Source of the DNA: a virus
Reading direction: 5' to 3' (one strand)
DNA length: 64,000 nt
IMG/VR virus record: IMGVR_UViG_3300042458_002038
Location: 9,721-73,720 of that record
Shown: in pieces, positions 1-64,000 of the stretch
Layout of the letters: each line of letters begins with the position of its first letter
Position numbering within the stretch: the first letter of the stretch is position 1
The notes under the pieces: generated by a model
The model's input: only the letters and a program-made list of their open reading frames with translations
Database searches by the model: none
Told to the model about the DNA's origin: nothing
Position numbers and translations under genes: made by a program

Positions 1-39
1 CTAGATCTACAGGATCATGAACAAAAGTTTTGCGTTCAT

Positions 40-204
40 TCATAATGTACCCCAATCAATAAAGATACCCCTTTCAACGCTTTTGTCTTTGCGACTATCG
101 GAGTGTTTACTCTTTTTGAGTTTTTTATTTCCAGCATTATAGTCGTCATCATAATATGATTGTTTGCGACCATTAGACCCTTTGCTTTTGCGACTCTTTC
201 CCAT
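40..204 (-). CDS. small basic hypothetical protein (54 aa)
   Basis: Read by hand: MGKSRKSKGSNGRKQSYYDDDY...IDWGTL*. Its stop overlaps the ATG (43) of the next ORF, which runs off the window edge. Confidence 0.55.
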   Translation of the reverse strand: MGKSRKSKGSNGRKQSYYDDDYNAGNKKLKKSKHSDSRKDKSVERGIFIDWGTL

Positions 205-209
205 ACTCT

Positions 210-482
210 TTATCGGGTTTCCATATTTTTCTTTGCGTATCGGCCATTTGCCTTTTGAATCTTTTTCAGCACATCATTCCATCCACTACCAGCGCGTTGT
301 AATACTGTTTGAGCGCCCTCATATGAAATGCGCGGCGCGCTGCTAATGATGCGTTTGATTACTCCTTCACCTTCAGCTGCACATGCTACACAATGCTGTG
401 TTAGTGGAACATCTCGGTCAGCCATACTCAGACTTGCGTCCCATTCATGCTCACATGATGTACATTTAAATGTATAGGTCAT
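210..482 (-). CDS. FmdB-type zinc-ribbon protein
   Basis: YTFKCTSCEH...CVAC; GWNDVLKKI C-terminal part typical of T4-like phages. Confidence 0.75.
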   Translation of the reverse strand: MTYTFKCTSCEHEWDASLSMADRDVPLTQHCVACAAEGEGVIKRIISSAPRISYEGAQTVLQRAGSGWNDVLKKIQKANGRYAKKNMETR

Positions 483-925
483 GCTGTTGGTGGAAGCAGA
501 TTTGGAAATGCTTGCTTAACTAAACTAACAGTAAGCAATGGATACAATTCACTAAGCTTTTGATCTTTAACCGCAATTATAATTTCTGCATCTTTGACAT
601 GACTATTCTCAAGCAATTTGATAAACAGCATTTCTTTTTTTAAGCGCGGCAAATTAGGATTGCTAATTAGCAGCCTCCGCAGTATATCAATCTGCTTCTT
701 AAGAGGAGTTGGTTGCAATCCAGCAGGGCTTTCATCAGCCTTAAATGGAGGAGCTCCTTCAGGAAGATCAAACTTAACTCCTGGGATAAATGCCAATTGC
801 AACAGCAACTCAATTACATAGCTGTTATTGTTTTTTAGAGTATCAATTCTCTCGTTGAGCTTTGTGGTTTTTTCAAGCAGCTCAAATACCTCATGCGGTA
901 ACTTTTCATGCATTCTTCTAATCAT
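479..925 (-). CDS. conserved T4-like hypothetical protein next to RNase H
   Basis: FDLPEGAPPF, KKEMLFIKLLE motifs. Start placed at MIRRMHEK. Confidence 0.65.
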   Translation of the reverse strand: MIRRMHEKLPHEVFELLEKTTKLNERIDTLKNNNSYVIELLLQLAFIPGVKFDLPEGAPPFKADESPAGLQPTPLKKQIDILRRLLISNPNLPRLKKEMLFIKLLENSHVKDAEIIIAVKDQKLSELYPLLTVSLVKQAFPNLLPPTA

Positions 926-929
926 ATGT

Positions 930-1796
930 TTATTTGGTGAAAAATTCTGATGCACTGCTAATAAGCATATTGCAACGTTTAGATATCAGATAGTTAAGAA
1001 CCTTACTATTGTTTTTAACTGGAGCTGAGTTGTATTCTGTAAGGATAGCATCACGCACTTCCGCAGGCACTCGCTCAAGATCAATCACGGTACGGTTACG
1101 AATATAATTGCGGTAAGTTTCCTCAGGCATAACATTTTGCAGCTTGCCAGCTTTATCAGCTGAGATCCATTCATCAATTTTAGTTGCACGCAATGCGGTT
1201 TGACGAATGCTATCAGTAAATGTATTGTCGGGACTAAGAACATTTGGTACGCCATCACCGCTATCACCTTTGAGAACATGCTCCATCAGATAACGTGCAG
1301 GATTTTTATCGCTAATAAGCTTCTTGGTCATTGGACTCCATTGTGCGACATTATCATATCGCTGCAATTGAATAAAGTCTTTGTCGGCACTAATAATCAT
1401 GACTGGCTCATAGTTGCCAAATTCTTGAGTGGTTTCTACGAGTGCAGCAATAACATCGTCAGCTTCTGCCTTATCAGTTTGTACTACAGTGTATGGCAAA
1501 TGCTCGACAATTTCAGCTTTGACATTATTGAGAATGCGGAAGATTTCCTTCCAGTCCATGCTGCTTTCTTCGCGATTCTTACGGCGTGCTGCTTTATATT
1601 GTGGATAGTAATCTTTGCGCCAGCTGCCGCCGTCGCAGGCAATAACCATCTTACCATACTTATCACGGTACTTGAGGTTATACATGCGCAGGCTATTTAG
1701 AATAATATGTCGAAGAAAGTCTTCTTCAATTTTATTGCTCTTTGCTTGGCTAAAGACACTTGAAATGGCGATTCCGCTATAGTCGATTATAATCAT
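930..1796 (-). CDS. rnh: T4-type RNase H (5'-3' exonuclease)
   Basis: IIIDYS, WRKDYYPQYKAAR, EADD, SADKDFIQL, GDSGDGVPN. Confidence 0.93.
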   Translation of the reverse strand: MIIIDYSGIAISSVFSQAKSNKIEEDFLRHIILNSLRMYNLKYRDKYGKMVIACDGGSWRKDYYPQYKAARRKNREESSMDWKEIFRILNNVKAEIVEHLPYTVVQTDKAEADDVIAALVETTQEFGNYEPVMIISADKDFIQLQRYDNVAQWSPMTKKLISDKNPARYLMEHVLKGDSGDGVPNVLSPDNTFTDSIRQTALRATKIDEWISADKAGKLQNVMPEETYRNYIRNRTVIDLERVPAEVRDAILTEYNSAPVKNNSKVLNYLISKRCNMLISSASEFFTK

Positions 1797-1816
1797 TTTG
1801 ATTTGGTTGTATGTAA

Positions 1817-1845
1817 TTATAATCTAAAAACGAAAGAATGTAAAC
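1817..1845 (-). promoter_or_regulatory. sigma70-type promoter for rnh
   Basis: TTTACA-N17-TATAAT on the minus strand. Confidence 0.7.
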
Positions 1846-2276
1846 TACTTTTTCCACAGATTTTTTATATGTTTCGAATGAATGCGGCAGCCGATAAAAG
1901 CATTATAGTAATCGTCACTTAGGAGCACTTCTCGGTCAAAATGGTACTTTGCTTCAATGTATGACAGCTCGCCTTTTGCTTTACCAAACGCAAGTATCTC
2001 TCTTGAGAAGGTGTCCTCCCGTTCTTCAACCAGCTGCTTAACGAGTTCGCTACTTCCATAATATGTTTGCCAATCGCTGTGTACTATTTTTTTGCGCTTG
2101 CGCTTTGTTCCTTTAAGTGGAGGTAATTTTTTGGTTGTGGTTAATAGCTTTTTACCAATGTATTTTTTACCATTGGTATTGTCGGTTACTTCATATATGA
2201 ATCCAATGTAACCTTCAGCTATCTTTTCAACCGCGTGTGTAACACTAAATACTTCTCCATCGTAATACCATTCCAT
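1845..2276 (-). CDS. short GIY-YIG-like nuclease-domain protein
   Basis: GFIYEVT...KYIGKK...YYGSS...REIL. Confidence 0.7.
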   Translation of the reverse strand: MEWYYDGEVFSVTHAVEKIAEGYIGFIYEVTDNTNGKKYIGKKLLTTTKKLPPLKGTKRKRKKIVHSDWQTYYGSSELVKQLVEEREDTFSREILAFGKAKGELSYIEAKYHFDREVLLSDDYYNAFIGCRIHSKHIKNLWKK

Positions 2277-2286
2277 GTATTATATA

Positions 2287-2499
2287 TCAAAGCAATTCAT
2301 CATCGCTGGCGTCAACCTCTCCATTATAATCACGATGAATACCACAGAAAGGGCAATACTCAGGATACAGCTCTTCTGATTCGTCAAATTCTTCTAACTC
2401 ATCTTCATCTTGAATATCATTATAGTATTCGCTGTTATCATCGTCCCAAATGATTTCATACACATGTTTGCAACTAGGGCATTTGTTTGTTTCAATCAT
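2287..2499 (-). CDS. acidic zinc-ribbon protein
   Basis: CPSC...CPFCG with an acidic insert. Confidence 0.6.
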   Translation of the reverse strand: MIETNKCPSCKHVYEIIWDDDNSEYYNDIQDEDELEEFDESEELYPEYCPFCGIHRDYNGEVDASDDELL

Positions 2500-2674
2500 T
2501 ATCTTTTAGTTCTTCTTTGCGTTGATGGTAAGCTAATATTGGAATGATTGGCCATGTGCATAAAAACACAACGGATGTAATCAATAATATGATTACCAAT
2601 AGTGGAACACTAAACAGCGTTCCAACTGCATACCAGAATGGTGAAAGATTATCGGATGGTGATTTTTCGGTCAT
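2492..2674 (-). CDS. small membrane protein
   Basis: long hydrophobic stretch, overlapping neighbours in operon. Confidence 0.55.
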   Translation of the reverse strand: MTEKSPSDNLSPFWYAVGTLFSVPLLVIILLITSVVFLCTWPIIPILAYHQRKEELKDND

Positions 2675-4335
2675 TATGCTTCACAGGTTGAACATGTCAT
2701 GATACTGCGCGCCAACTCTTGAGCAGGATTTGCGCTACGTTGATAATACAATCCTTTGACTCCACTTTCCCATGCAAAAATCATTAGTTCGTTTACTTCT
2801 TTTGGTTTGGCATTAGGCGCAATCATTAGATTGAGACTTTGCCCTTGATCTATATATCGTTGTCTTTGAGCGGCCTGTATAACAATTTCCTTTTGAGCAA
2901 TTTCACCAAAGGTTTTATATACTGCTTTTTCTTCATCCGTTAGTGTTGTTAGATGTTGAATACTTCCGCCATGAATAAGAATATCACGCCAAGTTTCGCT
3001 GTTGTCCAAACCTTTACTCTTAAGCAACTTTGTTAGGTATGGATTCTTATATGTAAATTTACCCTTTGCAAGATCCTTAACAAAATAGTTACTGTTAAGA
3101 GGTTCAATGCTTGGGCTTACTTGGCCTAGAATAAATGATGAACTTGTGGTTGGTGCAATTGCAATGGTTGTTGCGTTGCGTCGGCCATAGCCAGTTAGCA
3201 ATTCAGGTTCGCCATACAAGGCCGCAAGTTGCTCTGTAGCAGAGTCACACTTTTCGCGCAGCGTCTTAAAGATACCAATATTTTCCATCTTGGCTTCCAT
3301 ACTTTCAAATGGCAAGGCTTTACTTTGCAGGTAACTGTGCCAGCCAAGAACACCTACACCCAATGCGCGCTGATTGATTGCAAAACGACGCGGAGCATCC
3401 ATATGCGCCATTCCTTCGGTCTTGTCAATAAATTCAGTCATAACACTATCAAGGAAATATACCAATGTTTCAATTGCGTCAGTATCTTTTAGGTCATCCC
3501 AACGCTCAAGGTTGATGGAAGATAGGTTACACACAAAGCTTTCATCTTTACTTGTGCTTAGGTAAATTTCATTGCAAAGGTTGCTAGCAAAAATTGTTTT
3601 ACCTTTGTCCTTGTATACTTGAGGCGCGCCATTGTTTGCGGTATCACTAAAGAACAGGTATGGATAACCACTTTCAAAACGCTTCTTGATGACTAATCCC
3701 CATGTCTTGCGTGCATCTTTATCACCATCAATCATGCGCTTCATCCATGCGTCACTAACCGTAACGCCAATACTCATGTCCTGAATGGTGTGGCCTTCTC
3801 CTTTGATTTTTAAGAATTCTTCAATGTCAGGATGGTCAATTGGCAGGTATGCCGCAAAGCTGCCACGACGAACATTACCTTGAGATACCACACTCATCAG
3901 TTTGTCATAAAGCTCCATGAAGTGAACCGCGCCGGTGCTTGTTCCACCAGTACTAATAGGAGTGCCGCGGCCGCGCAATGCTCCAAAGTATGCACTAGTA
4001 CCTCCTCCATTTTTTGTCATCATTGTGATTTCAGAGATTTTATAACCAGCAATCTCTTCAAGGGTATCATCAATGTATGTACCAAAACAACTGATAGGCA
4101 ATCCACGCTCACGACCACTATTACTCCAAATTGGGCTGCTTAGTGAATAGAATCCTTTGTGTAGATAGCTTTCAAACTTGTCAGCAAATCCAGAGATTCC
4201 TAATCGTGTTTCAGCCGCAACAGCAATATCACGCATGCGGCTTTCCGCAGTTTCTCCAGCTTCCTCAAGTACATAGCCTCTGCTTAGGAACTTGCGGCTA
4301 TCTTTATTCAACCAATAAATGTCTTCTTTACTCAT
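2674..4335 (-). CDS. nrdA: class I ribonucleotide reductase alpha subunit (short, no ATP cone)
   Basis: PISCF, SNLCNEI, VCNLSS, APTTSSS, GVKGLYY, C-terminal CSTC. Confidence 0.95.
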   Translation of the reverse strand: MSKEDIYWLNKDSRKFLSRGYVLEEAGETAESRMRDIAVAAETRLGISGFADKFESYLHKGFYSLSSPIWSNSGRERGLPISCFGTYIDDTLEEIAGYKISEITMMTKNGGGTSAYFGALRGRGTPISTGGTSTGAVHFMELYDKLMSVVSQGNVRRGSFAAYLPIDHPDIEEFLKIKGEGHTIQDMSIGVTVSDAWMKRMIDGDKDARKTWGLVIKKRFESGYPYLFFSDTANNGAPQVYKDKGKTIFASNLCNEIYLSTSKDESFVCNLSSINLERWDDLKDTDAIETLVYFLDSVMTEFIDKTEGMAHMDAPRRFAINQRALGVGVLGWHSYLQSKALPFESMEAKMENIGIFKTLREKCDSATEQLAALYGEPELLTGYGRRNATTIAIAPTTSSSFILGQVSPSIEPLNSNYFVKDLAKGKFTYKNPYLTKLLKSKGLDNSETWRDILIHGGSIQHLTTLTDEEKAVYKTFGEIAQKEIVIQAAQRQRYIDQGQSLNLMIAPNAKPKEVNELMIFAWESGVKGLYYQRSANPAQELARSIMTCSTCEA

Positions 4336-4350
4336 AATCTAAAGTATATA

Positions 4351-5343
4351 TTAGAACAAGTCATCCTCGCCAAAGCTTTGATTTTTCTTGCTATATTCAA
4401 CTGGGCGGCTTGCAAAAAAGTCAGTCATGTTGTTGCCATGAAGCTGTTCGTCAAACCACATTGTCTCAGCAATCAATGCTTCATCAATATCAAATGGTTT
4501 GCGGAATCCAATTTGGGTCATGCTTTCATTGATACGATTCTTGATAAACTCTTTAAGAATTGGTGCGCTCAAGCCTGTTTCATTGATGCCGTTAATCATC
4601 CAATCCACAATCTTGCTTTCTGCTTTATATGCTTCATGTGCAGCAGCAATAATACGCTCTTCCAACTCATCATCAAACATATCAGGCAATTCCTTCCTCA
4701 TAGTATTGATAATTTGAACACCAACCAACGCATGAATGTTTTCTTCATTGCGCGTATACTTAACTTGTTGATCAGCATGCGGCAATACATTTTCAAAAGT
4801 CTTAAACCAATTGATAATATAAAATTGGCTAAACAAGCTAACGTTCTCAACAAACAGTGTAAAGAGCGTTAATGCATACAAGTATTGTTTGTTGCTGTCC
4901 TTATAAAAGCGGTGTGTATACTTCTTTAGATATTTAACACGCCCTTGAATCCATTCCAATTTAAGATTCTCTTCAAATACATCTTCCATATCCAATACAC
5001 TAATCAAACGCTCATATGCGTTGTTGTGAATCACTTCAGTATTAGCCATAACAAAACCTAAGTCCTGCAGCGATGGATGCGGCAAGTTATCGCCAAGCTT
5101 TGCCCAAAAGGTTTTTACAGCAACCTCAATTTGACCAATTGCGCTTAATGTACGTATAACAATTTCGCGACGGCGATCATCAAGAACTGTTTTAAAGTCA
5201 TGTACATCCGGCTGAAAACTAAATTCTTTGTCAGTCCAAAATCCATCATGCATTGCTTGAATGAATTGTTCGGTCCATGGGTATCTGTTTGGTTTGCGCG
5301 AGACTTGCTCGTCAAAGATTGTGGTTGCAGTAGTGTTATTCAT
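4351..5343 (-). CDS. nrdB: class I ribonucleotide reductase beta subunit
   Basis: FW, EVIHNNAY, ENVSLFSQF, EENIH, DFF..RPVEY. Confidence 0.95.
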   Translation of the reverse strand: MNNTTATTIFDEQVSRKPNRYPWTEQFIQAMHDGFWTDKEFSFQPDVHDFKTVLDDRRREIVIRTLSAIGQIEVAVKTFWAKLGDNLPHPSLQDLGFVMANTEVIHNNAYERLISVLDMEDVFEENLKLEWIQGRVKYLKKYTHRFYKDSNKQYLYALTLFTLFVENVSLFSQFYIINWFKTFENVLPHADQQVKYTRNEENIHALVGVQIINTMRKELPDMFDDELEERIIAAAHEAYKAESKIVDWMINGINETGLSAPILKEFIKNRINESMTQIGFRKPFDIDEALIAETMWFDEQLHGNNMTDFFASRPVEYSKKNQSFGEDDLF

Positions 5344-5447
5344 TTGTTTAAAGAAAGTTTAGTAAAAAAATAGGCTACAGTGAAGTAGCCCGCTTCTATA
5401 GAAATTATATATCAAATTTCTACATATGTAAATCTTTATTTTGCAGT

Positions 5448-5969
5448 TTATGCGCCTTTAGTCTCGACGTACTTCTTGAGCTTAACATAATACTCAGGAT
5501 CCTCAGCTAAATGATGTTTAGCTATTATGGTAGCAATTTCTGTATGCGGTGTATGTTCTGACTCTACACTTATACCCGCTTTTAATTGAGTTGGGTCATA
5601 GTCAATTTGAGTGTCAACCGGTTTAAAGAATCCCTCATAGTTTGCTATTTTTGTGTCGGCTTCATTAAGCGCACGACGACGTATGCTGCGCATTGCACCA
5701 GTATCTCCATTGCGCAGTATGATGGTATGATCACGATTTTTCATTGCATAATCGTAAATTGCTTTTTCAGCGTCATCTTGCAGATTTAAGTATTTGCTCC
5801 AGCGCTCAAACCGATTGCGACCAGTTTCAAACTTGCGAAATGTATCGCTATTAACATCAAACTGCATAAACTTTTTGCGACGAATCATGCTGTCGCTGTT
5901 GTCATGAGGGCGATTACCAGTTGCTGGCAATGCTACATTTGCGGTGGTGGTATCTTCTTTAGCGTTCAT
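5448..5969 (-). CDS. hypothetical protein with C-terminal DUF5661-like domain
   Basis: GISVESEHT...IAKHHLAEDPEYYVKL. Confidence 0.6.
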   Translation of the reverse strand: MNAKEDTTTANVALPATGNRPHDNSDSMIRRKKFMQFDVNSDTFRKFETGRNRFERWSKYLNLQDDAEKAIYDYAMKNRDHTIILRNGDTGAMRSIRRRALNEADTKIANYEGFFKPVDTQIDYDPTQLKAGISVESEHTPHTEIATIIAKHHLAEDPEYYVKLKKYVETKGA

Positions 5970-6550
5970 CTTTTAAGGTCGTGCGGTGTTACAAATAGGG
6001 TCTGTTTGGTTTTTACATGGCATACTTCATAAACGGGCACACCTAAAATTGATCCAACCGCAACCGCGTTTTCTTTTACAACCACTTGGGTATTTATAAT
6101 TTGAAGTTCTTCACCTGTGCTTGGGAATGCAATGTTTCTTGCAAGTGAATATACACCGCCTTGCAGCGTAGAGTCCTCATTGATATACCATGTGCTTTCA
6201 ATGAGGCTATTCATGTCAATGTCAACGCCAGTAACTTCATGCAATATACTGTGCATTCTTTTGTCGCTGATACCTGTATGTTCTTTAATAAGCCACAGCG
6301 CAGCAAGATAGCTAGCTACGGTTGTTTTACCAAATGGAATCTTATTGAGCAGTCGCTTTATGCGAAATACCAATCTGTGAAAGATGTTGTATTTACTGCG
6401 TTCGCTCATGTCGATTGGCTTACGCAATACCTTTCCTTCGGCATCAACTATACCCAGTTTGTAAGCACCTGTTTTTTCCCAAGGAGTAGTAAGCAGTCGC
6501 AGGAAACGAAATGCAAAGTATGTGTCTGTAGCAGTTGAAAAGAATCCCAT
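5966..6550 (-). CDS. conserved T4-like hypothetical protein
   Basis: FRFLRLLTTPWEKTGAYKLGIVD...FHRLVFRIKRL. Confidence 0.65.
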   Translation of the reverse strand: MGFFSTATDTYFAFRFLRLLTTPWEKTGAYKLGIVDAEGKVLRKPIDMSERSKYNIFHRLVFRIKRLLNKIPFGKTTVASYLAALWLIKEHTGISDKRMHSILHEVTGVDIDMNSLIESTWYINEDSTLQGGVYSLARNIAFPSTGEELQIINTQVVVKENAVAVGSILGVPVYEVCHVKTKQTLFVTPHDLKR

Positions 6551-6557
6551 AATGTAT

Positions 6558-6926
6558 TTATAATTTTTGAAGTACTCGTGCAACCCGCAAGTCAATAGGT
6601 ATGTTAAGATATTCTCCTTCAGGAATATAGTTAAGATAGAGCAAAAAAGTTTTTAATGCGGGCCAATGTGTTTCTTTGATTTTAAAAAAGCACATGCGCG
6701 TTGCTGCAGAGATGTTAAACACGTTGTGCATAATGATCAAATGATTTAAAATCAGTCGTTCCTGAAGTATACTTTTTTCTTGGTATTTCTTTAAAAGCTT
6801 TTTGATATATTTAAGACGATTAAGGTCCTCATGAAATTCTTTTACATCAAGGCAGCGTGGATTGTTATAATTGGTAGCTGCATACAGTAGAAAATTCTTT
6901 TCTGTCAAGTCATGCGTACGTTTCAT
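6558..6926 (-). CDS. conserved T4-like hypothetical protein
   Basis: YNNPRC..EFHEDL.R.KYIK...LILNHLII..NVF. Confidence 0.7.
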   Translation of the reverse strand: MKRTHDLTEKNFLLYAATNYNNPRCLDVKEFHEDLNRLKYIKKLLKKYQEKSILQERLILNHLIIMHNVFNISAATRMCFFKIKETHWPALKTFLLYLNYIPEGEYLNIPIDLRVARVLQKL

Positions 6927-7635
6927 ATTCAAATGTATAACCAAATTTATTTATGACTTCTTTAGCATGATCATATACCAAATCACGCAATGATTTTGAA
7001 TAGTATTCACAATAGTCATCCTTTGTAGTAGTATTTATTGGCAACATATTGTTAAGTTGGTACTTTACCTGTGGTGTCATATCTCCTACAGCTGTTATAA
7101 ATGCTGACAAGTCATCTTTTAATGTTTCGGTTTTACCAATTACTGTTGCATGTTGTAAATAAAGGTTACAAACGTGTGTATAATAATCATATTGATTATT
7201 TAACCATTCACGAGCAATAGGCTTATATGTATTCTTTAATCTTTTTTGCAATTCCCAATCATCCGAATCAACAAAATAATTTTGCATCATTACAATGCGG
7301 TTGTTTTTAATAAGGTCATGCTTAAATTGATGTGATGGCGACAATAGAGTTTTTAAGAATGTTTCAAATGATACAGTCTTAACACCAAATGTCATCATAA
7401 TGCTTTGCGGCCAAATTGGCATTTCCATTTCTGAACCGTATATACAAAACTTATAAAGAGAAACATACCATGCCCAAGGATTTCTTACTGCTGCAAAGCA
7501 ATGAGTATATTCTTTTGGCATCCAATCCAAATTGCAATCATGGCCTTCTGTTATAATGCTGCTTAATACAGAATCCATCCATGTTCCGCCGGTTTTAGGC
7601 ACATGCAAGTATACTGCATTTTTAGTTATATACAT
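6910..7635 (-). CDS. sulfotransferase family 2-like protein
   Basis: HVPKTGGT (5'-PSB) and VRNPWAWYVSLY (3'-PB) PAPS-binding motifs. Confidence 0.75.
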   Translation of the reverse strand: MYITKNAVYLHVPKTGGTWMDSVLSSIITEGHDCNLDWMPKEYTHCFAAVRNPWAWYVSLYKFCIYGSEMEMPIWPQSIMMTFGVKTVSFETFLKTLLSPSHQFKHDLIKNNRIVMMQNYFVDSDDWELQKRLKNTYKPIAREWLNNQYDYYTHVCNLYLQHATVIGKTETLKDDLSAFITAVGDMTPQVKYQLNNMLPINTTTKDDYCEYYSKSLRDLVYDHAKEVINKFGYTFEYETYA

Positions 7636-7970
7636 TATTTTTTAAGCAAGTCGCTAACACTCTTGCCTGCTTCCCAGAATCTGCAGCTCCAATAGTTAGC
7701 TTTCCACTTTGGGCCGGGATCTGTATCACATCCATGGCGTGCACGATAACTTTTTAGACGTGCTGGGTCGTCTCGTTTGATTTCCATATTAGGATCGCCA
7801 AAACCAAGTTTGATTACATTACCTTTTTCATTTTTGACATATACATAAAACTTATGTTTATCGTCATCGCTGCGAAATGGCTTGTTGAGTGTTACTTCTC
7901 GCCCATCATATTCGGCCGCTTCAAACAGCGTAAATGTTGGAGTCTCCAGGATTTGTTGTAATGTCTTCAT
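7635..7970 (-). CDS. conserved phage protein (DUF6321-like)
   Basis: VTLNKP, FGDPNMEIK, SYRARHGC, ANYWSC. Confidence 0.65.
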   Translation of the reverse strand: MKTLQQILETPTFTLFEAAEYDGREVTLNKPFRSDDDKHKFYVYVKNEKGNVIKLGFGDPNMEIKRDDPARLKSYRARHGCDTDPGPKWKANYWSCRFWEAGKSVSDLLKK

Positions 7971-9298
7971 ATGATTTGATACCATGCAAGGCTGCCTGTA
8001 TATTTTGTGTTTGTGCCAGTCGATGTAATTGCAACAGTATACGTATCAGACACTCCAGCTATAGTTCTACCAATTTGTAATGTAACATCGGCAGCCAGTG
8101 TGGTGTTAACACTTCCACTATTACTTGTGAAATATCCAGTCTTTACCAACACACCGCCGGTGATCGTTGATACACTAGTTGTAAATTCGGCTGTGTCACA
8201 ATCCGCATGTGTTGTCCATGTAGGAGCGGTGCCAAATGTAGCGTTACGAAGTAAAGCCCATTGATATGATTTGTTACTTTCTCCTAGCAATTCAATATCA
8301 GTAGGAATAATTATACCATCAGTTTTGCCTGTGGCCAATCGTATTGAAACTACATTATAGAATAATCCATCTGTGGCTGCAGTACGAAGATTGGCCGATG
8401 ATATATTAGCGGTTGCTAATTGATTATATGTAATGCTAGTTGGGTTAAAACCACCTTCACTAATTACAGTATTACATACCTGTTTAATGAATGGGCTTGT
8501 AGAACCAGTGTTGGTCAATTCATATCTTATAGGCAACACCGCGGTTGTCATATAGGAAGTGGTGTTGATATTATCATTATGGAATGTATGTGCAACAACC
8601 ATTCGGCCGTCAACAATAAATCCGCAACGAACATCACCAACACCCAGCCATTCGATATCCATCCAGAATATATTTGATTTACTAATATCTAAAATTCTGC
8701 CACTAATTCCGGTTCCGTCAAACTTATCGCCATTCCAATTTGCCTGCTCAACAGAAATTTCTGTTGAATTGCCAACTGTTGTATTTGTGCTGTCTGATCG
8801 CAATACAAATCGTAAGCCATTACCATTACGAGGCGTCACTACATCGGCGGTGCCGTTTGTTTGTTCAAGATAAATGCCATTATCACTGCTAAAATAACCG
8901 ATTCGTTGCGTAACTGTTTTTGATCCGGTTGTGGTACGGGCACTGAAAGCAAAACTATTCATTAAGAGCAATGATTTTCCTGGCTGATAAGGAAATACAA
9001 CATTGCTTTGTCTCGTCACAGTTCCAGCACCGGCTGGCGCCTTTAAGTCAACAGCGCTTTCACTTTGTATATAAGCTACTGCACCAGTTCCGGTAAGAAC
9101 ATTATTCCATTTTTTATTTTCTGAATATCGATGCTGACTATCAAATAATGTATAAGGTTCAGCCACACGAAGGCGCCCAAACCCGTCAGATGCTGTTGAG
9201 GTTGCAGTTGCAGCACTTGAAGAATTGCTGGTAAACCCATAGTCAAGATAATCCTCAATCTTACGAGACAACGTGCGAGGAGCGGTATAGTGTGGCAT
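7967..9298 (-). CDS. putative virion structural protein
   Basis: DGFGRLRVAEPYTLFDS, YQPGKS, EWLGVG; T/G-rich beta protein; TATAAATA at 9306-9313. Confidence 0.65.
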   Translation of the reverse strand: MPHYTAPRTLSRKIEDYLDYGFTSNSSSAATATSTASDGFGRLRVAEPYTLFDSQHRYSENKKWNNVLTGTGAVAYIQSESAVDLKAPAGAGTVTRQSNVVFPYQPGKSLLLMNSFAFSARTTTGSKTVTQRIGYFSSDNGIYLEQTNGTADVVTPRNGNGLRFVLRSDSTNTTVGNSTEISVEQANWNGDKFDGTGISGRILDISKSNIFWMDIEWLGVGDVRCGFIVDGRMVVAHTFHNDNINTTSYMTTAVLPIRYELTNTGSTSPFIKQVCNTVISEGGFNPTSITYNQLATANISSANLRTAATDGLFYNVVSIRLATGKTDGIIIPTDIELLGESNKSYQWALLRNATFGTAPTWTTHADCDTAEFTTSVSTITGGVLVKTGYFTSNSGSVNTTLAADVTLQIGRTIAGVSDTYTVAITSTGTNTKYTGSLAWYQII

Positions 9299-9314
9299 AA
9301 CAATCTATTTATAA

Positions 9315-10085
9315 TTAAGCACAGCTTTTAACCATCTTTGCTTCTTCATCGCGGCGTGTAAGTAATCCATCCAAACCTTTGCCAACCCAAAGACGTTTCA
9401 TATCAACGATTTGATCTGCAATGTAGTTGTAAATGTCGGCACGATTGGCAGCAATCGCATTCTTGATGTTTAACATTTCAGCACGTGAACTGCCAGTTGT
9501 GCTGCCACCACGATTAAATACCAAACTTACAAGTGCGCCAAAGGCGTCCTCGTGTAGTCGTTCAGAGCCTGGGAATGCACGAACAGTTTCCTTGATAAAG
9601 CGCGGTAGTGTATTGCTTTTGAATACAACTTCAGCATCTTCCCAAGGTATACTAATATCTTTAACACTACTGATTGCAGCCTTTGCAGCGCCACTCTTTT
9701 TGCCAAGGTGTGACACAAGGCGACCATAATCCGAATCGCTCAATACACCTTTCCAGTCGTCTGCAAATTGAGCAGTAGTATTGTAACCCATATCATAACC
9801 AATACCAATGGTAACACCACTTTCACCACCTGGGTAACATGGGTGCTTCAATGCTTTATTGTAATAGCTTGCCCCTCCACCCACTTCATACTTAAGAATA
9901 AGTTTATAGGCAGCGTCACCAATACCAACAACGGTTGAGGTTGATACTGGTGCAACAGTAGCTGCAGCTACACCAATCTTAGCTGCAATAGCAGTCCATG
10001 TGTGTGCGCCGTCAACACCATCAGCATCCAAACCCAATGCAGCTTGAACACTCTTAACAATTTGTTTTCTTCCGTCGAATTGCAT
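9315..10085 (-). CDS. endolysin/lysozyme (peptidoglycan-binding domain plus pesticin-like muramidase)
   Basis: VQAALGLDADGVDGAHT; SGVTIGIGYDMG; ALVSLVFNRG; GLLTRRDEEA. Confidence 0.85.
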   Translation of the reverse strand: MQFDGRKQIVKSVQAALGLDADGVDGAHTWTAIAAKIGVAAATVAPVSTSTVVGIGDAAYKLILKYEVGGGASYYNKALKHPCYPGGESGVTIGIGYDMGYNTTAQFADDWKGVLSDSDYGRLVSHLGKKSGAAKAAISSVKDISIPWEDAEVVFKSNTLPRFIKETVRAFPGSERLHEDAFGALVSLVFNRGGSTTGSSRAEMLNIKNAIAANRADIYNYIADQIVDMKRLWVGKGLDGLLTRRDEEAKMVKSCA

Positions 10086-10112
10086 TTATTTTGTAATTTA
10101 TGAATTTTATCC

Positions 10113-10141
10113 TTTACAAGTTTAATGTCATATGGTATAAT
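10113..10141 (+). promoter_or_regulatory. orphan plus-strand sigma70-type promoter
   Basis: TTTACA-N17-TATAAT with no plus-strand gene downstream. Confidence 0.6.
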
Positions 10142-10279
10142 ACTTTATACGAAATGGTGCAATATTGTATACCATATGATACGTTAAGGTTGCTTAATTA
10201 AACAATCTTGTTACATCAGTTGTTACCGTAGGTTCCCGAAGGGAGTACCGTTGCAATAGAGAAAGAACCATTAGACTGT

Positions 10280-11047
10280 TTATGCCGCAGGTGTTTTAGC
10301 GTCACGAGCAGTCTTCTTTAGTTTGTTTAATATTGCGCTATCGCCTGTAATCATACTAACCAATAGAACAAGAGTATCACCAATGATTTTCTTTTGTTCT
10401 TGAGTTGGAGGATGACCGCCTTCAATAGCTTTCATACCAAGAGCTGCTTTATTTGCATCGCCTGGAGTTAACAATCCAAGGATAGCCAACTGTTTGAATT
10501 TATAATAGTCAACTTCTTCGTCAAGTTGAGTTCCTTCGGTTTCAAACTCTTCGTTTTGCGCAGCATAATAAGCACCTAGTGCCATCTTGATGCGTTCCTT
10601 TTTACTCTTGCCTTCAAAACGTGGATCGGCACTCTTTACAAAATCGCTAATCCATACACCTGCATCATCGTCTGCGCTCAACTTCTCTTCAAGTGTTTCC
10701 TCAGTAACATTCTTCTTTTGTTGAACGGCAATTTTTTGAATACTTTTGATTGCATCGCCCATATGACCATATTCATATACTTGATTGCCGCTAACTACAA
10801 TATAAACATCGTCTTCAAGAATAGCAAACCATACGTCTGCCCACTTGCCAGCACGCATTGGAATACCAAACAAGTTAAGAATATCTTCTTTTGGAACACC
10901 TTTAAAGCCACGCAGGTCATTGCCTGTAGCCGCTTCAAAACCGAGCCCACGCAATGTGGTATTAAGAATCTTCCATGCGGTACCTTCTGTCAAGTTGGCG
11001 TCTTCAACAATGGAAGCTGAATTTAAGATTTGTGATAGTGTTTTCAT
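10280..11047 (-). CDS. hypothetical, probable internal head protein
   Basis: MKTLSQIL leader; multiple L/V-x-E sites; WISDFVKS..PRFEGKSKKERIKMALGAYY. Confidence 0.55.
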   Translation of the reverse strand: MKTLSQILNSASIVEDANLTEGTAWKILNTTLRGLGFEAATGNDLRGFKGVPKEDILNLFGIPMRAGKWADVWFAILEDDVYIVVSGNQVYEYGHMGDAIKSIQKIAVQQKKNVTEETLEEKLSADDDAGVWISDFVKSADPRFEGKSKKERIKMALGAYYAAQNEEFETEGTQLDEEVDYYKFKQLAILGLLTPGDANKAALGMKAIEGGHPPTQEQKKIIGDTLVLLVSMITGDSAILNKLKKTARDAKTPAA

Positions 11048-11727
11048 AAGAGTGTGAATTGTTTTGGGATTGAGATGTAGTTGGTTGTTTTATTGTAAAA
11101 AGCAATAGGATGTTGAGTAGCACCTGGGAGATCTTCAACTTGTAGCCGCAATAGGTTAGAGGTTTGGCCAGCAACCCAGCGGCCATGGTAGGTATCACCT
11201 ACTCTGCACCCGCCATGGCTTTCAACGCAGCGAATCTTAAAGCATTCACCTTCAACAATACCGCCTTCTTCATAGGAGTCTGGTGTATTTGCTTCAATGA
11301 ATGCGTGATACTTTTCTTTAATATCAAGAATGCTAAGGCTTTCAAAGTCGCCTGTGCTTTCAACAAAGGATGTGATCAAGTCATCATACGGACTATTTGT
11401 TGCAAGTTCAACAATACGCTTTTGGCGGGCGGTTTGTAAAGAGGATGTTTCAATGCTTTCAGGCATGACACTGCCAAACTCATTTGTTTCAATTCTACCA
11501 GAGAGCGGATTTTTAAATTTCACAGTATACATTGGGCCTACATCTCCAGCGTGAACACTTTTTTCTTTGTGATCAATCTTAAGGATTTTACCTTTGGCTG
11601 TAACCTCAGGACTTGTAGTTTTACCAGTTGACCAATTGTATGATCCACTGCTAACCGTAACTTTTACGGCGTCACCTACTTTAAGATTTGCAGAAGATTT
11701 AACTTCAGATAATTGATTTTCTTTCAT
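11044..11727 (-). CDS. hypothetical protein (N-terminal KOW/SH3-like)
   Basis: LKVGDAVKV; 4-nt overlaps with neighbours. Confidence 0.5.
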   Translation of the reverse strand: MKENQLSEVKSSANLKVGDAVKVTVSSGSYNWSTGKTTSPEVTAKGKILKIDHKEKSVHAGDVGPMYTVKFKNPLSGRIETNEFGSVMPESIETSSLQTARQKRIVELATNSPYDDLITSFVESTGDFESLSILDIKEKYHAFIEANTPDSYEEGGIVEGECFKIRCVESHGGCRVGDTYHGRWVAGQTSNLLRLQVEDLPGATQHPIAFYNKTTNYISIPKQFTLL

Positions 11728-12560
11728 ATTGTTTGTTCTAAGGTTAGGCGGAGATCCGCAACAAAAATTTTACTTTCATCTAGTGTATGTAGGTTCTTAC
11801 ACACCACATAGTTTGGTTTCTTTTCCAATACCATCAGTTCAGCTTCTCCGGTTTTGACGCTGTATATTACATCGCCTTTGTTGAAAATCTCGCCAGCAAT
11901 ATAGCGCTCGCGATTTTCTGAAATGGGTACAAATTGTACATGCTTGCGAAAGTTGTGGCTTTCTTTAAGTCCCAATCCAACTCGCACTGCATTAAACAAT
12001 TCTTTAACTTCACCAAATGTTTTGGGCACGCCTTTTGCAAAAGCTTCAAGGTCATTGTCTGCAGCGGCTGCTCGCATTTTGCTAGCGCTCATGCCGCTTA
12101 CGCCTTCGCTATCAGGATCGCGTTCTCCAGCACTCTTTACTTCAATGCCATCACGGAATGTATAGTAACCATGGCCAGCTTTAACAGCATCATATTTGTT
12201 TAGCAGCTTGGTGAATTCATCAATACGGTCACTGCCAACAACGAGTGTCAGTTTGGTATATCCAGCTTCATATGCTTTGACCGCAACATCAAATACATTC
12301 TTTACACCTTTATCGGATATAATGCTGCGTCCATATTGTGGAAACATTTTGCGAAGAAACTTGATCTTTTCTTCATAGGCCAATGGATTTTTAAGGTCAT
12401 GGCTTTGAGATGAATAGATTAGAAAGTTTTTACCTTTTGCAATTTTTGAGACCGCATCAAATAATTTTTCATGGCCAATAGTTGGTGGATTGTATCGCCC
12501 AAAGGTAACTACTACGCCATTAGTGCGTTCTTCAGTAAATGACTTAAAGGACTTGATCAT
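11724..12560 (-). CDS. cytidylyltransferase/NMNAT-like HxGH nucleotidyltransferase
   Basis: FGRYNPPTIGH, KNPL, VVGSDR, MSASKMR. Confidence 0.85.
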   Translation of the reverse strand: MIKSFKSFTEERTNGVVVTFGRYNPPTIGHEKLFDAVSKIAKGKNFLIYSSQSHDLKNPLAYEEKIKFLRKMFPQYGRSIISDKGVKNVFDVAVKAYEAGYTKLTLVVGSDRIDEFTKLLNKYDAVKAGHGYYTFRDGIEVKSAGERDPDSEGVSGMSASKMRAAAADNDLEAFAKGVPKTFGEVKELFNAVRVGLGLKESHNFRKHVQFVPISENRERYIAGEIFNKGDVIYSVKTGEAELMVLEKKPNYVVCKNLHTLDESKIFVADLRLTLEQTI

Positions 12561-12568
12561 ATTATGAT

Positions 12569-12796
12569 TTATAGGCTATCATCAACCGCTGTCAATGCGT
12601 CAAATTGTGCTTCAAGAGATTCATCACAAACACAAGGTTCACAATCGCATTCTGCACACTTGTCCTCAACAGCTTCGCCAAGTAGTCCACGGCGCCGCTT
12701 TTTATATTGGTAGGCAATCAATCCGATGGCGTCATCCCAAGACCCTTCGGTCTGGTCAACTACCATCAAGTCACGAAATGAAAACGGTTTACTCAT
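12569..12796 (-). CDS. small Cys-cluster late protein
   Basis: CAECDCEPCVC; TATAAATA at 12804-12811. Confidence 0.5.
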   Translation of the reverse strand: MSKPFSFRDLMVVDQTEGSWDDAIGLIAYQYKKRRRGLLGEAVEDKCAECDCEPCVCDESLEAQFDALTAVDDSL

Positions 12797-12811
12797 AGTA
12801 TTATATTTATA

Positions 12812-13483
12812 TTAGCGTCCTACTGCACCTTTCTGTGCATATTTAAGTTCCATCGCATTGCCAATATATTCTGCTTTGACTTTACTCAGGCCCTTTTTAA
12901 GTTTGCTTTTAACATCTGCTTCGCTGCCACCAATTGCCATCAGGAAACTGTCAACGGTGCCTTCACCAGCATGGAAGCTATAGTCATATGACGTATTGCC
13001 AATCACTTCACTCGGCAATGCTTTCCAGGTTGCTTCATCAACTATAAAACGATACTTTTCGGTAGGACGTACCACACCTACATGAGTGTATGTTTCTTTA
13101 ACTTCATCAATCAATGCATATTTTTCTGGGCTGCTTTGATATGCCGGCAATTCCACCATCTGTTTTGAAAGAGCAAGTAGTGTTTTGCTCTTGGGAGTAA
13201 AGAGATCAAGCATATAACTAAATACCGTAAAACGCAGGTCGTTTGCTTTATAGAATTTCTCCCATTGTTTGTCAATAAACATACCATCTGTACCTCCACC
13301 AGCGCCTTCAGTAGGGTCAATGTATTCAGCAAAGTTACCATACTTGTGGTCGATCTTTTGCGTTTCATACCGCAGCTCAGTTGCATTGATGCTAGATGCT
13401 GTTACCATATCACCAAACTTATGGGCTGTGCCTTCAAGTATAGCTCGTGCTATATTTACCAATGGGTCGTCTTGTATATTCAT
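12812..13483 (-). CDS. hypothetical protein
   Basis: 223-aa ORF translationally coupled to the upstream gene. Confidence 0.55.
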   Translation of the reverse strand: MNIQDDPLVNIARAILEGTAHKFGDMVTASSINATELRYETQKIDHKYGNFAEYIDPTEGAGGGTDGMFIDKQWEKFYKANDLRFTVFSYMLDLFTPKSKTLLALSKQMVELPAYQSSPEKYALIDEVKETYTHVGVVRPTEKYRFIVDEATWKALPSEVIGNTSYDYSFHAGEGTVDSFLMAIGGSEADVKSKLKKGLSKVKAEYIGNAMELKYAQKGAVGR

Positions 13484-14718
13484 TTTTGCCAGCCTTTGAT
13501 TATGTTTGGATCGAAATTGTTTTTACTAAATGTCATGCGGTCGACCAGTTTGACTGCGCCGCCTTTAAGATGGTCAATAGCAACAAAGCCTTCTTGACTG
13601 GTTACGCGGAATCCATCACTTGTTTTGACAAAGGTATTTATCTTTTTAAGGCTGTCAAGCTTTTGTATAATAATCAACTTGGCCTTGACAATAGCATTTT
13701 GTAACTGATACATCAAGTCAAGATTTGCTTTATTGGAAGCATTGAAAAATGCTAGGTAAGCATCTTTGCGCGCGCTTGCCGCAGCCTGACCTTTTTCACT
13801 TTTCTTGCTTGCTACATCAGCATCAAACTTTTTGGTTGCCCATGCAATAAGTCCATTTACATGAGCCTTTGTATCGGTTACGGTTTCTCCTTTGCGAACG
13901 TATGTGTTGTTGTATGTTTCAAGAGTAGTTGCAAATTCAGCATCCTGTTCGATAGCTTTTAGAGTGGTGCTGCTAATCTTTTGAAAGATCTTACCTGCTT
14001 CAGATAGTGCAGCCGTAACTTGTGCCGTATCAGCTGCTGTCAGTGTAGCCTTACCGCTCAGGTCATGGATGGTTGCATCTTGATACCATACACTAGGCAA
14101 CTTTTTAAGAGATCGTGTGTCAACGCCATAACTAGCAGTCATACTCTCAAAACTACTGCCATTGTATGATGTGTGAAATACAATGCCAAGATTTGCCTTC
14201 TTTAGCGTATCAGCCAATTCGCTTTCAGCTGGGACAGCATATGCAATGGTATTGGGTTGAAACACAACATACTTTTCTCCTTCAATACTAACCTTTTTTA
14301 GGTCACCTTTGGTAAACATCAGGTCGCCTTGTATAACATTCTTAATACCGAGTTTCTTTAGTTCGACGTAAGCAACACTCAGTTTGTCAGCAAGTTCGCC
14401 ACTTGTGTCTGCTTTTACATCAGCTATACTTTTATATACCTTTGGGTTCTTATTGAAGATACCTTTCTTAGCTACGAAGAATTGTCCGTCACTTGGATCA
14501 ACGCCACAGAACACGGCCGGAGCACCATCCCATTTGACAGTAACATCAACTGCTCCATTGCTGTTGCCAGCCAACATATCACGCAGGCTGCGCAGTGCAT
14601 TGATTGCATCCCGCGTTCCTTCAACACCTCCGTATAATACAGCATCCTCAAGATGCATAAGATGAACATTTTTACCAGGTGTGGTGGATTCAGACAGATA
14701 TTCTTTAAATGATTTCAT
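13480..14718 (-). CDS. DUF6267-like protein with ligase-type nucleotidyltransferase motifs
   Basis: HLMHLED, VKWDGAPAV, QGDLMF, EGFV, VKLVDRMTFS. Confidence 0.75.
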   Translation of the reverse strand: MKSFKEYLSESTTPGKNVHLMHLEDAVLYGGVEGTRDAINALRSLRDMLAGNSNGAVDVTVKWDGAPAVFCGVDPSDGQFFVAKKGIFNKNPKVYKSIADVKADTSGELADKLSVAYVELKKLGIKNVIQGDLMFTKGDLKKVSIEGEKYVVFQPNTIAYAVPAESELADTLKKANLGIVFHTSYNGSSFESMTASYGVDTRSLKKLPSVWYQDATIHDLSGKATLTAADTAQVTAALSEAGKIFQKISSTTLKAIEQDAEFATTLETYNNTYVRKGETVTDTKAHVNGLIAWATKKFDADVASKKSEKGQAAASARKDAYLAFFNASNKANLDLMYQLQNAIVKAKLIIIQKLDSLKKINTFVKTSDGFRVTSQEGFVAIDHLKGGAVKLVDRMTFSKNNFDPNIIKGWQK

Positions 14719-15365
14719 TGTTTATTTTTAAATTTTCTTCCTTTATAAAAGCCATCCGGTTGAGTTCCTTCGGTAACATATATGCTTAATGTTCCGTCAG
14801 TATACCATTTTAAATTCTTTTCTTTTACAATAGATCTACCAGCCATTGGATTTTTATCTCCGCTAAAGTCACGTTTTTCAGCAATACCTTTTTTAATTGC
14901 TTCTCGTCTAGCAATGGATTCTTCAGCTGTTAAATTTGCCCATGATTCAGTTACGCTTTTTGATACTTTATCACGCCATTTTGGATCGTCATATACGTCA
15001 CGAGATAGCTTTGAATTGCAAAAATGGCCATTCCAATTTCTATTAGTTTTTCGTTCTGATTCCGATAGGGTTGACCAGTATGATTTTAATAATTCAGAAT
15101 TACCACCCATTCCACCTTTATTTAAATTATAAAAGTCTTTAGATTCAACGGCATTATATTTAATAATCCAATAATCTTCAGCCTTGCATAATTCTTCAAA
15201 TGTAAAACATTCTTGCAGTATTTGTCTTTTAAAATTTTCTTTACCGTATTTTTTAATGCTCTGTTTTAGTAATGTACCGCTACCTAAATAATTAGGTGCC
15301 TCGCGTGTGCACATTCCAATATATTTCTTATTGTTAATTACGTTGGTAGTGAGGTATATAAACAT
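14715..15365 (-). CDS. free-standing GIY-YIG (Seg-like) homing endonuclease
   Basis: FIYLTTN...KYIG, YLGSG, KYGKENF, YNL..GG, GDKNPM; AT-rich; own late promoter. Confidence 0.88.
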   Translation of the reverse strand: MFIYLTTNVINNKKYIGMCTREAPNYLGSGTLLKQSIKKYGKENFKRQILQECFTFEELCKAEDYWIIKYNAVESKDFYNLNKGGMGGNSELLKSYWSTLSESERKTNRNWNGHFCNSKLSRDVYDDPKWRDKVSKSVTESWANLTAEESIARREAIKKGIAEKRDFSGDKNPMAGRSIVKEKNLKWYTDGTLSIYVTEGTQPDGFYKGRKFKNKQ

Positions 15366-15373
15366 AATGTTAT

Positions 15374-15433
15374 TTATAATATACCCACATTGAAGACGCT
15401 AGCTTCGGCTATGTGTTGTTTAAATGATAACAT
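15374..15433 (-). pseudogene. 19-codon orphan leader ORF MLSFKQHIAEASVFNVGIL
   Basis: First 21 nt nearly identical to the start of ORF 15435-16742; resembles a displaced gene 5' end. Confidence 0.5.
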
Positions 15434-15434
15434 A

Positions 15435-16742
15435 TTATTCTAATTTGATAAAAGGTGCGCTCAAGTCTGAACTGCTGCTTGCATATTGAATGCATGAAGT
15501 AATAAAATCATCTTCGCGATGACTGCTCTTGACTATATCTATAAGCTGACATCCTAGGAATTTGCTAAAGGCCCAGCTAACACCTTTGGCTTTACATTCT
15601 TCAACGAATGCGTTGTATTGCAACTTTGAAGAGTCCATCGAATAGCGTGTATAATTCTCGTAAAACTCTTTATACGTTTTCTCATCGCTTTCAGCCAATG
15701 CTTTACGTAAAGTTTTGATGTCAATCAGTTGCGGCAATCGAAGGTGACGCAATACAGTTTGAATTGGACCATAGCTAAGTTTACCTTGATTAGCATTCTT
15801 CCCTTTGATTTCGCCTTGGAAAGTTTCAGGAAAGGTACGGAATTGTATTTTGCCATTCTGTGAGAAATACATATAGATATCCTTACCGCTAAAGAATCCT
15901 TTATTGCCAGTTGTAAACTTGTCAAATTCAATGGTATGCTTTTCATCACCAGCATTGTAAGTTGACATCTTGACACCTCCTTTGAGCAGCTTTAGAGATA
16001 CACCAACTATATCACCAGCGCGCATTGCCTCAAGAAGCAATCCATTCAATTCTATAATATTTGTAGCAGCCGCAAGTTTAACCGCAGCACCAGCTGGCGA
16101 TACCATATAGATGTCAGCTGGACTCCATTTGTTGACATTCAAAAATATCTTTTCGGCACTGTTGAGTTTCTTGAATGTTTTTTCAAGTGACTCTACCCAG
16201 TCGCTGCCACGATGGAAAGTATAATTCTTTTTGCTGTATTTTTTATGCAATGCTTCAGCACCAAGAATACAGCTATCACGCCATGCTGGTGATAAACCAT
16301 TCAATATGTTTTCAAATGGTTCATCTACTTTGCAGCTGTTATATGCGCGTTCCAAATCAATAGCGGTATAGTTTTTGCTGCCAGCCCATCGGGCAGCTGC
16401 ATATACGGCTTGTGCACTTTCTGTAGTACGTGTAACATCTGCACCAGCACCTTTGCCGCCTCCTCCACCAAATTCTTTGGTTTTAGCAAAGTCTTTAAGA
16501 GCGTATGTTGCATCATCTTTAGCAGAATGGAAAACAATCTTGCCTGGGTTATTTTTAGCTTTAACGTCAGCTGCAGTCTTTGCGTCATAACGCAATACCA
16601 CTTCGCCACCCGCCGCTAATGTTAATGGTTGACTGTTCTTGTATTTGTCAAGAAACATGTCAACACGCCAATCATATTTGTATAGTTCGGCTGGTGCTAG
16701 GTTTGCACCTTCGGTCAAATAGTGTTGTTTAAATGATATCAT
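15435..16742 (-). CDS. putative PD-(D/E)XK-like nuclease with shared N-terminal module
   Basis: KWSPADIYMV...IVGVSLK; leader MISFKQHYLTE. Confidence 0.55.
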   Translation of the reverse strand: MISFKQHYLTEGANLAPAELYKYDWRVDMFLDKYKNSQPLTLAAGGEVVLRYDAKTAADVKAKNNPGKIVFHSAKDDATYALKDFAKTKEFGGGGGKGAGADVTRTTESAQAVYAAARWAGSKNYTAIDLERAYNSCKVDEPFENILNGLSPAWRDSCILGAEALHKKYSKKNYTFHRGSDWVESLEKTFKKLNSAEKIFLNVNKWSPADIYMVSPAGAAVKLAAATNIIELNGLLLEAMRAGDIVGVSLKLLKGGVKMSTYNAGDEKHTIEFDKFTTGNKGFFSGKDIYMYFSQNGKIQFRTFPETFQGEIKGKNANQGKLSYGPIQTVLRHLRLPQLIDIKTLRKALAESDEKTYKEFYENYTRYSMDSSKLQYNAFVEECKAKGVSWAFSKFLGCQLIDIVKSSHREDDFITSCIQYASSSSDLSAPFIKLE

Positions 16743-17653
16743 TTATATTCAATTCCTTTGCGTCCACCTACTGGACTGATTACAATGCGTGTGCCTTTTA
16801 CGCCAGCATCACTACGATCACCTTTGTATATAGCCATAAGAACCGGATCATATCCATCGCCATCTACGCTATCACCATTATAATGAACGTGATTGGCAGA
16901 CAATTCATAATGCTTACCCTTCTTGACGAGTTTAACTGGTCCTTGCAACAGCATGCTAACATTTTGTTGACCAAGTGTGCCACCGTACTTATTGCCATAT
17001 ACACTAAGCATTTTCAACTTGTCATCTTTAATTTTACGATATAGTGTAGTAGCAGGTGGCAAACCATCAGGATAATCTCTTTTAAGATCGGCTATAAATT
17101 TTTGAGTTTCTTTGTGAGCAAAAATTGTTGGTTCTTTTGCTGAACTTATACCACCCCATTGTTGAAAGTCTTTTGCTTTATTGCCATCTTTATGTGATAG
17201 CCAAACAATCTCTTTGCCGTCAATATCCAATAAGTGAAAGTCGCTCTTAGGAGTTCCTGCAGTACTAGCTGCACCATACACATCATAAGTTTTATTGCCA
17301 ACTTTTATTTTGATTGTAGCAGCGGCAATGTCGCTTTTTGCAGCATCAATTTGTTCTATCAAAGAAGCCAATTCGCGGTCCTCTTTAACAGTTCCGCCGC
17401 CGCTACCACGCCCACCAAATTCTGAATTTTTTGCAATATCCTTTAGCGAATATGTATTGCCTTTGCCATCAAGTAATCGTATAGCGCTTGTGGGCAGTCT
17501 TTTGGTAATGATGTTGATAACGTCTTTAGCTGGTATGAATACCACTTTTTTGCCATTCTCCAATTCAAACGCTTCACTGTTCTTAAGTTTTTTAAGAAAA
17601 ACTTCGGCACGCCAATCGTACTTATATAATTCTTTTCCGGCTAAGTTTGACAT
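16739..17653 (-). CDS. putative PD-(D/E)XK-like nuclease with shared N-terminal module
   Basis: TPKSDFHLL...VWLSHK, FQQWGG; TATAAATA at 17669-17676. Confidence 0.55.
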   Translation of the reverse strand: MSNLAGKELYKYDWRAEVFLKKLKNSEAFELENGKKVVFIPAKDVINIITKRLPTSAIRLLDGKGNTYSLKDIAKNSEFGGRGSGGGTVKEDRELASLIEQIDAAKSDIAAATIKIKVGNKTYDVYGAASTAGTPKSDFHLLDIDGKEIVWLSHKDGNKAKDFQQWGGISSAKEPTIFAHKETQKFIADLKRDYPDGLPPATTLYRKIKDDKLKMLSVYGNKYGGTLGQQNVSMLLQGPVKLVKKGKHYELSANHVHYNGDSVDGDGYDPVLMAIYKGDRSDAGVKGTRIVISPVGGRKGIEYK

Positions 17654-17671
17654 AATGTGAATTATAGTTAT

Positions 17672-18127
17672 TTATACCAAAGGGTATTTGGATATAAATG
17701 CGGCTGATAAAGCTGGCTCTAAAGTGTTTGCTTCTATTTCCCACGGGCATTCTTCATAGTCGGTATTGTCAGCATAATTTTTACCTTTCCATCGCGCACA
17801 ATATCCTGAATATAACATCCTCAATTCTCCACGAGAAAACTGTTTGATATGAATCATTTCATGTGCAAGAGTGCGTATTAGAGTATCAGTATCATTATCA
17901 TTATAGTCTAGACGAATTGTATAATAATCATTGTGCTGTGACGCATCCAAATCATAGCATTCACCGTATGTATTTTCATTAGCCAACATACCCTTGACCA
18001 ATTTTATACGTATTTCGATGTTACGCTTACGCGGAATCAACGCCTTCAAAAAGAAAACGGCTGCAGCACCAATGCGACGTTTTAATCGCTTATCTGCGCC
18101 GCAGCCGTATATACTAAATTTAATCAC
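17672..18127 (-). CDS. zincin-like metallopeptidase
   Basis: TLAHEMIHIKQ...PWEIEA. Confidence 0.75.
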   Translation of the reverse strand: MIKFSIYGCGADKRLKRRIGAAAVFFLKALIPRKRNIEIRIKLVKGMLANENTYGECYDLDASQHNDYYTIRLDYNDNDTDTLIRTLAHEMIHIKQFSRGELRMLYSGYCARWKGKNYADNTDYEECPWEIEANTLEPALSAAFISKYPLV

Positions 18128-18133
18128 TGAGGG

Positions 18134-19666
18134 TCAAGCATATGATTCAATCATTCGTGACAGTTCGGCATCACTAATTTCAACGCCACTTGCAATAGCA
18201 CCAGCACTCATGTTTAGGCCGCGTGATAATTTACGAAGGTTAGCACTTTGTTTGCTCTTGCCTTTGCGCAACAGGTCAACAACATGCTTACGTGCTTTAT
18301 CATCCAGCTGAAGACCATCCTCAAGAGTAATCTTACCAACAATTTTATCCATGAAATCATAAATTTCAGCTTCAGTTGGATCAATATTGATAATGAACGC
18401 ACGAGTACGCAGCGCGCCATCAGGATCAAGTTTGTTTAATGGAAGGTTACTAATAAAAATAACTTTACCTGTAAATTCAAAATAACGCGGAATCAAGCCT
18501 GCATCAAGAATTTCTTCATCGGTCATGTCATCAGGATCAGCAACATTTTTACCCATTTTGTTCCACACCAACTTACGAATCTTCTTGGTATCGGTAGCGG
18601 CCTTCAACAAGTTGCGTGCTTCTTGATCACCCAATGCATCGTCGGAATCATCAAAGAAGATGATCTTATCCTTATAGCGGAACAGCAATGAGTATAAACC
18701 AGCAGCGCTCGCACTACCAGTATTTTTAAAGTAACCAGCGCCATCGCGCAATCCAAGGTTACTAAGGATTTGTTCGGTTGTATGTGTTTTACCAACGCCA
18801 CCTTTACCACTGACAAACAATGCATTGGCAGCACCGCTAACAGTCATTTTAACTAGATTCTCTAGGTCGACCAATTGAGCTTCAAAGGTGAGGCGCTCTT
18901 GATCGCTTTCAAGAGCGTTGATCTCTTGAGATATAACATACTTTTCTTTAGCAGAGCCACGCGTTACCTTTGCTTCAACACTGCCAGTTGCATCAAGCAG
19001 CGCACCTTGTTCTTTGCGAATCTTTTCGATGTCCTTTGCTTTACCAGCCCATGTGAACTTTGTGCCAGTCTTGACAAACAGCGATGGGTATGAGGTTTCA
19101 AGCTGATCAAAAATCTTCTGACCAGCACTCTTGTGTTTGGTATATACCTTGCCTTTTGCGAAGGAAGGTTCGGTAACCATATCCAAGATATCATTAAGAA
19201 TATCTACTGGGCTAGCGGCTTCAGCTAAAAAATCATAATTAAAATCTTCGTTGAGTGGCACATCATCAGGCATGGTACGAATCTTGCCCAGCTCAATGCT
19301 GTTGTTTTTAAGTGCATCTGCAATGAGTGGCAATACTTTAACAACGCTTACAGTCTGATCAAATTCAATATGGAAAGGTGCTGGTGTTTTACCATTCCAA
19401 AAATCAATGCTTGCAAGATTTGAATAGCCAGCTTGACTAGTGCTTTTCCAGTTGAAACGCAATGACATATTCTTTTTGCTAGAATAGAAACGCAAACCAA
19501 AGCCTGCTCCATCAGCGTTCTTAAATGCTTCAAGGCCAGGATAACGAAACAGGATTACACCAGTTTTCTTCTTTAGATATTTAGCAATTAGGAATGCTGA
19601 TTTATCGACTGACGAGGTTGACATGGCCTCAGCCAAATAACTTTTAAAACTTACTACGTTTGACAT
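18134..19666 (-). CDS. P-loop AAA-type ATPase (late)
   Basis: GKGGVGKT, IIFFDDSD, VIFISN; TATAAATA at 19673-19680. Confidence 0.8.
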   Translation of the reverse strand: MSNVVSFKSYLAEAMSTSSVDKSAFLIAKYLKKKTGVILFRYPGLEAFKNADGAGFGLRFYSSKKNMSLRFNWKSTSQAGYSNLASIDFWNGKTPAPFHIEFDQTVSVVKVLPLIADALKNNSIELGKIRTMPDDVPLNEDFNYDFLAEAASPVDILNDILDMVTEPSFAKGKVYTKHKSAGQKIFDQLETSYPSLFVKTGTKFTWAGKAKDIEKIRKEQGALLDATGSVEAKVTRGSAKEKYVISQEINALESDQERLTFEAQLVDLENLVKMTVSGAANALFVSGKGGVGKTHTTEQILSNLGLRDGAGYFKNTGSASAAGLYSLLFRYKDKIIFFDDSDDALGDQEARNLLKAATDTKKIRKLVWNKMGKNVADPDDMTDEEILDAGLIPRYFEFTGKVIFISNLPLNKLDPDGALRTRAFIINIDPTEAEIYDFMDKIVGKITLEDGLQLDDKARKHVVDLLRKGKSKQSANLRKLSRGLNMSAGAIASGVEISDAELSRMIESYA

Positions 19667-19686
19667 ATATGTTATTTATAATAAAG

Positions 19687-21087
19687 TTAGATTTTAAAAT
19701 CGTCAAACTTATTACTTCGTGCTGCTCCGCTTCGCCCTGCAGCAAAAGGAGTTTGTGGAGCAGATTGCGAAGAGTCATCACTCATAATATTTGCGGTTGG
19801 ATCGCTAACATCATACAGTCTCATCTTTGCAAGATCGATGCCAATTGTGAATCGTTTATTAGTTGATGAATCATTGTAACGATTCTTAAGTTGTTTGACC
19901 ATAATTTGATTCATCTTGTCAAGTTGTTCTGTACGAATAAATGCAATCATCAAGTCAGCGGTTGCAGGTAGTCCAAAACTTTCGCTGGTATCCGTAATTT
20001 CAATATCCGACGATTGATATCCCGATCGTGTAACTTGAGTTGCACTCCAAATGGGTACATTAAATTCAACAGCCAATCCGCGAATCTCTTCGGCAATACT
20101 TTTAATAAGACTATATGTATTGATGCTTCCGCTCAATCCTTTCATACGGCTGCTCGCGCAAATGTTTAGATAGTCAATATAAATGATGTCTGGCTCAAAC
20201 TTCTTTTTTAATTTTAGTTCAAGCAACAATGCGCGGAAGTGACCGACATGTGCACTCGCAGTTGGATATTCCTTAACAACAAGTTTGCCTTTGGTTTTAT
20301 CACTGATACCTTTAACCTTATTATTGAATGATGCTTTAGTCAAGTCCTTCAACTGATCAATACGCACATCGAATAGATTGGCATCAATACGCTCAGCAAT
20401 CTTTTCTTCGGCCATTTCCATTGTGATATACAATACGTTGCGCCCTTCTGATAGTGCTGCACTAGCCATATGGCACATACCTAAACTTTTTCCGCAGGCT
20501 GTGCCAGCCAAGATGATGTTGAGCGTCTTGCGAGGAATACCTCCGCCTGTAATGGTGTTAAGCATTTCAAGGTCAAATGCAATTTTATCTTCGGTCTTGT
20601 GGTAAAAGTCATAGCGGCTTTCAGCATTCTCAAGATAGTCATGTCCAACATTTGTATCAAAGGTAACACTCAATGCATTGCTAAGAATGGTTGGAATTGC
20701 ACCTTCGGTTTGATCTTTACTTTTGCCGTCAATAATACTGACAGCTTCCATAATTGCAAGATGCACAGCACGATCCTTACACCACTTTTCAGTGTTGTCC
20801 ACCAGCCAATCATAGTCAACACTTGCAGGACTATCAATATCACGAATGCTACTCAACACTTCATGATGGTCATTGCGATTAATGTAATCGCTATTTTGAA
20901 ACTCAATGTCTAGTACGCTGCTAGTTGGCAGCTTGTTGTACTTACTGATAAATGACAAGATCAGCTCATACAATACTTTGTGCTGCCCTTCAAAGTATTC
21001 GGGTTTTAAATGAGGAAGCGCTTTGCGCGTAAACATTTCATTTTGTATCAGGTTTTTAATGATTATTTCCTCAAGATTCTTTTGCAT
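19687..21087 (-). CDS. 41: replicative DnaB-like helicase gp41
   Basis: AGTACGKS, TMEMAEE, IDYLNIC, ATQ, SESFGLPATAD, KQLKNRY. Confidence 0.95.
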   Translation of the reverse strand: MQKNLEEIIIKNLIQNEMFTRKALPHLKPEYFEGQHKVLYELILSFISKYNKLPTSSVLDIEFQNSDYINRNDHHEVLSSIRDIDSPASVDYDWLVDNTEKWCKDRAVHLAIMEAVSIIDGKSKDQTEGAIPTILSNALSVTFDTNVGHDYLENAESRYDFYHKTEDKIAFDLEMLNTITGGGIPRKTLNIILAGTACGKSLGMCHMASAALSEGRNVLYITMEMAEEKIAERIDANLFDVRIDQLKDLTKASFNNKVKGISDKTKGKLVVKEYPTASAHVGHFRALLLELKLKKKFEPDIIYIDYLNICASSRMKGLSGSINTYSLIKSIAEEIRGLAVEFNVPIWSATQVTRSGYQSSDIEITDTSESFGLPATADLMIAFIRTEQLDKMNQIMVKQLKNRYNDSSTNKRFTIGIDLAKMRLYDVSDPTANIMSDDSSQSAPQTPFAAGRSGAARSNKFDDFKI

Positions 21088-21379
21088 CGTTGTTTCCAAT
21101 TTTAAATTCGCTTTGTGATAATAGATGATTTAGTAAGTCTCCAATATGATTCTTAAAGTCAGTGTCTTTGTCTAGAGATTCCTTAAGCAGCCCTTCTGGA
21201 GTGCTTTCAATCTTATAGACAAATGAAACCTTCAAGACATCATTTTCTTTGTCCTCAGTAAGGCGGGTGCGTCCATATGTATAGATCACACCCGCCCAAC
21301 GTCCAGACAATAATTTTATCGAGTATTGATCGCTATGTAAATCATTTTCGACAAAAATATAGTCTTTTTTCTCAGTCAT
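21071..21379 (-). CDS. hypothetical protein at the gp40 position
   Basis: Lies between uvsX and gp41; GVIYTYG...F...IGDLL. Confidence 0.55.
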   Translation of the reverse strand: MTEKKDYIFVENDLHSDQYSIKLLSGRWAGVIYTYGRTRLTEDKENDVLKVSFVYKIESTPEGLLKESLDKDTDFKNHIGDLLNHLLSQSEFKIGNNDAKES

Positions 21380-21950
21380 CTGTTTGTTCTTCAGGCGATT
21401 CTTCAAAGGTGATTGCACTCTCAGGAACACGATCAAGATTAACTTCAACGTCATTCATCATGTCGCGCAGGCCGATGGTATACTTGTTTTTGAGATATTC
21501 CGCAAAGTCAGTATTCTTAAATACAGTCTCCCAGAATTCTTTAGTCATGGTTTGAGCAGCACGCAGGTTGCCAGTCAACTCAACATCCTTTGCAATGTCC
21601 CATGCTTGGTACCAACCATTCTTTGGCTTGCGAACATAGCCACCAAGAATAGCAATATCCAATAGGCCGCTCCATTTTTGAACGCCACCTTCCCAGCTTA
21701 CGCTGATTGGAATTTTGCTTTTTTCTTTAACAAAGCGACTCTTTTCTACATTGATTACAAAGTGATAACCTTGAATTTCAGTACCATCTTTATCTTGTTG
21801 GCGACCAATAATCCAAACATTGTCCGCACTATACATGATGCCTGTGTTATGCGTCACAACACCATTCTTAAGAATATAGTGTTCAGCATCTTTAACGCTA
21901 AGGTCATATACTTTTTGCCGCCCTATTGATTTAATTTCTTTAATTTTCAT
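21372..21950 (-). CDS. uvsX: split intein C-fragment (35 aa) fused to UvsX C-terminal extein
   Basis: MKIKEIKSIG..VYDLSV..HY...NGVVTHN followed by TGIMYSAD...EKSRFVKEKS. Confidence 0.92.
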   Translation of the reverse strand: MKIKEIKSIGRQKVYDLSVKDAEHYILKNGVVTHNTGIMYSADNVWIIGRQQDKDGTEIQGYHFVINVEKSRFVKEKSKIPISVSWEGGVQKWSGLLDIAILGGYVRKPKNGWYQAWDIAKDVELTGNLRAAQTMTKEFWETVFKNTDFAEYLKNKYTIGLRDMMNDVEVNLDRVPESAITFEESPEEQTDD

Positions 21951-21958
21951 TATGTTAT

Positions 21959-21987
21959 ATTATAATATATTTTCTTCTGTTTGTAAA
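21959..21987 (-). promoter_or_regulatory. promoter for the uvsX C-half, embedded in the endonuclease 3' end
   Basis: TTTACA-N17-TATAAT, 8 nt before the ATG. Confidence 0.7.
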
Positions 21988-22838
21988 GGTCTTTTTTTAC
22001 ATTTATCGCCATGCCATCTTTTAAAATTTGATGTGTCTATATCTCTATTGCAATGCTTGCATGTTTGCATTTGAAGACCTTGAGTAATTACTTTATAACG
22101 ATATGGGTTAATCCATTCATCGGAATCTAGCTGTATTGCTTCATGTTTACTGACACGGATATTTTCACCAGTGATAACATTTTTTAATGTTACAAGATCA
22201 GATCTACCTATTTTAGCTTTCCATTCTGGAGTGCGGTTTATTTTAGCTACATTTTCTCTAAACCATTCAATATCTTCAGGCTTTCTTTTATTGCCTTTAT
22301 TTTTATCTCCAATAATTTTTCTAGTTTCTTCAGTATGGGTTTTTCCATAAAAACCGTTATCTTTACCAGAACGAATGATTTTTTGTTTGGTTTCTTCTGA
22401 TAATTTATTGCCAAACGTCACACCAACATATTCACCATTTAATACTGATGAGTCATCTCTGGAAAGTCTAACAATCTTTCCAGTTTCTTTGTTTTTATAT
22501 GTAGCATAATTTGGATTATGAAATGTATTTTCCATTGCTATAGATTTATTAAAATATTCCGGTGATGACACTGCAGATACTTTTATTTGTTCTTCCGCTT
22601 CACGCTGAAGAACTTTTTCATAATCTTCAGACGAATATAAAATTTCTATTTCACATATATCAGATTGCACCATCTCTTTATAGTTTTCCCATGTTGAAGA
22701 TCCATAATAAGGTTTATTACGGCCGTCATATATTATGCCATTCTTAAAAGAGCAATTTGACTTTGATCCAATATAAAGGTATGGTAAAATACCAGCAACT
22801 TTGCGTTTACTAAATGTTATTTTATATACTAAGTTCAT
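21960..22838 (-). CDS. free-standing GIY-YIG homing endonuclease with NUMOD3 repeats
   Basis: LVYKI...YIGSK...YYGSS; GFYGKTHTEETRKII; C-terminal CKHC...RWHGDKC; AT-rich. Confidence 0.85.
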   Translation of the reverse strand: MNLVYKITFSKRKVAGILPYLYIGSKSNCSFKNGIIYDGRNKPYYGSSTWENYKEMVQSDICEIEILYSSEDYEKVLQREAEEQIKVSAVSSPEYFNKSIAMENTFHNPNYATYKNKETGKIVRLSRDDSSVLNGEYVGVTFGNKLSEETKQKIIRSGKDNGFYGKTHTEETRKIIGDKNKGNKRKPEDIEWFRENVAKINRTPEWKAKIGRSDLVTLKNVITGENIRVSKHEAIQLDSDEWINPYRYKVITQGLQMQTCKHCNRDIDTSNFKRWHGDKCKKRPLQTEENIL

Positions 22839-22875
22839 CGGTTGTATGGGTTTATTTATACAACCGATGAACTTA
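22830..22875 (-). promoter_or_regulatory. 18-bp perfect hairpin occluding the endonuclease ATG, containing late promoter TATAAATA
   Basis: TAAGTTCATCGGTTGTAT-N10-ATACAACCGATGAACTTA. Confidence 0.85.
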
Positions 22876-22879
22876 AGAA

Positions 22880-23794
22880 TCAGATCAATACTTTACAATC
22901 TTGTCCAACCGTTAGGTCTTTTGCTTCTACCCAAAGGTCATCAATCATGAATTTGTGTTTATCACTGCAAACAATGGTGTGGCCATCCTCAAATGTAACT
23001 TCATAACATTCCGGTTCGCCTTCATCGAGCGTGTCTGGATTCCAAACAGCAGTAACTTCTTTAGGGCCATCTAATGTTTGAACATTATCACCAGCAATAA
23101 AGTCTTCAACCGGTTTAGTTGTTCCATCAGGCAGAGTAATAAGAGTTCCCGCAGCAACACAACCTCCACTAACAATAGCTTTTGGGAACAATCCAATTTC
23201 TTGATAGGTATGGTTGATTGCAAGCAAGCAAATGTTTTTCATTGTAAGGTATGGCGTAACCATACGGAACAATCCTTTAAGCGCTTTAGCACGAGTCATG
23301 TCGGCCACGCTCTTTTCATTCATTGCATCTTCCAATTCTTTTTTGGACGCAAGGTTACCAACACTATCAATAACAATAATTACTTTATCCTTGCGCTCCA
23401 TCTGCTCAAGTTGATTCACAATATCAAACTTGAGTTCTTCAATATTTTTAATGGGAATATGCAATACTCGGTTGGTATCAATACCAAAGCTTTCAAAGTA
23501 TTGCTGAGGACTACCAAATTCACTATCATAAAACATAAGACAAGCATCTTTATGTTTCTTAAGATATGCACCGGCCATAAGCAATGCAAAGCTAGTCTTA
23601 AAGTGCTTTGATGGACCAGCAAGAACGGTAAGGCCGCTGGTCAATCCACCGTCAATACTGCCACTTAATGCGACATTGACCATTGGTACACTTGTGGAGG
23701 TGATGTCTTTTTCAGCATAAAAATCGCTGTCAGCCAAGACGTCGGCTTCTTTAATTCGGCAATTCTTTTTTAGTTTTTCTAGTACAGATGACAT
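22880..23794 (-). CDS. uvsX: UvsX N-terminal extein (211 aa) fused to split intein N-fragment (93 aa)
   Basis: GPSKHFKT Walker A, YDSEFG, IDSVGNL; IVSGG then CVAAGTLI...CSDKHKF...WVEAKDL. Confidence 0.92.
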   Translation of the reverse strand: MSSVLEKLKKNCRIKEADVLADSDFYAEKDITSTSVPMVNVALSGSIDGGLTSGLTVLAGPSKHFKTSFALLMAGAYLKKHKDACLMFYDSEFGSPQQYFESFGIDTNRVLHIPIKNIEELKFDIVNQLEQMERKDKVIIVIDSVGNLASKKELEDAMNEKSVADMTRAKALKGLFRMVTPYLTMKNICLLAINHTYQEIGLFPKAIVSGGCVAAGTLITLPDGTTKPVEDFIAGDNVQTLDGPKEVTAVWNPDTLDEGEPECYEVTFEDGHTIVCSDKHKFMIDDLWVEAKDLTVGQDCKVLI

Positions 23795-23816
23795 ATATTA
23801 TTTCGTTGAGATATTA

Positions 23817-25088
23817 TTATAACAGGTTTTTCTTGGAATGTAAACTAAAAAATTCATCAAGTTCATGAGAATTATTTAGCAGCACACGTGTAGGATATTC
23901 AACCGTCTTATTCTTATTGCTTTGTTTGGTATAGTTACTTTCACTCCAAGTAACATCGCCATCAAGATACTTTACTACATTAAGCATCATATCACGAGCT
24001 GTACTTACAGGTACATTTTGGCAGATGTGATTAATCTTGGTTTTAAGCGGGTGCAATGATGCAAGATTAAAGTCTTCAGGCATCTTCATAACACGGAGAC
24101 AGTCACGTACAGTTGGAAAGCTTTGAGTAAATGGATTAATCATCCAGAATGGCAATGCTCCAATCAGACTAGGAATAATACCTTTGACCATAGTAATGCC
24201 ATGCGCCCAGTAACCCATACCTTTTGCACGTTTAGCGGCCATATCCCGAGCACGTCCTGCAGTTTTAGTATAACCATTCGCATCCATCCATTCCGATACA
24301 ACTGTAAGATTATCACCTAAGCCGCCGTCGGCCCAGACAATAAGATTCTGTGTATCATCCAGGGTGTCATATAGTTCTTTAATATCTTTAGTACCAGTCT
24401 TGTGCATGGCGTATGCAGCCCAACCATTGGTATTGGGATCGTCTTCATTGCAAGAGATATTCATTGGATCACCATCAGCATATGCCATATTAAAGATGTT
24501 TTCAATGGGTTCTCCAGGAACATTAAACCAACTAAATAACGGAGCAGATGTACTCTTAGTAAAGAAGTAGAATGTGCGGCCGCGCTTTTGAGACAGGCCG
24601 TGAAGGCGGCTTTCAGTATAATACAAGTTTAAGCTATACCCATACTTTTCGCCGATAGCAAACAAACGGTCTGCGACTTTTTTACCCATGTTGCTGTATA
24701 AACGTGGAGCATTCTCGCCCCAAAATACTTTAGGACCTACTTTATCAAGTACATATTCAGCAGTGGTATACAACCATTCATTAACTGCACTATCTGCACT
24801 GCTTGCAGTGCTAAGGCTGCTCAAACCAGCACAAGGGCAGGTGGAATTTACAACATCAACCGATTCTGGTACATAATCAGGCTGTTTGTCAAGGTGAATA
24901 TAGTCACCAGTCCATCCTTTTGTGTTGCGGATGTATTGAATGTAGTGATCATCATTGCTTGCAAAGGGACTATATGATAATACGTATTCTGGAAGTTGTC
25001 CATCTAGTGCTTCCATGACTCCAAGTGATTCACCGCCAATAAGCGGTACGATTGATGCGTATGTGTATTTCTTTTGTGCGTTCTCCAT
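23817..25088 (-). CDS. DNA (cytosine-5)-methyltransferase-like protein
   Basis: PLIGG (degenerate motif I), PCAGLS (IV), ENAP (VI), QKRGRTF (VIII), QNVP (X-like). Confidence 0.75.
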   Translation of the reverse strand: MENAQKKYTYASIVPLIGGESLGVMEALDGQLPEYVLSYSPFASNDDHYIQYIRNTKGWTGDYIHLDKQPDYVPESVDVVNSTCPCAGLSSLSTASSADSAVNEWLYTTAEYVLDKVGPKVFWGENAPRLYSNMGKKVADRLFAIGEKYGYSLNLYYTESRLHGLSQKRGRTFYFFTKSTSAPLFSWFNVPGEPIENIFNMAYADGDPMNISCNEDDPNTNGWAAYAMHKTGTKDIKELYDTLDDTQNLIVWADGGLGDNLTVVSEWMDANGYTKTAGRARDMAAKRAKGMGYWAHGITMVKGIIPSLIGALPFWMINPFTQSFPTVRDCLRVMKMPEDFNLASLHPLKTKINHICQNVPVSTARDMMLNVVKYLDGDVTWSESNYTKQSNKNKTVEYPTRVLLNNSHELDEFFSLHSKKNLL

Positions 25089-25096
25089 AAATTGAT

Positions 25097-26380
25097 TTAT
25101 AGGACTTTGCCGGGACCCGTAATCTTATTCAATGCAGCTAGCGTAACATCATTCAAATGCTCACCAGAATAGTATGATGGCTTTAACATAGTATCAAGAG
25201 TATCGCGCAACTTAGTATATGCGTCTGGATTACTTTCAAGATATGCAATCTTATCAAACAGGTCTTTACTGTCCTTTACACGCAAGAACTGTGGAGCATT
25301 TAAATGGTTTTGTTCATCATAAGTTGGATGCAGGAATGGTATGATTCCATAATGAGCCATCTCCCAGAACTTCATGGTGACCCATCCTTTTTTGATAGGA
25401 ATGCAATAAGTATATTTTACGCGGGGCAGCATGCTTTGCAATTCATGGAACGGTAAGCTGCCTTTAAAACGAGAGTCTGTTCCAATAGTACGCTCATCCC
25501 ATTTGCCATAGATTGCTACATCTTGTACATGGTTAAGAATGGTTTCTTTCAACAGGTTGTATCGTGATGGTCGCCCCTCATTGAGAACAATCATAAAGTT
25601 GATGTCTTTTATACCAGCCGGCTCTGGTATGTCTTCACCAAAGAATGTATCCAACGACGAAGTTTCCGTTTCGGCGCTTTGCTTTTCTTTATCTTGTCCA
25701 ATAAGAAAGATGGTTTCCATTGCACTATAGGTACTGGGAATGGTGTGCACTACCGTTTCATTGTCTGTATAGTTTTTACGAACTGTTACACGCGTATCTT
25801 CATCATATTGTGACAAGACAATGGTTGGCATATGAATCCAATCGCGTGCATTAGGAGGCCAGAAGCGTGGATCATTTACAATGAGAATGTATGGGATGTG
25901 GCGATTATCATTCATCCAATCCGTCATGGGTGCAACATATTTGCATAACATTTCAAGAGGACTTGCAACCTCACTAGGGTTACGCATTTTGGTAACCTTA
26001 AATGGAATGTTGGTAGTACCGGTTGGACCAGTAAATACAACACCAGCATCAAACTTTACATGATTGAGTGCAACATATTCTTTAAGGTATTCTATATTGT
26101 GTAATTTACTGTCCATTGGATTGTTCTTTTTCCAATCCACAAACTGCTTACCCCAAATGTCAACCACATTACCATTCGCATTGATGCGTTGCTTTTCGCT
26201 GCTGCTTAGACGTGAAAAGTCATTGCAACCCAACAGGTAAAATGTAATGCTAGGATTACGCGCAAATAGGTTTTCATAATACTTGGGCGCTTCGCAGTCA
26301 CCGCCAATATTCCCCCATGAATCGCGATTAAACAATATGCTCTTGCCAATCTTTCCTACATATACATTCATATTATCCAA
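25097..26380 (-). CDS. GT-B DNA glycosyltransferase (T4 BGT-like)
   Basis: IVNDPR and VTMKFWEMAHYG resemble T4 BGT FTDIR and LRVWETMAS; located in the hmC cluster. Confidence 0.7.
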   Translation of the reverse strand: MDNMNVYVGKIGKSILFNRDSWGNIGGDCEAPKYYENLFARNPSITFYLLGCNDFSRLSSSEKQRINANGNVVDIWGKQFVDWKKNNPMDSKLHNIEYLKEYVALNHVKFDAGVVFTGPTGTTNIPFKVTKMRNPSEVASPLEMLCKYVAPMTDWMNDNRHIPYILIVNDPRFWPPNARDWIHMPTIVLSQYDEDTRVTVRKNYTDNETVVHTIPSTYSAMETIFLIGQDKEKQSAETETSSLDTFFGEDIPEPAGIKDINFMIVLNEGRPSRYNLLKETILNHVQDVAIYGKWDERTIGTDSRFKGSLPFHELQSMLPRVKYTYCIPIKKGWVTMKFWEMAHYGIIPFLHPTYDEQNHLNAPQFLRVKDSKDLFDKIAYLESNPDAYTKLRDTLDTMLKPSYYSGEHLNDVTLAALNKITGPGKVL

Positions 26381-27392
26381 TCTTAACGCTGTCTGTATTC
26401 AAGTCAACCATGTAGGTTAGAGGATCAATGCCGCCGCGCTCAATTTCTTTTTCAAGGTAGGCAATTGTATCATCAAGTGCAGTTGAGATACTTTTCTTTG
26501 GGCACCAGCCAAGCGAGAGCGCCTTGCGAATATCCGCAAATATTTCAAATGCTTCACCGTTGATTTCCGGCATAAAGGTATATTCTACTGCATCTGGCAC
26601 TTCATATCCACGCGCTTTAAGTACACCTGCAACAGCATCACCAATTTCAAATAGGCTACAACTTTGTCCACGCCCAAGATTGTATGTTTGGCCAATAGTG
26701 CGATCATCGGTTAAGCATTGAACGTGAAAAGCATTCACGTCATCAACATGAATAAAGTCCCTACGACGTTGGCCATCGCCGAAGATGATTGGGTTGTTAC
26801 CTCCCATCATGCGAATAGCAAAGCCGGCAAACAGTGGAGGCACAGTGCGCTTGTAGTCTTGAATAGGCCCTGCAATATTAAAGTAACGCAATGCAGTATA
26901 GCGCAATCCTTTGGTGCGTGCATAACTTTCAGCAAGCAATGCAACAGCTGCTTTAGTGCTTGCATACACTGTAGTAGGATCGCTTTGGCCTTCAAAATAA
27001 CCATCTTGTAGCAGCTCACAATTTTCATATACTGCACTCGTCTCAGAGAAAACAACGCGTGGGCAACCGGCTGCAAGCAGTGCATCAAATACATTTACAC
27101 TACCAACAATGTTGTTGTCAACCGCACTTGATGTGTCACGATGGCAATCATAAATGCTAACCAAGCCTGCAAAGTGAAAAGTAATGTCAGGTTTGATATT
27201 GCCAATGTGTAAATGCATTGCTTCACGGTCACGAATATCGCATTTGAAAAAACGGACACGATCATGCACTTCAGGGATATATGAGCCGTGCGCAAGATTG
27301 TCAATTACAATCACATCATGCCCTAGTTCTAACAAATCAGGAATAAGATTTGTTCCGACGAAGCCGCAGCCTCCAGTAATAAGTATCTTCAT
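26373..27392 (-). CDS. NAD-dependent nucleotide-sugar epimerase/dehydratase
   Basis: ITGGCGFVG, YASTK, LRYFN, RDFIHVDD. Confidence 0.9.
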   Translation of the reverse strand: MKILITGGCGFVGTNLIPDLLELGHDVIVIDNLAHGSYIPEVHDRVRFFKCDIRDREAMHLHIGNIKPDITFHFAGLVSIYDCHRDTSSAVDNNIVGSVNVFDALLAAGCPRVVFSETSAVYENCELLQDGYFEGQSDPTTVYASTKAAVALLAESYARTKGLRYTALRYFNIAGPIQDYKRTVPPLFAGFAIRMMGGNNPIIFGDGQRRRDFIHVDDVNAFHVQCLTDDRTIGQTYNLGRGQSCSLFEIGDAVAGVLKARGYEVPDAVEYTFMPEINGEAFEIFADIRKALSLGWCPKKSISTALDDTIAYLEKEIERGGIDPLTYMVDLNTDSVKIG

Positions 27393-27408
27393 AGAGTTAT
27401 ATATGTGG

Positions 27409-27864
27409 TTAATTTTTCTTTGCAATGACGCGCGATCTCAATTCACTTGTAGAGAAACTGTGTCTTCTTTTGTTGTAATGGATTGGGCAAAGGTCTTTTC
27501 CGGTGTGATTGGTACCTTGGTATTCCTCGCCAACAATGCGCACATCAGGATTGATTGTAAGAATCATATCTTCCAGATCCTTTTCGGTTTCAAAGGGAAT
27601 AATTTCGTCCACATATTTGCATGCTGATACTTGTAGGTATCGCTCAAATACACTTTGAACTGGTGCGTTCTTTGTATCAGCACGATCCTTTGTGGGATCA
27701 ACCAATAATCCTACAATTAGATAGTCACACAATTGTTTTGCTTCCATAAGCATAACGGTATGACCTGCATGAAAGAGATCAAATGTTGATGCCGTAAAGC
27801 CTATACGAATTTCTTCAATGGGTTTGCCAATAAGTTTAGCCAGTGATTGTTTGTCGAGCAGCAT
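27409..27864 (-). CDS. TagD/HldE-C-like cytidylyltransferase
   Basis: STFDLFHAGH, CDYLIVGL, RRHSFSTSELR. Confidence 0.88.
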   Translation of the reverse strand: MLLDKQSLAKLIGKPIEEIRIGFTASTFDLFHAGHTVMLMEAKQLCDYLIVGLLVDPTKDRADTKNAPVQSVFERYLQVSACKYVDEIIPFETEKDLEDMILTINPDVRIVGEEYQGTNHTGKDLCPIHYNKRRHSFSTSELRSRVIAKKN

Positions 27865-28894
27865 TGATTTTATTTTTTAAGTGTTGTAGTAAAGATGGTT
27901 TGTCTTTTGCATATGGATACATTCTGCAAAGGTGACCAATCTCATGTGCTTTGAGAACCTCAAACTCAATGTTTGAATAATATTCAATATGATCCAATTG
28001 ACCATCTAGTGGATCATTTAGCGCAATTGATGTATATAGTTTAGCAATGTCTATAACCCATGAGCTGTAAAGAGTAGGGTCATTGATTGGGTCAATGAAA
28101 TATGCCGAAGTGGAATCGTTAGGGCCACTCATAATATTGCTAACGCTACAATCACCATGAGAGAATGTGGCTGGTGTTTGACGCATAGCTTCGCTCAGCA
28201 TAAGGTATATGAAGCTATAGTCTTCTAAAGATAATACATCTTTGACGCGATCTCGGCAACGTGCAATATATGAATCGGCGCTAACAGGTTCAGATTGCAG
28301 AGGCGGATGAGAAGCGAAGGTATGAACGGTTTCCAGCACGTCGGTTATGTCACCACTGTATGTATGCAAATATTGCATACGAATAGTATCACCAATAACA
28401 CTATGCACCCCTGGGACATTATAACCATACCATCGCGCGGCCTCAAACCATCGCACAACACTCTGTGTATTTTTTGATGTCTTGTAGACGCTGTCAGTTA
28501 CTTTATCATAATACACAGAGTCACCACTCCAACCACCAACCAAACGAGTGCGCTCAAAACTTTTAACAAATTGTTCTGGTGTAATACCTTTGTCATCAAT
28601 ATAGTATGCTGCCAGCTTCTTTTGGAAGCTAAGCGAGCTATACTTTACATCATGCTGCGCAAGCCAGCTCTCAATTTGTGCTCTGTACTTGAGATCGGCC
28701 GCTTCACAATCACCATTACATGAGAGTTGACCTCGTGCGGTAACAATATGAATGCTCCAGCCATCATCACATAAAGCATTGAGTTTGTTGACAAGCGCAA
28801 CATTTGGCATTGCATTTACCCAATCACGATTGTGAGTAATAGCAATGGTATCATCAAAGTCAACAACAAGAGTGGTTGTATAGTCTGAAATCAT
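27836..28894 (-). CDS. HAD phosphatase fused to APH/choline-kinase-like domain
   Basis: VDFDDTI, TARG, YIDDK; C-terminal HGDCSVSN, FIDP. Confidence 0.8.
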   Translation of the reverse strand: MISDYTTTLVVDFDDTIAITHNRDWVNAMPNVALVNKLNALCDDGWSIHIVTARGQLSCNGDCEAADLKYRAQIESWLAQHDVKYSSLSFQKKLAAYYIDDKGITPEQFVKSFERTRLVGGWSGDSVYYDKVTDSVYKTSKNTQSVVRWFEAARWYGYNVPGVHSVIGDTIRMQYLHTYSGDITDVLETVHTFASHPPLQSEPVSADSYIARCRDRVKDVLSLEDYSFIYLMLSEAMRQTPATFSHGDCSVSNIMSGPNDSTSAYFIDPINDPTLYSSWVIDIAKLYTSIALNDPLDGQLDHIEYYSNIEFEVLKAHEIGHLCRMYPYAKDKPSLLQHLKNKINAARQTITG

Positions 28895-28909
28895 ATGATG
28901 TATATATGC

Positions 28910-29251
28910 TTAGATGCGGCGGTTAAGAAAATCGCGATCAGCTTCTTGACCATCAACTTTGCCGCGCATATATGCTACAAGGAATGAACTGTAGTTGATT
29001 AGATCCTTACCACTATCTTCAATACTCTCAAAGTTGGGTTGATACTCAGGATCATTTTCCATAGCTTCAATCACACTATACATTCGCAATACCTTAGCTT
29101 GAATAATATCAAGAATGCTAGCTACACCGCGTGGGTAATAGTTTGCTTGACGAATGCGACTGTTTGGGTTTTGATAGTCACGACTCTTGCGTTCTTGCAA
29201 TTCGGCGCATTCTTTCAATACCAGAATACTTTCTTTAACTGGTGGAGTCAC
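28910..29251 (-). CDS. nucleotide-modification-associated protein (DUF1599/NMAD1-like)
   Basis: KSRDY...KVLR...ESIEDSGKDLINYSSF; probable GTG start. Confidence 0.7.
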   Translation of the reverse strand: MTPPVKESILVLKECAELQERKSRDYQNPNSRIRQANYYPRGVASILDIIQAKVLRMYSVIEAMENDPEYQPNFESIEDSGKDLINYSSFLVAYMRGKVDGQEADRDFLNRRI

Positions 29252-29267
29252 AGCAGTTGTGTTTGGA

Positions 29268-29393
29268 TTAACCTTGGCCACGTGACAGTTTCTTGTAGTT
29301 TTTACTTTGTTTAAGATGAGAAGTTTTGCTTTTGGCATGAATTCCCTTGCGACGAATTTTCTTTGGCTTAACCTTAGGGTTATTGTTTTTCAT
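29268..29393 (-). CDS. small basic protein (41 aa)
   Basis: MKNNNPKVKPKKIRRKGIHAKSKTSHLKQSKNYKKLSRGQG*, 6 nt after a TATAAT. Confidence 0.6.
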   Translation of the reverse strand: MKNNNPKVKPKKIRRKGIHAKSKTSHLKQSKNYKKLSRGQG

Positions 29394-29411
29394 AAATTTA
29401 TTATATACTGT

Positions 29412-29582
29412 TTATATGGATTTGTAAAGGACTTTTTTGCATTTATTAAAATGATATCTTGTCATGTTTGGACGCCGCCCGATTTTAGCACAATAGGGAC
29501 AATGAACAATATTCCAAGTTTTCTTTTTGCCTAAATGAATATCTGATAATTTTTTTCGCAATTTATTTGCAGCTTTATTCAT
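29412..29582 (-). pseudogene. remnant C-terminal DNA-binding part of a homing endonuclease
   Basis: RKKLSDIHLGK..CPYC....NMTRYHFNKC, similar to the end of ORF 21960-22838. Confidence 0.55.
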
Positions 29583-30321
29583 ACAATTTTTTATAATCTT
29601 CTTTAGATATAACAAATTCTTTTCCCTCCGTTTTGATATAATGATCTAGTAAGTAAAATTGTCGACTATACACATGCAGCGATCCTACTTGCCATGTGAT
29701 GCTGCCAGCACTAATTACATTGCCAGTGCGGCATGCAAGATCTTCAACCAAGCAGCCTTGAATATACTTTTGCCATGCATAGTCATTTCTATATCCGGCC
29801 CAAACATCATTACTGCGCATCTGAACAATCATATGCAGCTGCGAGTCTCGAAGTAGAAACTGAACAACATTGGTGCAAATGAAGTCGCTCATTCCACCAG
29901 CACACCAGTCAGTATGCATAGAAGGTCGAGTGTAAATCATTACAGCACGGCGGCTTTCAGGGTTAACGCATAATTCATTGCGTACATTTCCATACTGTGA
30001 GCCATTCTCTTTGCTTAACACAAGGTAACCATAATTGCTGTTGATGAAGCCTGCAGGAGTAGCTACAGCTGTCCAGATGGCCGGTGTCTTGCCTGGGATA
30101 TCATTTACATTAAGGCTCTGTGAAAGATACCAATCCAATTCGTGTTGAATATACTCAGCATTCTCAGATCCAAAGATTAGTGCTTCATCAGCAATAAAAC
30201 TTGCGCCAATCAGCTCTACTGTTTTTACGCCGCTCTTATCGGTTGTGAATTTTTCGGTTAGGTATTGTTCGGCGAGCAATTCGCGAACGTCATTTACATT
30301 CGTTTGAATAATGTTGTGCAT
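29575..30321 (-). CDS. 42: dCMP hydroxymethylase (T4 gp42-like thymidylate synthase homologue)
   Basis: INSNYG, DFICT, MRSNDVWAGYRNDYAWQ (Asp at the dCMP-specificity position), SLHVY. Confidence 0.88.
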   Translation of the reverse strand: MHNIIQTNVNDVRELLAEQYLTEKFTTDKSGVKTVELIGASFIADEALIFGSENAEYIQHELDWYLSQSLNVNDIPGKTPAIWTAVATPAGFINSNYGYLVLSKENGSQYGNVRNELCVNPESRRAVMIYTRPSMHTDWCAGGMSDFICTNVVQFLLRDSQLHMIVQMRSNDVWAGYRNDYAWQKYIQGCLVEDLACRTGNVISAGSITWQVGSLHVYSRQFYLLDHYIKTEGKEFVISKEDYKKLYE

Positions 30322-30326
30322 ACTGT

Positions 30327-30671
30327 TTAAAATAAAAGTTTACGGCAGTTAAGAATGATTTGCATATTGTGAACATCATCATACTCAAGTACAGTCTGAT
30401 CACGCGGCTCTTCATCCTGAAGAAGTTCTTGCTCAATAGTTTGATCTATTGCAAGTGGGCGATCACGTGTAATATATGTATATGCATCGCTCAAAAAGTC
30501 TTTAAGCACGGCACCATTCCTAATGGTGTTCCAATCGGTATTCGCATACTCTGTGCTTTCAACAAAGCTTACGGTTTTGCTAAAAAGCAATTCGCGCAAT
30601 GGATCATCAGATCCAGTTTGACGTGCGCTAAACATTTGGCCTAGTCGGCTCCAGACGGTTTCGTTTTTCAT
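30327..30671 (-). CDS. hypothetical protein
   Basis: ATG 6 nt after a TTTACA-N17-TATAAT promoter. Confidence 0.55.
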   Translation of the reverse strand: MKNETVWSRLGQMFSARQTGSDDPLRELLFSKTVSFVESTEYANTDWNTIRNGAVLKDFLSDAYTYITRDRPLAIDQTIEQELLQDEEPRDQTVLEYDDVHNMQIILNCRKLLF

Positions 30672-30709
30672 AATGTTATTATAACAAGTTAGATGTGGTT
30701 TGTAAAGGA

Positions 30710-31105
30710 TTATTTTTGCAATAGTGCGGCAATGATCAGCTCAGCATTCTCTTGCGCTGATGGATATTCAAGAGTGTTAAATTCCTTTCCATTACGAGAG
30801 ATGAACCAGTCCCAATCAGCTTTTGCTTGTTCTGATAACAGCAAACCTCGAGGTCTTGCTTCACTAGCTTTAAGAATAATGTCAACAAGCTGTTCTTCTT
30901 TATCCCGTGCCGCGGCCATAATCTCTGCCTTTGCAGGATAGACGGCTTGACGAATAGAAGTACTTCCTGGAGCTACTTTTACAAGCCACCAACCTTCTCG
31001 CAATCCTTCATACGCCCAAGGGTCATTATCCTGCACATACTGCTTACCAGTCTTTTTGTAGCGAATTTGATTCATCTTTTCGTAGGCTCTTGTTTCTGCA
31101 TTCAT
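30710..31105 (-). CDS. hypothetical protein
   Basis: ORF in a tightly packed early cluster. Confidence 0.55.
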   Translation of the reverse strand: MNAETRAYEKMNQIRYKKTGKQYVQDNDPWAYEGLREGWWLVKVAPGSTSIRQAVYPAKAEIMAAARDKEEQLVDIILKASEARPRGLLLSEQAKADWDWFISRNGKEFNTLEYPSAQENAELIIAALLQK

Positions 31106-31111
31106 ATTGTT

Positions 31112-31309
31112 TTAGGATTCATATTCTTCGCCTTCGCTAGGTGTGCGATACAAGCGGTCAATTCTTTCGAGATTTTTAATGATGGTATCTTGATTCATGG
31201 ACATGTTTCGTGCAATATACATTTCAGCACAGATCAGATTTAGAATAAACATTCTTTCTTCCGAAGAGTATTGATGAATCATTTTTAGTTTGTCTGGGAA
31301 AGCTGTCAT
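31112..31309 (-). CDS. hypothetical protein
   Basis: packing and strand. Confidence 0.45.
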   Translation of the reverse strand: MTAFPDKLKMIHQYSSEERMFILNLICAEMYIARNMSMNQDTIIKNLERIDRLYRTPSEGEEYES

Positions 31310-31341
31310 ATTATTTTATCCGTGCTCCTTACTTTTTGATT

Positions 31342-31683
31342 TTAGTTTACTGTTTGTCCGTTGATATAAAACACACAATCTCTAATGTATGGACTTTCAT
31401 CAGGATTGGTAATAGTAAAGCGATATTTACGACCACAATCAAGTAGTTTTTTAGTATCCGAATATCGAGGCGCGCTTTTTCCACATACCAATCCATCATA
31501 CTTTTCCATAAGCTCTGCATCTCCGTCAATATCTGGCAAGAATAAACCATCACCGCATGAAAGATCTAAGCCAAATGACAGCTCAAATTGTTCAGCACAC
31601 TCACACATTTCAATCGCATCGTCAAGATTGCTATTTGTTTCTCCTCCGAAGATAATGATTTCGTCGTATATAATGTTTTTCAT
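31342..31683 (-). CDS. hypothetical protein
   Basis: packing and strand. Confidence 0.5.
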   Translation of the reverse strand: MKNIIYDEIIIFGGETNSNLDDAIEMCECAEQFELSFGLDLSCGDGLFLPDIDGDAELMEKYDGLVCGKSAPRYSDTKKLLDCGRKYRFTITNPDESPYIRDCVFYINGQTVN

Positions 31684-31686
31684 ATG

Positions 31687-31890
31687 TTATTTTAAGCTGT
31701 AAACTTCAAATCCAAAATCCTCAATGTCGCGGTCAGTAAACATATCATAGTCGCTATTCCAGACAAAACCTTTGTCAGCAATCCATGTATGGCAGGTGTA
31801 TACCCGTGTACCTACATCATTGAGGACTCCTGTCACTTTAAAAATTTGATCAGCCGCAATGAATATGTCTCCAACTTTGATGTTTTTCAT
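31687..31890 (-). CDS. small SH3/KOW-like hypothetical protein
   Basis: IKVGDIF; similar to 32205-32429. Confidence 0.5.
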   Translation of the reverse strand: MKNIKVGDIFIAADQIFKVTGVLNDVGTRVYTCHTWIADKGFVWNSDYDMFTDRDIEDFGFEVYSLK

Positions 31891-32195
31891 AGTGCGTCTT
31901 TTTCAAATAAGGCTTTCAATCTTTCATATTCGGCGCGATCATAATTAAGTTTGCGCATCTCGCGTTCCTTATCATTCCGAGTTCTGTTTTCATATTCAAG
32001 ATCAGTTTCAAAGCGTTTACCTTGAAGCTTAAGATTATAACCGCCTTCATAGCAAGGATCTTCATAGATTTTTAAATCTGTCCATACATCCGAATATTTT
32101 TCCTTTAATGATTGAAGGTATTCAATCGCCTGTTCAATAGTTGTTTCGTCCAACTCTAGGTCAGTAGTGTCTCTTGTATGAATTAATTTTTGCAT
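31887..32195 (-). CDS. hypothetical protein
   Basis: RFETDLEYENR...EYERLKALF, a common phage pattern. Confidence 0.55.
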   Translation of the reverse strand: MQKLIHTRDTTDLELDETTIEQAIEYLQSLKEKYSDVWTDLKIYEDPCYEGGYNLKLQGKRFETDLEYENRTRNDKEREMRKLNYDRAEYERLKALFEKDAL

Positions 32196-32204
32196 ATTGT
32201 AGTT

Positions 32205-32429
32205 TTACAGTTCGGTTGCTTTAAAAAATGTTTTGATTTCGCTAAGAAGAAAACCATCATCGCCTATATCAGTCCAACCCTGCCCACTCACAAACAAGTC
32301 AACTTCAAAGTATGGATCATCTGGAAACATCTTGGATTGTTGAACATTGGTTACGCGGTAAAGTTGGTTGGAGCTCATGAAAACGTCTCCGACTGATACA
32401 ATGTTGTTGGTCATGTTGTTGGTTACCAT
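32205..32429 (-). CDS. small SH3/KOW-like hypothetical protein
   Basis: VSVGDVF; similar to 31687-31890. Confidence 0.5.
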   Translation of the reverse strand: MVTNNMTNNIVSVGDVFMSSNQLYRVTNVQQSKMFPDDPYFEVDLFVSGQGWTDIGDDGFLLSEIKTFFKATEL

Positions 32430-32641
32430 TCCTTATGATTACCATCTGCTTCATTGTCAGCATAACCAGCAGCATATTCAGCAATTTCTTCTGCGGTCAA
32501 ATCAACAATCTGCTCACCTCTGCCAGTACCTTCTGGATACCAATGCGGCATCTTTGCACGTCTGTAATAGGAGTCAGCACCACCTCGATCATATAATGCT
32601 CCATGGCGTTTTCTGTCAAATTGAATCTGGCTATTGTTCAT
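32423..32641 (-). CDS. conserved small phage protein
   Basis: RHGALYDRGGADSYY...PH...AGY..NE..G..KEW. Confidence 0.6.
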   Translation of the reverse strand: MNNSQIQFDRKRHGALYDRGGADSYYRRAKMPHWYPEGTGRGEQIVDLTAEEIAEYAAGYADNEADGNHKEW

Positions 32642-32642
32642 A

Positions 32643-32870
32643 TTAGTATTTTCCGTATTTTTCCATCAGAGGATGGATATTAACTTTCTTAGTTTTAACT
32701 TTACGATTATCAAACCCACGAATGCGCTCGCCTTGCATGTCATAGAAGGTGTGCATACGGCCAATTGTCATTTCAGCTGTCGTGCGATTAAGGCTAGCGG
32801 CCTTGGCAATGACACTGTCATATTGATCTCCAAGCTTATACTTATAATAGGTTCTCCAAAGGAATTTCAT
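32643..32870 (-). CDS. hypothetical protein
   Basis: Start reassigned to MKFLWRT to avoid overlap. Confidence 0.45.
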   Translation of the reverse strand: MKFLWRTYYKYKLGDQYDSVIAKAASLNRTTAEMTIGRMHTFYDMQGERIRGFDNRKVKTKKVNIHPLMEKYGKY

Positions 32871-32883
32871 AATGCGATATGTA

Positions 32884-33261
32884 TCAGTTGTAGCTTTCAG
32901 CGATTTCCTCAGGAGTTGCAATATAGCAAACGCCGTCAAAGTCGCCGTCAGCATAATCGTTGACAATCACTTCATCAGGCGCAGCCTTGGCAACTTTCGC
33001 TGCTTTCTTTGCGGCGGGTTTTGTAACAGCCTTTGTTGCTTTTTTTGCTGCAGCCTTGACAATCTTCACGTCAGCATCAAGTGCCGCGGCATAAAGGCCG
33101 CGAGAGATTGCCTTTTCTTTGCCAAGGAATGTTTCGAGAACTTCCTTACAAGTGAGGCCATATTGTTGGCCGGTGCTGTAAAGCGTCTTTGCTGAAAAAC
33201 CAGCGGCGGCATCGGGTTGTGCGTTGAGCGCATCAATCATTTCATTTACTCTTGTCATCAT
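32884..33261 (-). CDS. early protein sharing its N-terminal domain with the CobS-like ATPase, plus an AKK-rich tract
   Basis: SAKTLYSTGQQYGLT.KEV...SRGLY; KAAAKKATKAVTKPAAKK. Confidence 0.6.
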   Translation of the reverse strand: MMTRVNEMIDALNAQPDAAAGFSAKTLYSTGQQYGLTCKEVLETFLGKEKAISRGLYAAALDADVKIVKAAAKKATKAVTKPAAKKAAKVAKAAPDEVIVNDYADGDFDGVCYIATPEEIAESYN

Positions 33262-33334
33262 AATATTAGTTTGTTTGGTTTCCTTACGGTATTATTGTAT
33301 CAACTTCTGCGATTTTTGTCAAGGACAAAATTCA

Positions 33335-33424
33335 TTATTTTTGCTCGGAAACAAAAAATGTTGATACAAAAAACATAGCTAAAATCAGCGCAATTACGGC
33401 AAGTGCTAGGGTTGTGGTTTGCAT
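33335..33424 (-). CDS. 29-aa single-TM peptide
   Basis: MQTTTLALAVIALILAMFFVSTFFVSEQK*, first ORF after the early promoter. Confidence 0.5.
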   Translation of the reverse strand: MQTTTLALAVIALILAMFFVSTFFVSEQK

Positions 33425-33434
33425 AATATTTTAT

Positions 33435-33535
33435 GGTTTCCTTACAGAATTATTATACCACAATTTTTCAGACTTGTAAAGGAAAAAATGAAGAAAAATG
33501 CATATTTTTTTGGCCATTGAAAATCAACGAGTTAC
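33435..33535 (-). promoter_or_regulatory. early promoter cassette copy 1
   Basis: IHF-like box 33517-33535, A/T tracts, TTTACA-N17-TATAAT, GTAAGG leader. Confidence 0.75.
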
Positions 33536-33611
33536 GCAAATGACTATTTTTGAGCGGAAATTTAGAGGATTTGCGGCTTCTTTACAGCGGATTGCCCAGC
33601 AGATTAAGCAT

Positions 33612-33650
33612 AAAGGCATGAAATCTTATTTTCAGAGATTTCATGCCTTT
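33612..33650. terminator. intrinsic terminator hairpin
   Basis: AAAGGCATGAAATCT / AGATTTCATGCCTTT. Confidence 0.7.
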
Positions 33651-33681
33651 TTCGGACTGTGGTTTAAGCCACAGACATTTT

Positions 33682-34116
33682 TCAGTTTAAGATGTAAACG
33701 TCAGTCCACGCCGGTGTGGTTTTTGACATATGACTTATGGCTCGGTTTGATGCAACAAATACATCAAACACATATGCTTTTCCGCGCGCTGCCTTTTTGC
33801 TTGTTACAGCAGATCCACGATCTTGAACGATAAATTTACCGTCATCAATCACGTTCTTCAGTGCAGGAATATACACGCGCGTTCCAAACTTAAAGTCTGG
33901 ATGCGCAGCTACAGTAGTTCCTTGACGTGCTGCCTTAACATCTGGCATTGCTACGCGGCTGCCCCAGTGATCTTGTCCAGGGCAGTAATATGTAATGCGG
34001 GCTCTTACTTTATGTATAGCTGCTATTGTATTTAAATGTGCCGTTTCGGCATTGGATACAAACGAGCAGCTAAACAGAGACAGCACCAATGCTAGGGATA
34101 TTGCTATTCTTTTCAT
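33682..34116 (-). CDS. secreted/lipoprotein 3D-domain (lytic transglycosylase-like) protein
   Basis: signal peptide LSLFSC; ITYY, VAAHP, FGTRVYIP, VQDRG, FDVF. Confidence 0.75.
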   Translation of the reverse strand: MKRIAISLALVLSLFSCSFVSNAETAHLNTIAAIHKVRARITYYCPGQDHWGSRVAMPDVKAARQGTTVAAHPDFKFGTRVYIPALKNVIDDGKFIVQDRGSAVTSKKAARGKAYVFDVFVASNRAISHMSKTTPAWTDVYILN

Positions 34117-34304
34117 TGTGTTGTTGGGTTGTGGTATTTTATTTTTGTTTTAGTTTCGGAGAGAGTATCATACCACATTTCATACTCTTTCCGCTTTGTG
34201 TATCGACCCAGCTTTACCTGTAGTCTCACACGATTGCAGAGACTGCTAACACAGCGGTCTCCATTTGCTTTGTAGATTTCCTACAAAATTATTTATCAAA
34301 GGAT

Positions 34305-34874
34305 TTATGTCCAAAGCACGCCCACATGTCGCACGATGGTCATCATTGCATCTTGATCACGCTGTTCAATCAATGCTTCAAGGCGATTTGTTTCAGCATA
34401 TGCTTCAGCAAAGCTCATTCCATATAGCGTTTCGCATGAGCGCATACATGATGATTTGTTTCCAGCAGCATCAAACGTTGGCTCTTCAAATATGCCATGA
34501 ACACCAGGAAGCGTCTTTGGGTAACTGTCATCATGCGCAGCTTGCAATGCGTCGCGCTCATGTTTGATGTAATTATAGGCATCACGCAATTCTCCATATG
34601 TTTTCAGCACATCATCAATGTATTCTTGTGACACATGACCAGCCGCAAGTTCTTTGCTCCAATCGGCATCAAGTTGATACAATCCTTTTTCTTTCTCTAC
34701 AAAGTCAACGAGAGTTGCAAACAATACGCGCGGTACCAATTCGACTTTATCACAGTATGTACGCGGAATGACTCGTGTAAGCCAACGTTGCTGTGGAATA
34801 AAGAAGCTGCGAATGCTCCAGTAAAAACTGGAACGTGCATAGCTGTTGGTAAATAATAGTATCAGTCTTTTCAT
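34305..34874 (-). CDS. hypothetical protein
   Basis: 189 aa; DKVE...LVDFVEKEK...LWT phage pattern. Confidence 0.55.
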   Translation of the reverse strand: MKRLILLFTNSYARSSFYWSIRSFFIPQQRWLTRVIPRTYCDKVELVPRVLFATLVDFVEKEKGLYQLDADWSKELAAGHVSQEYIDDVLKTYGELRDAYNYIKHERDALQAAHDDSYPKTLPGVHGIFEEPTFDAAGNKSSCMRSCETLYGMSFAEAYAETNRLEALIEQRDQDAMMTIVRHVGVLWT

Positions 34875-35530
34875 ATGTATTTTAATTTAAAATTTCCATC
34901 ATCATATATTTCAATATATGAACACTTTTCGTCACAGAAGCTTCCACTGTTGGCATAGGTGCAATTGGCATAGACTCGTACCTCAGGATAGTGTGTATGC
35001 CCAGCCAACAATACATCATGTGCAGCACCATGCTTTTGAACAAACCGTTCACGAACAATATCCTTGGCTCTAATCCATGATTTGCTAAGCTGTTTGATCC
35101 TGCGTGTAAAGCGATGGCGACGATCAAACTTTTGAATCCAGTAGTATGCTCCAGTAAAAAACCATGTAATGAATGGCCGTTCACTGGTCCATCTGTCATA
35201 GCTATGACCATGTTCCATGCGAAACTTTATGCTGTTTATCTCTGCAGCATAATGATCAACCAAATCCATACCAGCTATGGCACTCAAGAATTCGGCGTCT
35301 TCATCGTGGTTGCCATATACCAATACCACATGCCGACTTTTTGATAGCTTGCGAATTTTGCTAAGAATCTTCCAATCCTTTTTATCATAGCGATGAAATG
35401 AATAGTTGTCAAACAAGTCTCCATTGATGACTAGTGTGTTAAATTTAAAGTTCAGTACCTGAAGCACTTTTTCTTTTTGACTTACACTGGTGCCCAAGTG
35501 AACATCACTAATGACTAGTGTATTAATCAT
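34871..35530 (-). CDS. calcineurin-like metallophosphoesterase (LpxH-like)
   Basis: SDVHLG, NGDLFD, GNHD, HG, GHTH, NSGS. Confidence 0.85.
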   Translation of the reverse strand: MINTLVISDVHLGTSVSQKEKVLQVLNFKFNTLVINGDLFDNYSFHRYDKKDWKILSKIRKLSKSRHVVLVYGNHDEDAEFLSAIAGMDLVDHYAAEINSIKFRMEHGHSYDRWTSERPFITWFFTGAYYWIQKFDRRHRFTRRIKQLSKSWIRAKDIVRERFVQKHGAAHDVLLAGHTHYPEVRVYANCTYANSGSFCDEKCSYIEIYDDGNFKLKYI

Positions 35531-35819
35531 TGGTTACTGTTTCATCGGCTAGTTCGTCACGATTCATTGCAGTTGTAATATAGCTGATTAGAATGGTTGT
35601 CATTTCTGCTTGAATGTGATCATCGCTCCAGCGCGTTTCTTTGCGAAAGTCAAGAATCATTTCTGCTATGCGCAATGACGAAAGCAATAGATTGTCATCA
35701 ACAAATACGTCATATACTTGTGTGCGGTATGCATTGCTAGACCGATGGTTGAAGCGCAATTCAACGTCAGATGTTTCTTTAAAGTGATGTGTGATAGCGA
35801 CTAAGATAAGTGGAATCAT
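35523..35819 (-). CDS. hypothetical protein
   Basis: packing and strand. Confidence 0.45.
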   Translation of the reverse strand: MIPLILVAITHHFKETSDVELRFNHRSSNAYRTQVYDVFVDDNLLLSSLRIAEMILDFRKETRWSDDHIQAEMTTILISYITTAMNRDELADETVTND

Positions 35820-35824
35820 AAGTG

Positions 35825-36100
35825 TTATTTGCTTTCTTTAAATGTTACAGTGCCTTCCCATACACCAAAGTTGCTTTGCTCGCGCATTGTCCATGTCTCA
35901 GGCACTTCTCCTTCACGCATAGGTCGCGTAGTATACCATAATGAAGAATTGCCTTCTTTAGACGTCTTCCAAGTTGCAATAACAAATTTGTTTCCAAGTG
36001 GAACGTCTACATTCATGTTTCCGCCAAAGGCCTTAGCTCGTTGGTTTTCTGTGCATGATAATAGTAATGCTGATGCAAGGATTAGTGGCAGTAGTTTCAT
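35825..36100 (-). CDS. small lipoprotein
   Basis: lipobox LLLSC; TENQRAKAFGG. Confidence 0.65.
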   Translation of the reverse strand: MKLLPLILASALLLSCTENQRAKAFGGNMNVDVPLGNKFVIATWKTSKEGNSSLWYTTRPMREGEVPETWTMREQSNFGVWEGTVTFKESK

Positions 36101-36153
36101 ATTGATAATTTATTGGTTTTCTAAAATGTATTTGGCGAGGATGTATTTTTCTT

Positions 36154-36288
36154 TTAGAGAAGGCTAACAGCTTTACCGCGAAAGGCTACAATTACAGCAT
36201 TAAGCGCCGTGCCAATTGCACAAATAAGAAACATGGTGCCTAGCCAGATCCAAAATGAAGAGAAGACGAATTTAAGTATTTCAAGCAT
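36154..36288 (-). CDS. 44-aa membrane peptide
   Basis: MLEILKFVFSSFWIWLGTMFLICAIG... Confidence 0.5.
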   Translation of the reverse strand: MLEILKFVFSSFWIWLGTMFLICAIGTALNAVIVAFRGKAVSLL

Positions 36289-36388
36289 AATCGTATTGTT
36301 GTGTTAGCAGAGAATCCTATCGGTTTTTGGGAAGTGGCTTTTTTCTAGAAGAACCTTTTGATCGTGTGTGATGGTTTCCATGATCTTC

Positions 36389-36595
36389 TTAGCGAGTGTG
36401 TTTGACTAGAGTCTGCAGCAGGTGATCGTAGTCTCCGCTCATGCAATCATCCAGCACGGCTTTAATTTCAGCGGCGGTGCGCCCTTGCTTGCGAGCTGCA
36501 GATTGAAATGCTCCCATAAGTACGAATGCATTTCCATCAAGGCCAACAAGCTGCAGTTTAATTGCTTCACAATGTAGTGTTTCGGTCATATTCAA
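36389..36595 (-). CDS. conserved small phage protein
   Basis: LVGLDGNAF.LMG...GDYDHLL. Confidence 0.6.
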   Translation of the reverse strand: MNMTETLHCEAIKLQLVGLDGNAFVLMGAFQSAARKQGRTAAEIKAVLDDCMSGDYDHLLQTLVKHTR

Positions 36596-36760
36596 ATTTC
36601 ATTTACAGTTACAATTGCGCCCATTTCACGATACACAAGCGCTGCTTCAGCGGCATTGCCATAGTCATCATATATGAGAACGGTTCCGCGCTCTGCAGCA
36701 TCTTCAAATTTAACGATTAGTTCAAACATAGGTATAGATGTTTAAAAGGTACTTCAGTGA

Positions 36761-36844
36761 TTAACAACCGCAGCATGGTGCATCTTCGCAGCCGCACGGT
36801 GAGTCATTTGGAGAATCTTCAATGTCGTATTTCATATTGGTCAT
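36761..36844 (-). CDS. 27-aa Cys-rich peptide
   Basis: MTNMKYDIEDSPNDSPCGCEDAPCCGC*. Confidence 0.5.
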   Translation of the reverse strand: MTNMKYDIEDSPNDSPCGCEDAPCCGC

Positions 36845-36854
36845 AATCAGTAGT

Positions 36855-36967
36855 GGTTTGCCTTACGAGATTATTATACACTAAAAAAAGCAGCTTGTAA
36901 ATAAAAAAATGCATAAATTATGAAAAATATGCATTTTTTGTGTTTTTGTTGATTTTTAATGAGTTAC
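36855..36967 (-). promoter_or_regulatory. early promoter cassette copy 2
   Basis: box 36949-36967, TTTACA...TATAATAATCTCGTAAGGCAAACCAC. Confidence 0.75.
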
Positions 36968-37410
36968 GGCATCATCTTTACAGCAGTCACAATGTCAGAT
37001 TCGTGAAAGATATGCAGCATTGGGCTTCCGTCAAGCCAAACAGCATCATCAACATACAATCCATACCCATATACCCTCTGTAGTGTACTCAAGTCACGAA
37101 CGCTAAAGCCAAGCAGTTCATCAAGTACAATCTCAGGTTTTTCCCACTCAAAGCTTTGCATAGTAAACTTCTTTTGATTGTTGCGATATTCGTCCAATCC
37201 TTCAATCCAATATTCTTGCAGATATACATAAGTGCTGCTGCTGTTGAGACTGGTTTTTCTTACAGTATATTCTTGCCCTGGCACAAGAAGAGTCTTTTCG
37301 TCCTCAATCACATTGGTAAAATATCCCCATTGTGCTGGAGCCTTAAAAGTAATCTTTTGCCCAGGCAGTGGGAGTCCATGTAACACGCTATATTTGTCAA
37401 ACATACTCAT
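36964..37410 (-). CDS. hypothetical protein
   Basis: coupled to pth2. Confidence 0.5.
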   Translation of the reverse strand: MSMFDKYSVLHGLPLPGQKITFKAPAQWGYFTNVIEDEKTLLVPGQEYTVRKTSLNSSSTYVYLQEYWIEGLDEYRNNQKKFTMQSFEWEKPEIVLDELLGFSVRDLSTLQRVYGYGLYVDDAVWLDGSPMLHIFHESDIVTAVKMMP

Positions 37411-37826
37411 AGGAGTGGTAGTAGTGAAGTTATACCGTGAAAGCGGTCATCATAGTGTGGACCAATTGCAACGCAGGTTTTTGTTGGCACACCGCCAAAC
37501 TCAGTTGTGCCATTATCGGTTATCAGATGTGAGGTTAATCCTGCAGCCTTTGAAGCTGCATGAACAGCTTCAAGAGCGGCTTCACTCTCAACATAGCAAG
37601 TGATCTTTCGAAAAGAATGCTTCAACCAATGATCAATTTCATCAGCGTGTGTTTCACTCCAAATGGTATCGGTGCAAAACCAATATTCATGTGTAGCTGC
37701 TAAGCGCTCTTTGCGCATACGCTCAGTTAGAAATGCCATGCTGGCATGACTGCCTTGTGCAACCATTTTTCCTTTGCGCATATTAAGATCCTTGCGCATT
37801 ACAATTACCTGTTTAGTGCTCTTCAT
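37407..37826 (-). CDS. pth2: peptidyl-tRNA hydrolase, Pth2 type
   Basis: KQVIVMRKDLNMRKGKMVAQGSHA, DNGTTE, TCVAIGP. Confidence 0.9.
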   Translation of the reverse strand: MKSTKQVIVMRKDLNMRKGKMVAQGSHASMAFLTERMRKERLAATHEYWFCTDTIWSETHADEIDHWLKHSFRKITCYVESEAALEAVHAASKAAGLTSHLITDNGTTEFGGVPTKTCVAIGPHYDDRFHGITSLLPLL

Positions 37827-38346
37827 TGTGTAGTGTATTTAGAAAATGTTTTACATCCTTTTCAAATGTACAGTCAGGATAGGTTAAGCCATAGTATGCT
37901 TGCACATGATGATAGCGGCTGTGGTCAATACCAATCAGTCTCATCTTTTCGATGTTATGGCTGGGATGCAGATTGTCAATAAGTACATTGTGCGTGTGTG
38001 ATAGCGTCGCATGTGGAAGCGTTGTTCTTGAGCCGTATGCTAACTGATACTCATGTTGTTGCAACGTTTCACGCGTAAGAATATGACTATCATCAAAGTT
38101 CCATCCAGCCAGCTCTGATATTTTACTAGCATAATCTCGAGTACTAGCTGTAAGAATATAAACATTCTCATGCCCCAATAACTCTCGACTATACTCAATA
38201 AGAGATACAGCCGCCGGGCGCACCTTTGTATAGTACTTGTGCCGGTCGCCATCAAGTGTAAACATAAAGTGATGGCCCTCAAAATCTGCATTAAATGACG
38301 TATGCATTAAGCATTCATCAATGTCCCAAAATATATTCTTAATCAT
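37813..38346 (-). CDS. HAD-superfamily phosphatase (NIF/FCP1-like)
   Basis: WDIDECL, VRP, ILTAS, LIDN. Confidence 0.7.
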   Translation of the reverse strand: MIKNIFWDIDECLMHTSFNADFEGHHFMFTLDGDRHKYYTKVRPAAVSLIEYSRELLGHENVYILTASTRDYASKISELAGWNFDDSHILTRETLQQHEYQLAYGSRTTLPHATLSHTHNVLIDNLHPSHNIEKMRLIGIDHSRYHHVQAYYGLTYPDCTFEKDVKHFLNTLHNEEH

Positions 38347-38561
38347 ACTGCTGTTGTAATATCCCAATGATGTATAAACTCTTTAAATCCACCGCGCCAT
38401 TCCCACGATCCATCTCTTAATATGAAATCACCAGCGCCTTCAATATCAGCAGCTACAAGTTGAGCTTCACAATGGCGATCAGTTAATCCCCAACTTGTAT
38501 ACTTGCGACCCATAATGATTGGGTATTTCTCCAATAGTGTTTTTTGTATAATGTTGTCCAT
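38343..38561 (-). CDS. hypothetical protein
   Basis: packing. Confidence 0.4.
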   Translation of the reverse strand: MDNIIQKTLLEKYPIIMGRKYTSWGLTDRHCEAQLVAADIEGAGDFILRDGSWEWRGGFKEFIHHWDITTAV

Positions 38562-38563
38562 TT

Positions 38564-38689
38564 TTACCAATGATGTATTGCGTTTGCTATAATAAAACCG
38601 CAGGTGATTAGATTTATAATCCAAAAGAATGATCTGATAGCTGCTGCAGCATCTGCTTCACCGCTGTCATTACTAATCTTATTGCCCAT
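38564..38689 (-). CDS. small membrane protein
   Basis: MGNKI...EADAAAAIRSFFWIINLITCGFIIANAIHHW; true start uncertain. Confidence 0.45.
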   Translation of the reverse strand: MGNKISNDSGEADAAAAIRSFFWIINLITCGFIIANAIHHW

Positions 38690-38721
38690 GGTTTTACACC
38701 ATACACGCCATGCTCTCTTCA

Positions 38722-38994
38722 TTAAAATTCGTCTAGGTAATCTTGTTGGTATTCGTTGACGCCGCATTCTTTGCATTGATCCCACAGTAGTCCAAGACCA
38801 GGTCCTTCCCAATCTCCGCATTTTAAATAGGCACAATAGCCATTTTCTTGGGTTGGCTTGGTAGGGTCACGATCCCAAAAAGGACACAGTTGCATCTTGC
38901 CAGCAGCATCACGCGTATAGCAATATGATCCTTCGGGAATCATGCTCTTGCATTGTTCAGCTGTCAATTTTAATGTATATGTTTCAATTCCCAT
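38722..38994 (-). CDS. Cys-rich hypothetical protein
   Basis: IPEGSYCY...CPFW...GYC..L...LLWDQCKECGVN. Confidence 0.6.
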   Translation of the reverse strand: MGIETYTLKLTAEQCKSMIPEGSYCYTRDAAGKMQLCPFWDRDPTKPTQENGYCAYLKCGDWEGPGLGLLWDQCKECGVNEYQQDYLDEF

Positions 38995-39253
38995 CTTCAG
39001 ATATAAGCTGATATTCTAAACGATACTTACACAATGTGAATTCAAGAAAATTCTCTAGTGCATAGCGGTCTCCATTACTGTCAACGCTATCAAGCAGATC
39101 AGCTTTACACATTCTATCATTAGTATAAAAATAAGAGGTGTGTGGAAGAACACTCGAATAAACAAAATGTACTCCTCCTAAAGCATCGACATGCGTGCAC
39201 GCATAGCGGCCTGATGGTTTATGTTTGTATAGATATACCGTTTCCTCTTTCAT
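38984..39253 (-). CDS. hypothetical protein
   Basis: packing. Confidence 0.45.
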   Translation of the reverse strand: MKEETVYLYKHKPSGRYACTHVDALGGVHFVYSSVLPHTSYFYTNDRMCKADLLDSVDSNGDRYALENFLEFTLCKYRLEYQLISEDGN

Positions 39254-39654
39254 TTTGTTAATGCTTTTGCAATTTCTTTACGACCCCATTCGTTAGCACT
39301 GTGAATATAACACTTTGGTAACTGCACACCCGCAGCTTCACATTGTTGCACTAAGTATTGAGCACATGCGCGACCAGTCAGGTTCTTAAGATTGCCATAT
39401 TCAATAACTCCAGTTTGCTGTGTGACGCTAAAGTAATGAATGATGTGTTCCTCATGCAAGTCATGGTCAAATGATACTGTCTTCGGAATCATATGTTTGA
39501 CCATCAAACAAAATTCAGAATAGTCACGAACAATTACCCACTTGTCAGCTGCTATACCACTCTTGTCCGTCAGCTTGCATTTGTCATCATAAAGATATGC
39601 TGCTTCAGGATTGCGCAGGTCATCAAGAAAAAGGTTATATGAGGTAAGAGCCAT
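39250..39654 (-). CDS. receiver-like (cyclic-phosphate-processing REC) protein
   Basis: LFLDDLR.P, VSFDHDL, TG..CA, HSAN..G. Confidence 0.7.
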   Translation of the reverse strand: MALTSYNLFLDDLRNPEAAYLYDDKCKLTDKSGIAADKWVIVRDYSEFCLMVKHMIPKTVSFDHDLHEEHIIHYFSVTQQTGVIEYGNLKNLTGRACAQYLVQQCEAAGVQLPKCYIHSANEWGRKEIAKALTK

Positions 39655-39826
39655 TTGATTGTGTACCAAATATATTGTATACCTGCTCAAAGAATGCGCG
39701 TGTCATTTTTTCATTGTTTGGCGATTCAATTTCCTCAAGCAATGGATTGGTCAATACATCTTGATCAGCCAAACCATATTCGCGTTTCCATTCTTTAAGC
39801 GTCTTTTTTTCGTTTTCTAAATTCAT
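39635..39826 (-). CDS. hypothetical protein
   Basis: packing. Confidence 0.4.
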   Translation of the reverse strand: MNLENEKKTLKEWKREYGLADQDVLTNPLLEEIESPNNEKMTRAFFEQVYNIFGTQSNGSYLI

Positions 39827-40029
39827 ATTGTGTTTTTATTTAATAGTTCGCAAAATTCCTTATATGATATTGGAGTATCATCTGCAACAATCACTGTCAC
39901 ATTTTCATCATAGTGTAACCAGTCAGCTACGCTTTTCTTGCTGAAAGCTTTATCCCAATTGGACCGCCCTTCACTGCTGAGAATGCCGCTCTTAATTTCA
40001 GCACCTGTTATATCATTCTTACTTGCCAT
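39823..40029 (-). CDS. hypothetical protein
   Basis: MASKNDITGAEIKS phage pattern. Confidence 0.5.
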   Translation of the reverse strand: MASKNDITGAEIKSGILSSEGRSNWDKAFSKKSVADWLHYDENVTVIVADDTPISYKEFCELLNKNTI

Positions 40030-40234
40030 AAAGGTTTTCCTTTACCATTTGAGAATAAGAATCTTCATGTTCATAGCTATTAAAAATGTAATCAAAAAGC
40101 CATGAGTTGTCTTCATCAAGATCACACTCTTCACATAGAGTAGAGTATACGGTTTCTTGAAGTTTGTTTAAATCGCTTATTGCGCTGCGCGCAGTTTCAA
40201 TCTTCGCTATCTGTTCTTGTGTTAACTTTTTCAT
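40019..40234 (-). CDS. hypothetical protein
   Basis: packing. Confidence 0.45.
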   Translation of the reverse strand: MKKLTQEQIAKIETARSAISDLNKLQETVYSTLCEECDLDEDNSWLFDYIFNSYEHEDSYSQMVKENLYGK

Positions 40235-40347
40235 ATCTTTCAGTTGATCTGTTCAATGCAAGTGCATAATTTAATTGTTTAATAGTCCGAGCATCACTAT
40301 AAAAAGTTTTGCCTCGGAAAGTATACAATTCTTGTTTAGTTGTTTCT

Positions 40348-41052
40348 TCAGTACCATCGGTCATATTTTTTTCTATATTCGTTTATGAGATTTTGAGTTT
40401 TAGACAGTTTGATTGCAAGATCTTCAATGCCGAAAATTGGCTGATCTTCAATCAGTACTGCTTCGATGTTGTCAATAAGACGCTGCTCAGCATTTGGATT
40501 TTTATGACGCATTTCATGACATCGCGCGCGATTTTCAGCCATGGCCGCTTCTCTCGCAGTACGGCGATCCTCAATTTCTTGTTGTGTATATTTGACTGGT
40601 AGTGTATGTTCGCTCTGCGAAATTTGAATCAGTTGCCCATTTTGAAACAATGATTTATATTCAACCCAACCATCCGCAAACATATCTTGTTGATAGTCAT
40701 CACCAGTTTTTTTATCAGCATGAGGATAACTGTCATAAAAATGAACCGCTCCGTTAAAGTGAAGACACGGTTCTGTCCATTCGCGAACTACTTTACTGTA
40801 GCCGCGATTAAACAATGCCTCTATTGGAGTTGCATCCTCTTTTACATTTTCAGGCGTGTCGACCCATTCGTATTGCTTACAGTCAGCCAACAAGTATCCG
40901 TCTGCAGTAATGCTGTATGAAGTCATGCTTTGATCTGGCGTATCTTTAGTTTGAAACGCAATGTCTCCGACACTTTTGCCCCAGCGATCAATCAATGCCT
41001 GTGGGCACGAAGGCAGTGGATATTCACAATGTATATAGTCAAAAAGTCCCAT
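40348..41052 (-). CDS. conserved phage protein
   Basis: MGLFDYIHCEYPLP...FQTKD...W.EY...F..G. Confidence 0.6.
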   Translation of the reverse strand: MGLFDYIHCEYPLPSCPQALIDRWGKSVGDIAFQTKDTPDQSMTSYSITADGYLLADCKQYEWVDTPENVKEDATPIEALFNRGYSKVVREWTEPCLHFNGAVHFYDSYPHADKKTGDDYQQDMFADGWVEYKSLFQNGQLIQISQSEHTLPVKYTQQEIEDRRTAREAAMAENRARCHEMRHKNPNAEQRLIDNIEAVLIEDQPIFGIEDLAIKLSKTQNLINEYRKKYDRWY

Positions 41053-41088
41053 AGTATTATATATTAAGCGGTTTATTTTTCAAACAGT

Positions 41089-42273
41089 TTAGTCCTTATA
41101 CGGATCATACACATCGGCACCTGCCATAGCAACGCCTAATGGCTTCAGCTGATGTAGGATTTGCACGGTATCACCTTGAGCAGCCAACACATCGGTCAAA
41201 CGCTTGTAGGCATGTGGGCTTTCATCACATCCTCCACCACGCAGCTCAACATTTGCATCGGATAGCCATTGGTCCATCATGTGTTGTGAAACTTTACCTT
41301 CACTAACACGAACTTTTTGACCGCCTTTCCATTTGCATTTGCCAGCAGCTTCAGTACGGCTCATGACACGACCAGCACCATGAACGGTTGAATAGAGTGC
41401 AGCTGCCGACAAGTCGCTTTGCGCACCTTGCAAGATAACACTGTTTTCTCCCATGGTACCACCAACAAATCCACGTTGCCCTGGCCAAGCTGGAGTTGCA
41501 CCTTTACGAACAACCCACAGGTCAACACCTTGATGCTGTTCGCGCCAAGCATAGTTGTGGTGATTGTGAACTTCATCAATGATGTCGGCAGACAGGATTC
41601 GTGCAACTTCAGCGCACACCCAATCACGACCAGCATATGCATAGTCACCTGCCAATTGCATTGCAGCGATATATTCACGACCAAGATCGGTATGCACATC
41701 AAGCAACACTGGATCCACAAGGATTCCATCAGTCCCACCGCCAGCTTTGATGTAATGCGAAGCAATTTTGTGGCCAAGACCGCGGCTGCCAAAGTGAACG
41801 CCAATCCAGATACGCTCCGCTTCATCTGCAAAGATGTCAACATAATGGTTGCCGCTGCCTACAGTACCCAATTGACCGCGAGCCATATCTTTAAGAGGGC
41901 TCAGCATTTCAATGTCAGACCATTGATCAGCATCAAACAATTCATGGTCAACTTTGGTTTTGTTTACACGACCAATTCCAAACGAGACATTGGCTACAAC
42001 TTCATCCATGATGCGTGAAATATCACCTTTCACGTCGGAAAGAGTAGCGTTGGTAAGCACTGCTTTGTTGCCACAGCCAATGTCAAAACCTACACCGCTT
42101 GGCGAGATGTGATCACGATAAGCAATCACACCGCCCACAGGAACGGCATAACCTAGATGATGATCGGCCATCAAAGCGGCAGCATGCGCACCTTTGCGCA
42201 AGCAGTTGTCCATTTGATCCACTGCGTTTTGCAATGGGTCTCCAAATACTGAGATGTTGTTTAAAACTTTCAT
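41089..42273 (-). CDS. rtcB: RNA 2',3'-cyclic/3'-phosphate ligase RtcB
   Basis: DHHLG, DIGCG, GSGNHY, HFGSRG, HNHHN, RKGAT, HGAGR, DESPHAYK. Confidence 0.93.
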   Translation of the reverse strand: MKVLNNISVFGDPLQNAVDQMDNCLRKGAHAAALMADHHLGYAVPVGGVIAYRDHISPSGVGFDIGCGNKAVLTNATLSDVKGDISRIMDEVVANVSFGIGRVNKTKVDHELFDADQWSDIEMLSPLKDMARGQLGTVGSGNHYVDIFADEAERIWIGVHFGSRGLGHKIASHYIKAGGGTDGILVDPVLLDVHTDLGREYIAAMQLAGDYAYAGRDWVCAEVARILSADIIDEVHNHHNYAWREQHQGVDLWVVRKGATPAWPGQRGFVGGTMGENSVILQGAQSDLSAAALYSTVHGAGRVMSRTEAAGKCKWKGGQKVRVSEGKVSQHMMDQWLSDANVELRGGGCDESPHAYKRLTDVLAAQGDTVQILHQLKPLGVAMAGADVYDPYKD

Positions 42274-42277
42274 AATG

Positions 42278-42610
42278 TTATTGAGCTGCGATCATGCGAT
42301 CGTCTTCTACGGTAAATTCGTTCCATTCATCGCCTTCTTCTGAGTAACTTTCAAGGTCAAGGTTCTCTTGCCATTCTTCATTTTGTTCAACTCCATTTTG
42401 GATAAACTCAAAAAGAAGCTCAACTGCGCCTGGGTTGTCAGCGAGAAAATTGACAATGTAATGTTGACCGATAAACTGCCCTTGGCGGTAGCCTAGATCT
42501 TCACAAAGGCTTTCAAGGTTGCGAACGCCTTCACATCCTTCGGTGCGGAGACGGCCATGAAAGCGATCTTCAAGGTAAGCATCATACAATTCGTTGGTAT
42601 CTTTGGTCAT
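42278..42610 (-). CDS. acidic hypothetical protein
   Basis: EG..GVRNL...LGY...FLADNPGAVE. Confidence 0.55.
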   Translation of the reverse strand: MTKDTNELYDAYLEDRFHGRLRTEGCEGVRNLESLCEDLGYRQGQFIGQHYIVNFLADNPGAVELLFEFIQNGVEQNEEWQENLDLESYSEEGDEWNEFTVEDDRMIAAQ

Positions 42611-42629
42611 AATATAGTGTGTGTTAAGA

Positions 42630-42815
42630 TTAGCGGTTGCCGGTTTCGGCTGTGTCCTTCAGAGTAGCAAAGAAACTGTATGCAAAGGTGAGGCCGAGTG
42701 CAGCCCACAATGCATTCACATTGTACTCTTGAGGAATGATGTTAGCTTGATGAACAAGAAGATAAACGCCGATGTGGGCAAGTGCGGCGATGGCTGTAAG
42801 TAGTGCAATTTTCAT
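42630..42815 (-). CDS. two-TM small protein
   Basis: two hydrophobic segments. Confidence 0.5.
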   Translation of the reverse strand: MKIALLTAIAALAHIGVYLLVHQANIIPQEYNVNALWAALGLTFAYSFFATLKDTAETGNR

Positions 42816-42825
42816 AATGTATTTT

Positions 42826-42960
42826 TTATCGGCAGGCTTTCTTTGAGCCTTCTTTTTTTCGGTCTTTAAAGTAAACGGTGGCTGGAGCAGATTTATGGCG
42901 AGTCAATGCACGTAGTGCAATTGGGCTATAGTCAAAGGTGAGGCTTTTGTTCTTTTTCAT
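42826..42960 (-). CDS. small basic protein
   Basis: MKKNKSL...FKDRKKEGSKKACR. Confidence 0.45.
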   Translation of the reverse strand: MKKNKSLTFDYSPIALRALTRHKSAPATVYFKDRKKEGSKKACR

Positions 42961-42961
42961 A

Positions 42962-43162
42962 TTAAAAACCAGCGGTGTTGATGCTTGCTTTTTGAAGGCG
43001 GTCAAACTCTTCGGTAATGACGCTTTGATATTCGCTTTCAGTGTCGGTGCTTTCCTTGACCGAAACGCTTTTGACAAATTCGGCTTCAGCTGCGTGGCGC
43101 TTAGCGATTTGGGCGATCAGATTCTTACGGGCGGCGAGAGCAGGAGTGGAAGTATTTTTCAT
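42962..43162 (-). CDS. hypothetical early protein
   Basis: preceded by a GTAAGG leader. Confidence 0.5.
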   Translation of the reverse strand: MKNTSTPALAARKNLIAQIAKRHAAEAEFVKSVSVKESTDTESEYQSVITEEFDRLQKASINTAGF

Positions 43163-43191
43163 AATGTTGTGGTGTTTCCTTACAAGATTGT

Positions 43192-43308
43192 TTAGTTTTT
43201 ATTTGAACGCTGATTGAGGCAAAGGCAGGCTGCCATTACAACGGTTTGCACCATGATTGCTACGAAGAAGATAATCAGTACAGATTCAAGCGTTTGGTCG
43301 AGATTCAT
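43192..43308 (-). CDS. 38-aa single-TM peptide
   Basis: MNLDQTLESVLIIFFVAIMVQTVVMAACLCLNQRSNKN*. Confidence 0.5.
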   Translation of the reverse strand: MNLDQTLESVLIIFFVAIMVQTVVMAACLCLNQRSNKN

Positions 43309-43329
43309 ATTTTGTGGTGGTTTGTGGCG

Positions 43330-43433
43330 GATTGCCTTACGAGATTATTATACACTAAAAAATCCCACATGTAAAGGACTTTTTTCAGTAAAAATGCATA
43401 TTTTTGCATTTTTGTTGAAAATCAACGAGTTAC
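43330..43433 (-). promoter_or_regulatory. early promoter cassette copy 3
   Basis: box 43415-43433, TTTACA...TATAATAATCTCGTAAGG. Confidence 0.75.
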
Positions 43434-43442
43434 AGAGGCATA

Positions 43443-43486
43443 AAAAATCCTCGGGCCGCAAGATTTTGCAGATTCCGAGGATTTTT
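43443..43486. terminator. bidirectional terminator hairpin
   Basis: AAAAATCCTCGG / CCGAGGATTTTT. Confidence 0.7.
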
Positions 43487-43502
43487 GGCAGTTTTAGGAG
43501 AA

Positions 43503-43739
43503 TCAGATGATTCCACGGGCCTTGAGCGTAACTTTGCTATAGTCCTTCAGTAAAGCCTTGATTTGAGCAGGCGAAAGTTTAGGCTTTACTGGGACTTCAG
43601 GAGAAGGAGAAGGAATTGCGGTTTTAGCAGTTTTGACGGCAGGAGTTTTAGCAGCCTTGACAGCTTTCTTTTTGTCAGTTGCAATTACTGTAGTTTCTTC
43701 TGCGACATTAGGATCGGTGATAATATTTTTATTAGCCAT
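43503..43739 (-). CDS. small K/P/A-rich late protein
   Basis: TATAAATA at 43745-43752. Confidence 0.5.
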   Translation of the reverse strand: MANKNIITDPNVAEETTVIATDKKKAVKAAKTPAVKTAKTAIPSPSPEVPVKPKLSPAQIKALLKDYSKVTLKARGII

Positions 43740-43747
43740 ACATTTAT

Positions 43748-44689
43748 TTATAAGCTTCGTACTGCAAAATCAATTGCTCTCGCACTTTCATTTTCCATTG
43801 GGCGGTTCTTATACCAGCCGCCAGTATCATTGTCTATATCTTTACACAGGCGCGCAACTTCAGCTGATGTAATAGGATAACCTCTTTTCATTGCGTTTGC
43901 GGCAATACTCATCATAATCTTATACATCATATGATACCAGCCGCCAGCTTGGATGGTACGATACTCTGCAACCATTCGCTTGTTGACAAATGGGCAATCG
44001 GCATATGAAGTCCACTTGTATGATGTGTTGGTTAACTTTTCTTTGCGGTATTGCTCAATCTTACGACGCATTTCTTCAGGCAGTTTATCAGACAATGATA
44101 GGCGCTGAAGGTTACCAGTCCATGGATGCTTTGCCATAATCTCATACGGATCAATCATTGGCGCTTCACGGTTGCTAAAGATAAACTTTTTGGAGTTTGG
44201 ATAAAGTGCTGGCACATAATACATTCGGCTTAAGTCTTTGGTTTGAGGATCGCCCAATCCATTATACTCTTTATTTAAAGCATACCAAAGGTGACGTATG
44301 CGATCCGCCGGCACTTCACATGTAAGAGGCAATACCACTCTAAACTTTGGATGCTCGTCGGTTGAGCTGGCAGAGCTGTAACATACATATCTCACATCTC
44401 TAAATACACTTATTGCATCCATCCAATGGCCTTCATATGTGTCAACATCAAGTGCCGCCCAACCAGCCCACGCTGTTACATTAGCATTTGCTCGAGTAGT
44501 GCCAGCCGTAAATATCGCTGGACTAATAAGTGCACTGCCATCTTTACGCTCATCCTTCTTCGGCTTGTACCCAGGTTGATCGCTCAACTTGTATAGCAAT
44601 CTTTCAAATGCGTCCCATGTATTAAATGACAATTGACGGTGTGTCTTGTTGTCATAGATACTTTTAAAGATGGTCAGACTATACTTCAT
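43748..44689 (-). CDS. archaeo-eukaryotic primase (PrimPol)-like protein
   Basis: AALDVD, YSSAS, KFRVVLPL, DPQTKDLSRMYYVP. Confidence 0.65.
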   Translation of the reverse strand: MKYSLTIFKSIYDNKTHRQLSFNTWDAFERLLYKLSDQPGYKPKKDERKDGSALISPAIFTAGTTRANANVTAWAGWAALDVDTYEGHWMDAISVFRDVRYVCYSSASSTDEHPKFRVVLPLTCEVPADRIRHLWYALNKEYNGLGDPQTKDLSRMYYVPALYPNSKKFIFSNREAPMIDPYEIMAKHPWTGNLQRLSLSDKLPEEMRRKIEQYRKEKLTNTSYKWTSYADCPFVNKRMVAEYRTIQAGGWYHMMYKIMMSIAANAMKRGYPITSAEVARLCKDIDNDTGGWYKNRPMENESARAIDFAVRSL

Positions 44690-45198
44690 GCGTGATCAGC
44701 AAATGCTTTTTGGATAAGTCCATGATTGCCTGTATGATCTGGAGCGCACCAGTTGTCCGGTTTAATCAAATCAGGTAATGAAAGTGGGTTTGGTCTGCTC
44801 TCTTTAATTCCAACGCGCTTAGTCATGTTTGCTTGCAGCACTTCAAACCAGGCTTTTTGAAAATCAACTTGAAGCAGGTCTAGTGTACCAGCCGCTACAA
44901 CAATAATATCTATCAGGCTGTCAACAATTTCTTCACTGTTGCGCTCAATGATTGCAGCCTTGCCTTCATTAACTTCTTCTTGCAAAAAGTCATAACGGAA
45001 TTTGATAAAGCTGGTTAGATTATCAGCTGATAAGTTTTCAACTGCATCATTGACTCCATAATACTGATGCATCATATGCATATCGGTACTAACGTCTTCT
45101 TCAACACGTTTGCCACAGGCCCAGAGTTCAAGAATCTGTTCCCAACGGTGTGCTGCTTGTCTTTGCATATGTGCTTCTGGTGTATTTGTGGTATTCAT
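44686..45198 (-). CDS. MazG-like all-alpha NTP pyrophosphohydrolase (probable dCTPase/dUTPase)
   Basis: LQEEVNE, EIVDSLIDII, ANMTK. Confidence 0.75.
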   Translation of the reverse strand: MNTTNTPEAHMQRQAAHRWEQILELWACGKRVEEDVSTDMHMMHQYYGVNDAVENLSADNLTSFIKFRYDFLQEEVNEGKAAIIERNSEEIVDSLIDIIVVAAGTLDLLQVDFQKAWFEVLQANMTKRVGIKESRPNPLSLPDLIKPDNWCAPDHTGNHGLIQKAFADHA

Positions 45199-45211
45199 AT
45201 ATTGTAATTTA

Positions 45212-46294
45212 TTAACAGAAAAAGTCTTCTAGACTTGCACGCGGTTCTGCGCTCCAGCCAATTGCATCAAGAATAAGTTCAAGTGGTTCAATGAAAGTCT
45301 TGTTGAACTGATGATCATAATTGACATACTTGTTCATATCAAATTCAACTGGCAGTGTATCCACAAATCCAATAACATTTTCGGCTGTTGGGTTGGGCAT
45401 CTTGAGAGGAATGTATTTGATACGGTCACCGCTTTGGATTGGTTGATATGTATCGGATAATCCTTTCTGCTTAAGCATATGATTATACATTAGAGCAGCA
45501 CGCACATGCATTGGTGTACCTTTCTTATAGATGGTTTGTTTATCACGCCACTTTACAATATCAGTAATACCTCGTGGAAAAGCAACCTGTTCAATTGGGA
45601 TGGTTGCAAAATGCGCACGAAACATTGCAATTGCAGCCTGCGTCTTAGCTTCATCCTCATTGATAATAATCTTAAAGATTTCCTTGAATGCGCCGCGGCA
45701 TACTTTAGGAGTACTGCTTTTGATTGCTTCGATACCCATCATTTTGATTTTTGGTTCGGTATACTGCACTCCTTCATTGTTGTGAATATTAAGAATGTAT
45801 CGCTTCTTAGCAGTCCAGATTCCACGGTCAGCAATAGCCTCCCGCTTCATAACCATTGCAGGTTTATAAACATTGGTAAGATCGGCAAGGCTATCAAATG
45901 CTTTCTTAAGCATCGGCTCAACGGCCTTGCTGCCAAATTCATCAAGGAATGCAACTGGATTGTTGGGCTTAAACTTTTCAATCACATCTTTTACGTGAAT
46001 ATACAAACTGTCCGTGTCAGCTGCAATAACTCGATCCACAACGCCGTCATCCTTAAGGAATTTGCTAAGCCAAACATTAGCATGCTCTTCAGCCCAGCGA
46101 ATAACCAACTGACCAGTAAGAGTAATACCTTCAGCAACTGCAATATCAAAGTAACGGAAATAGTTGTTGCCGATAGCACCGTAAAGTGAATTGAGCAAAA
46201 TCTTTAGACACATCTGTTCTGTCTCAAGACGTGAAATTTCGGTTTCAAGAACCGCAAGCTGTGATTTAAGTTGTGTATCAGTTAAGTGCGTCAT
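45212..46294 (-). CDS. 43: family B DNA polymerase, C-terminal subunit (gp43B)
   Basis: KILLNSLYG, ITLTGQ, DTDS, KKRY, C-terminal SLEDFF. Confidence 0.93.
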   Translation of the reverse strand: MTHLTDTQLKSQLAVLETEISRLETEQMCLKILLNSLYGAIGNNYFRYFDIAVAEGITLTGQLVIRWAEEHANVWLSKFLKDDGVVDRVIAADTDSLYIHVKDVIEKFKPNNPVAFLDEFGSKAVEPMLKKAFDSLADLTNVYKPAMVMKREAIADRGIWTAKKRYILNIHNNEGVQYTEPKIKMMGIEAIKSSTPKVCRGAFKEIFKIIINEDEAKTQAAIAMFRAHFATIPIEQVAFPRGITDIVKWRDKQTIYKKGTPMHVRAALMYNHMLKQKGLSDTYQPIQSGDRIKYIPLKMPNPTAENVIGFVDTLPVEFDMNKYVNYDHQFNKTFIEPLELILDAIGWSAEPRASLEDFFC

Positions 46295-47027
46295 ATAATT
46301 TATTAAAACAATTCATTTTAGTTTGGTGAATTTCTTTATCGGAAAATCTTATTACAGTATAGCCTTCAGATACTGCAAATGAATCAAATGCATTGTCTTT
46401 GGTCTTTTGTTGTTCATTTTCATGCCAGTATTCTCCATCTATTTCTACTAGAAGCCTACGGTTAATAATAACAAAATCAAACCTATGTGTAAATGGTTTA
46501 ATTTGGAATTGGCGACTATATTCAATTTCATTTTTATCGCACCATGCGGCAAAGAGTCGTTCTGGTTTAGTAAAACGGTATTTTCCTTCAGTGACACGGT
46601 GTACTCCAATTTCCCCATTAAAGCATTTTTCTTGTTGAGTTTTTCTCTTTTCGGGTGTCCATAATCTATTGGTATAATCACTCATTCTTTTTGGTGTTAA
46701 GCCATATCTCTTAACAAGACCGCATATGGTGGCTTTAACTGAACCAATCTCATTTGCTATTTCTTGATAAGTCATATTTTTTTCATACAACATTATCTTA
46801 AGAGTTTCTTCATCAAGTAATGGTTTATGTGAATCTGCCATTCTTTGCCTGACTACTTTACTTTTTGAGTGAGAAAGTAAATCAGGAAATTCACTTTTTA
46901 TTTTTTTATAAAATGCGTGATAATTCAATGAATGTTTTTCACATAAGAAACCTAATGAATTTCCTGATTGAATTTCCGATACTACCGTATCGTAATGCTG
47001 GTCTAACTGATATTGATATTTTGGCAT
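46278..47027 (-). CDS. Vsr/DUF559 (EDxHD-type) homing endonuclease with HTH N-terminus
   Basis: PE...RFDF...VEIDGEYWH...KD...GYTVIRF; MTYQEIANEIG HTH; AT-rich. Confidence 0.85.
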   Translation of the reverse strand: MPKYQYQLDQHYDTVVSEIQSGNSLGFLCEKHSLNYHAFYKKIKSEFPDLLSHSKSKVVRQRMADSHKPLLDEETLKIMLYEKNMTYQEIANEIGSVKATICGLVKRYGLTPKRMSDYTNRLWTPEKRKTQQEKCFNGEIGVHRVTEGKYRFTKPERLFAAWCDKNEIEYSRQFQIKPFTHRFDFVIINRRLLVEIDGEYWHENEQQKTKDNAFDSFAVSEGYTVIRFSDKEIHQTKMNCFNKLYDALN

Positions 47028-47069
47028 AATTAAGTATAAGCGTGTTCATTAGTATTTATACTTTTATGC
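47024..47069 (-). promoter_or_regulatory. hairpin over the endonuclease ATG with late promoter
   Basis: GCATAA-AAGTATAA / TTATACTT-AA-TTATGC; TATAAATA at 47053-47060. Confidence 0.65.
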
Positions 47070-48590
47070 TTTTGCGCCTCTTCTTTTTAGTTCCTCTAAG
47101 ATGGTTTCCTTTTCCTTTTTCTTGCGAATCATTTCAGCTTTGATGCCTACACGACGATTGTATAGCTCCTCAATAATCTCTGGAAGGAATCCTTGCTTAT
47201 CACGACGGAAGCATGCGCCGTTTGCAGCAACCGCAAGATTCGGCTCAGGGCTGATGTGAGTCTTGTTGGTCAATACAACGTCAGGATTCATGCTTGGCAG
47301 ATGCATATGTCGCACGAGTGTTTCAGGACTCATGTTGTACTGAATAATGATGTTGGGGTAAAGACTGTTAAGGTCAAAACTCATAACCCAATCATACATG
47401 CCGGGAACCACTTCCTTGACAAATCCACCTGGGTAGCTAACCTTTTGACTTGGGCGACTTGGCGGCACTGCAATCTTTTTTAATGCAAGGCGACGGAAGA
47501 TGATGCTATCCCAAATGGCAACCGTACCTAGTGTATCGCTATAGTTGACACCACCAAAATATGCTAGCGTAAACACAAGGTTAATCAATCCCAGCTTGGC
47601 TTCAAAGCGTTCAATAAGTTCAACGTCAACAATGTTGTAGTCCACAAACTTTTGGAAGTCCCGCTCATACAGTTTGGCAAGCGTGCCTTCTTCGCCATAG
47701 TCCAACTTGTTTTGGCCAAGAACAACTTCAGCAATATGATCCAACTTGTAGCTTTCTTGTTTGCCATAAGTATTGAGTGTAAACTTTTGGAACAGATCCA
47801 TATAGTCAAGTTGCTGAATGCCAGCGATGTTATAGAGAGTATTCTCACGGCCTTTCACAGTAACCGTCTTTTGCTCAATCTTTCCCCATGGGCTCAGCTT
47901 GCTAGCTTCATCACTACCCAATACTCTACTGATACGATTCACAAGGTAAGGAACATCAAAGAGTGTGGTATTCCAACCGGTAACCACATCAGGCATATTA
48001 AGAGTATCACTCCACCAAGCGATAAAGTCCAGCAGCATTTCGGCTTCGGTTTCAAATTGACGATACTCCTTTTTAAGATGTGGAATGCTGCTGGCGCTAC
48101 TATCATAATCCTTTAGTCCCCACACAATGTATTGCTCAGCTCTGCTGCTCTTTAGTGCAATGGTCAATACGCTATGACGTGCCTCACTAGGCTCAGGGAA
48201 ACTTGTGGTTGTCACGCCTGGGATTACCCCATAAGCAGTCTCAATATCAATGTATGCAATGTCAATAAGGCGGCGATCATACTTAATTTCATTGGGAAAC
48301 TCTGCTTGAATGAAAGCAGGAATATGACGGTCATTTCCATAGATTTTAAAGTTGGGAACACCTTCATAGCTTTTTGCAAACTCACGGCACTCACTCATAC
48401 TATCAAATCTCATCGGCTCAAGTGGGAGACCTTCAAGGCTGCGCCACTTTGCAGCTTTATCCTTACTTTCCAGATACATTACTGGACGGAATTTGTAACT
48501 GTTGTAAACCTTTTTACCTTCGTCATCATAGCCGCGATAGCGCAGGCTGTTCATATGGCGGTCAATGCAAGTATAGAATCCGTTAATCAT
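47064..48590 (-). CDS. 43: family B DNA polymerase, N-terminal subunit (gp43A: exonuclease plus motif A)
   Basis: DIET, GWN..FD.PY, SYKLD, YNIVD, SFDLNSLYP. Confidence 0.93.
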   Translation of the reverse strand: MINGFYTCIDRHMNSLRYRGYDDEGKKVYNSYKFRPVMYLESKDKAAKWRSLEGLPLEPMRFDSMSECREFAKSYEGVPNFKIYGNDRHIPAFIQAEFPNEIKYDRRLIDIAYIDIETAYGVIPGVTTTSFPEPSEARHSVLTIALKSSRAEQYIVWGLKDYDSSASSIPHLKKEYRQFETEAEMLLDFIAWWSDTLNMPDVVTGWNTTLFDVPYLVNRISRVLGSDEASKLSPWGKIEQKTVTVKGRENTLYNIAGIQQLDYMDLFQKFTLNTYGKQESYKLDHIAEVVLGQNKLDYGEEGTLAKLYERDFQKFVDYNIVDVELIERFEAKLGLINLVFTLAYFGGVNYSDTLGTVAIWDSIIFRRLALKKIAVPPSRPSQKVSYPGGFVKEVVPGMYDWVMSFDLNSLYPNIIIQYNMSPETLVRHMHLPSMNPDVVLTNKTHISPEPNLAVAANGACFRRDKQGFLPEIIEELYNRRVGIKAEMIRKKKEKETILEELKRRGAKA

Positions 48591-48598
48591 TATATGTT

Positions 48599-48645
48599 AT
48601 TATAAACTAAATCGGCCCAGATGTAAACTACAAACTGGGCCGATT
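48599..48645 (-). promoter_or_regulatory. hairpin after hsp20 overlapping the polymerase promoter
   Basis: AATCGGCCCAG / CTGGGCCGATT with TTTACA in the loop and TATAAT 17 nt further. Confidence 0.65.
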
Positions 48646-48663
48646 GGGATTTATTTTATTGCT

Positions 48664-49065
48664 TTACTTGATAGCAATAGTACGTGGCTTTTTCTCGTCA
48701 GGAATGACTCGCTCAAGAGCGATGATTAGGATACCATTTACAAGTGACGCTTCACCAACTTTAACATATTCTGCTAAAGTAAAGCGGCGCGTAAACTTGC
48801 GTGTACTGATACCTTTGTGTGCATATTCCCGCTCATCTTCAACTGCATGCTCGCCGGTAATGACTAGCGAATTTTCAGCAGTCTCAATGGTAAGATCCTC
48901 AGCAGAGAATCCAGCAACCGCAAGTTCAACCAAGAACGAATCATCGTCAAGCTTGACCACATTATGCGGTGGGTATACATTTGTATTTTCCTTAAACGCG
49001 ACATCGAAGTCTGCAAAGACTCGATCAAACCCAATTCCCCAAGGGGACAGTGTATTTATTTTCAT
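48664..49065 (-). CDS. hsp20: small heat-shock protein (IbpA-like)
   Basis: YPPHN, ELAVAGF, HKGISTRKF.R.F.L, NGIL. Confidence 0.92.
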   Translation of the reverse strand: MKINTLSPWGIGFDRVFADFDVAFKENTNVYPPHNVVKLDDDSFLVELAVAGFSAEDLTIETAENSLVITGEHAVEDEREYAHKGISTRKFTRRFTLAEYVKVGEASLVNGILIIALERVIPDEKKPRTIAIK

Positions 49066-49076
49066 ATTTTTTTTAA

Positions 49077-49136
49077 CTCCTTATTAAGCAAGTTTTTTGG
49101 TTTATGTTGTAGATGAACCCGAAACGGCATTCATCT
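49077..49136 (-). promoter_or_regulatory. ROSE-like RNA thermometer in the hsp20 5' UTR
   Basis: CUUGCUU-AAU-AAGGAG anti-SD stem with bulged G, plus an upstream hairpin. Confidence 0.6.
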
Positions 49137-49159
49137 TTGTAGCCAACCTCGCCACAAAT

Positions 49160-50074
49160 CTATTTATTCTTATTAGATGAAAATTCTTTAAAAGAAAGCA
49201 ATTTTCTTGAACTAATAATCTCAAAGAAAGTCTTTGCGGTTTGACCATTTAGTTTATCATAACTAAAATGTACGCTGCTATAAATTGGGCGATAGTGTAG
49301 TGTGCGCTCTTTACAAGTGATAAGCAACTGACCAGTGGTAACCATATCGCCTTTGCCTGGGTCTCCCATACGAACTGGGTTCATAAATGGGTCATCATTA
49401 GGCTTTTGACTCATTGCCTCAAGAAAGTCAACGGGATTGTTAATCTCAACATCACGCAGGTAGTTGTTGATTATTTTCCATCTCTCTTCACTGCTTTGTC
49501 GTGATTGGATGATTTTTGGGTCCGTCGCATTTGCACTATATCCCAGCTGTGTAAGATCAATGCCGTGGTTAGTACGCACACAATGATTATCATCTTTGGT
49601 AATTTCCTTTAGGTTGTAAATGTATTTGCGTGGCTTCTTATCAGTACTATCTGACTTTTTAACCGTAAAACCACCTTCAAGAAGATAGCATTTGTCGCTA
49701 TTGAAAATAAAGGTTGCACCTGCAAGTTCCTTTTCAATAAGCATCTTTGCTGCGCTCTTAGGATCTTTACACAACAAGGAATTGCGAATAGCAAGACCGT
49801 CAGGCGATACCATTGCTTTCTTTTTGCCTTTCTTAGCTAATACTTTACCACCTTCTTTTTCGTCACTCTTGACACTAAAACTAGCACTGATAATCGCTAC
49901 GCCATATTCATTGATGCCTTCAGTCCAGCGTGTAGTCTGATCATCAATGTATAAGCGTTGAATGTTTTCTCTGTTGGAGTTAACAATTTCTATTTCGGTT
50001 TTATAGTTGCGGTCACGATTCTTAGCGCCAACCCAACCATAGTTCTTAATGTATTTAACGGCAATGCAGCACAT
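49160..50074 (-). CDS. Ntn-hydrolase-like protein (N-terminal Cys nucleophile)
   Basis: MCC start, KNRD, EGINEYG, RTNH; TATAAATA at 50092-50099. Confidence 0.65.
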   Translation of the reverse strand: MCCIAVKYIKNYGWVGAKNRDRNYKTEIEIVNSNRENIQRLYIDDQTTRWTEGINEYGVAIISASFSVKSDEKEGGKVLAKKGKKKAMVSPDGLAIRNSLLCKDPKSAAKMLIEKELAGATFIFNSDKCYLLEGGFTVKKSDSTDKKPRKYIYNLKEITKDDNHCVRTNHGIDLTQLGYSANATDPKIIQSRQSSEERWKIINNYLRDVEINNPVDFLEAMSQKPNDDPFMNPVRMGDPGKGDMVTTGQLLITCKERTLHYRPIYSSVHFSYDKLNGQTAKTFFEIISSRKLLSFKEFSSNKNK

Positions 50075-50141
50075 ATTTTTATGTTATACCATATTTATAT
50101 TACGGCCAATTTCTATAGCAGTAAGGATAAAATTAGTCTGA

Positions 50142-50570
50142 TCATTTCTTTTTGATGTTGCCAATACTATATTTTGAGCGAAGATCCCATTGACTTTTCA
50201 CAGCATGAGATATAATCTTAATCTGCTTAAGCGAAGTAATTTCTTTGATACTTTCGGCGTTATCCACTCGCACCAATCCCCAGTCGCTTAACAGTGTAAT
50301 GATGGTATTGCGGCGACAATAGTCATCGTGTGTAAAGTTTGACGGTTTACCATCAAGCATAAAGAGTTCTTTAAAGTGAACAATAAAGTAACGCCCTTGC
50401 TTGTGTAAAATATGACAGCTTTGGTATAGTACATTTAAATCTCTTTTGGAACTTACGCCAATACGACTTAAGGTTTCCTTTACCTTTAAGAAATCATCAG
50501 GCTCATTCAAATGAACTTCAACCATATCGGTAGGAGCCCATTCAATAACATTTTGTGAATTGTCATACAT
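50142..50570 (-). CDS. regA: translational repressor RegA
   Basis: DDFLKVKETLSRIG, LYQSCHILHKQGRYFIVHFKE. Confidence 0.95.
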   Translation of the reverse strand: MYDNSQNVIEWAPTDMVEVHLNEPDDFLKVKETLSRIGVSSKRDLNVLYQSCHILHKQGRYFIVHFKELFMLDGKPSNFTHDDYCRRNTIITLLSDWGLVRVDNAESIKEITSLKQIKIISHAVKSQWDLRSKYSIGNIKKK

Positions 50571-50591
50571 AGCAATAGTTTATTTATACCA

Positions 50592-51062
50592 TTACTTGCG
50601 TCCGCCGCGATCACGACTAGCACGAATAGCTGATAGTGCAGATTCGGACAAAAGCGGTAAAGCTTCACGCGCTTTCTCTGCACTATAACAATAATGATCC
50701 ATCAGCATCTGCACATCCGCACCATCATCCATCTTTTTACTCCATTTGCTAAAACGTTTCTTAGCGCGAACTGTATTCTTTAGAAAGTCATATTGCATCT
50801 TGACTGGCAATGATGAGTGTCGATTCATTTCATTAGCGAGCAGAACAGTATCATTAAAGTATGAGAGTCCACGATTTACCATGAAAGGTAAGTATGCACG
50901 ATCCGCGCTAGACGGGTCTGCCGCACCTTCACTATTATCAGCTCTACACGTGTCCAGTAAACTTTTGCCATTTGAGCCTTCGTTAATACTATTGAGAAAA
51001 TCAAAAAATGATAATTTCTTAGGAGCTGCGGGTGCGGCAGTTTCTTTTTTCTTGGCTGCCAT
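50592..51062 (-). CDS. 62: clamp loader small subunit gp62
   Basis: FDFLNSIN, YLPFMVNRGLS, ANEMN, KRFSKW. Confidence 0.88.
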   Translation of the reverse strand: MAAKKKETAAPAAPKKLSFFDFLNSINEGSNGKSLLDTCRADNSEGAADPSSADRAYLPFMVNRGLSYFNDTVLLANEMNRHSSLPVKMQYDFLKNTVRAKKRFSKWSKKMDDGADVQMLMDHYCYSAEKAREALPLLSESALSAIRASRDRGGRK

Positions 51063-51063
51063 A

Positions 51064-52008
51064 TTACTTGATCCATTCGACGTTGCTCATCAGTTCAGTC
51101 ATGCAGGCAACCATGTTAAGTTCTCTGTCGCTTACAAATGCAGCCTTGTAACTATAGTCTGCAAGAATAAGTACAGCACTTGGAATGCTGTTGGGTGATG
51201 CAGTATCATACAAGCTGTCATAAATCTTGCGGAACACAACGCTGCTATCAAGACTGCTATTATTCACAACCCAGCTGCGCATGCTTTTAAAATCCTTAGT
51301 GCGCAGGTGTGTTGTAAGTTCAGCGATGTTTTGATCGCTCATTCCTACAAGGATAGCCGTGGGAATCTCGCCGCCTGTACTATACCGCTGACACTCATTT
51401 AGCACTCGACGCCAGTCGGGAGCATAACGAATAATCAATTCAGCAATGGTTTTATCTTGAAAAGCAACACCTTCGGCTTTGAGAATAGCACTAAGCCGCT
51501 TCATGAAGTCACCAGCCAGACTGGCAAGTTGCTTCTTTGTGGTATTAAATTCAACCACACTGCATCGACTATGAAGCGGCTCAATGATTCTGTTTTTAAA
51601 ATTACACGTAAGAATAAATCGGCAATTGTTACTAAACTCCTCGATGAATCCACGAAGTGCAGGCATTGTACTTGTTGGATTAAGATAGTCAGCCTCATCG
51701 AGAATCACTACTTTATATCCACCAGTCAATGATACTGTACTTGCAAACTGTTTGATTTTATTGCGCAGCACATCAATGCCACTTTCCTCACTGCCGTTGA
51801 TCATGATGTAGTCAAGATCGAGCATGTTGCACAATGCTTTGGCAACAGTAGTCTTACCCAAGCCAGCAGTGCCAGCAAGAAGCAGGTTGGGCAGCTGTCC
51901 TCCCTTCACAATATCATTAAAGGTTTTCTTTAATTCAGCTGGAAGGATACATTCATCAATGTTTTGTGGGCGATATTTTTCGACCCATAAGAATTCAGAG
52001 TTGTTCAT
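51064..52008 (-). CDS. 44: clamp loader ATPase gp44
   Basis: WVEKYRP, GTAGLGKT, ILDEAD, SRC. Confidence 0.95.
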   Translation of the reverse strand: MNNSEFLWVEKYRPQNIDECILPAELKKTFNDIVKGGQLPNLLLAGTAGLGKTTVAKALCNMLDLDYIMINGSEESGIDVLRNKIKQFASTVSLTGGYKVVILDEADYLNPTSTMPALRGFIEEFSNNCRFILTCNFKNRIIEPLHSRCSVVEFNTTKKQLASLAGDFMKRLSAILKAEGVAFQDKTIAELIIRYAPDWRRVLNECQRYSTGGEIPTAILVGMSDQNIAELTTHLRTKDFKSMRSWVVNNSSLDSSVVFRKIYDSLYDTASPNSIPSAVLILADYSYKAAFVSDRELNMVACMTELMSNVEWIK

Positions 52009-52051
52009 AATATAGTTTAGTTCTTGTGTGTATTTTGGTTGCAACAGTATT

Positions 52052-52306
52052 TTATACTACTGTGATTGCTTTGTAAAGGTTTTTAATATCGCTAGTCTCA
52101 TTTTCAAAATCAGCAACATTCTTCTTATGGTATAGTCGCGCAACTTTACGAATTAGCGGTTTACCAATATCAAATGCTTCGGCAGCTGCACCGATGATTT
52201 CTTTAATCTGATCACGACTATCATCCATCTTGGACAATTCGATACCAATCTCTTTAATGACATTAAGCATGTCAAGCTTTTGTTGTTCGTCTTCAATGTC
52301 AATCAT
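52052..52306 (-). CDS. dsbA: T4 DsbA-like dsDNA-binding protein
   Basis: IKEI...IRKVARLYHK..F. Confidence 0.65.
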   Translation of the reverse strand: MIDIEDEQQKLDMLNVIKEIGIELSKMDDSRDQIKEIIGAAAEAFDIGKPLIRKVARLYHKKNVADFENETSDIKNLYKAITVV

Positions 52307-52321
52307 ATTTTGGTGTGTGTG

Positions 52322-52630
52322 TTATGGTTTTTGCTGTAAATAATAGTACGGTGTGTTGTCAATAGCTGGTGTGACAGCGGCTGGCGCTTGTGGAGTATCA
52401 GTAAAATACCCATACACACAAAAGCTAACCACTGCCCAAAAAGCAAGTGAATATAGAACAGTCATGACGGGACTGCTGGCGCGGCGTTTGGTTTGTGCAA
52501 CCATTGTCCACTGACCTCCTTTAGACGATGGATTCATATATTGCATCCAAAGAATAATTCGGCCGGGCAGTGTGAACAACTCAAAAAGGCAGCCGCCCTT
52601 TGCAGTCCCGTCAAGTCTGTCTTTATTCAT
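52322..52630 (-). CDS. membrane protein
   Basis: TM segment VMTVLYSLAFWAVVSFCVYG. Confidence 0.5.
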   Translation of the reverse strand: MNKDRLDGTAKGGCLFELFTLPGRIILWMQYMNPSSKGGQWTMVAQTKRRASSPVMTVLYSLAFWAVVSFCVYGYFTDTPQAPAAVTPAIDNTPYYYLQQKP

Positions 52631-52631
52631 A

Positions 52632-52925
52632 TTAGTCTTTGTTAGCGGCTGCAGCACCAAAATCAAAGTTCAATTGATTTTCTGGAATCTCTGCAACAGC
52701 ACCAGTATTGGTAGTTTCTGCGGCATTGGTTTCTTCAGGAGCAGACTCAGGCTCAGGAAGCAATGCTCTAAGCTTTTCAAATAGACCGCCAACGACGGTA
52801 AATTCGCTTGCTTCAAATGCACCACGGCGTGATACTGCACCAATGATATTGACAATAAGAGCAATATCTTCAAGTGTAATTTGCTGTGGGGCGACTTCGG
52901 TTTGTGTTTCGGTTTGTGTACTCAT
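52632..52925 (-). CDS. conserved small phage protein
   Basis: ITLEDI...II...RRGAF.ASE...VG.L. Confidence 0.55.
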   Translation of the reverse strand: MSTQTETQTEVAPQQITLEDIALIVNIIGAVSRRGAFEASEFTVVGGLFEKLRALLPEPESAPEETNAAETTNTGAVAEIPENQLNFDFGAAAANKD

Positions 52926-52948
52926 AGGTTGTGTTTGTTATGGGAGGT

Positions 52949-53623
52949 TTATGCGTTGTAGCTGCTTGTCTTTTCAAGAGCAATGTAGTAATTGATTGGC
53001 GCCGTGTTGTTGGTCCAATGACTGATCAGCTTGCTGCTAATCTTAACTTCATAATCGCCTGGGATTACTTTAAGATTAGCAATAAGGAATTGAAGATCAA
53101 AGTTGTTTTTATTGTCGTTAGAGTCATCAAGAACAACCGTAAAGCTATTGGCCGTACTGTTCTTTGGATCAACTACGCTAAGTGTAATAACTCCGGCTTC
53201 TCCACCAATGCTTACAATGGTATGACCAAGGACGCCTGCAGCTTTACGAATTTGACTAAGCAGGTCGCTATCAATATTTACAATCACATCTGCTGAAGGC
53301 ATAGTGATTTTACTTTTGGGCGTGGTCAAAATGCTTTGATCTGCAAAGCGATAACTTGCTTTGGTGCGGCCGCTCTTGAACACAACACTGTCTGCTGTGA
53401 AGTCAAGGTCAGGATCAGTCATCAATGAAAACATACTAATGAATTCATTAAGATCATAGATACCAAATGTGGTTTCAAACAGTTCAGTAATTTCAGCGCT
53501 TGCCATAATGTTTTTGGCTTCTGAAATGGTTGAGAGTGCTTCTCCGCTTTTGACAATCAGGTTACTGTTGATTGATGCGAAGTTTTTTAGAATCTCGAGG
53601 GTTTGTGTAGATAGTTTTGTCAT
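52949..53623 (-). CDS. 45: sliding clamp gp45
   Basis: LKNFASIN, FGIYDLNEF, NLKVIPGDY.V, YYIALE. Confidence 0.93.
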   Translation of the reverse strand: MTKLSTQTLEILKNFASINSNLIVKSGEALSTISEAKNIMASAEITELFETTFGIYDLNEFISMFSLMTDPDLDFTADSVVFKSGRTKASYRFADQSILTTPKSKITMPSADVIVNIDSDLLSQIRKAAGVLGHTIVSIGGEAGVITLSVVDPKNSTANSFTVVLDDSNDNKNNFDLQFLIANLKVIPGDYEVKISSKLISHWTNNTAPINYYIALEKTSSYNA

Positions 53624-53664
53624 ATAGTTAATTATATACGGTTGTGCTTAAAATGTAAATCTTT

Positions 53665-53988
53665 TTATTGTTTTTCTTTGCTGATGAAGTCCAATTCATA
53701 GTAGAATAGCATGCAGCAAACCGCGTGTGCGGCATGATGCAATCCGCTTTCACGATCATATGTTTCATCTTTCTTTAGTGCCCACATGTGTCGCTGTGCA
53801 GCTGCAAAGTAACGATTCTTTGCATCATGCAGAAGCTTCCAGTTGTCTACCGAATACTTAGCTGCACCAAAAGTAAGAACCTTGACAGCTTCTTCCAATG
53901 CATGCGGTGGAATCAAACCATAATCAGGCTTATCGCCATCATATTTGACACCAACTGGGCCGGGATTTGTGAAAGAGTGTGATATCAT
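53665..53988 (-). CDS. DUF5664 (dATP/dGTP diphosphohydrolase-like) protein
   Basis: KYDGDKP, GAAKY..DNW, RH, DRESGLHH.AHA. Confidence 0.8.
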   Translation of the reverse strand: MISHSFTNPGPVGVKYDGDKPDYGLIPPHALEEAVKVLTFGAAKYSVDNWKLLHDAKNRYFAAAQRHMWALKKDETYDRESGLHHAAHAVCCMLFYYELDFISKEKQ

Positions 53989-53999
53989 AAAAGAAGTAA

Positions 54000-54034
54000 A
54001 TGCAGGGGTATAGCGAAACACCATACCCCTGCAT
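54000..54034 (-). terminator. intrinsic terminator
   Basis: ATGCAGGGGTAT / ATACCCCTGCAT followed by a T-rich tail on the minus strand. Confidence 0.7.
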
Positions 54035-54042
54035 ATTAGCAA

Positions 54043-54297
54043 TTAGCCGTTCTTACGTGCGGTACCCAAGCGATAGCGCTTAACGAGTTCGCCAGTGCGA
54101 GTCTTACGTGGGTTGAGGTAAACTGGATAACCCAATTCGCGCAATTGATTGACAACGCGAGCAGGGTCAGCAATACCGGCAGCACGTGCGTCTGCAACGG
54201 TAAACTCATGACCTGCTTCAAGGACAGCATAGATAGCTTCCTTTTGGGTCATACGGGTTGCAATGCGGGCGAATTGTTGGATCTCTTTCTTAGTCAT
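54043..54297 (-). CDS. winged-HTH DNA-binding protein
   Basis: FTVADAR..GIA.P..VV..LR..GYPVYLN...YRLG. Confidence 0.7.
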   Translation of the reverse strand: MTKKEIQQFARIATRMTQKEAIYAVLEAGHEFTVADARAAGIADPARVVNQLRELGYPVYLNPRKTRTGELVKRYRLGTARKNG

Positions 54298-54366
54298 ATT
54301 TGTTTGTGTTTGTGTTTTGGTTTGGTCTAATGTTTACTTGGTTTAGCGTAAGACCATTGCTAAAAT

Positions 54367-55569
54367 TTAGAAAGGAACTTCTTCTTCAACGACAGGAGCC
54401 GCTGTGATTGGATCAGCTGGAGCAGTGATTTGATTGCTGTCAATCTTAGTGTAAAGATCGAGGAACGCTTCACGTGTTTCGTTTTCAAAGCGAGCAATGC
54501 AAAGACTGATGGCCTCAAGGCGGTTGCGGAAGATGCTGTATGCCTTGACAATGTGGCACAGACGGCGAGTACTGATAAGTTCGTCAACGCCTTCGTCAGC
54601 GTAGGTTTTGCGGATAACCGCACTCCAGCTTACAAGCTTGTCAACAAATTCTTCGTCTGCAACGTCAAGCGCTTCCATGTGTTTGGCAACAATGTTGCGC
54701 TCAATCTTGAATGCAGGATAAGGCTGATCAATGGTTGCCACGAAGCGCTCAATGAACGCTTCATCAATCACATTAGCAGCGCTATAGCGGCCGTCTTCAC
54801 TGCCGCGGCCTTTGGTATTGGCAGTGGCAATCACGTTGAAACCTGCGGCTGGGTGAATGATTTGGCCAATCTTTTTCACAAGAACAGGCTTGCCTTCAAG
54901 AACGCCTTGCAGGCACATAATCTTGTTGCTGCCGCGGTCAAGTTCGTCAATCATCAGAATGCAGCCTCGCTCCATTGCCTTGATAACTGGTCCTTTGTGG
55001 AAAACTGTTTCACCGTTAATCAAGCGGAAGCCGCCAATAAGATCGTCTTCGTCAGTCTCTGGGCTGATTTGCACGCGGATGTATTCCTTCTTAAGCTTGG
55101 CGCAGGCTTGTTCGACCATCATGGTTTTGCCGTTGCCGCTCATGCCACTGATGTATAGTGGGAAAAACATGCCGCTCTCAATCACCTTCTTGACAGTCTT
55201 ATATTCACCCCATTGCACAAAGGTATGGTCGACCGAAGGAATGTAAATGTCGTCATTGCTGATGCTGGTCAGCTTGGGCTGAGGCTTAGGCGTGGTCAGA
55301 TTGAACACTGGAGCAGCTGCAGCAGGAGCGGATGCCGCGGTGGGCTCACACATGGCATCGGTTGGTTTGGAGGCCAACACAGTAAGGTTATACAAGCCGC
55401 GCTTGACGGTACTCTTGTACTTATCGCACATCATATTGTCTTTGACTTGCTTGTAAGTCAGCCCCTGCTCGCGCCCAACTTTATACAGCTGGGCGCTGCT
55501 CACTTCCGTGATTGGGCTTGCGCCGAACAGCGCGTTGAGAGTGTTTTGGATCTTGCTTTGGGTATTCAT
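54367..55569 (-). CDS. cobS: CobS/MoxR-like AAA+ ATPase
   Basis: GMSGNGKT, ETDEDDLIGG, IDELD, ATANTKG, STRRL. Confidence 0.88.
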   Translation of the reverse strand: MNTQSKIQNTLNALFGASPITEVSSAQLYKVGREQGLTYKQVKDNMMCDKYKSTVKRGLYNLTVLASKPTDAMCEPTAASAPAAAAPVFNLTTPKPQPKLTSISNDDIYIPSVDHTFVQWGEYKTVKKVIESGMFFPLYISGMSGNGKTMMVEQACAKLKKEYIRVQISPETDEDDLIGGFRLINGETVFHKGPVIKAMERGCILMIDELDRGSNKIMCLQGVLEGKPVLVKKIGQIIHPAAGFNVIATANTKGRGSEDGRYSAANVIDEAFIERFVATIDQPYPAFKIERNIVAKHMEALDVADEEFVDKLVSWSAVIRKTYADEGVDELISTRRLCHIVKAYSIFRNRLEAISLCIARFENETREAFLDLYTKIDSNQITAPADPITAAPVVEEEVPF

Positions 55570-55645
55570 AATGTAGTGGTTGTCAATTGGTACGAGATTA
55601 TTATAAACTAAATTCTTGGACGTGTAAAGGATTAAATGCTATAGA

Positions 55646-55795
55646 TTATGCAAGAATCTTGGCCATGATGGCTTTGACTTGAGCTTTGGTCAGGACAATC
55701 TCCCGGCCATCGGCGAGCTGACCGATTGGCGTATTGCCGTCATAAAAGAGGGCTTGGACTTGAGATGCGACGTGCTGTGCTTTAATGTTTTTCAT
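55646..55795 (-). CDS. 49-aa early protein
   Basis: MKNIKAQHVASQVQALFYDG...KILA*, directly after the promoter cassette. Confidence 0.5.
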   Translation of the reverse strand: MKNIKAQHVASQVQALFYDGNTPIGQLADGREIVLTKAQVKAIMAKILA

Positions 55796-55804
55796 GCTTT
55801 GTGG

Positions 55805-55908
55805 TGGTTTGCCTTACGAGATTATTATACACTAGTTTTTGTGACTTGTAAAGGAAAAAATGAAGAATTTTTCAGTTTTTTTCTTGCCATTGATTGCCAA
55901 CAAGTTAC
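55805..55908 (-). promoter_or_regulatory. early promoter cassette copy 4
   Basis: box 55890-55908, TTTACA...TATAATAATCTCGTAAGGCAAACCAC. Confidence 0.75.
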
Positions 55909-55913
55909 AGGAA

Positions 55914-58277
55914 TTAGGCAATAATTCCTGCAAACTTGTTGAGGAATACCCGTGAAAGCTTCTTTTCGCTGGTGAACTTAGTGAATTGCTTGGCAAGGCG
56001 GTTCTGGGAAGAAGTATCAGAGAAGGTTTCATCCTCGCAGTTGCTAACAAATTCATCGCCGTCGTCATTGATATCCAATCCGCTTTTGCTATCAAAAACA
56101 AAGTAGGCATCGTAATTGTATCCGCCTAGAATCATCATGCACTTTTCTTTGCGTGCTTCACGACTTTTCTTTTGGAACAATTCATTAGCACTGTGCCATG
56201 GCAAGATTTCGCCATCTTTCTTTGCGGTATAGCGCAATGCAGTGATTGCAGTGCTTTTGTAGTCGCTGCGGTAATTGGCAACAAAAAATCCAATCACGGT
56301 GGTTCCACAAGTTATTCTGAGATTTTCAATCAGCGCGGCATACAATCCTTTATCATGGCTGCGGAACATAATGTTGCGACCGTTCACTGGAATCATATGA
56401 CCGCATTTCCATTCTGGAGTAGCCGTTGCTTTGCGGTATGCTTCATCATCTCGGTTGTAAGTAAAGTGGCTTTGACCAGCATCGCCGTCAGTGAGAAAAA
56501 TGGTATTCATCTTTTGCACATGATGGTGGGCCTTGAAGCGTTTCACAATTTCATGAGCAATCACGATGGTCTCATTTAGCGGAGTACCATTCATAACCTC
56601 ATAGCGGTTGGAAGCACCAAATCCAAGGCCATAAACCGTACCGCTATCTTTCAAGTAAGCTTGTGCTTTAAGCTCGCGGCAGGCCAACTCAAACTTATCG
56701 CGTTTCAGGTCGCTGTTGAGCAATTCAAAAACGTGAGTGTGTTGAAAGGAAAGGTTGCTGCCCATCATTACATCAGTTGCATTGTTCACATAACTCGCTG
56801 GACTGGTGAATCCATAAACCTCAAATGGGATACCCACTGCTTTGCAGAAGTAAACGAGTTGCAAGGTCTGCGCAATCACGCGGCCAATTGTGTTGTTCAT
56901 GCTTCCAGAATAGTCAATGAAAAACACCATGCCGTGATTCTTAGCATCGGCGAGCTTGCTGATGCTCTTGAAGATTTGATCCTCAAACTTGTAGCTGTGC
57001 AGTCGATTCACGTCAATGGTGCCGGTGGTACTTTGTTGGGCTCGGCTATATTGAAAAGCAGCTTTGCGGCGCTCAAACTCCTTTACCAAAACACTGATGT
57101 GTTTTTTGGTAGCTTGCTTGAAGCTCAGCCAATCTTCTTTTACGGCAGGGATACTCATCAGATAATCATATTCTGCACAGCGAGCACGTTCAGCCATAAT
57201 CTCCTTGATTGGAATCACGTGGCTCATCATTTCATTTGCATTCGGTGCATTGCCGACAAAATAGTCGGTCACCACTTCCTGCATAGAATCAAGTTGCTCG
57301 CCCAATGACTGCTGCGTTTTGCTGCGCAGCTCATCATTCACTGGACCGTAATCGGGCATTTGGTTTGGAGCGGTTTCAGCAGCTGCAGGTTCTTCACTAG
57401 CTTTTTCATCAGCCGCTTTATTCTCAGCTTGAGCTGAAGATTTGGACTTGCTCTTGGATGGCTTGGCATCACTAGAATCGGAAGGTTTGTCAGACTCACT
57501 GTTGGAGTCATCTTGAGTACTGTCACGATATGTTTCATCGTCTTGGTCAGCCGCAGAGTCATTGCTGTCTCCAGAGCCATCAGAATCACTGTCGCCTTGT
57601 TTAGAGTCGCCGTCGCCGTCGCTGCTTTCTCCGTTGGATGCTGTAGGATCAACTGGTGGGTTTTTGTCGGCAGCGGCTGGTTCTTCTTCAGCTGAAGGTT
57701 TTTCGCGCTTTTCACCTTTGACCATTTCGTACACAACTTTGCAGATATCAAGTACGTCTTCATAAGTTTCAGCAGCAACACAGCGTGCATAAACTGCTTC
57801 CTCAACATCGGTCATTGGCACATCAGCCGCAGCACCAAGCTTGGCACGAAGGTTTAAGCGGTCCGCAAAACCCATCTTGCTCAGGTCAGCTCCGTTGATT
57901 TTGAAAAAGTCATTTTCAATAAAGTGGCGATAGCCTTCTTTAAAACTGTACACAAGGCCTGGGTAATTGGCTTGAATAAGACGCTCAATGCGAACATCTT
58001 CAACAATGTTGCCAATATCAAACGGAACTCCAGGGAGCTCGTCATGAAAGCGGGAGATTGCATCAACTGGAGTATACAGCGCATGGCCAACTTCATGTCC
58101 GACCAGCAGGTCACTGACATTCTTGTTGGCGGCATTCCATGTGGGCAATCCTAAAACCCGATTTTTTACATCAAAAAACGCGGTGCTGTAATTGCCGATG
58201 CGAACATTGATGTTTTCCTTTGCCAGCAGTTTGGCTAGCATTTTCTGAGATTCTCGATTTACCGTGGCGGCTTGCAT
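55914..58277 (-). CDS. CobT-like metallopeptidase-vWA protein
   Basis: HEVGHALYT, NIVEDVRIE, acidic linker, DYSGSM, GTPL, LTDG. Confidence 0.85.
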   Translation of the reverse strand: MQAATVNRESQKMLAKLLAKENINVRIGNYSTAFFDVKNRVLGLPTWNAANKNVSDLLVGHEVGHALYTPVDAISRFHDELPGVPFDIGNIVEDVRIERLIQANYPGLVYSFKEGYRHFIENDFFKINGADLSKMGFADRLNLRAKLGAAADVPMTDVEEAVYARCVAAETYEDVLDICKVVYEMVKGEKREKPSAEEEPAAADKNPPVDPTASNGESSDGDGDSKQGDSDSDGSGDSNDSAADQDDETYRDSTQDDSNSESDKPSDSSDAKPSKSKSKSSAQAENKAADEKASEEPAAAETAPNQMPDYGPVNDELRSKTQQSLGEQLDSMQEVVTDYFVGNAPNANEMMSHVIPIKEIMAERARCAEYDYLMSIPAVKEDWLSFKQATKKHISVLVKEFERRKAAFQYSRAQQSTTGTIDVNRLHSYKFEDQIFKSISKLADAKNHGMVFFIDYSGSMNNTIGRVIAQTLQLVYFCKAVGIPFEVYGFTSPASYVNNATDVMMGSNLSFQHTHVFELLNSDLKRDKFELACRELKAQAYLKDSGTVYGLGFGASNRYEVMNGTPLNETIVIAHEIVKRFKAHHHVQKMNTIFLTDGDAGQSHFTYNRDDEAYRKATATPEWKCGHMIPVNGRNIMFRSHDKGLYAALIENLRITCGTTVIGFFVANYRSDYKSTAITALRYTAKKDGEILPWHSANELFQKKSREARKEKCMMILGGYNYDAYFVFDSKSGLDINDDGDEFVSNCEDETFSDTSSQNRLAKQFTKFTSEKKLSRVFLNKFAGIIA

Positions 58278-58283
58278 ACGGTT

Positions 58284-58381
58284 ATTCTAACAGGTTTTTT
58301 CCGATCTGTAAATAGAAAAATGCTGATTTTGTGAAAAAAGTTTCATAGCGGAGAAAAACCCATTGATTTTCAACGGTTTAC
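58284..58381 (-). promoter_or_regulatory. early promoter cassette copy 5
   Basis: box 58363-58381 (second copy 58492-58510), TTTACA-N17-TAGAAT 6 nt before the ATG. Confidence 0.7.
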
Positions 58382-58448
58382 GGCAAACCATGCTTTTTGG
58401 GCATTTTAATGATATCAGACGGGTATTCTACCGTAAAAATGAAAAAAA

Positions 58449-58480
58449 GCCTATTTTGCACTAAAACTGGCAAAATAGGC
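58449..58480 (-). terminator. terminator after gp46
   Basis: GCCTATTTTGC / GCAAAATAGGC plus T7 on the minus strand. Confidence 0.75.
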
Positions 58481-58506
58481 ACGGCAACCCTTTGATTTTC
58501 AACGAG

Positions 58507-60228
58507 TTACGAGATGCTTTTTATGCGAGTAAAGTTTTTATGCTTTTCAAACTCGATCTTCTGCGCAAATTTTCCTTCCAGCAAATCCTGCTTGTGGCTA
58601 ATCACAAATACGCTTGTGTCAGCATCCAGCGTATTCATGATCTTAAGCATGTTGTCAATACCGTCTGGATCCAAGCTGCTGTCAAAAATCTCATCAAGAA
58701 TAAGAAGATTGGTATTGCTGCTATTTTGCATCTTTGCAATTTGTCTCCATGCAAACAGCAAACTCAAGTCGACCCGCATTTTTTCACCTTCACTAAAACT
58801 GGCATAACTAAAATCGTCACGATGGCGACTACGAATTGTTTCAGTAAAGCTTTCATCCAGATTGAAACTAACAAAGAAGTCGAGTACTTGCAGGTACTGA
58901 TTGATCAGCTTATTCATTACTGGTAGGTATTGACGTATCACTTTAGTCTTGATACCGGTATCCTTTAGCAGTTCACCAATCACTTCATTGTAAGTACGCT
59001 CTTCAAGTTGTGTGCTTTTAAGATCGCTAAGAATGTCTCGGTTATCTTTTAGAGCATCAAGTTCAGCAGCTGCACCGTCAATGTCAATATCACTATGCTG
59101 TTCGTTTTTAACATTTAAGAGCGAAGAGATACGTTTCTCAAAGTTACCGATCAATTTAAGATTGCTATGGATTGTACTGTTGAGTCCATTTAGGTGTTGC
59201 AGAGTCTTTTCTGTAGCTGCAAGATCGGTCACGGTTTGAGCTAAAGTGGTTTTGAGCCGTTCATATCCTTCATTCAAATCATGTGCTTTATTTTTACATT
59301 GACCAATCTTTTCATCGCGCATGCTTTTATCAATTGCTTGACTGCAAGTAGGGCAATCAGCATTGGTCTCATAAAACTTTGATTCAGTTACAATCTTTTT
59401 GATGTTGTCTTTGATTTGTCTTTCATATGATAACAGACTAGTCTTGGTTTTCTGATCACGCTCATTTTTAATTTTTGATTTGCCATACTCGGCGCCATAC
59501 TCATCAGCTAGCTTGCTGTTAGCTTCAACCAGATTGTCAATATGCGCTTGTAACTCTGAGATCTCTTCATCATATTTCGCAGCATTGCTATCATTGATAC
59601 TTTTAAGATTGCCAATATGTTTGCTTTGCAGCACAATCTTTTCTTTTACCAAGTTGAGTTGATATTCAGTATCTTTGATGGTATCCTTCAGCTTAGCTTG
59701 ATTTTCTTTTAGAACAACATTCATTTTGCTAAAGATACCAATATCTAGCAGGTCTTCAATCACTTCACGACGTGCATAAGTACTCAGCTGCATAAACGGC
59801 GTAAAGTTGCTACTGCCCAATACCACAACCTGATGAAAGCTTTTGTGGTTTAGTTTGAGAATGTTTGTCTCAAGTAGCTTTTGATAATCGCGGCTATGGC
59901 TTTCTTGATTGACCAAGTTACCGTTCAACCAAATTTCAAAGATGTTGGGCTTGAGACCGCGCACAATGCGGTATTCACTTGGGCCGATGTGAAATTCAAC
60001 TTCAACCTTACAGCCTTTGCCGTTGATACTGTTGACCAGTTGTGGTTTGTTGATACTGCGATGCGGCTTACCAAACAGGACAAAGCTGAGTGCATCCAAC
60101 ATAAGACTCTTACCGCTTCCATTGTGTCCTACAATAAGTGTAGAGCGAATGCTGTCAAGATCAATTTCAATTTCATTTGCGCCAACACTCAAAAAGTTGA
60201 CATAGCGTAATTTCTTAAAGATTATCAT
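58507..60228 (-). CDS. 46: recombination ATPase gp46 (Rad50/SbcC-like)
   Basis: GHNGSGKS, CPTC hook, FSEGEK, LDEIFD. Confidence 0.95.
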   Translation of the reverse strand: MIIFKKLRYVNFLSVGANEIEIDLDSIRSTLIVGHNGSGKSLMLDALSFVLFGKPHRSINKPQLVNSINGKGCKVEVEFHIGPSEYRIVRGLKPNIFEIWLNGNLVNQESHSRDYQKLLETNILKLNHKSFHQVVVLGSSNFTPFMQLSTYARREVIEDLLDIGIFSKMNVVLKENQAKLKDTIKDTEYQLNLVKEKIVLQSKHIGNLKSINDSNAAKYDEEISELQAHIDNLVEANSKLADEYGAEYGKSKIKNERDQKTKTSLLSYERQIKDNIKKIVTESKFYETNADCPTCSQAIDKSMRDEKIGQCKNKAHDLNEGYERLKTTLAQTVTDLAATEKTLQHLNGLNSTIHSNLKLIGNFEKRISSLLNVKNEQHSDIDIDGAAAELDALKDNRDILSDLKSTQLEERTYNEVIGELLKDTGIKTKVIRQYLPVMNKLINQYLQVLDFFVSFNLDESFTETIRSRHRDDFSYASFSEGEKMRVDLSLLFAWRQIAKMQNSSNTNLLILDEIFDSSLDPDGIDNMLKIMNTLDADTSVFVISHKQDLLEGKFAQKIEFEKHKNFTRIKSIS

Positions 60229-61304
60229 AATGCGTCTGCGTTTTGTGCTTCAATGTAAAGTTCTTGTAGTTTGGTTTTGATACGGTCTTTGTCCAATTCT
60301 GTTTCAACAGCATCAACATAGGTATTTAATAGTGTGCCGGTATCACTAACGTTGATTTCTTCATCAAGAACGTTTTCACTATTATACTCTGCGAAATTTT
60401 CAACAATCTTAAGTTCAAAAGGATCTTGAGCACTGATGCGATCAATGTACTTGTCAAAAGCAAACGGATCTTTCTTGGCTGCTACAATTACTTTAACAAA
60501 AGATCCTGTCACGGAAGTAAAATCCATTCGGTTGATTGCATCAACCGGCGCATCATATGGTGTATCATCATACACCAGTTTCTTAAAGATACACAAGTCA
60601 TTGCGTATTGGTTGCAACTCACGAGTTTCGGTATCAATCACATGCCAATACTTAGGGTCATTGCAATCTGCCCAGGTGTGTTCAAAAGCAACACCAAGAT
60701 AGTGAATATTATCACGCTGACTTTTTGTATGATAGTGTCCGCTCATTACTGTCTCATAGCGGCCAAACAATGATGCATCCATTCCATGACTGGTAGCCGG
60801 TGCGCCTTTCATCATTTCAAATCCACTCAGCTCAAGGTGACTGCCAAGCCATGCTGCTGGCGCACTTTCAATAAAGCGAATGCTAGCTGCATAATTTTCT
60901 GCATTAATCCAAGGCAACAGCGCAATGTCTAATGAGCCATACGAAACAACCGTAGGCTCCATATGAACAGTAACTACTTCTGAATACTTGCCTAATACTT
61001 CATTGAGGCTGCACAGATTGTTGGTATTTTTAAAAAACACATCATGATTGCCTGGGATAATATCCATATGCATATCATATTCATATAGCTTATCAATAAA
61101 CATAGCACGATTGCGATTCAACACTTTATAGTTGATATAGCGTCGATGATCAAAATAGTCTCCAAGGTGAAGTATCTTTTTGATGTTGTGCTTTAGGCAA
61201 TAGGGGAAAAATACTTCGCTATAGAATCGCTCAGCATAGTCAAGAAATATATCACTGCCGGTTTTTATGCCAGCGTGGGTATCGGTGAGAACTGCAATTT
61301 TCAT
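60225..61304 (-). CDS. 47: recombination nuclease gp47 (Mre11/SbcD-like)
   Basis: DTH, GDYFD, GNHD, HLEL, SGHYH. Confidence 0.95.
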   Translation of the reverse strand: MKIAVLTDTHAGIKTGSDIFLDYAERFYSEVFFPYCLKHNIKKILHLGDYFDHRRYINYKVLNRNRAMFIDKLYEYDMHMDIIPGNHDVFFKNTNNLCSLNEVLGKYSEVVTVHMEPTVVSYGSLDIALLPWINAENYAASIRFIESAPAAWLGSHLELSGFEMMKGAPATSHGMDASLFGRYETVMSGHYHTKSQRDNIHYLGVAFEHTWADCNDPKYWHVIDTETRELQPIRNDLCIFKKLVYDDTPYDAPVDAINRMDFTSVTGSFVKVIVAAKKDPFAFDKYIDRISAQDPFELKIVENFAEYNSENVLDEEINVSDTGTLLNTYVDAVETELDKDRIKTKLQELYIEAQNADAL

Positions 61305-61305
61305 A

Positions 61306-61923
61306 TTAGGAATTTAAAAAATCGGTGAGAGGGCCTGCACTCTTCTTAACACTTGCAACTCTTTTGGGAGCAGTTTTCTTTTTGGGCAATGCTTCGCCAT
61401 TTGAAGTACAGCGCTCAACATTGTAAAAAGCATCATTCTTTTGACGAATCTTTTCTACCATTGTTTCACCACCATTCAATGCGTCTCCATCAAATTCAGC
61501 AAACATACCAATGCCACCCTTTTCAATAAGAAGTTGTTTGATTGTGGTTTGCTTCTTTTCTTTTGCAATACGGCGTAGGAAAGCAAAGTATGCAATTTGT
61601 GTAAAGTAACTAAAGCCATTGGGCGAACCAGTGCGAGTAGTTTTGGTAACGTCATAATTCATTATTGCTCTCAAGCAATTTTCAACGGCGTCCATAACCA
61701 TATCTTCGCGATAACTATAATTCATGAAACTAGGGCTACGCGCTAGTCCGTTACAAATTTTCATAAAACATTCACCTATATGTTCAGGAACGGTTGGAAT
61801 TTCCTGTTCAGCCTCTTTAGCAGCGTTTGCAATATTTACATATTCCATAACATGATTGCTAAAATCGGCATTGTTTACATAGTCGGTGCCTCTACCTTTT
61901 CTTTTTGGTTTTTCGATCTGCAT
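61306..61923 (-). CDS. 55: late-transcription sigma factor gp55
   Basis: YVNNADF, F.NYSYREDM, FSYFTQIAYFAFLRRIAKEKKQ. Confidence 0.93.
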   Translation of the reverse strand: MQIEKPKRKGRGTDYVNNADFSNHVMEYVNIANAAKEAEQEIPTVPEHIGECFMKICNGLARSPSFMNYSYREDMVMDAVENCLRAIMNYDVTKTTRTGSPNGFSYFTQIAYFAFLRRIAKEKKQTTIKQLLIEKGGIGMFAEFDGDALNGGETMVEKIRQKNDAFYNVERCTSNGEALPKKKTAPKRVASVKKSAGPLTDFLNS

Positions 61924-61929
61924 AAGTAT

Positions 61930-62017
61930 ATTATAACAAATTTTACAGCAATGTAAACAACTTTTTTCTATGCAAATGCATTTTGTTATTTACAAGACGA
62001 TTCACTCTTGTTATAAT
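61930..62017. promoter_or_regulatory. back-to-back sigma70 promoters (minus drives gp55; plus is antisense)
   Basis: TTTACA-N17-TATAAT on both strands. Confidence 0.65.
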
Positions 62018-62041
62018 ACAAATAGAACAACCGCTAAACAA

Positions 62042-62470
62042 TCAATTCTTCCATCGGTCTGCTGATCCATTCCAATCATGCTTAAATGAATCTGGAGGAT
62101 CAAGGTCAGTTAAGGTTTGCTCATCGCCTTTGATTCCATTCTCATACGATTCTGTAAATAACGACGAGATTCGATCAATTACCAGTTGTTTATAGTATGA
62201 TTGCTTAAGAGTGTCGCTAGCAAAGGATTCACTCTCTACTGCATGCAGGTAAAGGCTCATTGGCTCACCTTCGTTTTGTGGCACTACATTCACCATACGA
62301 ACAGCAATACCTTGCTGCACTTGTACCCGTACCATTTCAAGCGGGCTGTTGAGTACAATCGTATCATCATACAGCTCCTGAAATTCACCAATCAGTTGTC
62401 GACCGCTAACTGTGTTGTATACACGAATGTCGAGATGCTCGAGACTGTCTTGGTCGACGGTATTATTCAT
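62042..62470 (-). CDS. conserved hypothetical protein between uvsW and gp55
   Basis: synteny; SG..LIG beta-barrel-like pattern. Confidence 0.55.
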   Translation of the reverse strand: MNNTVDQDSLEHLDIRVYNTVSGRQLIGEFQELYDDTIVLNSPLEMVRVQVQQGIAVRMVNVVPQNEGEPMSLYLHAVESESFASDTLKQSYYKQLVIDRISSLFTESYENGIKGDEQTLTDLDPPDSFKHDWNGSADRWKN

Positions 62471-63966
62471 GGCAGTTCAATTTCATAAATCTTGTATTCA
62501 AAACCTTCTTTATTATATATCTTGACACGATCAATAGCATGATTCATAGTGTAGTTCTTTTTCTTTTTCCAACTGAAGTTGTCTGATATGTCATATACGG
62601 TGCATCCACGGCCATCATCGCTTTTTCGTAGTCCGCGACCAATGCTTTGCAATACGCGTATCTGACTCTTTGTTGGTGCAGCAAAAACAATCTGGTGGAG
62701 ATTGCGAATATTTATTCCTGTGCTGAACGTTCCCGTGCTGGCCACAATAATTGCATCGGTTTGCTGTTCAGTAATTTCTCGAATGGTTTCACGATCAGTT
62801 GCATTTACTTCTCCACTTACATAAAATACTTTACGGCCTTCGGCTGCTCCAGCTCGGATGGACTCATACAATGGTTTACCATGTTTACTCACGAGATTAA
62901 AAAGTACTAGTGTATTGCCTTTTTGAGATAGAGCTAACTTTGTAATAAAAGCATTGCGACCAGCATGACTTACAATAGCAGAGATTTCAGCTTGATAGTC
63001 CAACTTGCTAACAATCTTTTTCAACTCTTCATTATGATTCAATACAATACATTTGATTTTGAGAGCTGCAAGCGTATTGCTGTCAATCAATTCTTTTGTT
63101 GTAATAACACGATGCACCGGTCCAAAGTTGCCAACCAGTACCAATTCATTGCATTGGCTGTTGTCGATTGTTCCAGTTGTACCAATGCGATAGCTTGCAT
63201 TCACTAGCGCACTCATGATAGCATTAAGACTCTTTGCTTTGAATAGATGCGCTTCATCGCCTACAACCATTCCATACTTTGCAAACCAACTCTTAGGCAA
63301 TGTGATGGCGCTTTGCCATGTGGTAACTACTACGCGCGATTCAAAATTATTTTTTTCCTTGCCACTGTAAATTTTATGAACATCCGTGTCAGCATCAAAG
63401 CCACCATCAGCACTGCTATAATCTGCAAAGTCTTTTGTCAACTGCTCAACCAAACTTGTTGTAGGAACCACAATCAATATGCTATCATCATGATTGTCGA
63501 GATACCAACGTATCATCATGTAGATAATCAGACTCTTTCCGCTACCGGTTGGACTAATAACCAAACTGCGCCCTTCGCATAATGCATGCGCGTAAGCATC
63601 CAATTGATAGTCACGCGCTTCAATAGCATTTGTGCCGCCCATTAGTGTTAGACTTTTTGCATAGTCTACCAATACAGCTTTATCTTGAGGAGTGCGATCA
63701 CGTATATCACGATCAAGCTCTACGGAGTATTTGCGAGCATCCGCAAACTTAAGCAATTCCAACAAGAGTCCGTATGGTAATGTAGAAGTCTTACTATTAT
63801 ATAATCTACATTTACCATCCCACATGCGATTTTTGAAGAGAGGCATATATTTGTAGCCTTCAACAAAGAAAGTAAAATATTCATTTACTTCCATTAAAAT
63901 GCCGTGATCGTCAGACAATAATCTTAATGTAGTTTCATCAACTTTATGTACACGTATATCAGACAT
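62467..63966 (-). CDS. uvsW: SF2 DNA helicase UvsW
   Basis: WDGK.RL, SPTGSGKS, DEAH, GTTGT, QSIGRGLR. Confidence 0.95.
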   Translation of the reverse strand: MSDIRVHKVDETTLRLLSDDHGILMEVNEYFTFFVEGYKYMPLFKNRMWDGKCRLYNSKTSTLPYGLLLELLKFADARKYSVELDRDIRDRTPQDKAVLVDYAKSLTLMGGTNAIEARDYQLDAYAHALCEGRSLVISPTGSGKSLIIYMMIRWYLDNHDDSILIVVPTTSLVEQLTKDFADYSSADGGFDADTDVHKIYSGKEKNNFESRVVVTTWQSAITLPKSWFAKYGMVVGDEAHLFKAKSLNAIMSALVNASYRIGTTGTIDNSQCNELVLVGNFGPVHRVITTKELIDSNTLAALKIKCIVLNHNEELKKIVSKLDYQAEISAIVSHAGRNAFITKLALSQKGNTLVLFNLVSKHGKPLYESIRAGAAEGRKVFYVSGEVNATDRETIREITEQQTDAIIVASTGTFSTGINIRNLHQIVFAAPTKSQIRVLQSIGRGLRKSDDGRGCTVYDISDNFSWKKKKNYTMNHAIDRVKIYNKEGFEYKIYEIELP

Positions 63967-64000
63967 TATTTTTATATTTACAATTTTCAAAATGCCATCT

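Follow-up and report, generated by a model that had tools for sequence, protein, structure and literature searches.

The locus examined here raises two questions: whether a protein of the DUF6267 family is an enzyme of the ligase type, and whether it is paired in function with a second nucleotidyltransferase encoded nearby. The analyzed window is one strand of 64,000 nt (positions 9,721–73,720 of the viral record IMGVR_UViG_3300042458_002038). All coordinates follow the window numbering, and the contig is a fragment with a completeness of ~41%. The DUF6267 protein (412 aa; 13480..14718, minus strand; Pfam PF19782, E 2.4e-102) is a predicted divergent Lys-NMP (ligase-type) nucleotidyltransferase. 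The second protein is an HxGH (HIGH-superfamily) nucleotidyltransferase of 278 aa (11724..12560, minus strand; phrog_395 'cytidyltransferase', E 2.8e-62). The initial annotation had placed the HxGH gene ~0.9 kb downstream of ORF 13480–14718; both ORFs are present as described, and the 919 bases between them hold a 223-aa ORF and a 75-aa ORF.

The 75-aa ORF (MSKPFSFRDLMVVD...; 12569..12796, minus strand) is a short version of the small protein located between the two enzymes in related loci, which has a long Arg/Lys-rich tail. In related loci, 53 intervening ORFs start with ..SFKDF..VDY.PGE, followed by a basic tail, and the counterpart in phage C48C1 has the N-terminus MLSFKQFVSE. A GIY-YIG homing endonuclease gene (14715..15365, minus strand; Pfam GIY-YIG and SegE_GIY-YIG; phrog_314, E 3.4e-30) is inserted directly upstream of the DUF6267 gene with a 4-nt overlap. 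Two further members of the same tagged block are a 435-aa protein with the leader MISFKQHYLTE (15435..16742, minus strand; phrog_1462 and phrog_13937) and a 510-aa protein (18134..19666, minus strand), whose leader is MSNVVSFKSYLAE and which gives a weak P-loop NTPase signal.

Motifs and predicted fold of the DUF6267 protein

The DUF6267 family was aligned using 109 cluster representatives with 34–63% identity to the window protein. Only 14 of the 412 columns are invariant, and K62, D64, K85, D132, Y160, E376, G377, and K390 are among them. Motif I is KWDG (aa 62–65; 14524..14535, minus strand, as are all of the following elements), in which K62 is the predicted nucleotidyl-accepting lysine; K62 and D64 occur in 109/109 sequences and G65 in 108/109. 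K85 (14464..14466; 109/109) is a candidate for the basic residue of motif Ia. Motif III, the QGD of IQGDL (aa 130–132; 14323..14331), is conserved at Q130 (104/109), G131 (107/109), and D132 (109/109), and lies inside strand 128–136 of the AlphaFold2 model. The invariant Y160 (14239..14241), inside strand 159–163, is a candidate for the aromatic residue of motif IIIa. Motif IV, EGFV (aa 376–379; 13582..13593), retains E376 and G377 in all 109 sequences. Motif V, VKL (aa 389–391; 13546..13554), has a single lysine, K390 (109/109), and is followed by V-D-R394 (R394, 107/109). KWDG, IQGDL, EGFV, and VKL had been read in this order in the initial annotation; codon translation confirms that reading, and they are not chance strings, their core residues being invariant in the 109 relatives. 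Four relatives contain an intein C-terminus (...VHN) preceding SPA; therefore, the intein lies directly after KWDG. Inteins usually sit in catalytic motifs.

The AlphaFold2 model of the DUF6267 protein has a pLDDT of 93.7 and a pTM of 0.90, and the motifs fall on strands, in an order that agrees with the fold. A helical insertion (aa 228–357; 13648..14037, minus strand; helices 228–355 in the model) separates the two halves of the nucleotidyltransferase core. Its net charge is +3 in the window protein and +6.4 on average in the family, and it is largely absent from a 294-aa homologue of phage S-SCSM1. When the model was compared with 48,161 chains, the alignments longer than 170 residues among the matches listed were all to ligases: REL1 (Z 8.4, 195 residues), Trl1 (8.1, 198), NgrRnl (8.1, 187), T4 Rnl2 (7.7, 180), T4 Rnl1 (7.2, 178), and Sulfolobus DNA ligase (6.8, 173). 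On re-scoring of the Foldseek list, ligases made up about 44 of the best 50 entries, with NgrRnl at Z 8.1–8.6 (rmsd 3.7–3.8), Trl1 aligned over 209 residues, and human LIG1 at Z 6.4–6.8. Weaker matches to annotated phage RNA ligases were found in the viral structure library. These ligase Z scores of 6–8.6 are moderate, within a range that unrelated models can reach according to the tool, and the Foldseek E-values against the PDB were 0.09–1. No ligase link was found with the family HMM against PDB sequences, and no similarity to T4 Rnl2 with hhalign, using either the single sequence or a 33-sequence profile. Pfam and NCBIfam searches of the protein returned only DUF6267 or nothing, with no ligase family.

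The core aligns with the RNA ligases NgrRnl/Rnl5 of Naegleria gruberi, REL1 of T. brucei and T4 Rnl2 (both Rnl2 family), the ligase domain of fungal Trl1, and T4 Rnl1 over 178–209 residues (Z 7.2–8.6, rmsd 3.7–4.7). The acidic motif III and the EG of motif IV are shared, and the DUF6267 protein likewise lacks an OB domain of the DNA ligase type. The Lys and Asp of KxDG correspond to K170 and D172 of NgrRnl, and motifs IV and V are spaced by 14 residues in both proteins (E376–K390 and E312–K326; the NgrRnl residues are those named in PDB titles). However, sequence-profile similarity to these ligases was undetectable, and the motifs depart from theirs: motif V has one lysine followed by V-D-R and not KxK, motif IV lacks the trailing lysine, and motif III has Asp in place of Glu. 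Neither an OB domain nor motif VI was found. The RNA ligases carry an appended N- or C-terminal domain, whereas the DUF6267 protein has a helical module of ~130 residues between the motif IIIa region and motif IV. It also differs from them in its head-targeting leader and in a conserved N-terminal N-x-H-x-x-H-x-E-D element, the HLMHL of which maps to 14650..14664 on the minus strand (H19 106/109, H22 109/109, E24 96/109, D25 88/109).

To our knowledge, the NAD+-dependent DNA ligase LigA is the only ligase class tied to an NMNAT product. LigA belongs to the same superfamily, and its motif V also has a single lysine. Its adenylation domains appeared among the weak Foldseek matches (E 0.2–1, 15–17% identity over ~108 columns). 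However, LigA was not among the 50 best matches by Z, and no Pfam DNA_ligase_aden signal was found. The motifs and the predicted structure make it very probable that the DUF6267 protein is a divergent RNA-ligase-type enzyme of the covalent nucleotidyltransferase superfamily, closest in structure to the ATP-dependent RNA ligases. An unrecognised member of this superfamily had been proposed in the initial annotation, and the proposal is borne out by the invariant motifs, the confident model, and long alignments that are almost all to RNA or DNA ligases. The comparison with Rnl1 and Rnl2 suggested there also revealed a ligase-like core, with moderate scores.

The HxGH protein

The model of the HxGH protein (AlphaFold2 pLDDT 85) comprises a catalytic domain (aa 13–201) and a small C-terminal beta domain (aa 229–270). 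It contains TIGH, the HxGH/HIGH motif (aa 27–30; 12471..12482, minus strand; G29 invariant, H30 and T27 at least 90%), and SASKMR, a second nucleotide-binding motif of the ISSTxxR type (aa 158–163; 12072..12089, minus strand). G21, R22, P25, G29, S158, K161, and R163 are invariant. Foldseek matched the model to NaMNAT, NMNAT, and PPAT with a probability of 1.00 (E 2e-4 to 2e-3), and VIA gave Z scores of 13.2–11.4 over ~150–165 residues.

The HIGH-superfamily Rossmann fold is shared with PPAT (CoaD; Z 13.2–12.1) and with NadD and NMNAT (including archaeal NMNAT, NadM; Z 12.4–11.5), as are the T/H-x-G-H motif and the second S-x-x-x-x-R motif. In contrast to these enzymes, the HxGH protein carries a leader for head targeting and an additional small C-terminal beta domain, for which the Foldseek matches include retroviral integrases at a TM of ~0.15. 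Many of its relatives have DUF5824 in place of this small domain. Sequence scores were 13–17 bits against NMNAT family cut-offs of 112–397, and 20.9 bits against Pfam CTP_transf_like (cut-off 21). From its modeled fold, the protein appears to be a compact HIGH-motif adenylyltransferase of the PPAT/NMNAT type, with PPAT and NMNAT tied. The earlier label 'NMNAT-like' is therefore no better than 'PPAT-like' (best Z 12.4 and 13.2, respectively).

Leader sequences, late-promoter motifs, and probable packaging

The DUF6267 protein begins with MKSFKEYLSE (aa 1–10; 14689..14718, minus strand), a capsid-targeting sequence of the T4 type in which Glu10 precedes a putative protease site, and the HxGH protein begins with MIKSFKSFTEE (12528..12560, minus strand). 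The former is conserved in the N-termini of its family; the latter is shared by nearly all of 120 homologues and immediately precedes the first strand. Both leaders are disordered in the AlphaFold2 models, and residues 1–12 of the DUF6267 protein have pLDDT values below 50. In a pattern scan of 132 minus-strand ORFs, four proteins were found to begin with the SFK..E leader (starts 12560, 14718, 16742, and 19666), all within 8 kb, while 0.26 were expected by chance. The leader that the initial annotation had noticed on both enzymes is thus real.

A T4-type late-promoter motif, TATAAATA, has 12 matches in the window, all on the minus (coding) strand, compared with 4.7 expected on both strands. 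One copy (12804..12811) is located 8 nt upstream of the 75-aa ORF and precedes the HxGH gene, another (15371..15378) is upstream of the homing endonuclease and DUF6267 genes, and a third (19673–19680) is ahead of the 510-aa tagged protein. Further copies are found at 17669 and at 9306, the latter before a virion structural gene.

In T4, the tag attaches the internal proteins to the core, and cleavage by gp21 follows a Glu residue, as at the ITE and LTE sites of Alt (PMC5694885; PMC3012670). Compared with IPI, IPII, IPIII, and Alt of T4, the ten-residue tag is identical or conservative at every position (MKTYQEFIAE in ipII/ipIII, MKSFKEYLSE here) and ends in hydrophobic-x-Glu like gp21 sites. 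One tag is combined with diverse cargo in one block, expression is of the late type, and Alt is a precedent for an injected enzyme. However, the cargo here is predicted to be nucleotide-handling enzymes and not small basic inhibitors. The complete relatives C48C1 and S-SZBM1 encode an S77 prohead protease, and none was found within the contig fragment.

Homologues of the HxGH protein were detected by mass spectrometry in virions of the cyanophages S-SZBM1, S-CREM2, and S-SCSM1 (PMC9146016, PMC10665884, PMC9602691), and a fourth report, for S-CBWM1, is cited in the S-SCSM1 paper. Whereas processing and injection are established for T4, they are predicted here, and the published virion mass spectrometry concerns the HxGH family. 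DUF6267 proteins are not reported in the published virion proteomes that contain HxGH homologues. The homologue in S-SZBM1, SSZBM1_141, has no leader and goes unmentioned in the text of the S-SZBM1 paper, its virion table included, and the short S-SCSM1 form is also leaderless; therefore, the family is independent of packaging. For the window proteins, the virion delivery proposed in the initial annotation is supported by the IPII/IPIII-like leader, the late-promoter motifs, and the virion-borne HxGH homologues.

Linkage of the two genes and possible roles

Of 80 related viral loci, 61 have the HxGH gene downstream of the DUF6267 gene and on its strand, typically at a distance of 300–560 nt; in these 61, the succession of DUF6267, small basic protein, and HxGH is preserved. 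Among the 19 other loci, 16 have less than 1.7 kb of downstream DNA. Fusions of the two proteins occur in both orders, and a viral structure-library match, a protein of 591 aa from phage S-PM2, has a name that refers to a cytidyltransferase-like domain. The pairing and co-occurrence expected in the initial annotation are consequently well founded, with most of the exceptions being cut-off contigs. Its proposal of a two-enzyme pathway holds for the pairing, but coupling of the reactions is weakened by the fusion junctions, and the roles it offered as examples (RNA end repair or capping, or NAD+ resupply) are conjectural. In N-terminally extended DUF6267 proteins, a full internal leader or a hydrophobic-x-Glu motif is kept exactly at the junction: ...MGKTFTDFITE, followed by QKNT, in the kinase fusion P0125, ...MQSFKEFLSE in P0169, and SILE, SVME, or LLIE in others. 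P0251 has an internal MKSLKEFLVDE after the DUF6267 domain. Because the junctions keep motifs resembling protease sites, co-packaging, and not coupled chemistry, may be behind the fusions.

The explanation that we favor, on balance a probable one when taken as a whole, is that the phage is a marine T4-like myovirus and the block a late-expressed cargo module, in which a ligase-type DUF6267 protein and a HIGH adenylyltransferase carry T4-type tags, are packaged in the head, and are injected. We infer the catalysis, ligation chemistry, cleavage, and injection of the two proteins as follows. By analogy with known ligases, Lys62 of KWDG would attack the alpha-phosphate of a nucleotide donor to form enzyme-NMP, with D132, E376, and K390/R394 holding the nucleotide and metal; the NMP would then be passed to a 5'-phosphate end, which would be ligated to a 3'-OH. 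With its positive charge, the helical insertion may substitute for the nucleic-acid-binding domain (OB or C-terminal) that is missing. The HxGH enzyme would transfer AMP from ATP onto a phosphorylated small molecule. Because the tag is a T4-type capsid-targeting sequence ending in hydrophobic-x-Glu, packaging, trimming, and ejection are expected: the DUF6267 and HxGH proteins and at least two more of the block would be loaded onto the prohead scaffold core, trimmed by a gp21-type protease, and kept in the DNA-filled head. They would be ejected into the host with the genome and act before any phage gene is expressed. If the T4 parallel holds, the two enzymes are probably injected together with the DNA.

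It is possible, though less probable, that the two enzymes are independent cargo, which are neighbors or fused because head-targeted proteins are encoded together and strung into protease-cut polyproteins, and which have unrelated targets after injection. The leader or hydrophobic-x-Glu motif at the junctions would fit this, as would the varied fusion partners (a P-loop kinase, DUF5824, and unknown modules) and the unrelated proteins in the tagged block. In S-SCSM1, moreover, the DUF6267 gene is at ~221 kb and the NMNAT-like virion protein corresponds to ORF91 among 293 features, and the two genes are probably not adjacent. However, independent cargo does not readily account for the gene order kept in 61/80 loci, for fusions in both orders, or for several fusions, including P0123 and P0238, without a leader or an obvious site at the junction.

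The other alternatives concern the DUF6267 protein itself. We consider it unlikely that it serves the phage as its own DNA ligase, sealing nicks in replication and recombination in place of T4 gp30, which this phage group lacks, with the leader and packaging being secondary. The complete genomes of C48C1 and S-SZBM1 have no match to the ATP-dependent (PF01068) or NAD-dependent (PF01653) DNA ligase domains (the T4 control was positive, E 9e-35), C48C1 also has none to RNA_ligase (PF09414), and the gene is beside replication and recombination genes (gp41-type helicase, UvsX). Leaderless forms exist, and DNA ligases are among the structural matches (Z 5.8–6.8); however, RNA ligases outscore them, an OB or DNA-binding domain is missing, late-promoter motifs and a head-targeting leader fit a replication enzyme poorly, and the linkage to a small-molecule adenylyltransferase is left unexplained. 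Less probable still is a capping-like or other non-strand-joining transferase that uses GTP or another NTP and transfers the NMP to a protein or to the end of an RNA or DNA. The motifs are common to the whole superfamily, capping enzymes included, motifs IV and V are not typical of ligases, and the nucleotide donor is not readable from the sequence. However, the block showed no triphosphatase or methyltransferase that could act as a partner, and, as weak evidence, capping enzymes were missing from the top 50 structural matches in both searches. That the protein is a non-catalytic internal head protein, with a relic or fortuitous ligase resemblance, seems very improbable: moderate Z-scores and the missing profile similarity to ligases would allow it, but exactly the nucleotidyl-transfer residues are invariant over ~35% identity, an intein occupies the KWDG site, and the family is very large, with 2,612 clusters at 50% identity.

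Predicted fold and conservation of the two enzymes

The gene at 13480-14718 (minus strand) encodes a 412-residue protein that is a full-length member of the Pfam family DUF6267 (PF19782, E 2.4e-102), which ranks among the most frequent proteins of uncharacterised function in marine T4-like phages. By tblastn, 431 genomes of isolates contain homologues, and most of these are myoviruses of Synechococcus or Prochlorococcus. When 1.84 billion cluster representatives (clusters at 50% identity) were scanned in full, 2,612 relatives emerged, and a word-index search returned at least 8,000 matches. The initial annotation had proposed that this protein is a ligase-type nucleotidyltransferase paired with an NMNAT-like HxGH protein (11724-12560, minus strand, 278 residues). 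Both ORFs are present, separated by 919 bases that hold ORFs of 223 and 75 residues, and codon translation confirmed the motifs KWDG, QGD, EGFV, and VKL in DUF6267 and TIGH and SASKMR in the HxGH protein.

The structure of DUF6267 was predicted by AlphaFold2 from its family alignment (pLDDT 93.7, pTM 0.90). In the model, five motifs (I, III, IIIa, IV, and V) follow one another on successive strands, and approximately 130 residues (228-357) form a helical module that separates the two halves of the nucleotidyltransferase core. Foldseek placed DNA ligases at the top of the PDB matches, but with E-values of just 0.09-1. We used a second aligner, independent of Foldseek, against 48,161 representative chains. 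Short helical-bundle matches fell on the insert, and all alignments longer than 170 residues were ligases: REL1 (Z 8.4 over 195 residues), Trl1 (Z 8.1 over 198), Naegleria gruberi RNA ligase (NgrRnl; Z 8.1 over 187), T4 Rnl2 (Z 7.7 over 180), T4 Rnl1 (Z 7.2 over 178), and a Sulfolobus DNA ligase (Z 6.8 over 173). The comparison with Rnl1 and Rnl2 suggested in the initial annotation gave a ligase-like fold at moderate Z. When the top 1,000 Foldseek matches were re-aligned, about 44 of the best 50 entries were ligases, with RNA ligases above DNA ligases. Overall, the long alignments were almost all to ligases (Z 6-8.6, 170-209 residues), these scores being moderate and within the range that the tool warns chance can produce. 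PDB titles of NgrRnl mutants name the catalytic residues K170, D172, E227, E312, and K326, and the spacing of motifs IV and V is 14 residues in both proteins (E312-K326 in NgrRnl and E376-K390 in DUF6267).

Conservation was analyzed with 108 near-full-length relatives (34-63% identical) and the window protein, 109 sequences in all. Only 14 columns are invariant (H22, K62, D64, G72, K85, D132, Y160, G178, H182, E376, G377, K390, F397, and N401); thus, every residue picked out in the initial annotation is fixed. Motif I, KWDG, occupies residues 62-65, with K62 and D64 in 109 of 109 sequences and G65 in 108, and K62 is predicted from this KxDG motif to be the nucleotidyl-accepting lysine. Motif III (QGD) has the invariant D132 where Glu is usual, K85 and Y160 sit at the expected places of motifs Ia and IIIa, and E376-G377 of motif IV are invariant. 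The superfamily order III, IIIa, IV is kept, with each motif on a predicted beta strand. The two-lysine form of motif V (KxK) was absent; the segment reads V-K390-L-V-D-R394 with a single invariant lysine, and the residue two positions after K390 is Val or Ile in 109 of 109 sequences. R394 (107 of 109) may substitute for the second lysine. The C-terminal OB domain and motif VI of ATP-dependent DNA ligases and capping enzymes were also absent, with about 20 residues following motif V and the model terminating in a single helix (394-402). A short leaderless form of 294 residues in phage S-SCSM1 (MK867354, locus positions 1495-2379 of L091) retains KMDG, QGD, EGF, and VKLVDR while most of the helical insertion is missing, indicating that the insertion is not part of the catalytic core.

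Sequence comparisons gave no link to known ligases. At E ≤0.1, Pfam searches found no family besides DUF6267 in the protein and no PF09414, PF01068, or PF01653 match on the contig, and the NCBIfam search with the protein returned nothing. Searches of all PDB sequences with phmmer and the family HMM found no ligase, their sole matches being low-complexity ones in the helical insert. No link was obtained by hhalign between the family profile and T4 Rnl2 as a single sequence, and the probability was 0.3% against a 33-sequence Rnl2 profile, itself shallow (55-99% identity). The ESM Atlas feature search gave unnamed viral clusters only. The nearest proteins in predicted mechanism and fold are the Rnl2/Rnl5 and Rnl1/Trl1 RNA ligases; however, DUF6267 lies in none of these sequence families and has an architecture of its own, with the inserted helical module, the single-lysine motif V, an N-terminal His/acid element, and a head tag. 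Judging from the predicted structure, DUF6267 very probably belongs to the covalent nucleotidyltransferase (ligase) superfamily, and the odds that it truly joins strands are slightly below even. The superfamily assignment opens a direct, cheap biochemical test and is relevant to phages otherwise without a recognisable ligase.

The HxGH protein scored 20.9 bits against the Pfam CTP_transf_like cut-off of 21, just under it, and matched PHROG families named cytidyltransferase (E 3e-62). Its model (pLDDT 85) consists of a catalytic domain (13-201) and a small beta domain (229-270), with a Rossmann fold, the conserved HIGH-type motif TIGH (27-30), and the second motif SASKMR (158-163). The protein is thereby predicted to be a HIGH-superfamily adenylyltransferase. 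Foldseek returned NaMNAT, NMNAT, and PPAT (E 2e-4 to 2e-3, probability 1.00), NaMNAT coming first with a less than twofold lead in E-value; by Z, PPAT (13.2-12.1) and NadD/NMNAT (12.4-11.5) were tied. The NCBIfam search matched only NMNAT-type models at 12.9-16.9 bits, far under their cut-offs of 112-397, and the best PDB sequence match was a plant NMNAT (E 0.043 over 47 residues). Because of these cut-offs and the tie with PPAT, NMNAT-like was dropped as a family assignment and is kept as a lean, not a finding. The ligase superfamily of DUF6267 and the pairing of the two proteins, both proposed in the initial annotation, were supported. The usual database label of cytidylyltransferase has no better basis. 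Glycerol-3-phosphate cytidylyltransferase (TagD) was also considered and dropped, no TagD/GCT structure being among the best matches, which is weak evidence. In phage C48C1 (OQ984149, 9688-11031 of locus L002), the annotated cytidyltransferase starts at MNPPTIGH..., so that the first strand is lost, along with any leader. Immediately before this start, the DNA translates to ...FTFGR; therefore, the deposited start is probably too far downstream.

The probable head tag and the late-promoter motifs

The leader that the initial annotation saw on both enzymes is real and conserved in both families. In the T4 genome, a degenerate-pattern search showed that ipII and ipIII, annotated internal virion proteins, both begin with MKTYQEFIAE, to which MKSFKEYLSE of DUF6267 is identical or conservative at 10 of 10 positions. 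Four N-termini in the window carry the leader, against 0.26 expected, and all lie between 11.7 and 19.7 kb: DUF6267, the HxGH protein (MIKSFKSFTEE), a 435-residue protein (15435-16742, minus strand; MISFKQHYLTE), and a 510-residue protein (18134-19666, minus strand; MSNVVSFKSYLAE). It recurs at the N-terminus in most relatives of DUF6267 and in almost every relative of the HxGH protein; a loose test on related viral loci detected it in 74 of 80 and 58 of 61, respectively. In both AlphaFold2 models, it is detached and of low confidence. T4 internal proteins attach to the scaffold core via the tag, and gp21 takes the tag off by cleavage after Glu, its cut sites in Alt including ITE and LTE (PMC5694885, PMC3012670). 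The window leaders terminate in LSE, LTE, TEE, and LAE. Two relatives with complete genomes, C48C1 (E 1e-40) and S-SZBM1 (E 1e-36), encode a Peptidase_S77 prohead protease, and the contig of the window, estimated to be approximately 41% complete, gave no match to this family.

The P-loop NTPase signal of the 510-residue protein (phrog_1250) is weak (AAA_16, E 1.9e-5, under cut-off), and from its leader this protein looks like further tagged cargo. The part of the 435-residue protein behind the leader matches phrog_13937, as does the N-terminus of an untagged 304-residue protein (16739-17653, minus strand). This paralogy indicates that the tag is a separable module. The nearest named language-feature clusters of this pair are HpaII and HaeIII restriction endonucleases (0.84), which is a lead only. 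A 255-residue protein without a family match (10280-11047, minus strand) starts with MKTLSQILNS..., a looser likeness to MKTYQEFIAE, and may be a degenerate tagged cargo. Between the two enzymes lies a 75-residue protein (12569-12796, minus strand) without a basic tail. Its counterparts in relatives (9254-9625 of L002, and loci L007-L086) start with ..SFKDF or SFRDL and mostly have a long Arg/Lys-rich tail, which recalls the basic T4 internal proteins. In C48C1, the leader is borne by DUF6267, the small basic protein, and one further neighbour.

The T4 late-promoter motif TATAAATA is present in 12 copies where 4.7 would be expected for the two strands together. Every copy is on the coding strand, and most are located 5-26 nt ahead of a start codon. 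On the minus strand, these include copies at 9306 (virion structural gene), 12804 (75-residue ORF and HxGH), 15371 (homing endonuclease and DUF6267), 17669 (304- and 435-residue proteins), and 19673, 7 nt upstream of the 510-residue gene.

HxGH homologues have been detected in virions by mass spectrometry, with 2 peptides in S-SZBM1, 3 peptides in S-CREM2, and a detection in S-SCSM1; the S-SCSM1 authors also cite S-CBWM1 and had remarked on the recurrence of NMNAT-like proteins in the virions of cyanophages (PMC9146016, PMC10665884, PMC9602691). The virion association of the HxGH family is thus already published. Our literature search found no virion report for DUF6267, no paper mentioning this family, and none connecting capsid-targeting sequences with cyanophage enzymes. 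The S-SZBM1 homologue, SSZBM1_141, has no leader and is absent from the text of the S-SZBM1 paper, including its virion table. The table does contain the neighbouring SSZBM1_140, which bears the leader. This agrees with the tag hypothesis, although the evidence is thin. By analogy with T4, the shared tag suggests that these phages deliver a set of nucleotide-handling enzymes into the host, beyond small inhibitor proteins. If so, the notion of what internal proteins do would be broadened, and uncultured phages could be searched for injected cargo by a sequence rule. A short tag that can be carried over to enzymes also has practical appeal as a means of filling phage heads with chosen proteins. 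The DUF6267/HxGH block is confirmed as an observation, and the interpretation in the initial annotation is partly supported; the probable delivery context is an interesting one for an enzyme of a known kind.

Linkage of the two enzymes and their possible roles

The two genes occur together in related phages, as the pairing in the initial annotation would have it: in 61 of 80 viral loci, HxGH follows DUF6267 on the same strand, usually 300-560 nt further downstream, with the small ..SFKDF protein in the gap, and 16 of the other 19 loci have less than 1.7 kb of downstream DNA. The phrog_455 profile spans both proteins in series, which was a first hint of fused forms. Among the cluster representatives, P0123, P0152, P0179, P0259, and P0269 are DUF6267-HxGH fusions, P0200, P0235, and P0270 have the reverse order, and in P0125 DUF6267 is fused to a P-loop AAA_33/Zeta-type kinase. 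In the viral structure library, the match to phage S-PM2 is a 591-residue protein whose name refers to a cytidyltransferase-like domain. A complete internal leader precedes the DUF6267 domain in P0125 and in P0169, most other N-terminal extensions finish in hydrophobic-x-Glu right before the conserved KN.H..H.ED, and P0251 has an internal leader behind the domain. These junctions suggest that the fusions may be polyproteins of cargo that the prohead protease cleaves apart, which would account for both fusion orders and the varied partners without shared chemistry. It is plausible but unproven that DUF6267 and HxGH act in one pathway; a complex prediction scored 0.00 and is no evidence either way.

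For part of the family, replicative nick sealing is a serious alternative role. Neither C48C1 nor S-SZBM1 has a PF01068 or PF01653 domain, and C48C1 also has no PF09414 (positive control, T4 gp30, E 9e-35), leaving DUF6267 as the sole ligase-superfamily candidate in these genomes. Leaderless forms, SSZBM1_141 and the 294-residue S-SCSM1 protein, add to this argument. However, a replicative role fits less well with the tagged, late-promoter DUF6267 of the window. As virion cargo, the two enzymes might form a self-contained nucleotide-donor cycle, a reading that we consider improbable. From ATP, the HxGH enzyme would build a dinucleotide, AMP-X, in the form of NAD+ or an analogue of it. The ligase-like enzyme would take AMP from this dinucleotide, as LigA does with NAD+, and the X-phosphate set free would be re-adenylylated. 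Delivery in the virion would allow immediate RNA or DNA end sealing independent of the host NAD+ pool, the target of depletion by abortive-infection systems. If true, this would set two precedents, an RNA-ligase-fold enzyme served by its own cofactor-regenerating partner and a ligase that is injected.

Genome setting and an apparent intein-bearing variant

The source is a 73.7 kb IMG/VR viral contig, of which the window covers 64 kb, and the minus strand carries all genes of the window. The region had no match to isolate phages at the DNA level by megablast. The nearest isolate is C48C1 (Kyanoviridae); its DUF6267 protein and that of the window share 56% identity. The flanking genes encode a helicase of the gp41 type, a UvsX recombinase, and a structural protein of the virion, and a similar neighbourhood is found in the T4-like cyanophage S-SZBM1. 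A GIY-YIG/homing-endonuclease gene with its own TATAAATA (14715-15365, minus strand) sits immediately upstream of DUF6267 and overlaps it by 4 nt, an arrangement suggestive of a mobile element inserted in the cargo block; a second gene of this kind, also with its own motif, is located at 21960-22838 (minus strand). Within the tagged block, a leaderless 151-residue protein (17672-18127, minus strand; phrog_10499) contains an HExxH motif and weakly matches SprT-like and IrrE-type metallopeptidases (E 0.005-0.016). A run of DNA- and sugar-modification genes (23817-28894, minus strand) includes a C5 cytosine DNA methylase (PF00145, E 4.8e-11), glycosyltransferase-like and phosphoheptose-isomerase-like genes, and a nucleotide-sugar epimerase.

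Inteins are usually located in catalytic motifs. Four DUF6267 cluster representatives (P0142, P0199, P0225, and P0264) start inside an apparent intein C-terminus, with the classic block F/G pattern ...DI.TE..NF......LVHN followed by Ser. A viral-contig scan with P0142 returned intein-free relatives only, including the two loci that were read (L026 and L075). The DUF6267 match in the four representatives picks up at the residue directly after KWDG, a position at which Ser is natural in 19 of 109 relatives. From these C-terminal ...VHN|SPA blocks, which are the whole of the intein evidence, the four genes appear to be interrupted right after KWDG.

Follow-up and report, generated by a model that had tools for sequence, protein, structure and literature searches.

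The locus lies on a 73.7-kb contig, approximately 41% complete, of an uncultured marine T4-like phage, of which we analyzed a 64,000-nt stretch (IMGVR_UViG_3300042458_002038:9721-73720; hereafter the window). Seven genes follow one another on the minus strand at 23817-30321, between uvsX and gene 42 (Table 1), and the products that a sequence-only reading had named for them are borne out by our analysis. Neighboring genes overlap or are at most 22 nt apart, with the exception of a 236-nt gap after the TS gene; the overlap between the genes for the phosphatase-kinase fusion and the nucleotidyltransferase (NT) is 29 nt. Further sites matching 11/12 positions of the sigma-70-like promoter (consensus matches only) lie at 30678-30706 and 23816-23844. 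The cluster contains neither a T4 late-promoter TATAAATA nor a minus-strand terminator. As the same gene set was found again in dozens of viral loci, the co-occurrence of these genes is far beyond chance.

Table 1. Genes of the cluster and associated features of the window.
Feature	Position	Strand	Evidence
gp42-type dCMP hydroxymethylase (5hmdCMP synthase), 248 aa	29575..30321	-	PF00303, phrog_160, phmmer vs 1b49
142-aa helical protein, weakly DUF1599-like (Nmad1)	28910..29338	-	phrog_1485, sub-threshold Pfam, ESM Atlas lead
Bifunctional HAD phosphatase (~1-115) + APH/choline-kinase-like sugar kinase (~120-352)	27836..28894	-	TIGR01689, kinase motifs
Small HxGH nucleotidyltransferase (NT), predicted NDP-sugar maker	27409..27864	-	PF01467, HxGH motif
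Extended SDR resembling NDP-sugar epimerases, 350 aa from TTG; ATG at 27392 likely the start	26373..27425	-	PF01370
GT-B DNA glycosyltransferase (GT), T4 beta-glucosyltransferase-like, 427 aa; likely ATG start 26371	25097..26380	-	AlphaFold model + Foldseek
C5-cytosine methyltransferase-like protein	23817..25088	-	PF00145
Sigma-70-like promoter match TTTACA-17-TATAAT, gap between gp42 gene and 142-aa gene	29400..29428	-	11/12 consensus positions
MazG-like nucleotide pyrophosphohydrolase, outside cluster	44686..45198	-	phrog_671 7.4e-21, phrog_12019 (MazG-like)

The TS homolog (PF00303, 2.9e-14; phrog_160, 2.6e-53) is 56% identical to T4 gp42, with a phmmer E value of 3.3e-82 against T4 dCMP hydroxymethylase (PDB 1b49/1b5e). 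Its catalytic Cys, corresponding to ThyA C146 and aligned to T4 C148, lies in the motif DFICTN, as expected of a TS fold. Asp at the position of ThyA N177 specifies dCMP as the substrate, and an acidic residue at the L143 position specifies a non-methyl product (PMC13326640); the window protein carries Asp at both (motifs RND and SDFIC). Across the ThyA positions L143/C146/D169/N177 it reads D-C-D-D, the same as T4, compared to E-C-N-D in RB69 gp48, which makes 5-hydroxycytosine. Asn replacing ThyA Asp169 marks the 5-hydroxy-dCMP synthases of the RB69 gp48 and DLP3 gp80 type (PMC13326640), and we rejected this identity because the window protein has Asp (MRSNDV) where RB69 gp48 has Asn (MRSQNC). 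The D-C-D-D signature occurs in 39/45 TS-like genes near homologs of the fusion gene, including every gp42-like one, and Asn169 occurs in none. The signature and the identity to gp42 thus predict that the cytosine base product is 5hmC and not 5hoC.

For the neighboring 142-aa protein, the earlier label of DUF1599-like should be taken as tentative: the Pfam match is below threshold (E = 0.092), and the lead from the ESM Atlas is a cluster in which 48% of the members have DUF1599. The protein matches phrog_1485 and the C-terminal part of phrog_18404, with a conserved core of approximately the last 105 aa. The N-terminal part of phrog_18404 is matched by the MazG-like protein of the window, suggesting that this family is a fusion of MazG with a 142-aa-type domain. 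Homologs of the 142-aa protein adjoin the gp42 gene in 14 loci. Its structural model (pLDDT 74) gave a best Foldseek match with an E value of ~0.4, to DCTPP1/MazG, and VIA-wide matches were unspecific. The MazG-like protein itself may be a dCTPase that keeps dCTP out, as gp56 does in T4.

In the fusion protein, the HAD domain (TIGR01689, 3.4e-16; PDB 9iqw, 5e-11, and 1xpj, 1.5e-8) is 38% identical to RB69 gp51, and the kinase domain has a weak EcKL match and invariant HGDxxxxN and IDP motifs. Across an 18-sequence family alignment, the HAD domain keeps DxDDT, TARG, and DD, and the kinase domain keeps GWSG and K138 in addition to these two motifs. The NT (PF01467, 6.3e-15; rfaE_dom_II TIGR02199, 5.8e-19; TagD, 1.5e-15) finds its best PDB matches in ECT (2e-21) and TagD (4e-16) and is 32% identical to the adenylyltransferase domain of E. 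coli HldE.

For this fusion-NT cassette, 154 viral relatives were confirmed, and we examined 80 loci. The full-length fusion is almost confined to viral contigs, and standalone HAD homologs occur in bacterial genomes. In 73/73 related viral loci, an NT homolog with 52-96% identity adjoins the fusion gene on its downstream side, at no more than 1.3 kb, while the fusion itself drops to 31-41% identity in the more distant ones, which argues for a single conserved sugar-1-phosphate substrate. The cassette is found beside four DNA-GT families: the GT of the window, an AGT-like family (PF11440), TAGT (PF20691) together with Tet_JBP, and another GT1. One locus (L039) has the order TET, fusion, NT, and a 429-aa GT; the window proteins are 37% (fusion), 62% (NT), and 29% (GT) identical to this TET-linked clade. 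In none of the 80 loci was a SIS isomerase detected at up to 10 kb from the fusion. The whole 73.7-kb contig likewise has no SIS or SIS_2 isomerase, consistent with the earlier remark that an isomerase of the arabinosylation type is missing, and has no Tet_JBP and a single GT. At approximately 41% completeness of the contig, the rest of the genome could hold another GT, an isomerase, or a TET.

The SDR (PF01370, 8.7e-49) scores 136 bits against GalE (TIGR01179), 119 against dTDP-glucose dehydratase, and 97 against HldD, all under the respective NCBIfam cut-offs. Its best PDB match is the UDP-hexose 4-epimerase 4zrm (1.3e-40), and it is 27% identical to E. coli GalE and 24% to HldD. Being closer to GalE than to HldD, it could act instead on a host UDP-hexose. 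Only 11 of the 80 related loci have the SDR, and its occurrence follows the GT tree, in two GT subclades. The GT has only a weak match to a Pfam GT family, and no sequence similarity to T4 beta-gt was detected. Its AlphaFold model (pLDDT 86.6) has a BGT-like fold, with T4 BGT as the top Foldseek match (1qkj, 3.4e-9), followed by BshA (3mbo, 8.6e-7) and MshA. In Pseudoalteromonas phage XG4 and in Enterococcus Denvervirus phages, the GT homologs have genes for a pyrimidine hydroxymethylase as neighbors, and in loci lacking the SDR (L011, L017-L021, L048, and L054) a GT homolog directly follows the NT gene.

The C5-MTase-like protein (PF00145, 4.8e-11) has motifs IV, VI, and VIII (CPC, ENA, and QKRGR). 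In a 34-sequence family alignment, E125 and N126 (ENA) and Q167, R169, and R171 (QxRxR) are invariant, and Cys86 (PC) and QNVPV are present in at least 90%. The AdoMet motif I is altered, reading VPLIGG and not FxGxG, with L16 (at the usual first Gly) and G18 both invariant. A family member is present in 23/37 full-flank loci, and among the 47 loci with such a gene, a gp42-type TS is found within the fetched flanks in 33 and a TET in 1. The protein is thus a conserved partner, to which the pathway proposed below assigns no step. It is conceivable, though unlikely, that the SDR makes an NDP-heptose epimer or derivative never seen on DNA and that the C5-MTase-like protein is a new enzyme acting on 5hmC or glycosyl-5hmC via covalent C6 attack. 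It would then not be a methylase, given the altered AdoMet motif, the lack of TET in 46/47 loci, and the gp42-type TS in 33/47, with which C5 would already be occupied.

A related kit has been reconstituted by Pyle, Lund, O'Toole, and Saleh (bioRxiv 10.1101/2023.12.21.572611). For the subclass III cluster of their contig 53, the HAD/APH bifunctional enzyme, the cytidylyltransferase, and the GT-B enzyme GT53 (structural matches 3mbo and 1bgt) were all needed in E. coli, and the products were a 449-u heptosyl-5hmC and a 641-u di-heptosyl species, the term heptose being an assignment by mass only (449 u = 257 + 192) (10.1101/2023.12.21.572611). The TIGR01689 and TIGR02199 models that served as HMM keys in that study are the best NCBIfam matches of the window fusion and NT.

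Our analysis establishes which genes are present, that the TS has an active-site signature of the 5hmC type, that the GT has a BGT-like fold, and that the linkage is conserved; the identity of the sugar, its nucleotide, the order of the reactions, and the SDR step are inferred. We favor, with moderate confidence, a reading in which a T4-like phage uses the cluster as an operon for pre-replicative hypermodification of cytosine, supplies its own sugar donor, and obtains heptosyl-5hmC. The gp42-type enzyme would convert dCMP to 5-hydroxymethyl-dCMP, to be incorporated into DNA instead of C. Donor synthesis would draw on a sugar phosphate of the host, most likely D-glycero-D-manno-heptose 7-phosphate from host GmhA. 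The APH-like kinase domain would phosphorylate it at C1, after which the HAD domain of the same fusion would take off the distal phosphate. The HxGH nucleotidyltransferase would then form an ADP- or CDP-linked NDP-heptose, the GalE-like SDR would epimerize or otherwise tailor the NDP-sugar, and the BGT-like GT-B enzyme would transfer the sugar onto the hydroxymethyl of 5hmC in DNA, giving heptosyl-5hmC and possibly also the di-heptosyl form. Such glycosylated DNA would be shielded from restriction and CRISPR nucleases. The activated sugar is probably a seven-carbon heptose, and the extra GalE-like SDR probably alters it. The donor is probably not UDP-glucose, in agreement with the non-glucose adduct that the sequence-only reading had proposed. 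Its broader proposal of cytosine hypermodification with an own sugar donor is backed by the gp42-type signature, the conserved fusion-NT cassette, and the BGT-like GT. Since the phage kit was needed in E. coli although the host makes ADP-heptose, the donor probably differs from it in nucleotide, anomer, or epimer.

We also considered an NDP-pentose donor (arabinose-like), as in the Afh systems of RB69 and HY126, with the kinase acting at C1 of host arabinose 5-phosphate or another pentose 5-phosphate and the HAD domain removing the 5-phosphate to give pentosyl-5hmC. The closest characterized relatives of the HAD domain are the arabinose-1,5-bisphosphate phosphatases (AfhF/RB69 gp51), and its structural matches 9iqw and 1xpj are those reported for AfhF-type phosphatases. 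There is a weak alignment (E = 0.009) between the catalytic loop of the kinase and the kinase domain of RB69 gp52, and the nearest isolate GT homolog (phage XG4, 36%) is accompanied by an NT-kinase fusion resembling AfhE and, as a separate protein, a HAD resembling AfhF. We nevertheless regard a pentose as unlikely: no SIS isomerase was detected on the contig or, in the 80 loci, at up to 10 kb from the fusion, the NT fold differs from that of AfhE, it is not obvious what a GalE-like SDR would do on a furanose, and the tested cluster of the same fusion architecture yielded heptose. Known arabinosylation moreover takes place on 5-hydroxycytosine, whose TS signature is absent here.

The abutting SDR and GT genes could instead form a subclass II-type pair, with an epimer of host UDP-hexose, UDP-HexNAc, or UDP-HexA being put on 5hmC and the fusion-NT cassette serving a second donor or an off-contig GT. 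Epimerase-dependent subclass II GTs do put Hex, HexNAc, or HexA on 5hmC (10.1101/2023.12.21.572611), and the best matches of the SDR are UDP-hexose and UDP-HexNAc 4-epimerases. However, those GTs are GT-A and not GT-B enzymes, the 73.7 kb hold a single GT, and loci without the SDR keep the GT homolog directly after the NT gene, making this pairing improbable as well. It is very unlikely that the NT makes a CDP-alcohol (e.g., CDP-glycerol or CDP-ribitol) from which the GT-B protein, as a TagF-type phosphotransferase, would place a polyol phosphate on 5hmC. TagF-type enzymes have a GT-B fold, and in the PDB the NT best matches cytidylyltransferases for ethanolamine phosphate and glycerol 3-phosphate, but the GT model matches the glycosyltransferases BGT, BshA, and MshA, an NDP-sugar epimerase is present, and the masses obtained with the tested homologous kit fit a phosphate-free heptose. 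Least probable of all is that the sugar enzymes act on virion protein or the host surface and that gp42 is the sole DNA-modification gene, as the "capsule biosynthesis phosphatase" name of the HAD family and the standalone bacterial HAD homologs might suggest: the full fusion, almost confined to viral contigs, is always linked, among replication genes, to a gp42-type TS or TET and to DNA-GT families (AGT, TAGT, BGT-like), and the homologous kit gave DNA products experimentally.

The preferred reading, a heptosyl-5hmC operon, matters because the sugar coating of cytosine decides whether a phage genome can be cut by restriction enzymes, type IV systems, and CRISPR nucleases. Known from a single metagenomic cluster that was reconstituted, the heptose-type cassette occurs widely and is portable: each of the two routes to 5hmC and no fewer than four families of DNA glycosyltransferases have been paired with it. 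As gp42 chemistry is pre-replicative, every cytosine should be modified in such T4-like marine phages. The SDR-bearing variant is a candidate for new sugar stereochemistry, and the methyltransferase-like partner a candidate for a new DNA-modifying activity.

Compared to T4, the window shares the gp42 active-site signature and a GT of BGT-like fold, and its cluster occupies the same genomic slot as T4 beta-gt and the RB69 arabinosylation genes; T4, however, draws on host UDP-glucose and encodes no donor pathway, whereas the window has its own donor cassette. The Afh clusters (RB69, DLP3, HY126; PMC13326640), sited similarly between uvsX and gene 43, also make the donor via a sugar bisphosphate with kinase and phosphatase steps, using a homologous HAD phosphatase and an APH-like kinase. 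They differ in the acceptor (5-hydroxycytosine from an Asn169 TS versus a 5hmC-type TS), in having an arabinose-5-phosphate isomerase and no SDR, and in fusing the kinase to a MurU-like NTP-transferase (AfhE), whereas in the window HAD is the fusion partner of the kinase and the NT belongs to PF01467. We therefore rejected membership in the Afh NDP-arabinose pathway, which is marked by the isomerase and an AfhE-type fusion; only the AfhF-like HAD domain is common to both.

The ADP-L-glycero-D-manno-heptose pathway (GmhA, HldE, GmhB, HldD) has a like order of C1 kinase, distal phosphatase, HxGH NT, and SDR epimerase, and this logic, invoked by the sequence-only reading, stands as the best-fitting model. 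The phage enzymes are nonetheless analogs and not orthologs of HldE, GmhB, and HldD: TIGR02199 gave 68 bits versus a cut-off of 181.5 and TIGR02197 (HldD) gave 97 versus 274.6, the kinase is APH-like and not of the pfkB fold, the subfamily of the HAD domain is a different one, and the SDR is nearer to GalE. There is also no GmhA.

We judged likeness to contig 53 by architecture, shared HMM families, and L039-type loci. Both clusters have a HAD-like/APH-like bifunctional enzyme, an adjoining PF01467 cytidylyltransferase-like gene, and a GT-B GT of similar length (~429 versus 427 aa) with T4 BGT and BshA as structural neighbors; both would use a host sugar phosphate, with no isomerase of their own, and 5hmC in DNA as the acceptor. 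In contig 53, 5hmC arises post-replicatively at GpC sites through a C5-methyltransferase and a TET-like dioxygenase, whereas the window has the pre-replicative gp42 type and adds a GalE-like SDR as well as a C5-MTase-like protein that no TET accompanies. ThyS-linked GT-B clusters with APH, epimerase, and methyltransferase neighbors have also been catalogued already (10.1101/2023.12.21.572611). The base modification is thus less novel than the sequence-only reading, which thought it plausibly undescribed, had supposed, as a matching kit already gave heptosyl-5hmC (10.1101/2023.12.21.572611). The window cluster is a variation on this demonstrated chemistry, from which it differs by the gp42 route, the SDR, and the C5-MTase-like partner.

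Judging from its gene content, the cluster very probably follows a general scheme in which 5hmC receives, through a DNA glycosyltransferase (GT), an NDP-sugar that the phage makes itself. With moderate confidence, we read this sugar as heptose-derived. In the proposed pathway, gp42 would first yield 5hmdCMP. The kinase domain of the HAD/kinase fusion would phosphorylate C1 of a host heptose 7-phosphate, after which the HAD domain would remove the 7-phosphate and the nucleotidyltransferase (NT) would generate an NDP-heptose (ADP or CDP). The SDR would then tailor this NDP-heptose, and the BGT-like GT would move its sugar onto 5hmC in DNA.

Working in E. coli, Pyle et al. reconstituted clusters from metagenomic phages; one of these, contig 53, specifies a HAD-like/APH-like bifunctional enzyme, a cytidylyltransferase and the GT-B enzyme GT53 (429 aa; Foldseek matches to 3mbo and 1bgt) (bioRxiv 10.1101/2023.12.21.572611). 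All three contig 53 enzymes were required for the 449-u heptosyl- and 641-u di-heptosyl-5hmC species, and metagenome mining in the same study catalogued ThyS-linked GT-B clusters whose neighbors include APH, epimerase and methyltransferase genes (bioRxiv 10.1101/2023.12.21.572611). Homology to contig 53 is judged from architecture, shared HMM families and loci such as L039: the annotation keys of contig 53, TIGR01689 and TIGR02199, are the top NCBIfam matches of the window enzymes, and the compared viral locus L039 has TET, fusion, NT and a 429-aa GT in succession. The sequence-only reading had inferred a heptose-type pathway and, as plausible, an undescribed modification. Because of the match to Pyle et al., together with the two TIGR families and the L039 order, the heptose pathway is the best-supported reading, and the modification class, heptosyl-5hmC, has already been described (bioRxiv 10.1101/2023.12.21.572611). 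E. coli makes ADP-heptose itself, and the phage kit was still required there; the donor made by the phage therefore probably differs from host ADP-heptose in nucleotide, anomer or epimer.

The identity of the base was assessed from diagnostic residues. RB69- and DLP3-type TS homologues make 5-hydroxy-dCMP, and these enzymes carry Asn in place of Asp169 (ThyA numbering); Asp at N177 is a sign of a dCMP substrate and an acidic residue at L143 of a non-methyl product (2026 paper, PMC13326640). The window TS, which is 56% identical to T4 gp42 and matches 1b49 at 3.3e-82, has Asp at all three positions (L143, D169, N177), and RB69 gp48 aligned to it has Asn at 169. We read the window enzyme as a genuine 5hmdCMP synthase; the 5-hydroxycytosine reading was rejected because Asp169 is kept. 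In the 80 viral loci that we fetched, and onto which window and reference proteins were mapped, 39 of the 45 TS-like genes near the fusion-NT cassette have the T4-type D-C-D-D and none has Asn169. A MazG-like pyrophosphohydrolase, a candidate dCTPase, could supply the dCTPase function.

The 142-aa protein is conserved beside gp42. Its earlier DUF1599-like label is weak: an Atlas lead points to a DUF1599-bearing cluster, and the domain itself scores only E 0.092. Sequence search of the PDB gave nothing meaningful for this protein, Foldseek gave a best E of about 0.4, to dCTP pyrophosphatases, and a VIA-wide search gave unspecific helical matches. The 131-aa ORF of phage XG4 is no homologue of this protein, and a literature search on DUF1599 gave nothing useful.

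A pentose donor is one rival to the heptose. The HAD domain of the 352-aa fusion is 38% identical to RB69 gp51 and matches PDB 9iqw (5e-11) and 1xpj (1.5e-8); these relatives belong to the AfhF type, which takes the 5-phosphate off arabinose 1,5-bisphosphate (PMC13326640). The C-terminal domain retains the glycine-rich loop, invariant Lys, HGDxxxxN and IDP, and its alignment to RB69's AfhE-type kinase is weak. The sequence-only reading had seen no isomerase like those of arabinosylation clusters, and SIS, SIS_2, E. coli GmhA and RB69 gp55 isomerases were likewise absent from the contig (~41% complete) and from the 80 loci, none of which has an isomerase of GmhA or KdsD type in the surrounding 10 kb. 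Separately, public annotation names the HAD family of RB69 gp51 (phrog_1238) "phosphoheptose isomerase"; sequence and published work identify it as a sugar-bisphosphate phosphatase. Besides a 5hmC-type TS (D-C-D-D) and two GTs, the isolate Pseudoalteromonas phage vB_Psh_XG4 (PP712099) encodes an AfhE-like NTP-transferase/kinase fusion and the MTase-like protein seen in the window. A TARG-type motif, seen by eye, suggests that the phage's 131-aa ORF is an AfhF-like HAD phosphatase, and the gene set would predict pentosyl-5hmC, not pentosyl-5hoC.

An epimerized host UDP-hexose is a second rival. The SDR is GalE-like (136 bits, top PDB 4zrm), HldD is of lower rank at 97 bits, and no model reached an equivalog cut-off for it. 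It is an accessory gene, found in 11/80 loci and two GT subclades. Three loci replace it with a GDP-mannose-4,6-dehydratase-type SDR: in L017 this SDR directly follows the NT gene (PF16363 at 2e-118), and those of L016 and L024, near the fusion-NT cassette, were assigned by BLAST to it. This hints at a donor of 6-deoxy-heptose type in these loci.

A CDP-polyol is a further rival. The 151-aa NT scores best against HldE domain II (5.8e-19) and TagD (1.5e-15), and shares 32% identity with the adenylyltransferase domain of E. coli HldE. A non-DNA target is the last rival. The predicted structure of the GT (pLDDT 86.6) has T4 beta-glucosyltransferase as its top match, followed by BshA and MshA. No AGT-like second GT was found on the contig (~41% complete).

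The cassette of the favored heptose pathway is conserved across viral loci. In 73/73 loci extending far enough, NT is found downstream of the fusion and at most 1.3 kb away; it stays 52-96% identical, and the fusion falls to 31-41% in more distant loci. Four GT families accompany the cassette: the window's family (31 loci), the AGT-like PF11440 family (28), TET-associated TAGT with Tet_JBP dioxygenases (about 9-10) and another GT1 family (7). TET was not found on the contig (~41% complete). Over 160 metagenomic cluster representatives are related to the fusion, and among cellular genomes the full fusion occurs in two MAG contigs only, the remaining matches being standalone HAD domains. The same fusion, a 151-aa PF01467 NT and a GT-like protein also occur in Agathobaculum phage AB434P2, a phage of a Firmicute, whose TS, annotated as dUMP hydroxymethylase, has Asp at D169 as well as at N177 and is accompanied by thymidylate-kinase-like and dUTPase_2-like genes.

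The MTase-like protein is a conserved partner (23/37 full-flank loci). Where it is present, a gp42-type TS lies within the fetched flanks in 33/47 loci and TET in 1/47. It retains the catalytic Cys, ENA and QxRxR; its motif I is VPLIGG, with an invariant Leu at the usual first-Gly position. With every cytosine of the DNA expected to be 5hmC, no obvious substrate is left for it; its role may be methylation of residual C or some other activity.

Positions of features in the window and in compared loci
Feature	Sequence	Position	Remark
uvsX third ORF	window	21372-21950	intein C-terminal segment and UvsX C-domain
NUMOD3 homing endonuclease	window	21960-22838	next after uvsX N-terminal part
uvsX N-terminal part	window	22880-23794	ends in Hint/intein domain
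Seven-gene cluster	window	23817-30321	
RtcB-like tRNA-splicing ligase	window	41089-42273	phrog_1075 at 2.5e-74
MazG-like pyrophosphohydrolase	window	44686-45198	candidate dCTPase
gp43-like polymerase, two pieces	window	45212-46294, 47064-48590	span 45212-48590
HNH-endonuclease-like ORF	window	46278-47027	separates gp43 pieces
Modification genes	phage XG4 (L001)	100-6580	
RB69 gp51 HAD family	L004	5709-6095	
Modification genes	phage AB434P2 (L005)	416-4500	
SDR	L017	11487-12485	
Modification slot	L071	4018-13759	

The window covers bases 9721-73720 of a 73.7-kb IMG/VR viral contig that CheckV places at ~41% completeness. Seven ORFs fill the cluster with overlaps or very short gaps, and every gene of interest is on the minus strand. 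Pfam, PHROG and NCBIfam scans bore out a TS homologue, HAD/kinase-like fusion, PF01467 HxGH NT, extended SDR, weak GT hit and C5-methyltransferase-like protein. Megablast against isolate phages gave no match to the cluster. Near-consensus sigma-70-type sites, located by consensus match, lie upstream of the small ORF preceding the gp42 gene, in the stretch separating gp42 from the 142-aa gene, and where the MTase-like gene ends; neither a T4 late promoter nor a terminator on the minus strand was found within the cluster. This pattern would fit early co-transcription.

T4-type replication genes neighbor the cluster, among them genes for a gp41-like helicase, UvsX, gp43 and a DNA primase-like protein. 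Of these, uvsX is interrupted by an intein and a homing endonuclease, and gp43 is in two pieces. On a T4-like contig (L071), an MTase-like gene and a TET-like dioxygenase stand in the gp43-uvsX slot instead of gp42, followed by a fusion, NT and GT of the same kind; since this pair occupies the place where gp42 stands elsewhere, post- and pre-replicative routes share one genomic slot. The cluster itself lies between uvsX and gene 42, in the slot that holds beta-gt in T4 and the arabinosylation genes in RB69.
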